Shown here: one piece after another, positions 1 through 42,190 of the stretch
Layout of the letters: every line of letters starts with the position of its first letter
How positions within the stretch are numbered: the stretch's first letter is position 1
Origin: a bacterium
GTDB lineage: Bacteria > Eisenbacteria > RBG-16-71-46
Direction: 5' to 3'
Length of the DNA: 42,190 nucleotides
Assembly (NCBI GenBank): GCA_043779265.1
Contig: JAYWEM010000072.1
Span: forward strand, 1-42,190
The notes under the pieces: generated by a model
Database searches by the model: none
Seen by the model: only the letters and a program-made list of their open reading frames with translations
Told to the model about the DNA's origin: nothing
Program-made: the position numbers and the translations under genes

Positions 1-700
1 GCGGCTTCATCACCTCATGCAGCACGCCGTCGATGCGGAATCGCACGGTGATGCGCTCGCGCGAAGGCTCGACATGGATGTCGCTGGCACGCTGGTCGAT
101 CGCCTCGGCGATCATCAGATGGACGAGCCGGACGACCGGCGCGTCCTCGACCTGCTGTCGCAGCGCGGCGAGATCGATGTCCTGGTCGTCATCCTTGGCC
201 GACGTGAGATCGATCTTGTCGAGGATCTCTCCCAGGTGCTCGCTCGCTCGCATCTCCGAGTAGAAGCTGTCGATCGCCTCGCGCACTTCGCTCGGCCGCG
301 CCAGCCACACTTTGAGCGTGCAGCCGGTCAGGGCGCGGAGGTGGTCGAGCGAAACGACATCGAGCGGGTCACCGACCGCCACTTCGAGCGTGTCGCCTTC
401 CTTGTGCATCGCCAGCATCAGGGACTCGCGAGCGAGATGCTCGGGCACCAACTGCACGGCGGATCGCTCGGCCTGCGAGAGTCGTTCGGCCAGCGCGATC
501 GGCAGCGAGAACTGGGTGGCGAGGAGATCGGTGATCACGGGCTCCTCGACGAGCCCGAGGCGGACCACGGCCTGACCGAGTCGCTCGCGTTCCATGCGCT
601 CATCGAGCGCGCGGTGGACTTCATCGAGAGTCAGGTGCCCCTGCTCGACGAGCAGCTCGCCGAGCCGCCGGGTGCTGAGGCGATAGGAGGTCGAGGTCAT
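1..700 (-). CDS. pilB: PilB/GspE-family assembly ATPase, N-terminal part (runs off window start); absent from the supplied ORF track
   Basis: Manual translation from ATG at 700, which overlaps the pilT stop (ATGA): MTSTSYRLSTRRLGELLVEQGHLT...EDAPVVRLVHLMIAEAIDQRASDIHVEP...VRFRIDGVL. Carries tandem MshEN motifs and the ASDIHxEP/RxDGVL signature. A GspE assignment cannot be excluded. Confidence 0.88.
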   Translation of the reverse strand, partial: MTSTSYRLSTRRLGELLVEQGHLTLDEVHRALDERMERERLGQAVVRLGLVEEPVITDLLATQFSLPIALAERLSQAERSAVQLVPEHLARESLMLAMHKEGDTLEVAVGDPLDVVSLDHLRALTGCTLKVWLARPSEVREAIDSFYSEMRASEHLGEILDKIDLTSAKDDDQDIDLAALRQQVEDAPVVRLVHLMIAEAIDQRASDIHVEPSRERITVRFRIDGVLHEVMKP

Positions 701-1815
701 CGCGAATCCCCGCGATCGATCTCGGCGATGCGGAACGTGCGGCGCTGGACGGCGGCGCGCTTCTCGACGTCGACGAAGTGGGGGTAGGCATCCTCGAAGC
801 CGACGAGCGAGCGGTCGACGAGTTCGCCGAGAGCGTCGTCCATCGGCAGCATGTCCTCGCGCAGACTGGTGGAGATCACGTTGCCGATCTGGTGCACCTT
901 GTCCTCACGGATCAGATTCTGCACGGCCTGATTGACGAACATGAACTCGCGCGCCGCGACACGTCCACTGCCATCGGTGCGAGGGAGCAGGATCTGCGAG
1001 ACCACCGCGCGGAGCGTGCTGGCCAGCTGGGCGCGAACCTGCGACTGCTGGTGCGGCGGGAACGAATCGATGATGCGCGTCACCGTCTGCGGCGCCGACT
1101 GCGTCGCCATCGTGGAGATGACGAGGTTGCCGGTCTCGGCAGCGGTCAGCGCCATCGACATGCTGGACAGGTCGCGCATCTCGCCGACGAAGATCACATG
1201 CGGCATCTGACGCAGGGCGCCGCGCAGGCCTCGCGAGTAGGTGCGGGTGTCGACGCCGACTTCGCGCTGCTCGATCACCGCGTGCTTCGCCTCGAACAGG
1301 AACTCGATCGGGTCCTCGACCGTCACGATGTGCTTGGCCGGTCCCATCGCGTTCAGCTGCTCGAGCAGGGAGGCGATCGTCGTGGACTTGCCGGAACCGG
1401 TCGGCCCGGTGATCAGCACGAGACCCTTGGTGATGGCCAGCAGCCGTTCGACGACATGCGGCGCAAGGCCGATCTCATCCGGCAGTGGGATGCGCATGGG
1501 CACGATGCGGATGGCGGCGCCCCAGTGTCCGCGCTGGATGAACAGATTGGTGCGGAAGTGGGCGAGCCCGGGGACGTGATGGCGCGTGTCGAGTTCGAGA
1601 TCGCGCAGGAATCGCTCGTGCAGCGCGGGCGTCAGGAAGCTCTCGCACAGCCGCCTCGCCACGACGGGCGTGAGTGGCTCGAATCCCTCGAGCGGCTCCA
1701 GTCGTCCCGCGACCTGAACCATCGGAGGATGCCCCACCGTGAGCAGCAGGTCGGATGCCCGGGCATCCACTGCTCGGCGAAGGACCATGTCGCGCTCGAG
1801 AGCCTGCGGGGTCAC
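697..1815 (-). CDS. pilT: PilT/PilU-family retraction ATPase with a divergent His-box
   Basis: Walker A GPTGSGKSTT, TVEDPIEF, QREVG, Walker B VIFVGEMRD, AVQNLIRE motif. Start placed at GTG 1815 downstream of GGAG; the ORF extension to 2106 looks non-coding. Confidence 0.88.
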   Translation of the reverse strand: MTPQALERDMVLRRAVDARASDLLLTVGHPPMVQVAGRLEPLEGFEPLTPVVARRLCESFLTPALHERFLRDLELDTRHHVPGLAHFRTNLFIQRGHWGAAIRIVPMRIPLPDEIGLAPHVVERLLAITKGLVLITGPTGSGKSTTIASLLEQLNAMGPAKHIVTVEDPIEFLFEAKHAVIEQREVGVDTRTYSRGLRGALRQMPHVIFVGEMRDLSSMSMALTAAETGNLVISTMATQSAPQTVTRIIDSFPPHQQSQVRAQLASTLRAVVSQILLPRTDGSGRVAAREFMFVNQAVQNLIREDKVHQIGNVISTSLREDMLPMDDALGELVDRSLVGFEDAYPHFVDVEKRAAVQRRTFRIAEIDRGDSR

Positions 1816-2429
1816 CGGCTGGACGCTCCATGCAGAGGGGGGGGACGGGCTGCGTCGGTGGGAACCACCTGCACGGAATCGACCGGACGAGCGAGGACAT
1901 CTTACGCCAAGCCGGACGGGGGTCGGCGCGAAGAACGTCTTGGACGGTCCGAGTAGGTGAAGTGCTGCTTGAGGATAGGGAGCCGCACGCTCCCCGGTCA
2001 ATGCTGACGGGTCGCAGCGCGGTCGCTCGCGGAATCCTCGTGATCCTCCGACCCGAGATCCGTTCTCGTGCTGTCCGGAGTCTGGAAAGCGCTCAGGAAA
2101 GTTCATCGGAGCTCTGGCACTGGCCGTCTTCGTCCGCTATATTCCGTCTCGCGTTCGCTCGATTCCGGGTCGAGCCTCGCACCCAAGGAAGGGTCAGCGC
2201 TCCCGTGTGTCCATTGGAGTGCGGCCCCCCGACGGGGCCCCGTGCAGCGACAGGGAAGGTCGCCCTTCGTTGCACTCCGGCATCGCTCGGACAGCAAGTC
2301 GCACGATGCGCAGTCGCTGGATCTCTCCCCACGGAAGGATCCACAACGGTTCAGGTCCACTCGGATGTCACGCTTCCGAGCGGGCTGCGAACGCAACTTC
2401 CTCACAAGATCATGGATGAGTGGTGGTGC

Positions 2430-2445
2430 AGGCACGTCTCGTGCA
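2430..2445 (+). promoter_or_regulatory. Putative sigma54 (-24/-12) promoter for the first FN3 gene
   Basis: aGGCACGtctcgTGCa: GG at 2431-2432, 10 nt, GC at 2443-2444; matches TGGCACG-N4-TTGC. Confidence 0.65.
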
Positions 2446-2608
2446 CTGCGCACCGCGGTTCTCGGTGACCCTGTGTCGGGTCGATCCGGGCCCGGAGTCG
2501 GTCGAACGTGCGGGTCCCATCTGTTCGCGACCAGCTCTGCACCTCGCTCATGCATCTTGCGGTCGGCGCCTCTCCTCCCTCCTGGGTGGCGCCTCGGAGG
2601 CAGCGTTC

Positions 2609-3415
2609 ATGCACCGTTGGTCCGTCGCATTCGCGGCGGTCATCGTGACTCTCACGATGTCCGTCTCCGTGGTCCATGCGCAGTCGGCATGGAACAGCGT
2701 CACCCTGTCCTGGACGACTCCGGGGGACGACAGCTTGAGCGGTACGGCTTCGCAATTCGACATCCGCTACTCGACATCGCTCATCACCTCGGCCAACTAC
2801 GCTTCGGCCACGAGGTGGACTTCGGGCGTGCCGGTTCCGACCGCGCCCGGTTCGAGTCAGAGCGTGATGGTCACGGGCCTCACGCCCTCGACCACCTACT
2901 GGTTCGCGATCAAGACAGGCGACGATGTTCCGAACTGGGCCGGTATCTCCAACGTGGTCTCGCGGACCACGACGGTGGCACCCGATGTGTCGCGCCCGGC
3001 AGCTCTGGCGATCAGCGTCTCGTCGATCAACGACACGTCGGCCACGCTGCAGTGGGTCGCCGTGGGGGACGACTCGCTGACCGGAACCGCCACGTCCTAC
3101 GACATCCGCTACTCGAGTTCTCCGATCACCTCGGCCAACTGGGCGACGGCGATCCAGGCGACGGGGGAGCCCACTCCGACCGCGGCCGGGAGCACGCAGT
3201 CCTGCCAGGTTCGCGGGTTGTCACGGCAGGTGACGTACTACTTCGCCGCCAAGGTGACCGACGACTCGGGCAACGTCTCGGGACTCTCCAACGTCCCGTC
3301 GGCGACCACGCCCGATACCAAGGCCCCCGCCACGATCGCCGACCTCACGGTCGGGTGGATCTGGCTCAACGCCTCGAGCACGGCGCTCACGCCGCCTCGA
3401 CAGGCGGCCCGCTAG
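2609..3415 (+). CDS. Secreted tandem FN3 protein (2 domains, no C-terminal sorting domain)
   Basis: GGAGG RBS, ATG 2609; signal peptide ending VHA; two repeats of W(T/V)xxGDDSLxGTAxxYDIRYS...Y(W/Y)FAxK..DD..N..SN. Confidence 0.85.
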   Translation: MHRWSVAFAAVIVTLTMSVSVVHAQSAWNSVTLSWTTPGDDSLSGTASQFDIRYSTSLITSANYASATRWTSGVPVPTAPGSSQSVMVTGLTPSTTYWFAIKTGDDVPNWAGISNVVSRTTTVAPDVSRPAALAISVSSINDTSATLQWVAVGDDSLTGTATSYDIRYSSSPITSANWATAIQATGEPTPTAAGSTQSCQVRGLSRQVTYYFAAKVTDDSGNVSGLSNVPSATTPDTKAPATIADLTVGWIWLNASSTALTPPRQAAR

Positions 3416-3416
3416 G

Positions 3417-4400
3417 ATGCAGGGAACCCTGCGCGTTCACGCGCTCTTCCGGCGGGGTTCCTTAGCAGCGATCGCGTGCGCGTGCCTGCTCACCGGGCAC
3501 GCGCACGCGCAGTCCGCAGGCGCGGACTCGCTCCGACTTCATTGGACGGCTCCGACCGATGACGGTTCGACGAGTGCAGTGGCGAACTTCGAAGTGCGGA
3601 AGTCCTCGAGCGCGATCCTGACCGAGGTCGACTACGCCCTCGCTTCGATCCTGCCCGGAGTGCCCACGCCGGGCCCGGCGGGAACGCCGCAGGTCATGCG
3701 CGTGCGAGGACTGGCCTCGGGGGTGAGCCACTGGTTCTGCGTGCGCAGCGTGGATGCGGCGGGGAACTGGTCGGGGCTCTCGAACATCCTGAAGTGGGAC
3801 GGCGCGCTCGATACCGCCGCGCCGCAGGCTCCCGCCAACGTCTCGGCGACGCCCGATGATGAGTTCAAGGTCGTGCGCATCACGTGGCGGCCCAACACCG
3901 AGCCGGATCTCGCGGGTTACTACGTGTTCCGCTCAGCGAGTGTCCAGGGGCCGTGGGAGGAGGCGGGCCGCGTGCAGGGGCAGACGACCGAGTTCCTCGA
4001 TTCGCGCTTGCCGGCGGCTCCCGTGCTCGTCTACCAGGTTGCCGCCTATGACGCGCGGGGCAACGTGAGCGCTCGCTCGCGAGCCGTCACCGTCGAACTG
4101 GGAATCGATGCGCCATCCGCCTGGCGCCTGTTGCCCGCCTATCCGAATCCTGCCCGCGCCGGGGACTCCCAGCGCATCCCGGTCGCTGCGCCAGTTGCAG
4201 CGACGGCGATCCTCGAAGTGGTGGATGCGGCTGAGTCGCGTGTCCGCCGACTCGAGGCGGTGCTGCGCGCGCCGGGATTGATCGAGTTCCAGTGGGACGG
4301 TCGCAACGATGCCGGGCGGTTGTGCGCGCCGGGCGTCTATCGCGCCTGGCTCCTCGCCGATGGCGTCCGCAAGTCCATCCGTCTCGCGAGGCTCCCCTAG
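3417..4400 (+). CDS. Secreted FN3 x2 protein with C-terminal FlgD-Ig/T9SS-like sorting domain
   Basis: Signal peptide ending AHA; WTAPTDDG and WRPNTEPDLAGYYVFR FN3 motifs; C-terminal AYPNP...WDGRNDAGRLCAPGVYRAWL. Confidence 0.85.
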   Translation: MQGTLRVHALFRRGSLAAIACACLLTGHAHAQSAGADSLRLHWTAPTDDGSTSAVANFEVRKSSSAILTEVDYALASILPGVPTPGPAGTPQVMRVRGLASGVSHWFCVRSVDAAGNWSGLSNILKWDGALDTAAPQAPANVSATPDDEFKVVRITWRPNTEPDLAGYYVFRSASVQGPWEEAGRVQGQTTEFLDSRLPAAPVLVYQVAAYDARGNVSARSRAVTVELGIDAPSAWRLLPAYPNPARAGDSQRIPVAAPVAATAILEVVDAAESRVRRLEAVLRAPGLIEFQWDGRNDAGRLCAPGVYRAWLLADGVRKSIRLARLP

Positions 4401-4401
4401 C

Positions 4402-5418
4402 ATGGGCGCCCGCGCACGGATGCGCATGCAGAGTCTCGCGCTCGTCGCGACCCTGGTCGCCCTCTTTGCGCCCATGCGGGCGCGCGCCGATGGCGAGGGC
4501 TCCGGAACGCGAGCGGCGAGCTTCCTCCAGACCGCCGCGGCTCCGAGATGGAGCGCCATGGGTGGAGCCGGACTCGCGAGCGGCGGCGACCTCTCGAGCG
4601 CCGTCTGGAATGCCGCTTCGCTCGCTTCGCTGTCCGAAGCTCGCTGGGAGGTCATGCATGCCGAACTCCCGAGCGGTGGCCAACTTTCGTGGGGATCCCT
4701 CGGCGGTCGTCACCCCGGCGGTACTCGCTGGGCCCTCACCGCGCTGCATCGCTCCGAAGGGGACATCGAGGGGCGCGACGCGTCGAACCAACCCACGCAG
4801 ACCTTCACCGCGCAGTCCCTCGCGCTCGGCCTGACGCTGGCCAGGCCGGTCGGCTCACTGCTCTCGGTGGGAGGCACCGCGCGCTATGTGGGCGAGCACA
4901 TCGGCGCGACGCACGGAAACGGCCTCGCATTCGGTTTCGGCGCTCAGGCGAGACTCGGCGTGCTCCGTGTCGCGATCTCCGGTCAGGACTTCGGCGGTGG
5001 CATGCGCTGGGAACACCAGCAGTGGGCCATGCCCGCGACACTCGCGGCGGGATTCGCACTCGTGCATGAGGGAAGTGGGCTCACGTTGGCGACCGATCTC
5101 GCATCACCTGCCGCCGGCCTTCGCAGCCTGAGAACAGGCGCCGAGTGGACGATCGGTGGTCGTGCCGCGCTGCGCACCGGATGGCGACAAGAACTCGGTG
5201 TCTCGTCCGCTGACGCACCGGGTGGCCCGAGCTTCGGACTCGGACTCGCGGTCGGCGCGATGTGGCTCGACTACTCGATCGAGAGCGGCGCGCGATCCGA
5301 GGGCGTGCAACGTGTCGGGCTGTCGCTGGCGCCTGGTCGGCGCGGCGGTGGCCTCGCCCTGCCCGGCTCGCCCGGCTTCGTCGGGCCCACGCTGCCGCCC
5401 GGGCCAACGCGCGACTGA
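4402..5418 (+). CDS. PorV/PorQ-family outer-membrane beta-barrel
   Basis: Signal peptide; AASFL...SAMGGAG...AVWNAASLA N-terminal motif of PorV/FadL-like barrels; alternating beta-strands; LRTG and LDYS strands. Start could be 4402, 4420 or 4426. Confidence 0.8.
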   Translation: MGARARMRMQSLALVATLVALFAPMRARADGEGSGTRAASFLQTAAAPRWSAMGGAGLASGGDLSSAVWNAASLASLSEARWEVMHAELPSGGQLSWGSLGGRHPGGTRWALTALHRSEGDIEGRDASNQPTQTFTAQSLALGLTLARPVGSLLSVGGTARYVGEHIGATHGNGLAFGFGAQARLGVLRVAISGQDFGGGMRWEHQQWAMPATLAAGFALVHEGSGLTLATDLASPAAGLRSLRTGAEWTIGGRAALRTGWRQELGVSSADAPGGPSFGLGLAVGAMWLDYSIESGARSEGVQRVGLSLAPGRRGGGLALPGSPGFVGPTLPPGPTRD

Positions 5419-5585
5419 GGCCACAGGCTCTCGCAGCCTGCCCGGGTGCATTGCAGTTTCCCTCGGACGCGCCTCCCCGGCACCCGCCGACGGGTTCTCC
5501 CCGCACGTTTCCGCTCCGCTGCAGGTTGAACCGCCACCAGCACTTGCGAGGACGTCGCGCGTGGATCCGATCGAGCGCCTCGAGT

Positions 5586-5601
5586 GGGCACGCAAGCTGC
5601 T
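5586..5601 (+). promoter_or_regulatory. Putative sigma54 promoter for the third FN3 gene
   Basis: gGGCACGcaagcTGCt: GG at 5587-5588, 10 nt, GC at 5599-5600; about 100 nt upstream of ATG 5701. Confidence 0.65.
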
Positions 5602-5700
5602 CGAAGGTGCGCGGCCCGGTGGCCCGACTCACCACCTGGGCCGCTGAGCGCTGGGACCGTCGAGCTGGCCTCGACTCACGCGGATCGATCTGGAGTGGCG

Positions 5701-7002
5701 ATGACCGACTGGAAGCGCATCGTGGCAGTGGCAGCGTGGGTGGCCGTCTCGGGCGTGAGCTCGGTGCAGGCCCAGGTCACGTCCACGACCGTGGGACTCA
5801 GCTGGACCGCGCCCGGCGATGACTCGCTCAGTGGGACCGCATCGGTCTACGACCTGCGCATGAGCCTGTCGGCGATCGATGGCGCCAACTTCGCCTCGGC
5901 GACTGCGGTCACGAGTCTCCCGACACCGCTCGTCGCGGGTACGCGCCAGAGCAAGACGGTGAGCGGCCTGTCGCCCTCGACCACCTACTGGTTCGCGCTC
6001 AAGACGCGTGACGACGCCGGCAACTGGTCGCCCATCTCCAACCTCGTTCAGGCGACCACGCTCGTCACGAACGATCCCATTCGCCCGGCCGCGCTCGCGA
6101 TCTCCTCGGGCGTGCTCACCTCGACTAGCGTGCAGCTGACTTGGAACGCAGTCGGTGATGACAGTCTGAGCGGCACGGCGACGAGCTACGATGTCCGCCG
6201 CTCGACGAGCGCGATCACCGAGGGCAACTGGGCGAGCGCGACCCAGGTCCCCGGGGAACCGGCTCCGGCGGTTGCGGGCACCGCGCAGAGCATGACGGTC
6301 TCGTCGCTCGATCGCTCGACCGACCTCTACTTCGCCGCCAAGGTGAGCGACGAGGAGGACAACTTCTCGGCGCTCTCGAACGTCGTGATGGTGGCTCGGC
6401 TGCTCGACACGGCGCCGCCGTCGACGCCCTCGGGCCTCGCGGCGTCGCGCGAGACTCCCTCGAACGTGCGCGTGCAGTGGAACGACAACGCCGAGGCCGA
6501 CCTCGCTGGCTATCGCGTCTACCGTGCGGTCGCAGCGGCGGGACCCTTCACGCTGATCAGTGGCGGCTCGCTGGTCGTGGCCTCGGAGTTCCTCGACACG
6601 TCGGTCCCGGACTCGAATGCCGTGTGGTACCAGGTGAGTGCCGTCGATGCGACGTCGAACGAGAGCGCACGCACGGCGTCCTTCCGACTGTGGCTCGCGG
6701 GCGAGGAAGTGCTGGCGTGGACGATCCAGCCCGCGTATCCGAATCCCAGTTCGCTCGCCTCACCGGTGACGCTCCCGATCGACGTGCCGGCGGCCGGTCC
6801 CTTCGAAGGCCGCGTTGAGATCACCAACAGCGCCGGCGAGCGAGTCCGCGTCATCGAACTGCAGGGTCTCTCGCCGGGCACGCAGTCGGTGCAGTGGGAT
6901 GGACTGAACGATGCGGGCCGTCGCACCGCGCCGGGGATCTATCGGGCCTGGCTGCACGTCGGCGGCAGGCGCAGCGCGGTGAAGGTCGTGCGCACGCCCT
7001 GA
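5701..7002 (+). CDS. Secreted FN3 x3 protein with C-terminal FlgD-Ig/T9SS-like sorting domain
   Basis: GGAG RBS; signal peptide ending VQA; WTAPGDD, WNAVGDD and WNDNAEADLAGY repeats; AYPNP...WDGLNDAGRRTAPGIYRAWL. Confidence 0.87.
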   Translation: MTDWKRIVAVAAWVAVSGVSSVQAQVTSTTVGLSWTAPGDDSLSGTASVYDLRMSLSAIDGANFASATAVTSLPTPLVAGTRQSKTVSGLSPSTTYWFALKTRDDAGNWSPISNLVQATTLVTNDPIRPAALAISSGVLTSTSVQLTWNAVGDDSLSGTATSYDVRRSTSAITEGNWASATQVPGEPAPAVAGTAQSMTVSSLDRSTDLYFAAKVSDEEDNFSALSNVVMVARLLDTAPPSTPSGLAASRETPSNVRVQWNDNAEADLAGYRVYRAVAAAGPFTLISGGSLVVASEFLDTSVPDSNAVWYQVSAVDATSNESARTASFRLWLAGEEVLAWTIQPAYPNPSSLASPVTLPIDVPAAGPFEGRVEITNSAGERVRVIELQGLSPGTQSVQWDGLNDAGRRTAPGIYRAWLHVGGRRSAVKVVRTP

Positions 7003-7024
7003 TCGGATTCCGTGATGAGTCGAT

Positions 7025-7063
7025 CGCGAACGCCCGGCGGGGATTCATCGCCGGGCGTTCGCG
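7025..7063 (+). terminator. Strong stem-loop after the FN3 x3 gene (terminator or stabiliser)
   Basis: cgcgaacgcccggcg / cgccgggcgttcgcg, 15-bp stem with 9-nt loop; no U-tract. Confidence 0.5.
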
Positions 7064-7227
7064 CGTACGTCGACGAACCGCTCTCGTGCGGAATGCAGAG
7101 CGTTGGCGGATCGGCATTGCGGGAGGCGGCGGAGCGCCATGGTCCCGTCATCGACCCCGGAAAGTGCCGATCGGTCAGGTCGCGCAGTGACAATCGGTTG
7201 CGGTGATGTCCTCTTGTGAAGGCGAAG

Positions 7228-7243
7228 CGGCACGGACAGTGCT
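7228..7243 (+). promoter_or_regulatory. Putative sigma54 promoter for the PorV-LysM gene
   Basis: cGGCACGgacagTGCt: GG at 7229-7230, 10 nt, GC at 7241-7242; 60 nt upstream of ATG 7303. Confidence 0.65.
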
Positions 7244-7302
7244 CCATCGGCGCGGACCCGGAATTCCGTGGGATGTCACCCGACGCATCGGAGACCTGCA
7301 CC

Positions 7303-8901
7303 ATGCACCGCACCCGCCTCATCGCAGTCCTGCTGCTCGCCTCGGCCTCGGCCGCGCATGCGGGTGGCGCCGGCGCCGGGACCACGGCCGCCAACTTCCT
7401 CTCGGTCGGCCAGGGTGCCTCGTCGCTCTCGATGGGCGGCGCGGCGATCGCGTCGCCCGGTGGCCTCGATGCGGCGGGCTGGAATCCTGCGGCGCTCGGA
7501 CGACTCGGCTCCACGCAGATCACGCTCTCGCATGCCTCGCTCGCGACCGGCACGTCGCAGGAGTGGGCCTCGGCCGGCGGCCGCATGGGCCAGGGTTCGA
7601 CCCGCTGGGCGATCAGCGCGCTCTATCAGAGCGATGGTGACTTCGAGGGGCGCGACGCCCTGAATCTGCCGACCGGTACCTTCCAGATCTCGGACATGGC
7701 ATTGGGCCTGCACGTCGCGCGTCCGCTCGGTGATCGGGTGAACGCAGGCGTCGGCCTCAAGTGGGTGCGTGAGTCGCTCGGGCCCACGAGTGGAAGTGGC
7801 ATCGCGTTCGATGCTGGGATCCAGTCGCACGCCGGGCCCTTCGGCTTCGGTCTCGCGGCTCGCAATGTCGGCGGGTCGATGTCGTTCGACGGCACCTCCT
7901 ACGACATGCCCTCGGTGTTCGGCGCCGGCGTCTCGTGGGCGCACCCCGCCAACGGACTACGCCTGGCGCTCGATGCGAACGCACCGTCCGCCTACTACAA
8001 CGATGTCCGCGCCGGAGCGGAGTGGCGCTGGCGCGATCGCGTCGCGCTCCGCAGTGGCTACCGCGCGAATCTCGGAGCGCCGGAGGGCGAGCCCCTCGGC
8101 GGCGCGAGCTTCGGCATGGGCCTCGGTGCGAATGGCTTCTGGTTCGACTACGCATTCCTCGCCGGCGATGCCGATGCGCAGGGGCGGCATCGCTTCGGCA
8201 TGACGTTCCGCCCGAGTGCGCTGGCCTCACTCGGCGGTCGTGGCGTGCTCGGTGCGAACGAGAGCGCTCCCGCACCGGCGAAGTCCGAGCCCGTGAAGTC
8301 CGAGCCGGTGAAGGCGCTCGCCGCATCGCCCGCACCCGCGGCGGCCATGGCCCCGCCGATCACGCTGGATGCGGCTGCGATGACGCGCGGTGTCAGCCAG
8401 GCTTCGACGACTCCCATCGCGCACCGCGCCGGGCCGCCTCAGCCTGTGATGCTCGAAGTGAGTCGCGGTGTGAAGGTGCCCAAGGTGATCCACTCGAAGC
8501 TCGACCCGATCGCTTCGGTCACGAATACTCCCGTCGCCAGGCCCGTCGTGGCGCCTCCGGTCGCTCAGGCCCCTGCAGCGCCGAAGGCTGCCGAACCGCT
8601 CGCAAGTGCTCCGGCGCCTCGCGTCGAGGCAGCGCCGCGGGCCGCCCTTGCGAGCGAGCCGCAGGTCGATGCGCAGACGGTCTCGACCCGAGTGCCGGCA
8701 GTGACCGTGGTGCCGCGAGCCAAGAGCACGCCGCCCGGACCGCGCCCGCGGTCGGTGGAGGCGCAGGGGGAGGAGACGCTCGCCGACCTCGCGAAGCGCT
8801 GGGACACGTCGGTGCCGCGCCTGATGATGGAGAACAATCTCGTCACCGAACGGATCAAGCCGGGCCAGCGCATCAAGCTGCCGCCGGCGGGAAGTCGCTG
8901 A
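7303..8901 (+). CDS. PorV/PorQ-family beta-barrel fused via a Pro/Ala-rich linker to a C-terminal LysM domain
   Basis: Signal peptide ending AHA; GTTAANFLSVGQGASSLSMGGA...WNPAAL; FDYAF and HRFGMTFR terminal strands; long Pro/Ala linker; ETLADLAKRWDTSVPRLMMENNLVTERIKPGQRIKLP (LysM). Confidence 0.83.
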   Translation: MHRTRLIAVLLLASASAAHAGGAGAGTTAANFLSVGQGASSLSMGGAAIASPGGLDAAGWNPAALGRLGSTQITLSHASLATGTSQEWASAGGRMGQGSTRWAISALYQSDGDFEGRDALNLPTGTFQISDMALGLHVARPLGDRVNAGVGLKWVRESLGPTSGSGIAFDAGIQSHAGPFGFGLAARNVGGSMSFDGTSYDMPSVFGAGVSWAHPANGLRLALDANAPSAYYNDVRAGAEWRWRDRVALRSGYRANLGAPEGEPLGGASFGMGLGANGFWFDYAFLAGDADAQGRHRFGMTFRPSALASLGGRGVLGANESAPAPAKSEPVKSEPVKALAASPAPAAAMAPPITLDAAAMTRGVSQASTTPIAHRAGPPQPVMLEVSRGVKVPKVIHSKLDPIASVTNTPVARPVVAPPVAQAPAAPKAAEPLASAPAPRVEAAPRAALASEPQVDAQTVSTRVPAVTVVPRAKSTPPGPRPRSVEAQGEETLADLAKRWDTSVPRLMMENNLVTERIKPGQRIKLPPAGSR

Positions 8902-8929
8902 TCGCGGATCGCCGCCGCGGGCGATTCGC

Positions 8930-9082
8930 TCAACCTCGAGTGAGGCTGTGCCCGAGCCACGCGGCGGCGATGCCGAGCACCACCGAACCCGCGGCGTAGG
9001 CGAGCACGAATGATCCCGCTACGTTGATCCGCAGGGTGCTGCCGAGTGCGCCGCCCGCCGCTACCAGCAGCAGCGTCCTCAC
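8930..9082 (-). pseudogene. crcB: Internally deleted crcB/Fluc fluoride-channel remnant (50-aa open frame)
   Basis: GTG overlapping the E1alpha stop; MRTLLLVAAGGALGSTLR / INVAGSFVLA / YAAGSVVLGIAAAWLG match Fluc TM1, start of TM2 and TM4; the GxxGxxTTFS TM3 is absent. Confidence 0.7.
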
Positions 9083-10185
9083 AGTGGGAAGGCGCCCTCG
9101 AAGTGGGTGCCCTTGCCGAGGGCCTTGGCGTACTTCATCTGCTCCTCGAGCGCGGCCGGCATGGTCGCGTACACATCGGTGAAGAGGGTCTCGATCTCCG
9201 GGGGCGGCAGCGCCTCGGCTTCGGTGATGGCGGCGGAGATCGCATCGTTGATCTCGGTCGTCCACTGCTCGAGGTCCGCATCCGTGAGCAGGCCCTCGCT
9301 GCGGAGCCAGGCCTCGAAGCGCCGCACGGGATCGCGGTCCTCCCAGTACTTCACCTGCTCGGCATCGCGATAGCGCGTGGGATCGTCACTCGAGCTGTGG
9401 CCGGCCATGCGATAGGTGAGCGACTCGATGAACGTCGGTCCCTCGCCGGCGCGGGCGCGCTCGACCGCGTCACGCGTCACCTGGATGACCGCGAGCAGGT
9501 CATTGCCGTCCACGCGCACGCCACGCATGCCGTAGGCCACTGCCTTGATGGCGATGCTGCTGGAGGCCGTCTGGGCTGAGAGCGGCACGGAGATCGCCCA
9601 CTGGTTGTTCTGGCAGAAGAACACCGCCGGCACCTTCCAGACCTGCGCGAAGTTGAGTGCGGCGTGGAAGTCCGAGCTCGACGTGCCGCCATCTCCGATG
9701 TAGCCCATGCAGACCGTGTCGTGCTTCAGGAGCTTGGCCGCGTAGGCGGCGCCCATCGCGTGAGTCAACTGGGTGCCGATCACGCTCGACCACGCGACCG
9801 AGTTCACGCGCCGATCGCTGAAGTGCATGGGCATCTGGCGGCCGATCAGGACATCGCCCGAATTGCCCATCAACTGGCAGATGAATTCCTTGAGCGTGGT
9901 GCCTCGCCACAGACAGACACCCGTCTCGCGAAGTGCGTGGAAGACCCAGTCGGTCGGGCGCAGCGGATAGGCCGATCCCGTGACGGTGGCTTCCTGGCCG
10001 GTGGCCATACCGTAGAAGCCGATGCGCCCCTGCCGCTGGAGCGAGAGCATGCGCTGGTCGAGCAACCGCATCGACACCATGTGCCGGTGCAGCGCGCGCA
10101 GGTCCTCCTTCGGGATCCCGGGGATGGCCGCGACGGCGACGCCCGAGGGGTCGATCACCTGGTGCAGCGTCTCGTCGACGTTCAT
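9079..10185 (-). CDS. bkdA1: 2-oxoacid dehydrogenase E1 alpha (branched-chain type likely)
   Basis: LQRQGRIGFY, GRQMPMHF, ThDP motif GDGGTS...NN, YRMAGHSSSDDP. Confidence 0.9.
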   Translation of the reverse strand: MNVDETLHQVIDPSGVAVAAIPGIPKEDLRALHRHMVSMRLLDQRMLSLQRQGRIGFYGMATGQEATVTGSAYPLRPTDWVFHALRETGVCLWRGTTLKEFICQLMGNSGDVLIGRQMPMHFSDRRVNSVAWSSVIGTQLTHAMGAAYAAKLLKHDTVCMGYIGDGGTSSSDFHAALNFAQVWKVPAVFFCQNNQWAISVPLSAQTASSSIAIKAVAYGMRGVRVDGNDLLAVIQVTRDAVERARAGEGPTFIESLTYRMAGHSSSDDPTRYRDAEQVKYWEDRDPVRRFEAWLRSEGLLTDADLEQWTTEINDAISAAITEAEALPPPEIETLFTDVYATMPAALEEQMKYAKALGKGTHFEGAFPL

Positions 10186-11393
10186 GCGAGGTCCCCTTCG
10201 GCGATCCAGTCGGCCGGCTGCTGCAGCCGCTCGATCAGGGTGTAGAGGAAGTCGGCACCCACCTGGCCGTCGACCACGCGATGGTCGAGCGAAAGCGAGA
10301 GGTTGCCCATGTCGCGCGCGACGATGCTGCCGTCGACGACCGCGGGCCGCTGCGTGATGGCGTGCACACCGAGGATCGCCACCTGGGGGTGGTGCAGGAT
10401 CGGAGTCGCCAGCAGGCCCCCACGAGTGCCGGTCGAAGTCACCGTGAACGTGCCGCCCTGCAACTCGTCGAGCTTGAGATGATGATCGCGAGCCGCAGTC
10501 GCGAGCCGCTCGATCTCTCGCGCCAGGGCGAAGAGGCCCTTCTGGTCGGCGTCGTGGACGATGGGGACCGTGAGCCCATCGACGGTGTTGGTCGCGATCC
10601 CGAGGTGATACGAGCCCTTGAGCACGACTTCGCTCGCGGCGTCATCGAGCGAGGCGTTGAGCAGGGGGAACTCGCGCAGCACGCCCGGGAGCGCTCGGAA
10701 CAGATACGCGAGGTAGGTGAGTTTGACGCCTGCTGCCTCGGCCTTCGGCTTGAGCGCGCGGCGATGCTCGACGAGTCCCGTGAAGTCGCACTCGGCCACG
10801 AACGTGAACTGCGCCGCGGTCGAGAGCGAGCGCCGCATGTGATCGGCGATCTTGCGGCGCATGCCGCGAAGCGGCACGCGCGTCTCGGGGCCGCGTGAGG
10901 ACATTGTCGGGGCCGTTGCGGAGGCAGGGCCGCCCCCGGCCCGGACATCCTCGGCGGTGATGCGCCCGTTGGGCCCGGTGCCCTTCACGGACTCGAGCGA
11001 GACGCCGAGTTCCTTGGCGAGGGCTCGCACGGCGGGCGTCGCTTCGATCCGCGCGGGAGCCGCGGTTGCCGGCGCCGAAGCAGCCGCGCTCGGTGCGGCG
11101 GCCGCGGCCGGAGCCGCATGCGCATGCGACACATTGCTCCCCGAGGCCGCGTCGTCCGCGACCTCGATGGTCACGATGAGCGTGCCGACCGGGACCGTGG
11201 CGCCCTCCTCGGCGTGCAGGCCGGAGATGATGCCCGTGCGTGGCGACGGGATCTCGACGCTCGCCTTGTCGGTCATCACCTCGACGAGCGGCTGATCCTC
11301 TTTCACCGCTTCGCCCTCTTGGACGAGCCAGCGGACGATCTCGCCCTCCGCCACGCCCTCGCCGATGTCCGGGAGTCTCACCTCGTACGCCAT
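10182..11393 (-). CDS. bkdB: Dihydrolipoamide acyltransferase E2
   Basis: Lipoyl domain EVMTDKASVEIPSP, E3-binding domain (ATPAVRALA...GTGPNGRIT), catalytic DHRVVDG. Confidence 0.92.
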   Translation of the reverse strand: MAYEVRLPDIGEGVAEGEIVRWLVQEGEAVKEDQPLVEVMTDKASVEIPSPRTGIISGLHAEEGATVPVGTLIVTIEVADDAASGSNVSHAHAAPAAAAAPSAAASAPATAAPARIEATPAVRALAKELGVSLESVKGTGPNGRITAEDVRAGGGPASATAPTMSSRGPETRVPLRGMRRKIADHMRRSLSTAAQFTFVAECDFTGLVEHRRALKPKAEAAGVKLTYLAYLFRALPGVLREFPLLNASLDDAASEVVLKGSYHLGIATNTVDGLTVPIVHDADQKGLFALAREIERLATAARDHHLKLDELQGGTFTVTSTGTRGGLLATPILHHPQVAILGVHAITQRPAVVDGSIVARDMGNLSLSLDHRVVDGQVGADFLYTLIERLQQPADWIAEGDLA

Positions 11394-11427
11394 GCGGGCC
11401 TCATCGAGAAGTTCGCGCGTTGCGCGG

Positions 11428-12393
11428 TCAGTAGCTCAACACGTGATCGAGCGCCGCCGAGACGCGCTTGGCGTCCGGGAGGTACGTGTGCTCGAGCGTG
11501 TAAGGGAATGGGGTGTCGTAGCCGGTCACGCGCAGCACCGGCGCCTGCAGGGACGTGAGCGCCTGCTCGGCGATGATCGCGGCGAGCTCGGCGCCGTAGC
11601 CGCAGGTGCGCGGTGCCTCGTGCAGGATCACGACGTGTCCCGTGCGGCGGACGCTGTCGAGCACGGTGGCGGTGTCGAGCGGCACGAGTGTGCGCAGGTC
11701 CACGACCTCGACCGAGCGACCACTCGCCTCGGCCGCCTCGATCGCGACGGGGACCATGGCGCCGTAGCACAGGATCGTGGCCTCGGTTCCCGCTCGCGCG
11801 ATGCGCGCCTTGCCGATCGGCGTCGTGAACGCGCCCTCGGCGACGTCCTCCTTGATGGTCCGATAGAGGCGCTTGGGCTCGAGGAAGATGACCGGGTCCT
11901 CTCCCGCGAGTGCCGCGAGCAGGAGTCCCTTGGCATCACTCGGTGTGGAGGGGATCACTACTTGCAGGCCTGCGGTGTGCGCGAAGTAGGCCTCGGGACT
12001 CTGGGAGTGGTAGAGGCCGCCTCGGATCCCTCCGCCATAGGGCGCTCTCACGATCACCGGACAGCTGTACTGGCCGGCCGAGCGCCAGCGGAACTTGGCG
12101 AGCTCGCTGACGATCTGATCGAACGCGGGATAGATGAAGTCGACGAACTGGATCTCGGCGACGGGCTTGAGCCCGTAGAGCGCCATGCCGATCGCTCCGC
12201 CGATGATGCCGTTCTCGGCCAAGGGCGTGTCGAGCACGCGTTCCGCGCCGAACTCCGCCTGTAGGCCATCGGTGACGCGGAACACGCCGCCGTTGAGGCC
12301 GATATCCTCGCCCAGGACCACCACACGCGGATCGTCCCGCAAACCCGTGCGGAGCGCGTCGGTGATGGCCTGGACCATGGTCATCTGGGGCAT
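11428..12393 (-). CDS. bkdA2: 2-oxoacid dehydrogenase E1 beta
   Basis: GEDIGLNGGVFRVT, DTPLAE, EIQFVDF, HSQSPEA; ATG 12393 with GGAGG RBS. Confidence 0.92.
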   Translation of the reverse strand: MPQMTMVQAITDALRTGLRDDPRVVVLGEDIGLNGGVFRVTDGLQAEFGAERVLDTPLAENGIIGGAIGMALYGLKPVAEIQFVDFIYPAFDQIVSELAKFRWRSAGQYSCPVIVRAPYGGGIRGGLYHSQSPEAYFAHTAGLQVVIPSTPSDAKGLLLAALAGEDPVIFLEPKRLYRTIKEDVAEGAFTTPIGKARIARAGTEATILCYGAMVPVAIEAAEASGRSVEVVDLRTLVPLDTATVLDSVRRTGHVVILHEAPRTCGYGAELAAIIAEQALTSLQAPVLRVTGYDTPFPYTLEHTYLPDAKRVSAALDHVLSY

Positions 12394-12521
12394 GGGGATC
12401 CTCCGGGGCCTTGAGCGACTGAGCAGGGTAGCCGAGGCCGCGGATCGGGGCCAGACGGCCGAACGAGGCCCGGTTCGGTGCAGCACACAGGGCTCGAGTC
12501 GGGGCGGGTGAATGCCGAACA

Positions 12522-12557
12522 TTAGTCTTGACTAACGATTACGTTAGACGTATCTAA
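12522..12557. promoter_or_regulatory. Tandem DtxR/MntR-family operator boxes overlapping a promoter
   Basis: TTAGTCTTGACTAA (12522-12535) and TTAGACGTATCTAA (12544-12557), both TTAG-N6-CTAA palindromes offset by 22 bp; TTGACT -35-like hexamer inside box 1; AT-rich island upstream of the mntR operon. Confidence 0.8.
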
Positions 12558-12602
12558 TACGACACCTGATTCCGATGGTCACGACTTCGAACCGGAGAAC
12601 TC

Positions 12603-13376
12603 ATGGACCGTCGCCTCGCCGCCCTGGTGCTCCCGCTCACCCTGACGGCCGTTCTGTCGAGCGCTTCGACCGCGCGGGACATGTCGACCGATCGCCCCGA
12701 TGCCACCGAGAGTCCGATCCCGGTCGATCCGGGCCGGTGGCAGCTCGAGCTGGATGCGCTCGCATGGACCGACTTCGCGAGTGGAGCTCGAACCCTGCAG
12801 GCGGCGGTGATCAATCTGAAGCGCGGACTGGCGCCGCAGACCGATGTCCAATTCCTCCTGACGCCGTTGACGTTCGATCGCGCGCCCGATGTCCTCGGCG
12901 GCGAGAGTGACGTCGCTCCGGCCTCGCTGGGGATCCGGCTCAAGCACAATCTGTGGGGTGCCGACGGCGGCAGAACCGCACTCGCGCTGCTTCCCTTCGC
13001 GACGATCCAGGTGGGCGGCGAGGGCGCTGGGGATGCCTGGGTCGCGGGCCTCGCGGTGCCGGTGGCGGCGGATCTCGGATCGGGTTTCGGCGGTGGCGCG
13101 ATGATCCAGGCAGCGAGCGTGCACGATGGCGAGGGCAGGACCTCGATCTGGACGACCACGGCGACGGTGGGGCACGCCGTCTCGGGACCGCTCTCGGCCT
13201 ACGTCGAGTTCATCGCCTCGACGTCCTCGCGCGCCTTCGACCTCGTCTCCACGACCGCCAGCTTCGGCGTGACCGTGCGGCCGTCGGACGATCTCCAGCT
13301 CGATGCCGGGGTTCGCACCGGGTTGGTGCGTGATGAATCGACTGTCGTGTTCCTCGGGCTGTCGGCACGTCGATGA
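12603..13376 (+). CDS. Outer-membrane beta-barrel 'transporter' (Phenol_MetA_deg/SphA-like)
   Basis: Signal peptide; TDRPDATESPIPVDPGRWQLE motif; amphipathic strands; terminal LQLDAG...FLGLSAR. Confidence 0.75.
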   Translation: MDRRLAALVLPLTLTAVLSSASTARDMSTDRPDATESPIPVDPGRWQLELDALAWTDFASGARTLQAAVINLKRGLAPQTDVQFLLTPLTFDRAPDVLGGESDVAPASLGIRLKHNLWGADGGRTALALLPFATIQVGGEGAGDAWVAGLAVPVAADLGSGFGGGAMIQAASVHDGEGRTSIWTTTATVGHAVSGPLSAYVEFIASTSSRAFDLVSTTASFGVTVRPSDDLQLDAGVRTGLVRDESTVVFLGLSARR

Positions 13377-14056
13377 GACCCGCGCTCACGATCTCGCGCC
13401 AGGACTACCTCAAGGCGCTGCTCGGCCTGGGCGGGCAGACGCGCGTCGTGGGCACCTCCGAACTGGCGAACAGGCTCGGCGTCGCGCCGCCCTCCGTGAC
13501 TCACATGTTGCGGCGCCTGGCGCAGGATCGATTGGTGACGCTCGCCCCCGGTGCGGGAGCGAAGCTGTCGGCCTCCGGGGCCCGGGAGGCGCTGCTCGTC
13601 GTGCGGCGACACCGACTGCTCGAGACGTTCCTCGTCGGGCATCTCGGTCTCGATTGGAGCGAGGCGCATGAGGAGGCCGAGGTGCTGGAGCACGCGGTGA
13701 GCGATCGTGTCCTCGACGCCCTCGACCGATTGATGGATCACCCGAGCGAGGACCCGCACGGGCATCCGATCCCGGACGCCACCGGGAAACTCGAGCACCG
13801 CGCGCTGACGCCGGCCATCACGCTCGACGTCGGGGAGTCCGCCGTCGTGCGCGAGATCCGAGACCACGACGCTCGCCGCATGGCGAGGTGGCAGGCCGCA
13901 GGTCTGGTTCCCGGCGCCGCCGTGCGCATGTGCGCCGTGGACCGTGAGGACGATGTCTTCGAACTCGAAGTGGCGGGCCGCGCGCTCATCAGCGGCAGCG
14001 AGGGACTCGAGGGAGTCCTGGTTCAGCGAAGAGGCGGTGCACGTGCGAAGGCTTGA
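13373..14056 (+). CDS. mntR: DtxR/MntR/TroR-family metal-dependent repressor with FeoA domain
   Basis: QDYLKAL, HTH (ELANRLGVAPPSVTHMLRRL), RRHRLLETFL, HEEAEVLEH, DPHGHPIP, C-terminal FeoA/SH3. Confidence 0.92.
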   Translation: MRPALTISRQDYLKALLGLGGQTRVVGTSELANRLGVAPPSVTHMLRRLAQDRLVTLAPGAGAKLSASGAREALLVVRRHRLLETFLVGHLGLDWSEAHEEAEVLEHAVSDRVLDALDRLMDHPSEDPHGHPIPDATGKLEHRALTPAITLDVGESAVVREIRDHDARRMARWQAAGLVPGAAVRMCAVDREDDVFELEVAGRALISGSEGLEGVLVQRRGGARAKA

Positions 14057-14975
14057 TCCGAAGTGGGGCGCGCTGCTCATGATGGCGCTGGTGACGGGAT
14101 GCGCAGGCAGTGAGAAGTCGCCGGAACGGGCGGAGGGCGGGCCGCTGCGCGTGCTCGCGACGACGGGCATGGTGGCCGACGCAGCGCGTGTGATCGGCGG
14201 GGATGCCGTCGAAGTCACCGCGCTCATGGGCCCGGGCGTCGACCCGCACCTCTACAAGGCGAGTGAGAGCGATGTGAGGGCACTCTCGGGTGCGGACCTC
14301 GTGCTCTACAACGGTCTCCATCTCGAGGGGAAGATGGCGGAGCTGTTCACCCGACTCGCCGCGAAACGTCACGTGGTCGCACTCGCCGATGGCGTTCCCG
14401 ACTCGCTCCTGCTCCACCCCAAGGCGTTCGAGGGCCAGCCCGACCCGCATCTCTGGTTCGACGTGGCGCTGTGGTCGAGGGCCGTTGCGCAGGCGCGCGA
14501 TGCGCTGGTCGAAGCTCACCCGGCACATCGCGAGGCGTTCCACGCAAGGGCTGCCGCCTACCTCGACACGTTGCGCGCGCTCGAGGCCTGGACTCGCGCC
14601 GAGCTCGCCCTCATCCCCGAGCAACAGCGCGTGCTCGTCACCGCGCACGACGCCTTCGGATACTTCGGACATGCTTATGGGGTCGAAGTCGTGGCCCTGC
14701 AGGGGATCAGCACTGTGAGCGAGTTCGGGCTCGCCGACGTCAGGCGACTCGTCGATCTCATCGTGAAGCGCCGCGTGAAGGCGGTGTTCGTCGAGTCGAG
14801 CGTCCCTCACCGAAGCATCGAAGCCGTGGTCGAGGGCTGCCGTGCGCGCGGCCATCAAGTCAGCATCGGCGGAACGCTCTACTCCGATGCACTCGGCGCC
14901 GACGGCACCCCCGAGGGCACGTACGTCGGCATGGTGCGCGCCAATGTCTCGATGATCGTGAGGTCACTGCGATGA
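14043..14975 (+). CDS. troA: Mn/Zn/Fe ABC transporter solute-binding lipoprotein
   Basis: Lipobox LVTGC; GVDPHLY, DPHLWFD, TAHDAFGYF, LYSDALG. Confidence 0.92.
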   Translation: MRRLDPKWGALLMMALVTGCAGSEKSPERAEGGPLRVLATTGMVADAARVIGGDAVEVTALMGPGVDPHLYKASESDVRALSGADLVLYNGLHLEGKMAELFTRLAAKRHVVALADGVPDSLLLHPKAFEGQPDPHLWFDVALWSRAVAQARDALVEAHPAHREAFHARAAAYLDTLRALEAWTRAELALIPEQQRVLVTAHDAFGYFGHAYGVEVVALQGISTVSEFGLADVRRLVDLIVKRRVKAVFVESSVPHRSIEAVVEGCRARGHQVSIGGTLYSDALGADGTPEGTYVGMVRANVSMIVRSLR

Positions 14976-15757
14976 ACCCGGTCACGGGCGTTCCTGCTCT
15001 GGAGGTGCACAACCTCACCGTCGCCTACCATCGTCGACCGGTCCTCTGGGACGTGGACTTCGCCGTCCCCGAGGGCGTGCTCGTCGGGATCGTCGGGCCG
15101 AACGGCGCCGGCAAGAGCACGCTCCTCAAGGCGGTGATGGGGTTGCTGCCGATCGCATCCGGGAGCGTCCGTGTCTTCGGGGAGGGCCTCGCCCAACAGA
15201 GGCGACGGGTCGGCTACGTGCCGCAGCGCGAGTCGGTGGACTGGGACTTCCCGGTCCGCGTCCGCGAGGTCGTCACGATGGGCCGCTACGGGCACCGCGG
15301 ATTGTTCGAGCGCCCGACCGCCGCCGATCGCGCGATCGCCGATCGCGCCCTCGAGCGCATGGGCATGGCCGCATTCGCGCAGCGGCAGATCAGCGAGCTG
15401 TCGGGCGGCCAACAGCAGCGCGTCTTCCTCGCGCGCGCGCTGGCGCAGGAGGCCGACCTCTATCTGATGGACGAGCCGTTCGCCGGCGTCGATGCGGCGA
15501 CCGAGCAGGCGGTCGTCGAGTTGCTTCGCGAGCTTCGCGCCAAGGGCCGCACGGTGATGGTCGTGCACCATGATCTGGTGAGTGTTCCCGACTACTTCGA
15601 CTGGGCGGTGATGCTCAACCTGCGCCTCGTCGCGTGCGGGCCGGTGACCGACGTGTTCACGCCCGAGCATCTGCGCAGCACCTACGGCGGACGACTCTCG
15701 CTGCTCACCGATGTGGGTGAAGCCGTGCGCCGCGCACAGAGTGGACAGCCGACGTGA
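14972..15757 (+). CDS. troB: Metal ABC transporter ATP-binding protein
   Basis: GPNGAGKST, YVPQRESVDWDFP, LSGGQQQR, MDEPF, VHHDL; ATGA overlap with troA. Confidence 0.93.
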   Translation: MNPVTGVPALEVHNLTVAYHRRPVLWDVDFAVPEGVLVGIVGPNGAGKSTLLKAVMGLLPIASGSVRVFGEGLAQQRRRVGYVPQRESVDWDFPVRVREVVTMGRYGHRGLFERPTAADRAIADRALERMGMAAFAQRQISELSGGQQQRVFLARALAQEADLYLMDEPFAGVDAATEQAVVELLRELRAKGRTVMVVHHDLVSVPDYFDWAVMLNLRLVACGPVTDVFTPEHLRSTYGGRLSLLTDVGEAVRRAQSGQPT

Positions 15758-17064
15758 ACGAGGGCCCGCTCGTCGCCTTTGCGCACCTTTTGGCAGATGC
15801 GAACGTGCGTGCCGTCCTGCTCGGCTCGCTGCTGCTCGGGGCCGGCGCCGGGGCGATCGGCACGTTCGCGTTGCTCCGCCGTCAGGCGTTGCTGGGGGAC
15901 GCGCTGGCGCACGCGACGCTTCCGGGTGTGTGCCTCGCCTTCCTGGCGACCGGCAGCAAACATCCACTCGTGTTGCTGGTGGGCGCTTCGATCACGGGTT
16001 GGCTCGGCACGCGCTCGGTGCGAGCGATCACCCAGCACACGCGCATCCGCGAGGATGCCGCACTCGCGCTCGTGCTCTCGGTGTTCTTCGGCGCCGGCAT
16101 CGTGCTGCTGACGCACATCCAGCGAACCGGTGCCGCGGCCCAGGCGGGGCTCGACAAGTTCCTGTTCGGCCAGGCCGCCTCGCTCGTTCAGTCGGATGTC
16201 TGGGTCCTCACGGGAGTGACGCTGGCGCTGCTCGCCACGGTGGTCATCGCGTTCAAGGAATTGCAGTTGCTGAGTTTCGACGAGGGCTTCGCGCGCTCGA
16301 TCGGCTGGCCGGTGGGGGTGCTCGAAGGCCTCCTTGCCACCCTCATCACGCTCACGGTGACGGTGGGGCTCCAACTCGTCGGCGTCGTTCTGATGGTGGC
16401 GCTGCTGCTGACGCCGGGTGTGGCGGCCCGGTTCTGGACCGATCGTCTGCCGATCATGCTCGTGCTCGCCGCGTTGTTCGGCGCGATCGCCGGAGTGATG
16501 GGCGCCTCGGTGAGTCTGCTCGCTCCGCGCATGCCGACGGGACCCTGGACGGTCGTGGCGATCACCTCGATCTTCGCGTTCTCGCTGCTCGCCGCGCCTC
16601 GGCGCGGCGTATTGGCGCGCGCCTGGCGCCGTCGCCGCCTGCGCAAGCGCACGACCGAGGAGAACGCGCTCGCGAGCCTGTGGCGTTTCGGGGAGACCGT
16701 CACCGACTGGACGGCTCCGCAGAGCGCCGCGCGGCTCGCCGCGGAGCGCGGCTTGAGCGCCGATGTCGCGCTGCGCACGCTGGGTGCGTTGAAGCGGCAG
16801 GGCTGGGTCGAGCGCGCCACCGGGGACTGGCGGCTGACGGGGCCCGGCCGCTCGCGCGCCGAGCACATCGTGCGACTGCACCGCCTGTGGGAGCTCTATC
16901 TGTCCGAGCGTTTGAATCTGCCCGCGGACCACGTGCATGAGGAAGCGGAGACCATGGAGCACTTGCTGACTCCCGAACTGGCTGCCGCACTCGAGGCGAC
17001 GCTGGCGCGGCCCGAACGGGACCCGCACGGCCGCACGATCCCCACGCCGGAGGGAGCGCGATGA
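15754..17064 (+). CDS. troC: Metal ABC permease fused to a C-terminal DtxR-like domain (TroC-TroR/YtgCR-like)
   Basis: LLGDALAHATLPG permease motif; C-terminal HTH, HRLWELYL, HEEAETMEH, DPHGRTIP. Confidence 0.9.
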   Translation: MNEGPLVAFAHLLADANVRAVLLGSLLLGAGAGAIGTFALLRRQALLGDALAHATLPGVCLAFLATGSKHPLVLLVGASITGWLGTRSVRAITQHTRIREDAALALVLSVFFGAGIVLLTHIQRTGAAAQAGLDKFLFGQAASLVQSDVWVLTGVTLALLATVVIAFKELQLLSFDEGFARSIGWPVGVLEGLLATLITLTVTVGLQLVGVVLMVALLLTPGVAARFWTDRLPIMLVLAALFGAIAGVMGASVSLLAPRMPTGPWTVVAITSIFAFSLLAAPRRGVLARAWRRRRLRKRTTEENALASLWRFGETVTDWTAPQSAARLAAERGLSADVALRTLGALKRQGWVERATGDWRLTGPGRSRAEHIVRLHRLWELYLSERLNLPADHVHEEAETMEHLLTPELAAALEATLARPERDPHGRTIPTPEGAR

Positions 17065-17972
17065 ACGACGTCGCGTGGATCATGCTCGCCGGTGCCCTGG
17101 CCGCCGGTTCCTGCGCCATCGTGGGGTGCTTCCTCGTCCTGCGACGCATGGCCATGTTGGGCGATGCGATCAGCCACGCCGTGCTGCCGGGGATCGCGCT
17201 CGCATTCCTCCTCACCTCGAGCCGCGATCCGCTGCCGATGCTGGCGGGTGCCGGCGCTCTCGGGCTGGTGACCGCCGGGCTCACCGATTGGCTGCATCGC
17301 ACCGGCCGCATCCAACAGGACGCGGCGATCGGCGTGTCGTTCACCTGCCTGTTCGCCATCGGCGTCATCCTGATCTCGGCCTTCGCCGGCCAGGTCGATC
17401 TCGATCAGGAGTGTGTGCTTTACGGCGAGATCGCATATGTCCCACTCGATCTGTGGTGGCTCGATGATGGTCGCTCGATGGGCCCGCGCGCCGTCTGGAT
17501 TCTCGGCAGCGTGTTCGCTCTGAACGTGGCCTGGGTCGCACTCGCCTGGAAGGAACTGCGACTCTGCGCGTTCGATCCCGAGATGGCCGCAGCGCTCGGG
17601 CTGCCGGTGGTCGGCATGCATGCGGCGCTGATGGCAGCCACGTCGCTGACGACGGTGGCCGCGTTCGAGAGCGTCGGCGCGATCCTCGTGGTGGCGATGC
17701 TGGTGGGACCCGCAGCGACCGCCTACCTGCTCACCGATCGGCTCGTGCGCATGGTGGGTCTCGCCGCCGTCATCGGCGCGATGTCGTCCGTGTTCGGCTA
17801 TGCGCTCGCCCGGATGTGGGATGCCTCGATCGCCGGATGCATGGCGCTGGCCATCGGATTCTTCTTCCTGCTCGCCGCGTTGTTCTCGCCGCGGCACGGG
17901 GTGGTCACTCGGGCCTGGCGATTGCGGCGGATCGTCGGCGATCAGGCGCTGGAGCCCCCGCTCATTCCCTGA
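17061..17972 (+). CDS. troD: Metal ABC transporter permease
   Basis: MLGDAISHAVLPG, VDLDQECVLYGE, AFESVGAIL. Confidence 0.9.
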   Translation: MNDVAWIMLAGALAAGSCAIVGCFLVLRRMAMLGDAISHAVLPGIALAFLLTSSRDPLPMLAGAGALGLVTAGLTDWLHRTGRIQQDAAIGVSFTCLFAIGVILISAFAGQVDLDQECVLYGEIAYVPLDLWWLDDGRSMGPRAVWILGSVFALNVAWVALAWKELRLCAFDPEMAAALGLPVVGMHAALMAATSLTTVAAFESVGAILVVAMLVGPAATAYLLTDRLVRMVGLAAVIGAMSSVFGYALARMWDASIAGCMALAIGFFFLLAALFSPRHGVVTRAWRLRRIVGDQALEPPLIP

Positions 17973-19207
17973 GGCCTTCGCTTCGCGAGTCCGGAGGAGG
18001 GGACGAGTGCCGTCGCCAGAAGGATGCCCGCGACGAGGGCGCTCGCCAGCAGCAGCATGCGGAAGGCGCCCTCGACGCCGCTGGTGATGTCGCGGTCGAT
18101 GAGCATCGTGAGGCCGCGGAACCCGATGCTTCCCGGAACGAGCAGCAACAGGCTCGGCACCAGCGTCACGGCGGCGGGCGCACTTCGGACGCGCGCGATC
18201 GCGTGCGACAGAAGCCCGGCGGTCAGCGCCGCGAGGAACGCGGCGAGTTCGCTGCCCAGAGGCGGTGCCACGAGACGGCCCACGATGTGAGCCGGCACGC
18301 CGACGCCGAGGATCCACGGATAGTCCGAAGGCGCGGCTCGCAGCAGGATCGTGAATGCGACCGGTGCGAGGATCAGCGCGACGCCTTCGGTCCACAGGGG
18401 GAGCGCCGTCGGGGTGATGGCGACCGGAGCGCCGAGCAGCATCTCGACGACACGAGATCCCATCGCGACGCCGAACGCGATGGCGAGCAACTGCGTCAGC
18501 GCACCGAGGATGCGTGAGGTGCCGCTGACGAGATGCTGGGAGGCGAGTTCCGCCATCGCGGCCGTGAGATGGAGTCCCGGGAGCAGGATCAACAGCGAAG
18601 CGAGTGAGGCGATGGGATCGTTGAATCCACACAGCCGACCTGCCGATGCCGCGAGCGCCGAGACGACGAAGGCCGCGAGAGCGGGGAAGACGCGCCCGAG
18701 TCCCGCGATCCGGCCAGCGAACGACGACAGCACCGCGAGCACCGCACCGAGGAACGCGGCGGCGGCCATCTCGAGTGCACCCCCTCCCAGGAATCGGCAG
18801 GCTGCAGCTCCCGAGAGTGCGAACGCGGCGGCGGTGACGATCGGTCGATAGCGGGCTGGGGCGAGGCTCAGGGCCCGCAGAGCGCTCGTTCCCTCGGCGG
18901 GCGTGCTGCGTCGCTCGATCACATCGCGCGCACACTCCAGCACACGCGTCAGTCGTTCGAGGTGCTGCTCGCTGCCTTCCAGACGAAGCAGGTGGGTGTG
19001 CTGGGAACGGCCCTCTCCGAACGCGGCGAAGATCGAGGTCGGAGTCACGAAGAACTGGCCGACCAGGCCGACGCCGAGACAGGCCTCGCCGAGGTGATCC
19101 TCGAGCCAATGCGAGGGGTAGCCGAGCCCGTGCAGTGAGCGGCCGAGTTCGAGCACGAACTCGACCGCTGAATCCGAGTCCGTTTGCGATGTGACTGGCG
19201 AGGTCAT
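17942..19207 (-). CDS. thrE: ThrE-family threonine/serine exporter
   Basis: FFVTPTSIF, ILLPG...AMAELASQHLVSGTSR, LLVPGS; multi-TM; start uncertain (19207, 19246 or 19273). Confidence 0.8.
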   Translation of the reverse strand: MTSPVTSQTDSDSAVEFVLELGRSLHGLGYPSHWLEDHLGEACLGVGLVGQFFVTPTSIFAAFGEGRSQHTHLLRLEGSEQHLERLTRVLECARDVIERRSTPAEGTSALRALSLAPARYRPIVTAAAFALSGAAACRFLGGGALEMAAAAFLGAVLAVLSSFAGRIAGLGRVFPALAAFVVSALAASAGRLCGFNDPIASLASLLILLPGLHLTAAMAELASQHLVSGTSRILGALTQLLAIAFGVAMGSRVVEMLLGAPVAITPTALPLWTEGVALILAPVAFTILLRAAPSDYPWILGVGVPAHIVGRLVAPPLGSELAAFLAALTAGLLSHAIARVRSAPAAVTLVPSLLLLVPGSIGFRGLTMLIDRDITSGVEGAFRMLLLASALVAGILLATALVPSSGLAKRRPQGMSGGSSA

Positions 19208-19349
19208 CGCGTGTGCGATTGGCGGGGGAGTGGCATGGCCGTGCATGCTGGGGTGCGCAGCGTGCGGTCGCAAGCTGGCCTCGCCGCGAGCCCGCTTCTA
19301 TCATGCGTGCGACCGATTTCTCGGGCGCCGGCCCAACCTGGAGTCCCCT

Positions 19350-19832
19350 GTGAGCTCAACTCTTCATTTCGGACGTCTTCGCGGAACGGTGTGCGAGGTC
19401 GTGGACGCGGGAGACCTGCTGCCCGATTTCGAACTCGCCGCCATTCCCGTGCTCGAGGGTGTCGAGCGACCGGGGGAGGAACCCGCCACGCGGCGCCGCT
19501 TGCGCGCCGATGGGATCCGCCCCACCGAGAACCGCGGAGCGCTGTTGCTCGATCCGGGCGAACTCGAACGCTTCGCTTCGGTCGGCCTGTTCGCCAGCCC
19601 GGACGAAGTGCTGATCTCGACGCGCTGGAACGACGAGTTCGAGCCGTTCCCGGGCCGCATCGGATCGGACTCCGTGGACTTCCTCGACGGTTTGCCCTTG
19701 GGACTCGAGGAGTGGATGCACGACACGCACACGGTGCTCGTGATGGGCGATGGTGCGGGCCTGAACTACGCGACCACCATCCTCGCATTGCACGAACGAC
19801 TGAGGGCTCGATTCGCAGCGGCGAACCGATGA
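19350..19832 (+). CDS. Hypothetical acidic protein (160 aa)
   Basis: GGAG RBS before GTG 19350; coding-like codon usage; ATGA coupling to the downstream hydrolase. Confidence 0.7.
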   Translation: MSSTLHFGRLRGTVCEVVDAGDLLPDFELAAIPVLEGVERPGEEPATRRRLRADGIRPTENRGALLLDPGELERFASVGLFASPDEVLISTRWNDEFEPFPGRIGSDSVDFLDGLPLGLEEWMHDTHTVLVMGDGAGLNYATTILALHERLRARFAAANR

Positions 19833-20515
19833 GCGAGGGCAGCGAGCCGGCAGCACGCTTGACCTCGATCCTGCTCGAAGGCGGCGCGGGCTCGATCGAC
19901 GCTCTGATCCAGGAGCGAGGCGAAGCCCCGCAGCCGATCGCGGCGATCGTGCTCCACCCGCATCCACTCTACGGCGGCACGCTGCACAACAAGGTCGTGC
20001 ATCGTGTCGCGGGGACGATGACGGAGATGGGAGCGGCCGTGCTGCGGATCAACTTCCGCGGCGTCGGGAAGTCCGAGGGCGTGCACGACCGCGGCGAGGG
20101 CGAACTCGACGATGCCCGACTCGCCCTGCACTGGCTGGCGGCTCGTCACCCCGGCGCCCGGCTCTGGGTGGCGGGGTTCTCCTTCGGTTCGTGGGTCGCC
20201 TCGCGGCTCGCGGCGAGCGAGTCGGGAGTCGAGCAGTTGCTCCTGATCGCGCCGCCCGTGCACACGCAATCCTTCGCGGAGATGCGGACGAGTCCGATTC
20301 CCAAGCGGATCGTGCAGGGACTGGCAGACGACATCTGCCGCCCGGAACGCCTCGTTCAGGAGATGGCATCCTGGGCGATGCCTCGCCAGTTGCTTGAAGT
20401 GGAAGGCGCAACCCATTTCTTCGACAAGCAGTTACAGGAGTTGGGCAATGCAGTCCATGAGAGCCTTTCGGCGCCGCTCGGCGCCTCCACTCGAGGTCCG
20501 ACAACGCTTTCCTGA
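19829..20515 (+). CDS. Alpha/beta hydrolase
   Basis: HPHPLYGGTLHNKVV, RINFRGVGKS, nucleophile elbow GFSFG, GATHFF. Confidence 0.9.
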   Translation: MSEGSEPAARLTSILLEGGAGSIDALIQERGEAPQPIAAIVLHPHPLYGGTLHNKVVHRVAGTMTEMGAAVLRINFRGVGKSEGVHDRGEGELDDARLALHWLAARHPGARLWVAGFSFGSWVASRLAASESGVEQLLLIAPPVHTQSFAEMRTSPIPKRIVQGLADDICRPERLVQEMASWAMPRQLLEVEGATHFFDKQLQELGNAVHESLSAPLGASTRGPTTLS

Positions 20516-20701
20516 GCGGCGCTCCGCGCGAATCCGGCGGGCGCTGGTGTGTCCCGTTGGCGCGCTCGTCGAGGTGACTGGCATCGACGTGGTCGCCCAT
20601 CCGTCACTCGTCCTATCCTCTTCACCCACTCGGCCTCTCCTCTGACATCTCATCCCCGGAAGCCCGTGCCGGTGGCAGCGCCACTCGCCCCAGGAGTCAA
20701 C

Positions 20702-22090
20702 GTGAATCGTTCCCGCTGGATCGCCCTCGCTGTGGTTCTCGTCGTCGGGATCGCCTCGATCGTCGTGCTGCGTTCGCGCAGCAGGACGGAGGAGCCGAAG
20801 TACCGGACCGCCGCGATCGAGCAGGGCGATCTGACGACCTCGGTCTCGGCGACCGGCACGGTCCGTCCCGTCATCCAGGTCGAGGTCGGCAGTCAGGTCA
20901 GCGGAACGCTCGAACGCCTGTTCATCGACTACAACTCGCGCGTGCGGGCGGGCCAGGTGCTCGCACAGCTCGAGCCCTCGGCGTTCCGCGCTCGCGTCGT
21001 CCAGGCGCAGGCCTCCGTCGCTCGCGCCGCCGCCGCACTGAAGGACGCCGAGCGCCAGTTCGCGCGTGCGCGCGAACTCAAGAGCGGCGACTTCGTCTCG
21101 CAGGCCGATGTCGACCAGGCGGAGGTGGGGGTCGAACAGCGCCAGGCGGATCTCAAGCATGCGAAGGCCGTGCTCGAGTCGGCGGATGTGGACTTGGGCC
21201 ACACGACGATCCGTTCGCCGATCGATGGCGTCGTGATCGCGCGGTCGATCGACGTCGGGCAGACGGTCGCCGCGAGTCTGCAGGCGCCGACGCTGTTCCT
21301 GATCGCGAATGACCTGGCGCAGATGCAGGTGGAGACGCGGATCGATGAAGCGGACATCGGCCGCATCCATGCGGGACTCCCCGTCTCGTTCAGCGTCGAT
21401 GCGTTCCCCGACGACGTTTTCGAAGGCACCGTCTCGCAGGTCAGACTCGAGCCGATCACCGAGCAGAATGTCGTCACGTACACAACGGTCATCCGAACCC
21501 GGAACGAGGCGATGCGCCTGCGTCCGGGCATGACGGCGAACGTCACCGTCGTCGTCGAGCAGAAGCAGGGCGTGCTCAAGGTGCCCAACGCGGCCCTGCG
21601 CTTCCGGCCCGCGGGGTCGCCAGGACCCGGCGGACCCGGCCGTGGGCCCGGCGGGGGCGGGCGCCCCGGCGGCCAGGGGCGAGGATTCGCGCAGGCGATG
21701 ACGTCGTTCTCGTTGGTGCGCGAGGCGAACGCCCAGCCCGCAGCGGCGTCGGACCGCCGGCCGCAAGCGCCGGTCCGTGCATCGAGTCGCACCAGGGGGG
21801 ATGAGCTGCAGCCCATGGCGGGAGGGCCCCAGGCGCTCAAGCCGGGAACGCTCTGGATGCTCGCGGGCAAGCAACCGGTGGCGGTGCGCGTCATGACCGG
21901 CATCTCGGACGGCAGCACGACCGAGGTTCGAGCCGACACGCTGCAAGCCGGCATGAAGGTGATCGTCGGCCTCGAGCTTCCTGCTGGAGGCGCGCAGGGA
22001 CTCCAGCCGCCTCCCGGTATGGGCGGACCTCAGTTCCGCGGCCCGGGCGGCGGCGCTCGGCCGACCGGCGGCGGAGGGGGACGGCGATGA
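20702..22090 (+). CDS. Efflux periplasmic adaptor (MacA/HlyD family) with Gly/Pro-rich insertions
   Basis: AGGAG RBS; N-terminal TM; VEVGSQVSG, IRSPIDGVV, GQTVAASLQAPTLF, LRPGMTA. Confidence 0.9.
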   Translation: MNRSRWIALAVVLVVGIASIVVLRSRSRTEEPKYRTAAIEQGDLTTSVSATGTVRPVIQVEVGSQVSGTLERLFIDYNSRVRAGQVLAQLEPSAFRARVVQAQASVARAAAALKDAERQFARARELKSGDFVSQADVDQAEVGVEQRQADLKHAKAVLESADVDLGHTTIRSPIDGVVIARSIDVGQTVAASLQAPTLFLIANDLAQMQVETRIDEADIGRIHAGLPVSFSVDAFPDDVFEGTVSQVRLEPITEQNVVTYTTVIRTRNEAMRLRPGMTANVTVVVEQKQGVLKVPNAALRFRPAGSPGPGGPGRGPGGGGRPGGQGRGFAQAMTSFSLVREANAQPAAASDRRPQAPVRASSRTRGDELQPMAGGPQALKPGTLWMLAGKQPVAVRVMTGISDGSTTEVRADTLQAGMKVIVGLELPAGGAQGLQPPPGMGGPQFRGPGGGARPTGGGGGRR

Positions 22091-23304
22091 ACGTGAACAT
22101 GCTGCTCGAGATCGGCGTGCAGGCGCTGACCCGCAACCGCATGCGCTCGGCGCTCACGGTGCTCGGCATCGTGATCGGCGTCGCGGCGGTGATCGCGACG
22201 CTCGCGATCGGGCAGGGCGCGCGCGCTGCCGTGCAGGCGCAGATCCGCGCGCTGGGTGCCAACACGCTGACCGTGCTCCCGGGAACGGTGACGGCGGGCG
22301 GCGCTCGCATGGGCAGCGGCGGAATCACGACGATGACGCCGGAGGACGCCGAGGCGATCCTCCGCGAGTGTCCGGCCGTCGAGGCCGTCGCGCCGAGCGT
22401 TCGGCGCGTGAATCAGGTCGTGTACGGCGCCAACAACTGGGGCACACAGATCCAGGGCACGACCGACGACTTCCTCCATATCCGCAGTTGGCCGCTGGCG
22501 GACGGCGCCATGTTCACCGATGGCGATGTCCGTGGCGCGGCGAAGGTGGCCGTGCTCGGATCCAAGGTGCGCGAGCAGTTGTTCGGGACCGAGGACCCGG
22601 TGGGGGCGATCATCCGGGTCAAGGACATCCCGTTCCGCGTGATCGGCGTGCTCACCTTCAAGGGAGGCACCGGATTCGGTGGCGACCAGGATGATGTGAT
22701 CCTGATCCCCTACACGACGGCGCAGCGCAAGTTGCTCGGGATCACCTATCTCAATGCGATCAACGTCTCGGCGCACAGTGAGAAGCAGGTGTATTCGGCG
22801 GTCGATCAGATCACGCAACTGCTGCGGCAGCGGCACCGCATCCGGCCCGGCATGGATGACGACTTCTTCATCTTCACGCAGCTCGACATCGCCACGACCG
22901 CGGAGTCGACGAGTCAGGTGATGACCACGCTGCTCGCGAGCATCGCTGCCGTCTCGCTGCTCGTCGGCGGCATCGGCATCATGAACATCATGCTCGTCTC
23001 GGTGACCGAGCGGACCCGCGAGATCGGTATTCGCCGGGCGATCGGCGCGAAGCGGCGGGATATCCTGATGCAGTTCCTGGTCGAGGCGACGTTCCTCTCG
23101 CTCGCCGGTGGCGCGATCGGCGCCGCGCTCGGTGTCGGCGCGGCCCACGCGATCACGACGCTCGCCCGCTGGCCCACCGTGGTGCAGCCCGAGGTCGTCT
23201 TCATCGCGCTCGGATTCGCCTCGCTCGTCGGCGTGTTCTTCGGATTCTATCCGGCGCGCCGAGCCGCGTACCTGAACGTGATCGAGTCCCTGCGCTACGA
23301 GTGA
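22087..23304 (+). CDS. MacB/FtsX-family ABC permease (no fused ATPase)
   Basis: RSALTVLGIVIGVAAVI, GGIGIMNIMLVSVTERTREIGIRRAIGA, LRYE end. Confidence 0.92.
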   Translation: MNVNMLLEIGVQALTRNRMRSALTVLGIVIGVAAVIATLAIGQGARAAVQAQIRALGANTLTVLPGTVTAGGARMGSGGITTMTPEDAEAILRECPAVEAVAPSVRRVNQVVYGANNWGTQIQGTTDDFLHIRSWPLADGAMFTDGDVRGAAKVAVLGSKVREQLFGTEDPVGAIIRVKDIPFRVIGVLTFKGGTGFGGDQDDVILIPYTTAQRKLLGITYLNAINVSAHSEKQVYSAVDQITQLLRQRHRIRPGMDDDFFIFTQLDIATTAESTSQVMTTLLASIAAVSLLVGGIGIMNIMLVSVTERTREIGIRRAIGAKRRDILMQFLVEATFLSLAGGAIGAALGVGAAHAITTLARWPTVVQPEVVFIALGFASLVGVFFGFYPARRAAYLNVIESLRYE

Positions 23305-23360
23305 GCGTGGCGGCGAGGACTCCTGGCCCCGTGCAACCCTCGAGGTGAGCGGCGCGTAGG

Positions 23361-24383
23361 ATGTCCTGGGCTCGGCGCGTCAGCGTCGAGCGGATGTCCC
23401 CCTGCGCCGCAGCGGCGCGACTTCGCGAGGTCGATCTGAGCGCCATCGTCGTCGAGGATCTGGTCAAGACCTTCCGCCGCGGATTCGCGTCCACGAGCGG
23501 CGTTCGAGCGCTCGACGGCGTTTCTCTGCGCATCGAGCCGGGCGAGTCGTTGGGGATCGTCGGACCCAACGGGGCAGGCAAGACCACGCTGCTCGGATGC
23601 TTGTTGGGATTCCTCACACCGGACTCGGGCCAGGTCACGATCGATGGCTGTGCACCCGATGATCTCGGCGTGCGGGCGACGACCGGTTACCTGCCGGAAC
23701 GTCTCGTGCTCGATCGGTGGATGAGCGGTGTGGACTTCCTGCGCTATCACCACGCGCTCGCGCTGCAGCCCGCCGAGGCTCGCGAGAGCGAGTGTACCGC
23801 GTTGCTCGAACGGGTCGGGCTCGAGCCCTCGGCTGCCGCGCGTCGCGTCGCGACCTTCTCGCGCGGGATGCTGCAGCGGTTGGGACTCGCGCAGGCGCTG
23901 ATCGGGAGTCCCCGGCGACTGTTCCTCGATGAGCCCATCTCGGGAGTCGATCCCGGTGGCGTCGCGCTGTTCCGGCGGATCCTCTCGGAACTGCGGGCCG
24001 AGGGCGTGACGCTCGTGATCAACTCGCATCAGCTCGATGAGGTCGAACGCGTGTGCTCGCGTGTGGTGTTCGTCCAGCGTGGACGGCTCGAGACGATGGA
24101 CACGGCAGTTGCAGGGGCGGCACATGCGAGGTTGCTGAGGGTCCGCCTCGGCGCAGGTGCCACTCCGGATCGCGCGCGGCTGGAGGAGTTGGCCGGAGCC
24201 ATGCGAGCACGATTCCAGTCGTGGGATGCACCCGATGCCCGTTTCCTCGTCGAGGATGATTCGGGCGCGACACGACTCCTCGGGGCGCTCATCGCGGCGG
24301 GTCTGCCCGTGATCGAGGCGGTGGCCGAGGAGAGCCGACTGGAGCGGCTGTTCACTCGCGCTCCGAGCGGAGGTCCGTCATGA
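23361..24383 (+). CDS. ABC-2-type exporter ATP-binding protein
   Basis: GPNGAGKTT, GYLPE, FSRGMLQR, LDEPISGVD, NSHQL; true start may lie downstream (23394 or about 23437). Confidence 0.88.
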   Translation: MSWARRVSVERMSPCAAAARLREVDLSAIVVEDLVKTFRRGFASTSGVRALDGVSLRIEPGESLGIVGPNGAGKTTLLGCLLGFLTPDSGQVTIDGCAPDDLGVRATTGYLPERLVLDRWMSGVDFLRYHHALALQPAEARESECTALLERVGLEPSAAARRVATFSRGMLQRLGLAQALIGSPRRLFLDEPISGVDPGGVALFRRILSELRAEGVTLVINSHQLDEVERVCSRVVFVQRGRLETMDTAVAGAAHARLLRVRLGAGATPDRARLEELAGAMRARFQSWDAPDARFLVEDDSGATRLLGALIAAGLPVIEAVAEESRLERLFTRAPSGGPS

Positions 24384-25087
24384 ATCGGACGCTGTTCAGC
24401 GCACTCCTGCGGCAGCGTCTCACGAGCCCGATGCGCATGGGGATCCTGTTCCTCGCCGGCTCTTCGAGCGTCCTGATGAGTCTGGTGATGCGCTCGCTGG
24501 CCCCGATCGAGAATCTGGCGTGGACGCTCTCGCTGCTCTTCGCCGCTGGTGCCATCGGACAGGATCTCTCCTCGGGAGTGATGCAACTCACATTCTCCCG
24601 GCCGCTGACGCGGCAGAGCTATGTCGTGAGTCGCTGGGCGTCGGTCGTGGCGGGCGCGTGGGGCGCGCACACGCTGCTCGTGCTGCTCGCCAGCACCGGG
24701 ATGGCCCTGCGCGGCGTGCCGATCTCTCAGATCCCGATGGGCTTCGTCATCGTCGAGTCCGGCATCGCGATCGCAGCGACCTGCGCTGTGATCGTGGGGT
24801 TCTCCTCGCTCGTTCGAGGGCTCGGGGATCTCGCGCTCTATGCGGCATTCATGATCCTGCCCTCGATCGTCGCGCAGCTCGCGCGGGCGCAGGGCCAGTT
24901 CTGGCTGGAGCGGCTGTGCGAAGAGCTCGGGCGCACCGTCCACCCCGAGCTCAAGCTGTCGTTCCTCGTGAACGGTGGCGCGATCCCGTGGTCGGCGATC
25001 GCCGGATGGTCGGCGACGATCCCATTGTTCCTCGGCCTCGCCATCACGGTGATGAACCGTCGGGAGATCTCCTATGGAGACAGTTGA
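24380..25087 (+). CDS. ABC-2-type transporter permease
   Basis: About 6 TM segments; GAIGQDLSSGVMQLTFSRPLTR motif; coupled to the ATPase. Confidence 0.82.
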   Translation: MNRTLFSALLRQRLTSPMRMGILFLAGSSSVLMSLVMRSLAPIENLAWTLSLLFAAGAIGQDLSSGVMQLTFSRPLTRQSYVVSRWASVVAGAWGAHTLLVLLASTGMALRGVPISQIPMGFVIVESGIAIAATCAVIVGFSSLVRGLGDLALYAAFMILPSIVAQLARAQGQFWLERLCEELGRTVHPELKLSFLVNGGAIPWSAIAGWSATIPLFLGLAITVMNRREISYGDS

Positions 25088-25420
25088 GTCGCCGCCGCCT
25101 CGCACGAGTCGGCCTTCGGCAGCCCCCTGGCTGGTGCTGGCGGCCATTCTGCTTGCGCTTCGGCTTGCTGCGACGATCTGGGGGGACGCACGCCCCGGAG
25201 GGCATCGATCTCCCGATGCCAGCGGCCCCGCCTTCCGCGTTTCGCCACGCTGAACTTTGTGTGGCTCGCTGTGGGCGAGATGACCCACTCGCTTGAGAGA
25301 GTCACATTGGTGCTTCAAATGACCGACTCGCGACTGTAGCCTGTTCATCGCCGCGATATCCTGTCCGCGCTCCGTGCGCAGGGCCCGGCGCCCTCACCCA
25401 TTCCTCTCGGGAGGTCCCCC

Positions 25421-28400
25421 ATGTCCTTGATGCGAAACACGCTATCCGCGCTCGCCTTGCTGTCGGTGTGCGCCGTCTCCGCCTCGGCTCAGGTTCGGCC
25501 GCGCGCGTGGGCGCCTTCGGCGCCCGCCTCGGAGCGAACGTCCGCCACGAAGTCACTCGAGATCGATGAGAACGACGCCGACATGCCGCCCTTCGCGCAG
25601 GGCATCATCGAGAAGGAGGAGTACCTCCGCCTTCGCACGCAGTACTTCGAGGAGCGGCTCGACTCGCCCTTCGGTGTGGCGCACGCCGGCCGCCTCAGCG
25701 CCATCGCGCAGATGAAGCGCCAGGCGGCTGAGCAGGGTGCCTTCGCCGTGTTCGGCTCGTGGAGCCCGATCGGTCCCGATCCGATCCCGAACGGTCAGAC
25801 CACCACCGTCTCGACGCCGGTGAGCGGCCGCACGACGTCGATCGTCATCCATCCGACCGATCCCAACACGGTTTATGTCGGCACGGCTCAGGGCGGCGTC
25901 TATCGCACGCTTGATGGTGGCGCGACGTGGACGGCCATCTTCGATCAGGCCGCATCGCTCGCCATCGGCTCGCTGGCGCTCTCGACCACCGATCCGACCA
26001 CGCTGTTCGTCGGCACGGGTGAGGCGCACGGTTCCTGTGACAGCTACTTCGGCGTGGGCCTCTATCGCATCCAGAATGCCGCCACGGCCCCGGTGCTGCA
26101 CGGACCGTTCAATCCGTTGGTCGCCACCGGCATTGCCGGGACCACGGCGTTCACCGGCCGTTCGATCGCCACGATCGCGGTGCACCCGACCGATCCCAAC
26201 ATCATCTTCGTCGGAACGACGTCGGGCATCGGCGGCATCGGTTGCGACGCGCTCTCGGGCTTCGTCCCGCCTCTGGCGCTGCGCGGTCTCTACCGCTCGA
26301 CCAACGCTCTGAGTGGCGCGCCGACGTTCGAGAAGATCCGCGTCTCGGGTGACGGCAGTGTGGCGCCGGATGTCTCGGGCAGTCGCAACACGCACGACGT
26401 GAAGTTCGACCCCAATGACTCCAACCGCCTCGTGCTCTGGTACAGCGGCGGGACGGGTGTGGGCAATGGCGGCATCTTCGTCACGTCGAATGCGCTTGCC
26501 CCGGTGCCCACGTTCACCAACACGCTCTCCTCGACGGCGAGCTTCATCCGTGGCGAGATCGCGGTGACGCAGCAGGGCGGCGTCACGAAGTGGATGCTCG
26601 CGAACGGTGAGTCGAGCAATGGCCGCATCCGCCGCTCGCTGGATGGCGGTATGACGTGGTCCGCGACGCTGGGCGGCGCCGGCTACTGCGGCGGCCAGTG
26701 CTTCTACGACATCGCCATCGGCATGCCCCCGGGCGACACGGCGACCGTGCTGCTCGGCGGCGCTGCCGGCACCGGCATCATGCAGCGCTCCGTCAACGGC
26801 GGCGTGACATTCGCGCAGGCGGCCACGGGTCTTCATGCGGACACCCATGCGCTCGCGTTCTCGCAGTCGAACCCGGATATCGTCTATGAGGGTTCGGACG
26901 GCGGTATCTACAAGTCCACCAATCGCGGTGCCACCTGGACGTCGATGAACACGGCCGGCTTCAGCGCAACACAGTTCCAGGGCCTCGACATCCATCCGAC
27001 CGATCCCAACTTCACCATCGGTGGGACGCAGGACAACGGCACCAACTGGTACAAGCCCGATGGCACGTGGTTCCGCGTCGACTTCGGCGACGGCGGTATG
27101 GCCGTGATCGATCAGAACGCGCCGGACGTCACGAACGTCACCATGTATCACACGTACTTCAACCAGGTCGGCGCGATGGGTTACAGCAAGGTCACGAACA
27201 CGGCCGCGGCGTTCGACGGTAACTGGACGCTCTACGGCTGTGGCTTCGGCGGCTCGGTCCCGAACGGGATGACCTGCTCCGATGGTGCGGTGCTGTTCTA
27301 CGCTCCACTCGTCCGTGGCCCGGGCAGCCCGAACACGCTGTACTACGGTTCGGACCGCCTCTATCGCTCCTCGAACGCGGGCGTCACGATGACTCTGGCC
27401 AGCCAGGGCCCGATCGTGGCCGGCGTCCCGGTCAGCGCAATTGGCATCGCGCCCGGCGATGACAACCGACGTGTCGTGGGCCTTCGCAACGGTCGCGTGT
27501 TCTCGACCGGCACGGGAACGACGCCGCTGCTCGAGGTGACGGGTGCGATCCCGGCCAAGTTCGTCTCGCGCGTGGTGTTCGATCCGACCAACCCCAACAT
27601 CGCCTACCTGACGCTCGCCGGATTCGGCGTGGCGGCGGGGCAGCATGTCTGGCGCACGACGGACATCACCAACGCGGCGGCGTGGACGGTGGCCGGCAAT
27701 GGCATCCCGGATGTGCCAGTCAACTCGATCGCCGTGGATCCGCTGTTCCCCGCGACGCTGTACGCCGCGACGGACATCGGCGTCTATCGCAGCACGGACT
27801 CGGGCGCCAACTGGTCGCCGTACATGACCGGCATGCCGGTCGTGGCGTGCTTCGACATCGCGGTCCAGCCGACCAACCGCATCTTGCGTGTCGCCACGCA
27901 CGGTCGCGGCATGTTCGAGCGGCTGCTCGACGCCCCGGTCGCCACGCAGCTGGCACTGGTCGGCAGCGAGTTGGTCGAGGGTCGCGCGCGGTTGACGTGG
28001 TACTCGGGCGACGGCAGCGGCGAGCAGGTGCGCATCTACCGCCGATACGTGCCGGGCGACTTCGCCGAGGTGGCCACGGCCACGATCGGCGGCGATGGCC
28101 TGGTGAGCTACGAGGACGCCACGATCGAAGCCGGCCGCAGCTACGAGTACGAGGTCGGCGTGATGAACGGCGGGCGTGAGATGCGCCTCGGCCGTGTGTG
28201 GCTCGACGTCCCCGTCGGCCGCAGCCTCACGGTCCGCGCGGCCTCCAGCCGTTCGGGCGAGCTTCGTCTGGCGATCGTGCTTCCGACGACGGAAGCCGCG
28301 AGCCTCGAGCTGGTCGACGTGACCGGTCGCCGTGTCGCACAGCGCGACCTCACCGCACGTACGGCGGGTGATCACGAGGTGGCCTTCGACACTGGCGCGA

Positions 28401-28477
28401 TGAAGCCCGGCATCTACTGGGCGCGCATCACGCAGGCGGGCAAGCTGGCGTCAGCGAAGGTCGTCTACAGCCGCTGA
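25421..28477 (+). CDS. Large secreted BNR/Asp-box beta-propeller protein (VPS10/GH74-like fold) with C-terminal T9SS/FlgD-like domain
   Basis: GGAGG RBS, signal peptide; Asp-boxes RTLDGGATW, RSLDGGMTW, KSTNRGATW, RSTDSGANW; GGTQDNG; ATHGRG; C-terminal LVDVTGRRV...PGIYWARI. Confidence 0.87.
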   Translation: MSLMRNTLSALALLSVCAVSASAQVRPRAWAPSAPASERTSATKSLEIDENDADMPPFAQGIIEKEEYLRLRTQYFEERLDSPFGVAHAGRLSAIAQMKRQAAEQGAFAVFGSWSPIGPDPIPNGQTTTVSTPVSGRTTSIVIHPTDPNTVYVGTAQGGVYRTLDGGATWTAIFDQAASLAIGSLALSTTDPTTLFVGTGEAHGSCDSYFGVGLYRIQNAATAPVLHGPFNPLVATGIAGTTAFTGRSIATIAVHPTDPNIIFVGTTSGIGGIGCDALSGFVPPLALRGLYRSTNALSGAPTFEKIRVSGDGSVAPDVSGSRNTHDVKFDPNDSNRLVLWYSGGTGVGNGGIFVTSNALAPVPTFTNTLSSTASFIRGEIAVTQQGGVTKWMLANGESSNGRIRRSLDGGMTWSATLGGAGYCGGQCFYDIAIGMPPGDTATVLLGGAAGTGIMQRSVNGGVTFAQAATGLHADTHALAFSQSNPDIVYEGSDGGIYKSTNRGATWTSMNTAGFSATQFQGLDIHPTDPNFTIGGTQDNGTNWYKPDGTWFRVDFGDGGMAVIDQNAPDVTNVTMYHTYFNQVGAMGYSKVTNTAAAFDGNWTLYGCGFGGSVPNGMTCSDGAVLFYAPLVRGPGSPNTLYYGSDRLYRSSNAGVTMTLASQGPIVAGVPVSAIGIAPGDDNRRVVGLRNGRVFSTGTGTTPLLEVTGAIPAKFVSRVVFDPTNPNIAYLTLAGFGVAAGQHVWRTTDITNAAAWTVAGNGIPDVPVNSIAVDPLFPATLYAATDIGVYRSTDSGANWSPYMTGMPVVACFDIAVQPTNRILRVATHGRGMFERLLDAPVATQLALVGSELVEGRARLTWYSGDGSGEQVRIYRRYVPGDFAEVATATIGGDGLVSYEDATIEAGRSYEYEVGVMNGGREMRLGRVWLDVPVGRSLTVRAASSRSGELRLAIVLPTTEAASLELVDVTGRRVAQRDLTARTAGDHEVAFDTGAMKPGIYWARITQAGKLASAKVVYSR

Positions 28478-28497
28478 TCCCCGTCGCAGGAAACGAG

Positions 28498-28527
28498 AGA
28501 GGGCCCCGGCGATCGCCGGGGCCCTCT
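28498..28527. terminator. Perfect 30-bp palindrome between convergent genes (bidirectional terminator)
   Basis: agagggccccggcga|tcgccggggccctct. Confidence 0.75.
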
Positions 28528-28551
28528 TCGCATGTCGGTCGAATGACTCGC

Positions 28552-31278
28552 TCAGCGCAGGATCGCGACGCGACGGACCCCGAGCGGTGCGCCGTCGAGG
28601 AGCACTCGCGCGAAGTAGATCCCGCTCGACAGGGTGCTCGGCAGTGCGGCCGTGAGCGTGTGTCGACCGGGAGGAAGCAACCCCTCATGCAACGGGGCGA
28701 GGACGCGACCCTGGAGGTCATGCAACGTCCAGGTGAGGCGCTGGGCCCGGGTCAGGTGGATGGCCTGATGAAGCGTGCTCGTGGCCGGGTACGGCCAAGC
28801 GGACCCCAGTGCGAGCTCGCCGGCTGCGACCTGCGGGGCATCGAGCGTCACGCCGCCCGGGAACTCGACACGCACCCGATCCACCCACCAGCCTTCGCCT
28901 CCCAGGAAGTCGTCGGCGGTCATGCGGAATCGCAGCCGCACCGGGCCGGGTGCGTAAGGCGAGAGATCGATGATCGTCTCGCGCCACGGACTCGATCCGC
29001 TCCAACAGGGCGAGCCTGCTGCGAAGGGCTGACCGCTTCCCGACTGCGTGTGCGAATAGCCTCCGATGGGCAGGGCGATCTGCCACGGCCCATTGGCGAG
29101 CGAGATCTCGACTCTCGCGCCGTCCCACGCACGCATGGCGTCGCGTTGCTCGAGATCGTGACGGTGCTCGAAGCGGAGCCTGGAACCTGGCGGCAAGGAG
29201 GGAATGAGCGGCGAGTAGAGCGCCCCATCGACGTGCGGCGGATACTCCGTGCCGTCACGCGAGCCGCTGTGCCACGCGAACTCGCCGCCCGCCGGACCGC
29301 TCAGCGAGTCGCGGCGCGAGATGTGCCACAGCGTGCGCCAGGAGTAGAGGACATTGAATGTGAACCAGGGAGTCGGGTTCTCGAAGTCCTCGATCCAGTC
29401 ATCGATCACGAGCAGCGTGTCCCAGCTGGCGTTCGAATAGCCGAGGTTCGCGGCCAAGGCGCGGTCGCGCGCCACCAGGCGATAGGCGATGCGAGTGCCC
29501 TCGGCGTGCGTGCCGCCGAGGGCGACCGTGAACGAGTCGGCGCCCGCCCGCGTGCCGGGCAGGAGCAATGTGGGCCCGGCGCCCACCCTGATCTCCGCCC
29601 AAAGACTGTCGACCCCGACCCCATCGGTGGCGCGTGCGAGCAGCGACTGCGGCAGCCGCGTGCGACCCTGCGCCCGCACGGGCGTGTGCCGGACGAGTGG
29701 GGCCGAGGTGTCGAGGCCGATCGAGAAGGCGTGAAGCGGCGACTGGGCGCCGAGCGCGAGCCAGCCCGGCACGGAGGCGGAATCGCTGGAAGCCGTGACG
29801 CGGTACCCGACGCGCGTCCCCAGCGGGAAACCTGGGAGGAGTGCGGAGAACTGGTCGGGTGACGATGGGTTCATCGCGAGGCTCTGCTCGGGGCCGAGCG
29901 AGTCGGTGCGCCAGTGGAGGCGGACCGAGGCGGGATCGATCGCGTGCGGCCTGGAACCCTCGCCGATCGCGATACGCGCCGATACGAGGCGCGGCACGCT
30001 CGCCTGCTCGGAATCGAGCAGCGGGAGGTGGTCGATGGTCACCGCTCCGGCGAGCGGGTCCATGTCGAGATCGATCGACATGCGACCCTCGGTCGCGACC
30101 GAGATCGTGCTCGCGAACCGATCCTGGATCACGCCGAGCTTCGCCAGGTCCGCTGGCGTGGCGGCCGCGCCACGAGGCGTCACGAGCACGAACGCCACGC
30201 GAACCGTGTCGCCGCCGCTGGTGGACGCCGGAAGTCGCACGCCGTGGACTCGCTCGATGTCCGCCACGCTCCAGCGAACCGCACGACCGTCACAGCTCAC
30301 ACCGACCTGAGGGATGCTCGTCGGGATGTAGTGGCCGGCGGGCGAGAGATCGGTTGGGTTGTCGATGATAAGGAGAGAATCCATCTCGGCCCGCGTGCGA
30401 ACGCCCATCAAGTACTGATCGAGCGATCCGAAACGCTCGCTCACGCTCATGGTCACGAACGAGTCGGGGGCCACCTCCTGCCACTCGCAGCCCTCCATGA
30501 AGGAGCCCTCGGAGTCGAAGAAGAACCCCCAGTGCTGCAGGTCGCGGCCGAGCAACAAGGTACTGGTGGTGCCCGCGGAGTCGAGGAATGTGTAGGACAG
30601 CCAGCGATGCCCGAACTCATGCGCCAGTACATCCATCGTGCTGAACGTGTCGCCCGGCCCGCCGATCGGTGCATCGGGGTCGTCCGGATAGCGATGCAGC
30701 CCATTCATCGTGAGCAGGGCGGAGAGGCGGCTCGGGATCCCGAGTGCGCCGGTCAGGTCGTAGAGTCCGAGGCCGATCCCCGCCACGTCATTGCGAACGA
30801 CCCAGGCGGCGGCGAGTGCTCCGGGCGAGCCGAGCCACTGATCGAGGCCGCTGGCGAGGTAGATCGCCAGTTGGTCGGGTTGGTCCGCGTGCGTGCGAGC
30901 GTACGCACGGGCCACCGAGGCGATGTCGAGATGGGGCTGGCCACCCGAGTTCGTGTAGAAGAACGATCCGTCATCCTCGAGCACGGCGATGCCGCCGATG
31001 TCCCGCGTGTGCGTTGTCGCGAGAGGAATCTGCGGCCCGCGCGCCAACCACTCGGCAGCGTGTACGTGAAGAGCGTCGATCGAAGCGGCGCAGCCCACGG
31101 TTCGCCTGAGTGAGCGGGCGCTGGGGCTGGCGTTGGACTCCGCACGCCTGCTCACGTCGCTGATCGCACGCACCGCGGGCTCGGCAGCGGCGCGGGGCGA
31201 CGGAAGTGGCGCCGCGTGCGCCGCAGCCGCCAGAAGGGCCGCCGACAGGGTCAGCACGAACCAGGGACGAGCGCGCAT
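28552..31278 (-). CDS. Secreted zinc metalloprotease-like protein (HExxH) with beta-sandwich/jelly-roll domains and C-terminal T9SS-like domain
   Basis: Signal peptide ending AHA; LAHEFGHRW (30607-30621) followed by HW; LYSP...LRFEH...WDGARVEIS module; C-terminal AWPYP...DLQGR...SGIYFARV. Confidence 0.8.
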   Translation of the reverse strand: MRARPWFVLTLSAALLAAAAHAAPLPSPRAAAEPAVRAISDVSRRAESNASPSARSLRRTVGCAASIDALHVHAAEWLARGPQIPLATTHTRDIGGIAVLEDDGSFFYTNSGGQPHLDIASVARAYARTHADQPDQLAIYLASGLDQWLGSPGALAAAWVVRNDVAGIGLGLYDLTGALGIPSRLSALLTMNGLHRYPDDPDAPIGGPGDTFSTMDVLAHEFGHRWLSYTFLDSAGTTSTLLLGRDLQHWGFFFDSEGSFMEGCEWQEVAPDSFVTMSVSERFGSLDQYLMGVRTRAEMDSLLIIDNPTDLSPAGHYIPTSIPQVGVSCDGRAVRWSVADIERVHGVRLPASTSGGDTVRVAFVLVTPRGAAATPADLAKLGVIQDRFASTISVATEGRMSIDLDMDPLAGAVTIDHLPLLDSEQASVPRLVSARIAIGEGSRPHAIDPASVRLHWRTDSLGPEQSLAMNPSSPDQFSALLPGFPLGTRVGYRVTASSDSASVPGWLALGAQSPLHAFSIGLDTSAPLVRHTPVRAQGRTRLPQSLLARATDGVGVDSLWAEIRVGAGPTLLLPGTRAGADSFTVALGGTHAEGTRIAYRLVARDRALAANLGYSNASWDTLLVIDDWIEDFENPTPWFTFNVLYSWRTLWHISRRDSLSGPAGGEFAWHSGSRDGTEYPPHVDGALYSPLIPSLPPGSRLRFEHRHDLEQRDAMRAWDGARVEISLANGPWQIALPIGGYSHTQSGSGQPFAAGSPCWSGSSPWRETIIDLSPYAPGPVRLRFRMTADDFLGGEGWWVDRVRVEFPGGVTLDAPQVAAGELALGSAWPYPATSTLHQAIHLTRAQRLTWTLHDLQGRVLAPLHEGLLPPGRHTLTAALPSTLSSGIYFARVLLDGAPLGVRRVAILR

Positions 31279-31332
31279 CGGGCGAGTGTAGCCTGCGTCC
31301 CGCCCGGGCGACAGAGCCGGTTGAAGCGAAGC

Positions 31333-32817
31333 TCACTCGCCGGTCAGCACCTCGCCCCGGCCTTCAGCCGAGTGGAACCATGTGGCGTCAGCGGACGTGC
31401 GCCGTGGCCGGTCGGGGAAGTGGTGAGGCGAGAGACCATGACCGTCCCACTGCGGCAGCCGTGCGTACTCAGCGGCGGCGATCCACACTGCGGGGACCGC
31501 GATCGTCCACGCCACGAAGTCGGGCGTGTCGGTGAACACGAGTCCCTGGGCTCGCATGTGACTCTCATTCACGTGGAGCGCCTCGCGTTCTCTTGCCAGT
31601 CGCCCGCGGTCGATGTCGCCCTCGCGCCAGCCGTCGTGAAGCGCGGGCCCCGCCGAGAGCGAGAGCAGCAGGGCGAGCGCCGACATCCACAGCCGATCGC
31701 GGCGGAGCCAGGAGGGCAGCCACGAGCTGATGCCCTGTGCCCCGATCGCGGCACCGATGGCGAAGAGGGGGAGCAGTGGAGTCAGATAGCGCTCGTCGTA
31801 GAGCGTCGCGGTCATGATCGCGAGCGGAAGCAGCGCGAGTGCCGCGGCGGCGGCGGCCACGTCCCTCGATTCGCGGCGGAGGAAGGCGAAGCCGAGTCCG
31901 ATCGGGACCAGCAACCCCGTTGCCCCGCTGGGCGTCATGAGCACGCGCTTGGCCGAGGAGGGGAAGAACTCCGCCCACTTCGCAGGCAGGCTGGGCAGTG
32001 CCTCTCGCAGCGCCGCGGGCCACGCGGAGGGTGCGAGCGCGAAGTCCCGCATGACGGAGATGCCGGGTCGCTCGCGCCAGTAGCCGATCGCCAGGTAGCT
32101 CGAGAGATTGAAGAACGGCGTGCCGGCATGCACGAGGCCGTGCCATCCCCACGGCGCGACGACGCCCAGCAAGGCGATCGCGCCGCGCCACCAGTGGCCA
32201 CGCGAGAGCATCAACACAAGCGGTGCGGCGAGCAGGAACTCGGGACGCACGAGGGCCCCGAGGCCCATCGCCAAGCCGGCGAGGACGGCGCGAGGGCTCG
32301 GCCGCCAGGCCGCGTCGATCGCGACGATCAGGAGCCAGGCGCCGATCGGCAGTGCGACATCGTGGTGCACCGCACGGATCATCAAAGGCGACAGCGTGAC
32401 CAGGCCCGCGGCGGCGATGGCGACGGGAACGCTCGAGAGTCGCAGCGCCAACCTCGCCGTCGCCGCCGCGGCGAGTGCCGCGAAGAGCGCCGAGACCCAT
32501 GCCACCTGATCGATCGCCGCGGCCCCGAACCCGGCGACCAGTGGCGTCAGGATCAGCGGCACCAGCGGGCCGTGCACCAGCACGGGGACCGTTCCCATCC
32601 CATCTCGGAGCGACCACAGGGGAGGATGGATCACCGGGGTCTGGAACCCGGCGCCGGAGAGGAGCGACTTCGCAACGAGGCCGTACTCCCAACTGTCGTC
32701 CAATCGATCCGGAACGCCGCTACGCAGGAACAGCAGGTCGGCGCACCAGAACAGCGCCGCGATGGCGAACACCAGGAGCGGGATCGGGAGCGACCGAAGG
32801 CGCGAGGGAGCGGACAT
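31333..32817 (-). CDS. Membrane glycosyltransferase, GT-C fold (ArnT/PMT-like)
   Basis: Multi-TM; first-loop DDSWEY...HPPLW; LVRPE; ERYLTPLLP. Confidence 0.72.
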   Translation of the reverse strand: MSAPSRLRSLPIPLLVFAIAALFWCADLLFLRSGVPDRLDDSWEYGLVAKSLLSGAGFQTPVIHPPLWSLRDGMGTVPVLVHGPLVPLILTPLVAGFGAAAIDQVAWVSALFAALAAAATARLALRLSSVPVAIAAAGLVTLSPLMIRAVHHDVALPIGAWLLIVAIDAAWRPSPRAVLAGLAMGLGALVRPEFLLAAPLVLMLSRGHWWRGAIALLGVVAPWGWHGLVHAGTPFFNLSSYLAIGYWRERPGISVMRDFALAPSAWPAALREALPSLPAKWAEFFPSSAKRVLMTPSGATGLLVPIGLGFAFLRRESRDVAAAAAALALLPLAIMTATLYDERYLTPLLPLFAIGAAIGAQGISSWLPSWLRRDRLWMSALALLLSLSAGPALHDGWREGDIDRGRLAREREALHVNESHMRAQGLVFTDTPDFVAWTIAVPAVWIAAAEYARLPQWDGHGLSPHHFPDRPRRTSADATWFHSAEGRGEVLTGE

Positions 32818-32913
32818 GGCCCGCGACTCTGCCGCGCCACCCGCACATGGTCAAAGGAGCGCGTGCTATCGTCGCGCCCGCGTGACGGGTCGTCGGGTGC
32901 GGGGGAGCGAAGC

Positions 32914-34182
32914 GTGAACCTCGATTGGCATCGCCTCCGGGCGGTGGTGCTGCAGAGCGATGACTGGGGGCTCTGCGCCTGGGCAGCGGACGATCGCGCC
33001 CATCGCGCGCTCGCGGACCTGCCAGCGTTCCGAAGTGTGCCCGGGCGACGCTACGGTCGCTCGACGCTCGAGAGCGCCGCCGACGTCCGCGCGCTCGCCG
33101 ACGTGCTGGCCGACGTGCAGGGCGGGGATGCTCTCCCCTCGGTCCTGCAGGCCAACACCATCGTCGCCAATCCCGATGCCAGTCGCCTCGTCCCTCCCGA
33201 GTTCGCGGCCGAGTCGCTGCCGCTGATCGCGCATCCGCTGCAGCCGGCGCGCTGGGAGAGGCCCGGGCTCTGGGACGCAGTTCGAGAGGCCGGGCAGCGG
33301 GGTGTGTGGTGGGGGGAGTTGCATGGGCTGCATCATCTGCCCGCGACGGCCTGGCTCGCGGCCCTCCGCCGAGGTGAGGATGACGCGCGACGGGCGTTCG
33401 AGCACGCGAGTCCGATCTGCGCTGCGGTCGAGTCGAGCGGGGAATATGACGCCCGAGAGCCCCGCTCGGTGCGAGCCGAGGATCTCCGAGTCGCCATTCA
33501 GCACTTCGAAGCGCTCTTCGGCAGGCGCCCGACGTCGTTCTGCCCGCCCGACTATCGCTTCGACGAGTGGTTCGAGGACGAGGCCGCCTCGCAGGGCCTG
33601 ACGACGCTGCAGGGGCATGCCGAACGAGAGGGCCGCAGCTTCCCCCGGCTACGGCGATGGCTTGCACATTGGCGATTCCCGCAACTCGCAGGGGATCGAT
33701 TCCGCCTGCCTCCGCGCATCGCCTTCGAGCCGAGGGGAGTCGCCACTGCCGATGGTGCAGTCGGGATCTCGGTCGCGCTGTCGCGTTCACGCGATGCGTG
33801 GACGAGGGGCCAGCCCGCCATCCTCAGCACGCACCGACTGAACTACGCTCATCTGGATCCTGCGTGGTCCGAGGCGGGCCGAAAGGCATTGGGATCGCTC
33901 CTTCGCGGCCTCGCGCTCGAGGGCGCCCGGTTCTTGACGGACATGGAGGTGCGACAACTGGTCGAACGCGGTTGGTCGCTCAGATCGTCGGGGCCAGAGG
34001 CTGTGCTCCGTCACCATGGCGAGCCCCATGCGCCGCTGCGCTTCGCACTTCCCGCGGGGGCCACCGGCGTGCGATTCGCCGCTGCCCCCGCGGACGCATC
34101 GGCGATGCTCCAGTGCGTGGACGGAACGGCCGAAGCACGGGTGAGTGTCGGCGATTACCGGATCCGATGGGAGCGGGCATGA
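32914..34182 (+). CDS. Polysaccharide deacetylase-like protein
   Basis: GGGGAG RBS, GTG 32914; VVLQSDDWG, ELHGLHH, FGRRPTSFCPPDY, STHRLNY (NodB-like barrel motifs). Confidence 0.65.
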   Translation: MNLDWHRLRAVVLQSDDWGLCAWAADDRAHRALADLPAFRSVPGRRYGRSTLESAADVRALADVLADVQGGDALPSVLQANTIVANPDASRLVPPEFAAESLPLIAHPLQPARWERPGLWDAVREAGQRGVWWGELHGLHHLPATAWLAALRRGEDDARRAFEHASPICAAVESSGEYDAREPRSVRAEDLRVAIQHFEALFGRRPTSFCPPDYRFDEWFEDEAASQGLTTLQGHAEREGRSFPRLRRWLAHWRFPQLAGDRFRLPPRIAFEPRGVATADGAVGISVALSRSRDAWTRGQPAILSTHRLNYAHLDPAWSEAGRKALGSLLRGLALEGARFLTDMEVRQLVERGWSLRSSGPEAVLRHHGEPHAPLRFALPAGATGVRFAAAPADASAMLQCVDGTAEARVSVGDYRIRWERA

Positions 34183-34892
34183 GTGGAGCATGGCGACGGA
34201 TGACGAGCGGCGGCACGGGGCGCTGGTCCGTCTGGAAGTTCAATTGGCTCGCGAACCACAAGATCCTGCGCGCACTCGAACGCACGCGCGAGCACGCGCG
34301 TGGTGACCTGCTCGACATCGGCTGTGGCTCCAAGCCCTTCGCCCATGTCTTCGACGGACAGGTGCGCCGCTACTGGGGCACCGACCTCACCGCGTCGCGC
34401 TACCTGGGCGGTGCGAGGCTCGACGCGTTCGCCACCGCCGAGGCGCAGCCATTCCGTTCCGGTAGCTTCGACACGGTGCTCGGACTCTCGATGATCACGT
34501 ATCTGCCCGAACCCGCCCGGTTCCTCGACGAAGTGCACCGAGTGCTGCGGCCCGGAGGCATGCTGCTTCTGGAGTGCACGCAGATGGTGCCGCTGCATGA
34601 CGCACCGCATGACTACTTCCGCTACACGCGTTTCGGGGCGGCTCATCTCCTCGAGCAGGCGGGCTTCGAACCGGTCGCCTTCCTGCCCATCGGTGGGCTG
34701 TGGTCGCGTGTCGGATTGACGATGATCGCTGGACTCAACCGCTTGAATCGGGGTCCCACGCGGATCCTCACCGAGATCCCGGTGCGCCTGCTTTACATCG
34801 TGATCCAGACGACGTCCGAGTTGATGGACCGCGCGTTCGGAGATGAGCACGAGGTCCTGGCACATCTCGCCGTCGCTCGTCGCAAGCCTTGA
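34179..34892 (+). CDS. Class I SAM-dependent methyltransferase
   Basis: LLDIGCGSKPF, FDTV, RVLRPGG, PHDYFRYT; ATGA coupling. Confidence 0.88.
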   Translation: MSGAWRRMTSGGTGRWSVWKFNWLANHKILRALERTREHARGDLLDIGCGSKPFAHVFDGQVRRYWGTDLTASRYLGGARLDAFATAEAQPFRSGSFDTVLGLSMITYLPEPARFLDEVHRVLRPGGMLLLECTQMVPLHDAPHDYFRYTRFGAAHLLEQAGFEPVAFLPIGGLWSRVGLTMIAGLNRLNRGPTRILTEIPVRLLYIVIQTTSELMDRAFGDEHEVLAHLAVARRKP

Positions 34893-34924
34893 CCCTGCAG
34901 CGTCCGGCCCCCTAGCCTCAGCTC

Positions 34925-36673
34925 ATGAGCGATCATCTGGCTGGTCGAGCATCGCCCGAACCCGTCGTCCGCCTCATTCCCCAACTCGCGGATTTCGCAG
35001 CAGGCCAGTACGGGGACCGCCCCTATCTGCTGCGTCACACTCCACGGGGATGGCAGGGCTACAGCTTCTCCCAGGCGGCGCGTGCGATGCACGCTTTCAC
35101 GGCACTGCTCGAGCGAGAGGGAGTCAGGCCGCGCGACCGCGTCGCGCTTCAGAGTGAGAACCGGCCGGAGTGGGGGCTGGCCTACCTCGCCATCCTCGAG
35201 GCCGGGGCGATCGTGGTGCCGCTCGATGCCCAGCTGAAGGCGCAGGAGGTCGGCGAGATCCTCGCCACGTCGGGTGCTCGATTCGCCATCACCAGTGCGC
35301 GTCATCGCGGCACGGTGGAAGCCGCCCGCGACGCGCGAGGGCTCACGATCCGCATGCTCTCGCTGGATGAGTCGGCGGATCTGCCCCATTGGGATGAGGC
35401 GCAGCGGCTATACCCTGCCGAGACGGCCCGACCGGCGCGTGCCGAACCCTCGGATCTCGCGGTCATCATCTTCACGTCCGGCACGACCGGGCAGGCGAAG
35501 GGCGTCATGCTCTCGCACTCGAACATCCTCACCAATGTCGAGGGTGTCGCCCACACGATCGAGTGCGGCCCCCATGACCGATTGCTCAGCATCCTGCCGC
35601 TCCACCACACGTTCGAGAGCACGATCGGTCTGCTGTCGCCGCTTCGCATGGGCGCCGGGATCGCCTACGCGCGAGGACTCGACTCCAAGCAGCTGCGAGA
35701 GGACATGGCGACCTCGGACGCCACTGTGTTCGTGGCGGTTCCCCTGCTCTACGAGAAGCTGCTCTCCGCCATCCACCGCGGGATCGATGCGCTTCCCGCT
35801 CCGCGCCGCATGCTCGTGCGTGCGTTGCTCGCGATCTCCACGGGGCTGCGCAGAATGACCGGGATGCGACTCGGCCGCACACTGCTGCGTGCGGTTCGGC
35901 AGAAGGCGGGACTCGGACGCATTCGGATGTTCGCCACAGGGGCTGCGCCACTTCCTCCTGAGGTTTTCTGGGGATTCGTCGACATCGGCATCCCGATGGT
36001 CGAGGGCTATGGCCTCACCGAGACCTCTCCGGTCACCTGCATCAACCGTCCGCGCGACCCGAATCCCGGCGCGGTGGGCTGGCCGCTGATGGGGGTGGAC
36101 GTGCGCATCGACGCGCCCGACGGCGATGGCAATGGCGAGATCGTCGTTCGGGGCCCCAACATCATGCTCGGGTACTACGGTGATCCCGCGGCGACTCATG
36201 ATGTTCTGCGCAACGGATGGTTCCACACCGGGGACCTGGGACGGATCCTGCCGGACGAACGCGTGGCGATCACCGGGCGACTGAAGAACATGATCGCCAC
36301 GGCGGCGGGCAAGAAGATCTATCCGGAGGAGATCGAGGTCCACTTGGTCGTCAGCCCCTGGGTCCTCGAAGTGGTGGTCATGGGTTCCAAGGATCCTCGG
36401 ACCGAGCGCGAGGAGGTGCACGCGCATGTGTTCCCGGATCTGGACGCGATCGAGGCGCACGCGAAAGCGGCGGGGAGAACTCCGGATGCCGCCTACATCG
36501 AGGACCTCGTGCGCAAGGACATCGACGAGCGTTGCGAGTTGCTGGCGAGCTACAAGCGCGTCAAGCGCGTGATCATCCGCGACGTCGAGTTCGACAAAAC
36601 GACGACGGGCAAGATCAAGCGTGCGGGCTCGAAGCTCGCGGCCTCTTCCGAAGGCGTCGAACGCGCAGGCTGA
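34925..36673 (+). CDS. Long-chain fatty acid-CoA ligase (AMP-binding enzyme)
   Basis: IFTSGTTGQAKG, EGYGLTETSP, GWFHTGDLG, GRLKN, TTTGKIKR. Confidence 0.9.
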   Translation: MSDHLAGRASPEPVVRLIPQLADFAAGQYGDRPYLLRHTPRGWQGYSFSQAARAMHAFTALLEREGVRPRDRVALQSENRPEWGLAYLAILEAGAIVVPLDAQLKAQEVGEILATSGARFAITSARHRGTVEAARDARGLTIRMLSLDESADLPHWDEAQRLYPAETARPARAEPSDLAVIIFTSGTTGQAKGVMLSHSNILTNVEGVAHTIECGPHDRLLSILPLHHTFESTIGLLSPLRMGAGIAYARGLDSKQLREDMATSDATVFVAVPLLYEKLLSAIHRGIDALPAPRRMLVRALLAISTGLRRMTGMRLGRTLLRAVRQKAGLGRIRMFATGAAPLPPEVFWGFVDIGIPMVEGYGLTETSPVTCINRPRDPNPGAVGWPLMGVDVRIDAPDGDGNGEIVVRGPNIMLGYYGDPAATHDVLRNGWFHTGDLGRILPDERVAITGRLKNMIATAAGKKIYPEEIEVHLVVSPWVLEVVVMGSKDPRTEREEVHAHVFPDLDAIEAHAKAAGRTPDAAYIEDLVRKDIDERCELLASYKRVKRVIIRDVEFDKTTTGKIKRAGSKLAASSEGVERAG

Positions 36674-36676
36674 GCG

Positions 36677-37060
36677 CTACTTCTCGGCGGTCCGCTCGCG
36701 AGCGTGCCAGATGACGCCATGTTGGCTGTCGAACTCGAAGTGATGCACGGATGCGGTGGGGCCGCCGATCAGATGTCCGCCTGACCAGGACTTCTCGCCC
36801 ACCTGGCCGCGAACGTGCCAGACGAGACGGAAGGCGCCATCTCGCTTGCTGTGGAACGTGAGTTCCGCGCGTGCGTCCGGCTCGAGGACCTCGCGAACCA
36901 GTGTCTCTCCGCCGATCGTGAGACGAACGCGTTCGAGCGTCTGACCACTCCGGTTCGATAGCACCGCGCCATTGCCGGCTTCACGGCTGAAGTCCCAGTT
37001 CCGTTGGTAGCCCCACCACAGTGCCGCGGCGACGATGGCGAGAAGGAACAGTCGCTTCAT
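36677..37060 (-). CDS. Hypothetical exported or membrane-anchored small beta protein
   Basis: AAGGAGG RBS; N-terminal TM (MKRLFLLAIVAAALWWGY); beta-rich body. Confidence 0.75.
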   Translation of the reverse strand: MKRLFLLAIVAAALWWGYQRNWDFSREAGNGAVLSNRSGQTLERVRLTIGGETLVREVLEPDARAELTFHSKRDGAFRLVWHVRGQVGEKSWSGGHLIGGPTASVHHFEFDSQHGVIWHARERTAEK

Positions 37061-37133
37061 CGATTCCTCCTTGGGAACGGGACGAGTCTCCGTGACGCCT
37101 CGTGCGCCATCATGACACCGTGGCGCAGATGGG

Positions 37134-38423
37134 TCACTCGGTGTGCGGCCCCTCGCCTCGGAGTCCCTTGGCCTCTTCGCTCAGCCGCACTCCCACCGAT
37201 GCTTCGGGCCGGCCCCGGAACGCCCGGTAGAAGGTGAGCGCGGCCACGAGGTAGAGCACCGCAGTGAAGTAGAAGGGCACGGCGTAGCCGAATCGCTCGA
37301 TGATCGTGCCGGCGAGCGTCGCGCTGACGGCCCACCCGATGTTCCAGACGAGGTTGTTGAGGCTGGTGCTGCGGGCTCTCAGCTCGGCCGGCAGAGCCTC
37401 CATGACGAACGTCTGGATCAGCGGAGTGGAGGCCTGCATGAGCGTGGCCCGCATCCAGAACGCGACCATGGCCAGCGAAAGGTGCGACTCGGCCCCGAGC
37501 GTCACCAGGAAGGGCAGCGACAGGAGCTGGCTGGCAGTGGCGGTTCGCAGCATCCCGAATCGGCGTGCCAGTGCCGGGCCGGCCAGGGAGGCGAGGGCGG
37601 TGACGATCTGAGCCACCGCGAAGATGCCGCCGATCCGAGCGCTGCTGCAGTCGAATCGGTCCTTGAAGTACAGGTTCATGAACGGGATGACCAGTCCCGC
37701 GCCCATTCCGACCAGCAGTGCGTTGAAGGCAAGCGGCGCGAGCGAGCGCACGGCCTCGCGAGGAAGGCGGATCGCGTGAACGCGCGTGACGCTCTCATGG
37801 AGTCCCTTGAGCCGGAGCAGCGGCACGAGCGCGGCGATCGCGAACAGCGTTCCCACCCAGAGCGCGGCGCGATACGACGTGAACAGCCCCAGCGAAGGCG
37901 CGAGCGCGTGCAGGAGGTCTGGGATCGCTCCGCCCACGACGCTGCCGACGACGCCCGCCAGCAGAGCCGCCGCGAAGAATGTGCTGAACAGATGCGTTCG
38001 CTCCCGAGGGGTCGAGTGCTCGGTCAGGAACGGTGCCGCGGCGATCTGGAACAGCGACTGACCCGTTCCCACGATGAGACTGGCTCCCAGCACGACCTCC
38101 GGCTGGATGCTCGTGGCCCTCAGCGCGCAGCCGATCGCCTCGAGCACGACGCCGAGCATCAGCGTGCGCCGCCGACCCCAGCGTTCGGCGAGCAGGCCGG
38201 CGGGGATCGCGGCCAGCGCGAGTCCGATCCCATTGATCGCGATCGCCTGCCCGACGAACCCGGCCGAGGAGCCGCTCTCGACCAGATAGAGATTGAAGAC
38301 CACAGCGTAGATGCCGTGCCCGGTCCACAGCAGGAACTCGCTCGCCAGATAGAGGCGAGCAGGGCGGGAGAACGCGCGCGCGGCCTCGACGAAGTCGGCG
38401 ATGGCGATGCGTACTGCGCTCAC
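37134..38423 (-). CDS. MFS transporter
   Basis: Motif A GLLAERWGRRR; about 12 TM segments; LARRFG repeat motif. Confidence 0.9.
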   Translation of the reverse strand: MSAVRIAIADFVEAARAFSRPARLYLASEFLLWTGHGIYAVVFNLYLVESGSSAGFVGQAIAINGIGLALAAIPAGLLAERWGRRRTLMLGVVLEAIGCALRATSIQPEVVLGASLIVGTGQSLFQIAAAPFLTEHSTPRERTHLFSTFFAAALLAGVVGSVVGGAIPDLLHALAPSLGLFTSYRAALWVGTLFAIAALVPLLRLKGLHESVTRVHAIRLPREAVRSLAPLAFNALLVGMGAGLVIPFMNLYFKDRFDCSSARIGGIFAVAQIVTALASLAGPALARRFGMLRTATASQLLSLPFLVTLGAESHLSLAMVAFWMRATLMQASTPLIQTFVMEALPAELRARSTSLNNLVWNIGWAVSATLAGTIIERFGYAVPFYFTAVLYLVAALTFYRAFRGRPEASVGVRLSEEAKGLRGEGPHTE

Positions 38424-38454
38424 GGCGGTCGTGTGCCTCGCGAGGGGGAAAGGA

Positions 38455-38483
38455 GGACGGCGGCCCCGAAGGAGCCGCCGTCC
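38455..38483 (-). terminator. Intrinsic terminator after the XRE-cupin gene
   Basis: Minus strand GGACGGCGGCTCC-TTCG-GGGCCGCCGTCC followed by TCCTTT. Confidence 0.7.
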
Positions 38484-38509
38484 GGATCACCCGCGCCTGT
38501 CGAGCGCGG

Positions 38510-39121
38510 TCAGGTGACGCGGTCGTAGTCGGTCGACAGATCGACCGTATGGGGCGAGGCACTCCGGACCCGGAACATGGGCTCGAACGCAGCCGGTGTC
38601 ATCGCGATGAGGACACGAGCCGTGCACTCGCCGCTGTTCTCCACGGCGTGTGGGACCCGGCCATCGAAGTGGCAGGAGTCGCCAGCGTGCAGGATCATCG
38701 TGTGCTCGCCACAGAACATCGTGACGCGCCCCTCCTGGCAGAGTACGACTTCCTCGCCGTGATGGTAGTGGCGCTTGTCGCCGGCGGACTCGCCGACGGG
38801 CAGCTCGACCTGGATCAGCTCGAGATTCCGGCGCGGTTGGGCCGAGAGCACTTCGACCAGCGACGTGTTGCCGCCGATCTGGAGCCGGGGCCGCTCGGCT
38901 GCGCGCACCAGGTGCGGAACCTGGTCCTCCTCGACGACGAGGTAGGCGACCGAGGTCTCGAGCGCTCGGGCGAGGTCCTGCAGCGTGGCGAGGGACGGGG
39001 ACGTGCGGCTGTTCTCGACCTGGCTGATGAACCCCTTGGAGAGGCCCGTGAGCTCGGCCAGCTGTTGGACGGTGAGTCCCCTGCGCAGCCGCAGGTCGCG
39101 AATCTTCCTACCCAGTTGCAT
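38510..39121 (-). CDS. XRE-family HTH regulator with C-terminal cupin sensor
   Basis: AGGAGG RBS; LGRKIRDLR...LSKGFISQVENSRTSPSLATL; cupin HHGEE...GDSCHFDGRVPH. Confidence 0.9.
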   Translation of the reverse strand: MQLGRKIRDLRLRRGLTVQQLAELTGLSKGFISQVENSRTSPSLATLQDLARALETSVAYLVVEEDQVPHLVRAAERPRLQIGGNTSLVEVLSAQPRRNLELIQVELPVGESAGDKRHYHHGEEVVLCQEGRVTMFCGEHTMILHAGDSCHFDGRVPHAVENSGECTARVLIAMTPAAFEPMFRVRSASPHTVDLSTDYDRVT

Positions 39122-39169
39122 GGGGGACCTCCTGAGGGAGAGGCGAAGCGGAGATGTAGGAGTCATGCG

Positions 39170-39199
39170 AGGTTAGGGGCCACGTCCAGTCCATGTCAA
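39170..39199 (-). promoter_or_regulatory. sigma70-type promoter of the XRE-cupin gene
   Basis: Minus strand TTGACA (39199-39194), 18 nt, TAACCT (39175-39170). Confidence 0.65.
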
Positions 39200-39211
39200 C
39201 GGCCTGATGCG

Positions 39212-39230
39212 TGTTCAGGATGACTTAACA
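39212..39230. promoter_or_regulatory. Imperfect palindrome, candidate XRE operator
   Basis: TGTTCAG-gatga-CTTAACA (6 of 7 pairs) just upstream of the -35. Confidence 0.45.
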
Positions 39231-39250
39231 TCAGCGGGCTGGCGGTGGGC

Positions 39251-41086
39251 TCAGGCCGTGGCCGGGTCGGCAGGTGGCGCCGGGTGGGCCGCTCGGCTCA
39301 CCTGGCCGCCCAGCACCTGCAGCTGGTGCAGGCGCCAGTAGAGGCCCTGCTGCGCGATCAACTCCGCGTGCGGGCCGGACTCCCGGAGACGGCCGCGATG
39401 CATCACGAGGATGCGATCGACATCCTGGATCGTACTCAGGCGATGCGCGATCACGAGGCTCGTGCGACCGGCCATCAGGCGACGGAGTGCGTCCTGGATG
39501 AGGCGCTCGGTGTGGGTGTCGACGCTCGAAGTGGCCTCATCGAGGATGAGGAGATCGGGATCCCGCACCAGCGCCCGGGCGAAAGACAGCAACTGCTTCT
39601 CGCCCGCGGAGAACGTGGCGCCGCCCTCGAGCACGGGAGCCTCGAGGCCACCCGCCAGCTTCGCCACGAACGAGTCGGCATGCACTTCGCGCGTGGCGCT
39701 CTCCAACTGAGCGCGGGACAGCGACGGGTCCTCGAGTCCGACATTGGAAGCGACCGTGCCCGAGAACAGGAAGACGTCCTGGAGCACGAGGCCCATGCGT
39801 CGGCGCAGGGCCTCGATGTCCCACTCCGCGAGAGGTCTGCCATCGACGCGGATGACGCCGCGCTGAGGCTCGTAGAATCGCATCAGCAGGCTGGTGAGCG
39901 TCGTCTTCCCCGAGCCGGTCGCACCGACCAGCGCCACCTTCTCACCCGGCTCGACGCTGAAGGACACGTCCTCGAGCACCCAGTGCTGTTCGTGGTAGGC
40001 GAACCACACGCCATCGAACTCGATGCGCATTCCGTTGCCGCGAGCGCCGCGCTCAGGTGCCGGTTCGCGGAAGTTCGGACTCGCCTGATCGACCGGCGTA
40101 TCGAGCAGCGCGAACAGGCGCTCGGCGGCGGCCATCGCCTGCTGGAGGATCCCGTACTTCTCCGAGAGGTCCGAGATGGGCCGGAAGAAGCGCTGCGTGT
40201 ACTGGATGAACGCGACCAGGATGCCCAGCGTGATGCCCTGCCACATCACCTGACGGCCGCCGTACCAGACGATCAGCGAGAGTGCGATGGCGCTCACCCA
40301 CTCGAGCAACGGGAAGAAGATCGCGTGATAGTGATTCACGCGCAGATGCGAGTCGCGATGGTCCCCGTTGAGCGCTGCGAACTGGGCGAAGTTGCGCGGC
40401 TCGCGGCCGAGAACCTGGACGGTGCTCATGCCCATGAGGTTCTCGTTCAGGAACACGTTCAGGCGTGCCAGCCGCGCCCGGATGTCGCGGAAGGCGCTTC
40501 GGACCCGAGAGCGGAACATCATCGTGACGATGAAGATCAGCGGCAGCACGGAGAACGTGACCGCGAGGAGCTCGACATCGAGCTGGGACATCGCGAAGAC
40601 GATGCCGATCAGCATGAACAGATCGCCGAACAGGGCGTCGATTCCGGCGGTGAACATCTCGTTGAGCTGGTCGACGTCGTGCGTGACGCGGGTCATCACG
40701 CGCCCGATCGGATTCTTGTCGAAGTAGGCGACCGGAAGGCGTTGCAAGTGCGTGAACAGGTCGGCGCGCAGGTCCCGCATCAGGCCCTGGCCGACTCGCT
40801 GCATGATCTGGCTCTGCAGGTAGCCGAGCCCGAAGGCGGCGACCAGTGCGGCGAGATAGGTGACCGCGATGCGATCCAGCATCTGGATGTCGCGATGCCG
40901 GATCCCGAGGTCGATCGCCTGCATGACGAGGAACGGGAAGCACAGTTGGATCGCGGCCTCGGCCAGCGTGACGACTCCCGCGAGCACGACCTCGCCGCGG
41001 TAGGGGCGGAGATAGCGTGCGAGCCGCCGCATCAGCTGGTGGTCGTAGGGGCGGGACTGGTCTTCGTCGAGTTCGGGGCCGTTCAT
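39251..41086 (-). CDS. Heterodimeric ABC exporter subunit (TMD-NBD)
   Basis: ATG 41086 overlapping the upstream stop; GATGSGKTT, FSAGEKQL, LDEATSSVD, IAHRLSTI. Confidence 0.92.
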   Translation of the reverse strand: MNGPELDEDQSRPYDHQLMRRLARYLRPYRGEVVLAGVVTLAEAAIQLCFPFLVMQAIDLGIRHRDIQMLDRIAVTYLAALVAAFGLGYLQSQIMQRVGQGLMRDLRADLFTHLQRLPVAYFDKNPIGRVMTRVTHDVDQLNEMFTAGIDALFGDLFMLIGIVFAMSQLDVELLAVTFSVLPLIFIVTMMFRSRVRSAFRDIRARLARLNVFLNENLMGMSTVQVLGREPRNFAQFAALNGDHRDSHLRVNHYHAIFFPLLEWVSAIALSLIVWYGGRQVMWQGITLGILVAFIQYTQRFFRPISDLSEKYGILQQAMAAAERLFALLDTPVDQASPNFREPAPERGARGNGMRIEFDGVWFAYHEQHWVLEDVSFSVEPGEKVALVGATGSGKTTLTSLLMRFYEPQRGVIRVDGRPLAEWDIEALRRRMGLVLQDVFLFSGTVASNVGLEDPSLSRAQLESATREVHADSFVAKLAGGLEAPVLEGGATFSAGEKQLLSFARALVRDPDLLILDEATSSVDTHTERLIQDALRRLMAGRTSLVIAHRLSTIQDVDRILVMHRGRLRESGPHAELIAQQGLYWRLHQLQVLGGQVSRAAHPAPPADPATA

Positions 41087-42190
41087 GTCGCCTCGATCTC
41101 CTCTTCGAGCTGCTGCGCGCGAGCCAGCGCTGCATAGGCGCCACCTCGGACGAGCAACTCGTCGTGACTGCCCCGCTCGATGATCGAGCCCTCCTCGAGC
41201 ACGAGGATCTCGTCCGCGTCGCGAACGGTGCTGACGCGATGCGCGACAATCAACGTCGTCCGCCGACGCATCTCGCCCGCCAGTCCGCGCAGGATCGACT
41301 CCTCGGTCGCCGTGTCGACGCTCGAAAGGCAGTCGTCGAGCAGCAGCACCGGGGCGGCGCGGAGCAGGGCCCGCGCGATGGCCGTGCGCTGACGCTGCCC
41401 GCCGGACAACGTGATGCCGCGCTCGCCGACACGCGTCGTGTAGCCGTCCGGGAAGGCGCGGATGTCCGCGTCGAGGTGCGCGATGCCGGCCACGCGCGAG
41501 ACCTCGTCGGCGCTCTCCTCGGGGACCCCGTACGCGATGTTCTCCTGCACGGTGGCCGAGAACAGGAACGGGTCCTGGGGCACGATGGCCATTCGGGCTC
41601 GAAGCGCGGACAACTCGAGGTCGCGGACATCGACGCCGTCGAGGAACACGGTGCCCGGCGGAGGATCGAACAGGCGCGGCAGCAGGGCGAGGACCGTGCT
41701 CTTGCCCGACCCGGTGCGGCCGACGAGTGCGACCGTGCCTCCAGGGGGAACGCTGAAGCGGATGTCGCGGAGCGAGGGGGCCGCGGCCCCCGGGTAGGTG
41801 AACGTGAGCCCGCGGAACTCGATCTCGCAGGCCCCCTCGCCCGGCGCAGTCGGCGTCTCGGGTGAGGCGATGGACGGGGGCGTGTCGAGGATCTCGGTGA
41901 TCCGGCGGTAGGAGGCCGATCCGCGCTGGAACAGGTTGATCACCCATCCGAGCGCGACCATCGGCCAGTTGAGCATGGCGAGGTAGACGGTGAAGGCCAC
42001 GAACTGCCCCAGCGTGATGCGGCCCAACATCACCTCACGGCCACCCACCCAGAGCACGATCAATGCGCCGATCCCGGCGAACAGTGCGAGCGCCGGCTGG
42101 AAGAGACCTGAGGTCCGGATCAACTCGAGGTTGCGGTCGCGGTACTCCTCGTTGAGTTCCTGGAATCGCTCGCGTTCACGACGCTCATGC
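41083..42190 (-). CDS. Heterodimeric ABC exporter partner subunit (5' part outside window)
   Basis: GRTGSGKST, LSGGQRQR, degenerate Walker B LLDDCLSSVD, VAHRVST; frame open to the window end. Confidence 0.9.
   Translation of the reverse strand, partial: HERRERERFQELNEEYRDRNLELIRTSGLFQPALALFAGIGALIVLWVGGREVMLGRITLGQFVAFTVYLAMLNWPMVALGWVINLFQRGSASYRRITEILDTPPSIASPETPTAPGEGACEIEFRGLTFTYPGAAAPSLRDIRFSVPPGGTVALVGRTGSGKSTVLALLPRLFDPPPGTVFLDGVDVRDLELSALRARMAIVPQDPFLFSATVQENIAYGVPEESADEVSRVAGIAHLDADIRAFPDGYTTRVGERGITLSGGQRQRTAIARALLRAAPVLLLDDCLSSVDTATEESILRGLAGEMRRRTTLIVAHRVSTVRDADEILVLEEGSIIERGSHDELLVRGGAYAALARAQQLEEEIEAT

Follow-up and report, generated by a model that had tools for sequence, protein, structure and literature searches.

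The donor strand of the canonical chaperone–usher pili is an N-terminal extension. In the cellulosome, the C-terminal dockerin is a portable module, common to unrelated secreted carbohydrate enzymes, that binds a cell-anchored cohesin scaffold. Incomplete beta-sandwiches completed by a strand of the neighboring subunit are described for the chaperone–usher pili (Pap and Fim), for the Pam pili of CPR bacteria, where the donor is a linker strand, and for the TasA superfamily, including TasA, AbpX and the cannulae (PMC13278184 and PMC12518558). In the type V pili of Bacteroidia, such as FimA and Mfa1, a C-terminal donor strand fills the groove of the next subunit, and anchor, stalk and tip classes are distinguished (PMC13655056). 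Each of these pilins is a lipoprotein built of two transthyretin-like domains and needs gingipain-type cleavage of the N-terminal anchor strand; the tip pilins have no donor. The T9SS combines CTD cleavage with sortase-type anchoring (PMC11285876).

Then, how does the present locus compare with these systems? We analyzed a window of 42,190 nucleotides, positions 1–42,190 of contig JAYWEM010000072.1 from a bacterium of the Eisenbacteria, in which a five-gene operon fairly probably encodes a split-FN3 tag-and-socket surface system, composed of CTD anchors, an extender (P1) and tagged enzyme tips. Like the type V pili, the proposed system would insert a C-terminal donor into the next groove and has anchor, stalk and tip classes, which are assigned here from sequences and models. 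However, the fold here is FN3, the groove would be open from translation, the anchors lack a donor but carry a CTD, and the tips would be donor-only enzymes. P1 itself falls outside the type V pilins, being FN3 rather than transthyretin-like by both profile and fold, and having no N-terminal Cys. The incomplete beta-sandwich subunit is shared with the chaperone–usher, Pam and TasA systems, as would be its completion by a neighbor's strand; among the five operon proteins, there was no chaperone, usher or TasA-family match. As in the T9SS attachment complex (PorV, PorQ, PorU), FlgD-like CTDs, PorV/PorQ family barrels, and SprA-like and C25 peptidase genes are present. The cellulosome would be resembled in the portable C-terminal docking module on unrelated enzymes and the cell-anchored scaffold, whereas the tag here is about 14 residues instead of a folded dockerin, each scaffold has one socket, and length would be gained by polymerization, not by tandem cohesins. 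The papers searched contained no CTD-less passengers docking by a strand tag, one-to-one barrel/anchor pairing or LysM-tailed barrel, and the full-text literature searched (main texts, with few subscription papers) contained no description of a split-FN3 tag-and-socket system.

Organization of the locus

The features of the operon are as follows.

2609..3415, + strand: P1, 268 aa; signal peptide, FN3 without strand A, complete FN3, lone strand A and 19-aa tail; no CTD
2681..2980, + strand: P1 domain 1, the proposed acceptor socket; strands B–G, first residue the invariant Gln
2984..3313, + strand: P1 domain 2, a complete FN3; structures of single FN3 domains align to residues ~102–213 of the model
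3314..3355, + strand: lone C-terminal strand A of P1, the proposed donor, DTKAPATIADLTVG; positions -24 to -11 relative to the strand-B Trp
3356..3412, + strand: P1 tail, aromatic and then basic; conserved in the P1 family, acidic or absent in other lineages
3417..4400, + strand: P2, 327 aa; signal peptide, FN3 without strand A, complete FN3 of another subtype, FlgD-like T9SS-type CTD; proposed anchor
4402..5418, + strand: V1, outer-membrane barrel of the PorV/PorQ family
5701..7002, + strand: P3, 433 aa; signal peptide, FN3 without strand A, two complete FN3, FlgD-like CTD; proposed longer anchor
7303..8901, + strand: V2, PorV/PorQ family barrel, Pro/Ala-rich linker, C-terminal LysM

The mature N-termini of P1, P2 and P3 are located at 2681, 3510 and 5773, where cleavage, judged by eye, falls between A-x-A and Q. 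By Pfam and NCBIfam profiles, the five proteins match FN3, FlgD_ig (P2 and P3), PorV/PorQ and LysM (V2) only. A promoter scan of the region between pilT and P1 gave weak sigma-70-like sites, one per strand, and no terminators; no RNA holder was listed for 2500–5400.

The incomplete first domain and the lone strand

According to the preliminary description, all three FN3 proteins begin at strand B, the internal FN3 domains open with strand A, and P1 ends in a lone strand A plus a short tail, with no further domain or sorting domain. These observations hold: the motifs quoted were all found in place, the internal strand-A segments begin at 2984, 3810, 6070 and 6406, and the lone strand was confirmed at 3314–3355. 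All of P1–P3 score above the cut-off of Pfam fn3 (PF00041), and the first-domain matches start at model position 7, 7 and 4 of 84, respectively. In the AF2 model of mature P1 (mean pLDDT 87), domain 1 is six-stranded without strand A, domain 2 has its strand A at 112–116, and residues 212–244 are without secondary structure; the first domain of the P2 model (pLDDT 91) also lacks strand A. That is, neither a complete seven-stranded first domain in the P1 and P2 models nor a fold-back of the C-terminal strand in the P1 monomer model, both of which would have counted against the preliminary description, was observed. The P1 model superposes on solved FN3 domains, for example 6bt9_B (Z 11.6, rmsd 1.6 over 90 residues); fold searches with it returned ordinary FN3 tandems, with no filament among the matches listed, and a sequence search of solved structures with P1 gave 0 matches at E <= 0.01. 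Complex prediction for two copies of mature P1 gave ipSAE values of 0.37, 0.25 and 0.35 against a mark of 0.42, and the three unrelated-partner controls gave 0.00; these values are weighed on neither side.

The lone strand is the C-terminal end in 118 of the 120 P1 homologues listed (search window 147–469 aa), and the homologues at syntenic loci likewise stop after it. Consequently, a continuation into a third full FN3 domain, of which the present copy would be a truncated form, did not appear, and truncation or an assembly artefact is ruled out by the homologue ends together with the conserved loci. Among 103 aligned P1 homologues, two residues of the lone strand, D236 and P240, never vary (103/103), and the mean entropy of the strand (0.97 bit) lies below those of the internal strand A (1.21) and the signal peptide (2.51). 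The predicted cleavage site shows an invariant Ala-Gln with no Cys there, and the strand-B Trp follows the initial invariant Gln by 10 residues in 88/103. Homologues with one, two and three FN3 domains all occur; the representative search gave multi-repeat giants only, which served as a control set, and some long stop-to-stop frames (script class 'noA-internal') were re-read by eye for the type of N-terminus. In relatives, an F5/8C domain is naturally inserted between strands A and B; the FN3 fold can thus be interrupted at this point.

Within Eisenbacteria, the operon is conserved. The synteny check on related genomes covered 41 Eisenbacteria-type loci; P1 is followed by an FN3 anchor-type gene in 38 of them and by a PorV-like gene in 32. 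All 4 loci of genus g4 have the operon without P1, so P1 is dispensable in that genus.

The tail of P1 runs 19 residues past the register point, and this predicted segment would have to leave the surface or be cut. A PEP-CTERM-type membrane anchor is disfavored: a 19-residue Kyte-Doolittle mean of 1.6 is reached by 3/103 tails versus 78/103 signal peptides, and other lineages have an acidic tail or none at all. A typical membrane helix is unlikely because the hydrophobicity is too weak. Several P1 homologues have no tail.

Barrels and anchors

Both barrels pass the cut-off of 90 bits for NF033709 (PorV/PorQ family), with 93.9 for V1 and 128.4 for V2. Neither passes the equivalog profiles NF033710/NF033711, where V1 and V2 score 62.1 and 94.7 against 220 for PorQ, and 33.1 and 34.4 against 250 for PorV; by profile score, both are closer to PorQ than to PorV. 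The host genome carries an SprA-like gene (SprA_N) and a Peptidase_C25 gene; a search for PorP/SprF had no match in this genome, which is 92% complete, nor in any of the control genomes. P2 and P3 have the hallmarks of T9SS cargo, namely a signal peptide and an Ig-like CTD, with translocon and sortase genes in the same genome. The barrels had been called dedicated and PorV-like; their membership of the PorV/PorQ family stands, but "dedicated" relies on gene pairing only, in a genome with 11 V2-like matches and at least 38 CTD-like ORFs.

A portable tag on secreted enzymes

The tag was searched for as DxxPPxx[IV]x[DN]L plus 1–5 residues and then a stop, with TAA and TGA as the stops covered at offset 4. 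There are 92 stop-terminated matches in 151 genomes, many of them in unrelated secreted enzymes. The commonest stop position of the free tags is -11 (56/92), to which the P1 donor also runs, and the Asp-to-Trp distance is 24 residues in 345 of 432 intact FN3 repeats. The commonest tag end directly abuts the first residue of the acceptor (-11 vs. -10). This exact register suggested covalent head-to-tail ligation, which was dropped, since the invariant N-terminal Gln is probably cyclised, as follows from the 'Q-rule'.

No CTD occurs in any of the 57 tagged ORFs (0/57), and an adjacent FN3 core is absent from 39 of them; one, a Ro60 protein, is a chance match. A Pfam match was obtained for 24 of the 31 scanned, and the cargoes include beta-helix, kelch, metallophosphoesterase, GHL15/CBM, GH38-like and BNR proteins. 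For example, the tag closes a beta-helix protein of the host genome (G000:C84), and its 14 full-length homologues, with identities down to 32%, all carry it at the same end. Family f7 has 41 tags, of which 19 are situated no more than 10 kb from a P1-like gene; these pairs come from 11 of 18 genomes, which are kin and not independent. Sockets are present in 4/4 tag-bearing genomes checked, one of them frameshifted. A role of the lone strand in capping the last FN3 in cis is ruled out by the 39 tagged ORFs without an adjacent FN3 core. In the one-domain versions of P1, the linker from strand G to the tag is 3–5 residues, the same as in tandem repeats, and the N- and C-termini of FN3 sit at opposite poles; cis fold-back is therefore implausible there. 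Judged from these sequence patterns, the strand is best seen as a portable tag, and P1 as the extender in a tag-and-socket system that is wider than one filament.

Proposed mechanism and alternative explanations

Three types of putative part do exist in the sequences and models: a socket with a CTD (P2, P3 and two more in the host genome), a socket with a tag and no CTD (P1), and a tag-only secreted enzyme without a CTD (one in the host genome, many in relatives). The tag would insert in the socket of another molecule and complete its FN3 fold. The polarity would run from a CTD anchor (P2 or P3) through (P1)n to an enzyme or adhesin tip: P1 would lengthen the chain head to tail, CTD proteins would end it on the cell side, and tagged enzymes would cap the far end. 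The anchor may be held by the neighboring PorV/PorQ-like barrel, or attached after CTD cleavage; for passage through the outer membrane, parts without a CTD probably dock on a partner that has one. On the evidence of sequences and models, docking in trans is likely. The preliminary claim that P1 polymerizes head to tail via its C-terminal strand survives in part: none of the three contrary results was obtained, and complementation in trans is backed by the one-domain P1 versions, the FN3-free tagged enzymes and the A/B insertions, but the picture is wider than one filament, the strand being a portable tag. P1 chains longer than a few subunits have slightly less than an even chance.

The docking could be real and yet serve export or one-step tethering, with tagged cargo riding on a socket-CTD carrier via the T9SS-like translocon, and P1 acting as one spacer or adaptor; its tail would limit self-association and no filament would form. 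The mutual exclusion of tag and CTD, the existence of minimal socket-plus-CTD proteins (G000:C62 and C96 in the host genome, and G004), the g4 locus that does without P1, and the lack of an evident chaperone among the five operon genes to block premature periplasmic polymerization are all in line with it. We regard it as unlikely, however, as the socket and tag of P1 share one register, which leaves no obvious stop to P1–P1 addition, and the tail is missing in several P1 homologues. It is highly improbable that P1 closes, whether on itself or in small oligomers (a ring or a strand-swapped dimer): the relative domain orientation is poorly defined in the P1 model (pTM 0.57) and bending is possible, but no fold-back is seen in the monomer model, and the one-domain versions and the FN3-free cargo cannot self-close.

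The strand-less FN3 might also be trimmed, self-sufficient domains, with the C-terminal peptide acting as a sorting signal for a PorV/PorQ-like barrel or a peptidase. Strand-less first domains are indeed common in CTD proteins (19 in non-Eisenbacteria loci), and in two genomes they occur without a detected tag. G001 (Zixibacteria) encodes an FN3-CTD protein that lacks strand A but yielded no lone tag, and in G007 (99% complete), which has a socket, the strict pattern gave no tag. It follows that strand-less domains may be stable by themselves. A further point against docking is that many N-termini of the Zixibacteria type, which begin at about -15, retain most of strand A and overlap the donor. 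However, the tag still conforms to the strand-A consensus, its end is in register with the first residue of the socket, and tagged genes cluster near socket genes, which makes a sorting signal quite improbable.

In its most specific version, the tag-and-socket reading would give Eisenbacteria and neighboring phyla a chaperone-free pilus of FN3 subunits, a 'linear cellulosome', in which a T9SS-anchored socket nucleates a P1 chain via the C-terminal strand A, any one of many unrelated enzymes with the 14-residue tag caps the tip, and the tag also carries CTD-less proteins through the T9SS. This version is tentative and somewhat doubtful.

Implications

If the tag-and-socket system is true, the FN3 fold and the T9SS would join the known routes to strand-complemented surface fibres, and a widespread unnamed architecture, with only the database label 'fibronectin type III domain protein', would gain a function. 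It would also provide a natural peptide-tag/catcher pair and a programmable protein stalk, and would account for the delivery of CTD-less secreted enzymes to the surface of these uncultured bacteria and for their retention there.

Operon proteins and their first-domain anatomy

The five genes and all the motifs quoted in the preliminary description were found at the locus as claimed. They lie in the window with the following neighbours.

2-2106 (-): pilB-/pilT-like ATPase genes, divergent from the operon
2609-3415 (+): P1, FN3 protein
3417-4400 (+): P2, FN3 protein with C-terminal FlgD-like domain (CTD)
4402-5418 (+): V1, barrel
5701-7002 (+): P3, FN3 protein with C-terminal FlgD-like CTD
7303-8901 (+): V2, barrel with LysM at its C-terminal end
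9079-12522 (-): 2-oxoacid dehydrogenase cluster, after the operon
13373-17972 (+): DtxR-type regulator and Mn/Zn/Fe ABC uptake operon, in which one permease carries the C-terminal domain of an iron-dependent repressor as a fusion
25421-28477 (+): 1018-aa BNR/sortilin-repeat protein, adjoining the next gene
28552-31278 (-): secreted protein of 908 aa whose end resembles a CTD and whose HExxH motif may be that of a zinc protease; no Pfam match at 1e-5

The anatomy previously proposed for the FN3 proteins is correct. Strand A is missing from the first domain, which has six strands in the AlphaFold2 models of P1 and P2, and the C-terminal segment of P1 does not fold back intramolecularly in its model, where residues 212-244 have no secondary structure. 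In structure alignment, solved single FN3 domains match residues ~102-213 of the P1 model, which places the terminal segment outside of domain 2. The naming of the barrels as PorV-like holds at the family level, since V1 and V2 both score above the PorV/PorQ family cut-off, and fails at the finer level, both being below the two equivalog cut-offs. The P1 tail (window 3356-3412) shows a conserved G/S/N-aromatic-x-W pattern and a basic end within its own family; in family f7 the tail is acidic, and the Zixibacteria tails are long and vary.

Conservation of P1 and synteny

The homologue search with P1 gave 933 matches, 120 of which were listed (query counted; lengths of 147-469 aa only). The lone strand A, as called by script, forms the C-terminal end in 118 of these 120, and the neighbours are conserved at related loci, so P1 is not a truncated copy of a longer protein. 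D236 and P240 are invariant in all 103 aligned homologues (near-length matches, with longer and N-terminally atypical ones excluded), among which the lone strand is conserved to the same degree as the internal strand A. Three-domain versions of P1 are present in other phyla, and one-domain versions in three genomes.

Synteny is conserved as well. Of 41 Eisenbacteria-type loci, 38 have an FN3 anchor-type gene after P1 (of the other three, two are at a contig edge and one is a solitary P1), and 32 have a PorV-like gene after it. In family f7, a P1-like gene with the lone strand stands between strand-less FN3 genes in 13/13 fetched loci, with a barrel in view in six. Of 201 genomes sampled from the phylum, 120 gave a tandem-FN3 match at E <= 1e-60, P3-like proteins being counted in. 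In most relatives (loci L016-L036) P1 is accompanied by a single FN3-CTD gene and a single barrel, and the five-gene form of the window (also L002, L004, L008-L011, L013 and L014) looks like a lineage-specific duplication of the anchor-plus-barrel pair. The order of pilB/pilT-like genes, operon and 2-oxoacid dehydrogenase cluster recurs in most related loci.

The lone strand as a portable tag

We scanned 151 genomes of the class with a degenerate DNA pattern that encodes DxxPPxx[IV]x[DN]L and then a stop.

Tag scan: codons past Leu; rows with stop; reversed-pattern control
One; 14/15; 7
Two; 2/9; 5
Three; 56/71; 11
Four; 14/14 (TGA/TAA only); 0
Five; 6/34; 4

The rows without a stop end in a Trp codon; the eleven inspected are internal domains or chance matches, and P1 itself accounts for many at offset five. 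Loci L121-L211 hold 57 distinct tag-ended ORFs, with an adjacent FN3 core in 18 and none in 39, and no CTD was found in any of the 57. Among 31 scanned ORFs drawn from the 39, 24 have Pfam matches: eight beta-helix, four GHL15/CBM, three kelch, three metallophosphoesterase, two GH38-like, two other fn3, one BNR and one Ro60, the last being a chance match. By eye, most complete tagged ORFs without the FN3 core have a signal peptide. The lone strand A is a portable tag.

Tags and strand-A-less domains (sockets) also occur elsewhere in the source genome (G000).

C84:27116-29074 (L077:7234-9075): secreted beta-helix protein, one complete FN3 and lone C-terminal strand A, no CTD
C62:7500-8411: minimal protein consisting of a signal peptide, an FN3 that lacks strand A, and a CTD
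C96:31700-32416: minimal protein of the same composition

Apart from the C84 protein, no clear tag-only cargo turned up in this genome. With the C84 protein as query, it and its 14 full-length homologues (15 of 21 listed matches) all have the lone strand at the end, the remaining six being one fragment and partial matches. The apparent start of the C62 and C96 proteins is 8 residues before the strand-B Trp, and the C84 tag ends at -9.

Evidence for and against docking

The distance from the tag Asp to the strand-B Trp is 24 residues in 345 of 432 intact repeats. Numbered from this Trp, mature chains of the P1 family start at -10 in 88/103. The donor of P1 occupies -24 to -11, ahead of the tail, and free tags most often end at -11. 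In family f7, 41 of 45 tags are in genomes for which a P1-like gene is listed (the other 4, having no listed P1-like place, were excluded). Of these 41, 19 lie <=10 kb from the P1-like gene, spread over 11 of 18 genomes; being related, the genomes are not independent. Sockets were found in all four tag-bearing genomes checked, one being frameshifted. Relatives carry an F5/8C domain inserted between strands A and B, and consequently the FN3 fold tolerates a break there. Five giant proteins belonging to this FN3 family (P0149, P0186, P0191, P0214 and P0237) have a discoidin-type domain at this position, confirmed as F5/8C by Pfam in three. For the one-domain versions of P1, self-completion would be difficult, because the N- and C-termini of an FN3 domain are at opposite poles.

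Several observations speak against the tag-and-socket reading. A Zixibacteria genome (G001) has a strand-less FN3-CTD protein and no lone tag among 13 profile and 7 pattern matches, and another genome (G007) has a socket and no tag among 3 pattern matches, the pattern being strict enough for variants to escape it. P1 is absent from the operon locus in 4/4 cases of genus g4, one genome of which has a P1-like gene elsewhere. In other phyla, part of strand A is retained at many N-termini. At loci L057, L058, L046, L059 and L064 (Zixibacteria-like, Ignavibacteria, unclassified), proteins with two or three FN3 domains and a terminal lone strand A adjoin FN3-CTD genes; since their N-termini mostly retain part of strand A, strand exchange is suggested there, not simple complementation. 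Docking of the tag in the socket in trans is likely.

Comparison with known systems and proposed mechanism

The tag-and-socket arrangement resembles the cellulosome in its logic. Type V pili share a C-terminal donor and anchor, stalk and tip classes with the proposed system (PMC13655056), but its fold, its lack of lipidation and the genes present set it apart from both type V and chaperone-usher pili. Folds other than FN3 are used by Pam pili (PMC13278184) and by the TasA superfamily (PMC12518558). No description of a split-FN3 tag-and-socket system was found in the literature searched.

Our analysis establishes three architectures (socket plus CTD, socket plus tag, and tag only), together with their conservation, register and linkage. 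Distinctive of this locus is P1, a conserved subunit that has a socket and a tag in one chain and shares its operon with proposed CTD anchors, each paired with a barrel. In the proposed mechanism, the tag of one molecule would complete the socket of another. A T9SS-like machine, for which the source genome has SprA-like and C25 genes, would export the CTD proteins, and either the adjacent barrel or attachment of the sortase type (PMC11285876) would retain them. P1 would lengthen the chain and tagged enzymes would cap it; a long P1 filament is plausible, though less likely than docking itself. At the junction, the tag Asp may make up a Ca2+ site together with the acidic residues that are invariant in the PGDD and D..N loops. 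We conclude that the parts are real and conserved and make up a probable, apparently undescribed strand-complementation system.
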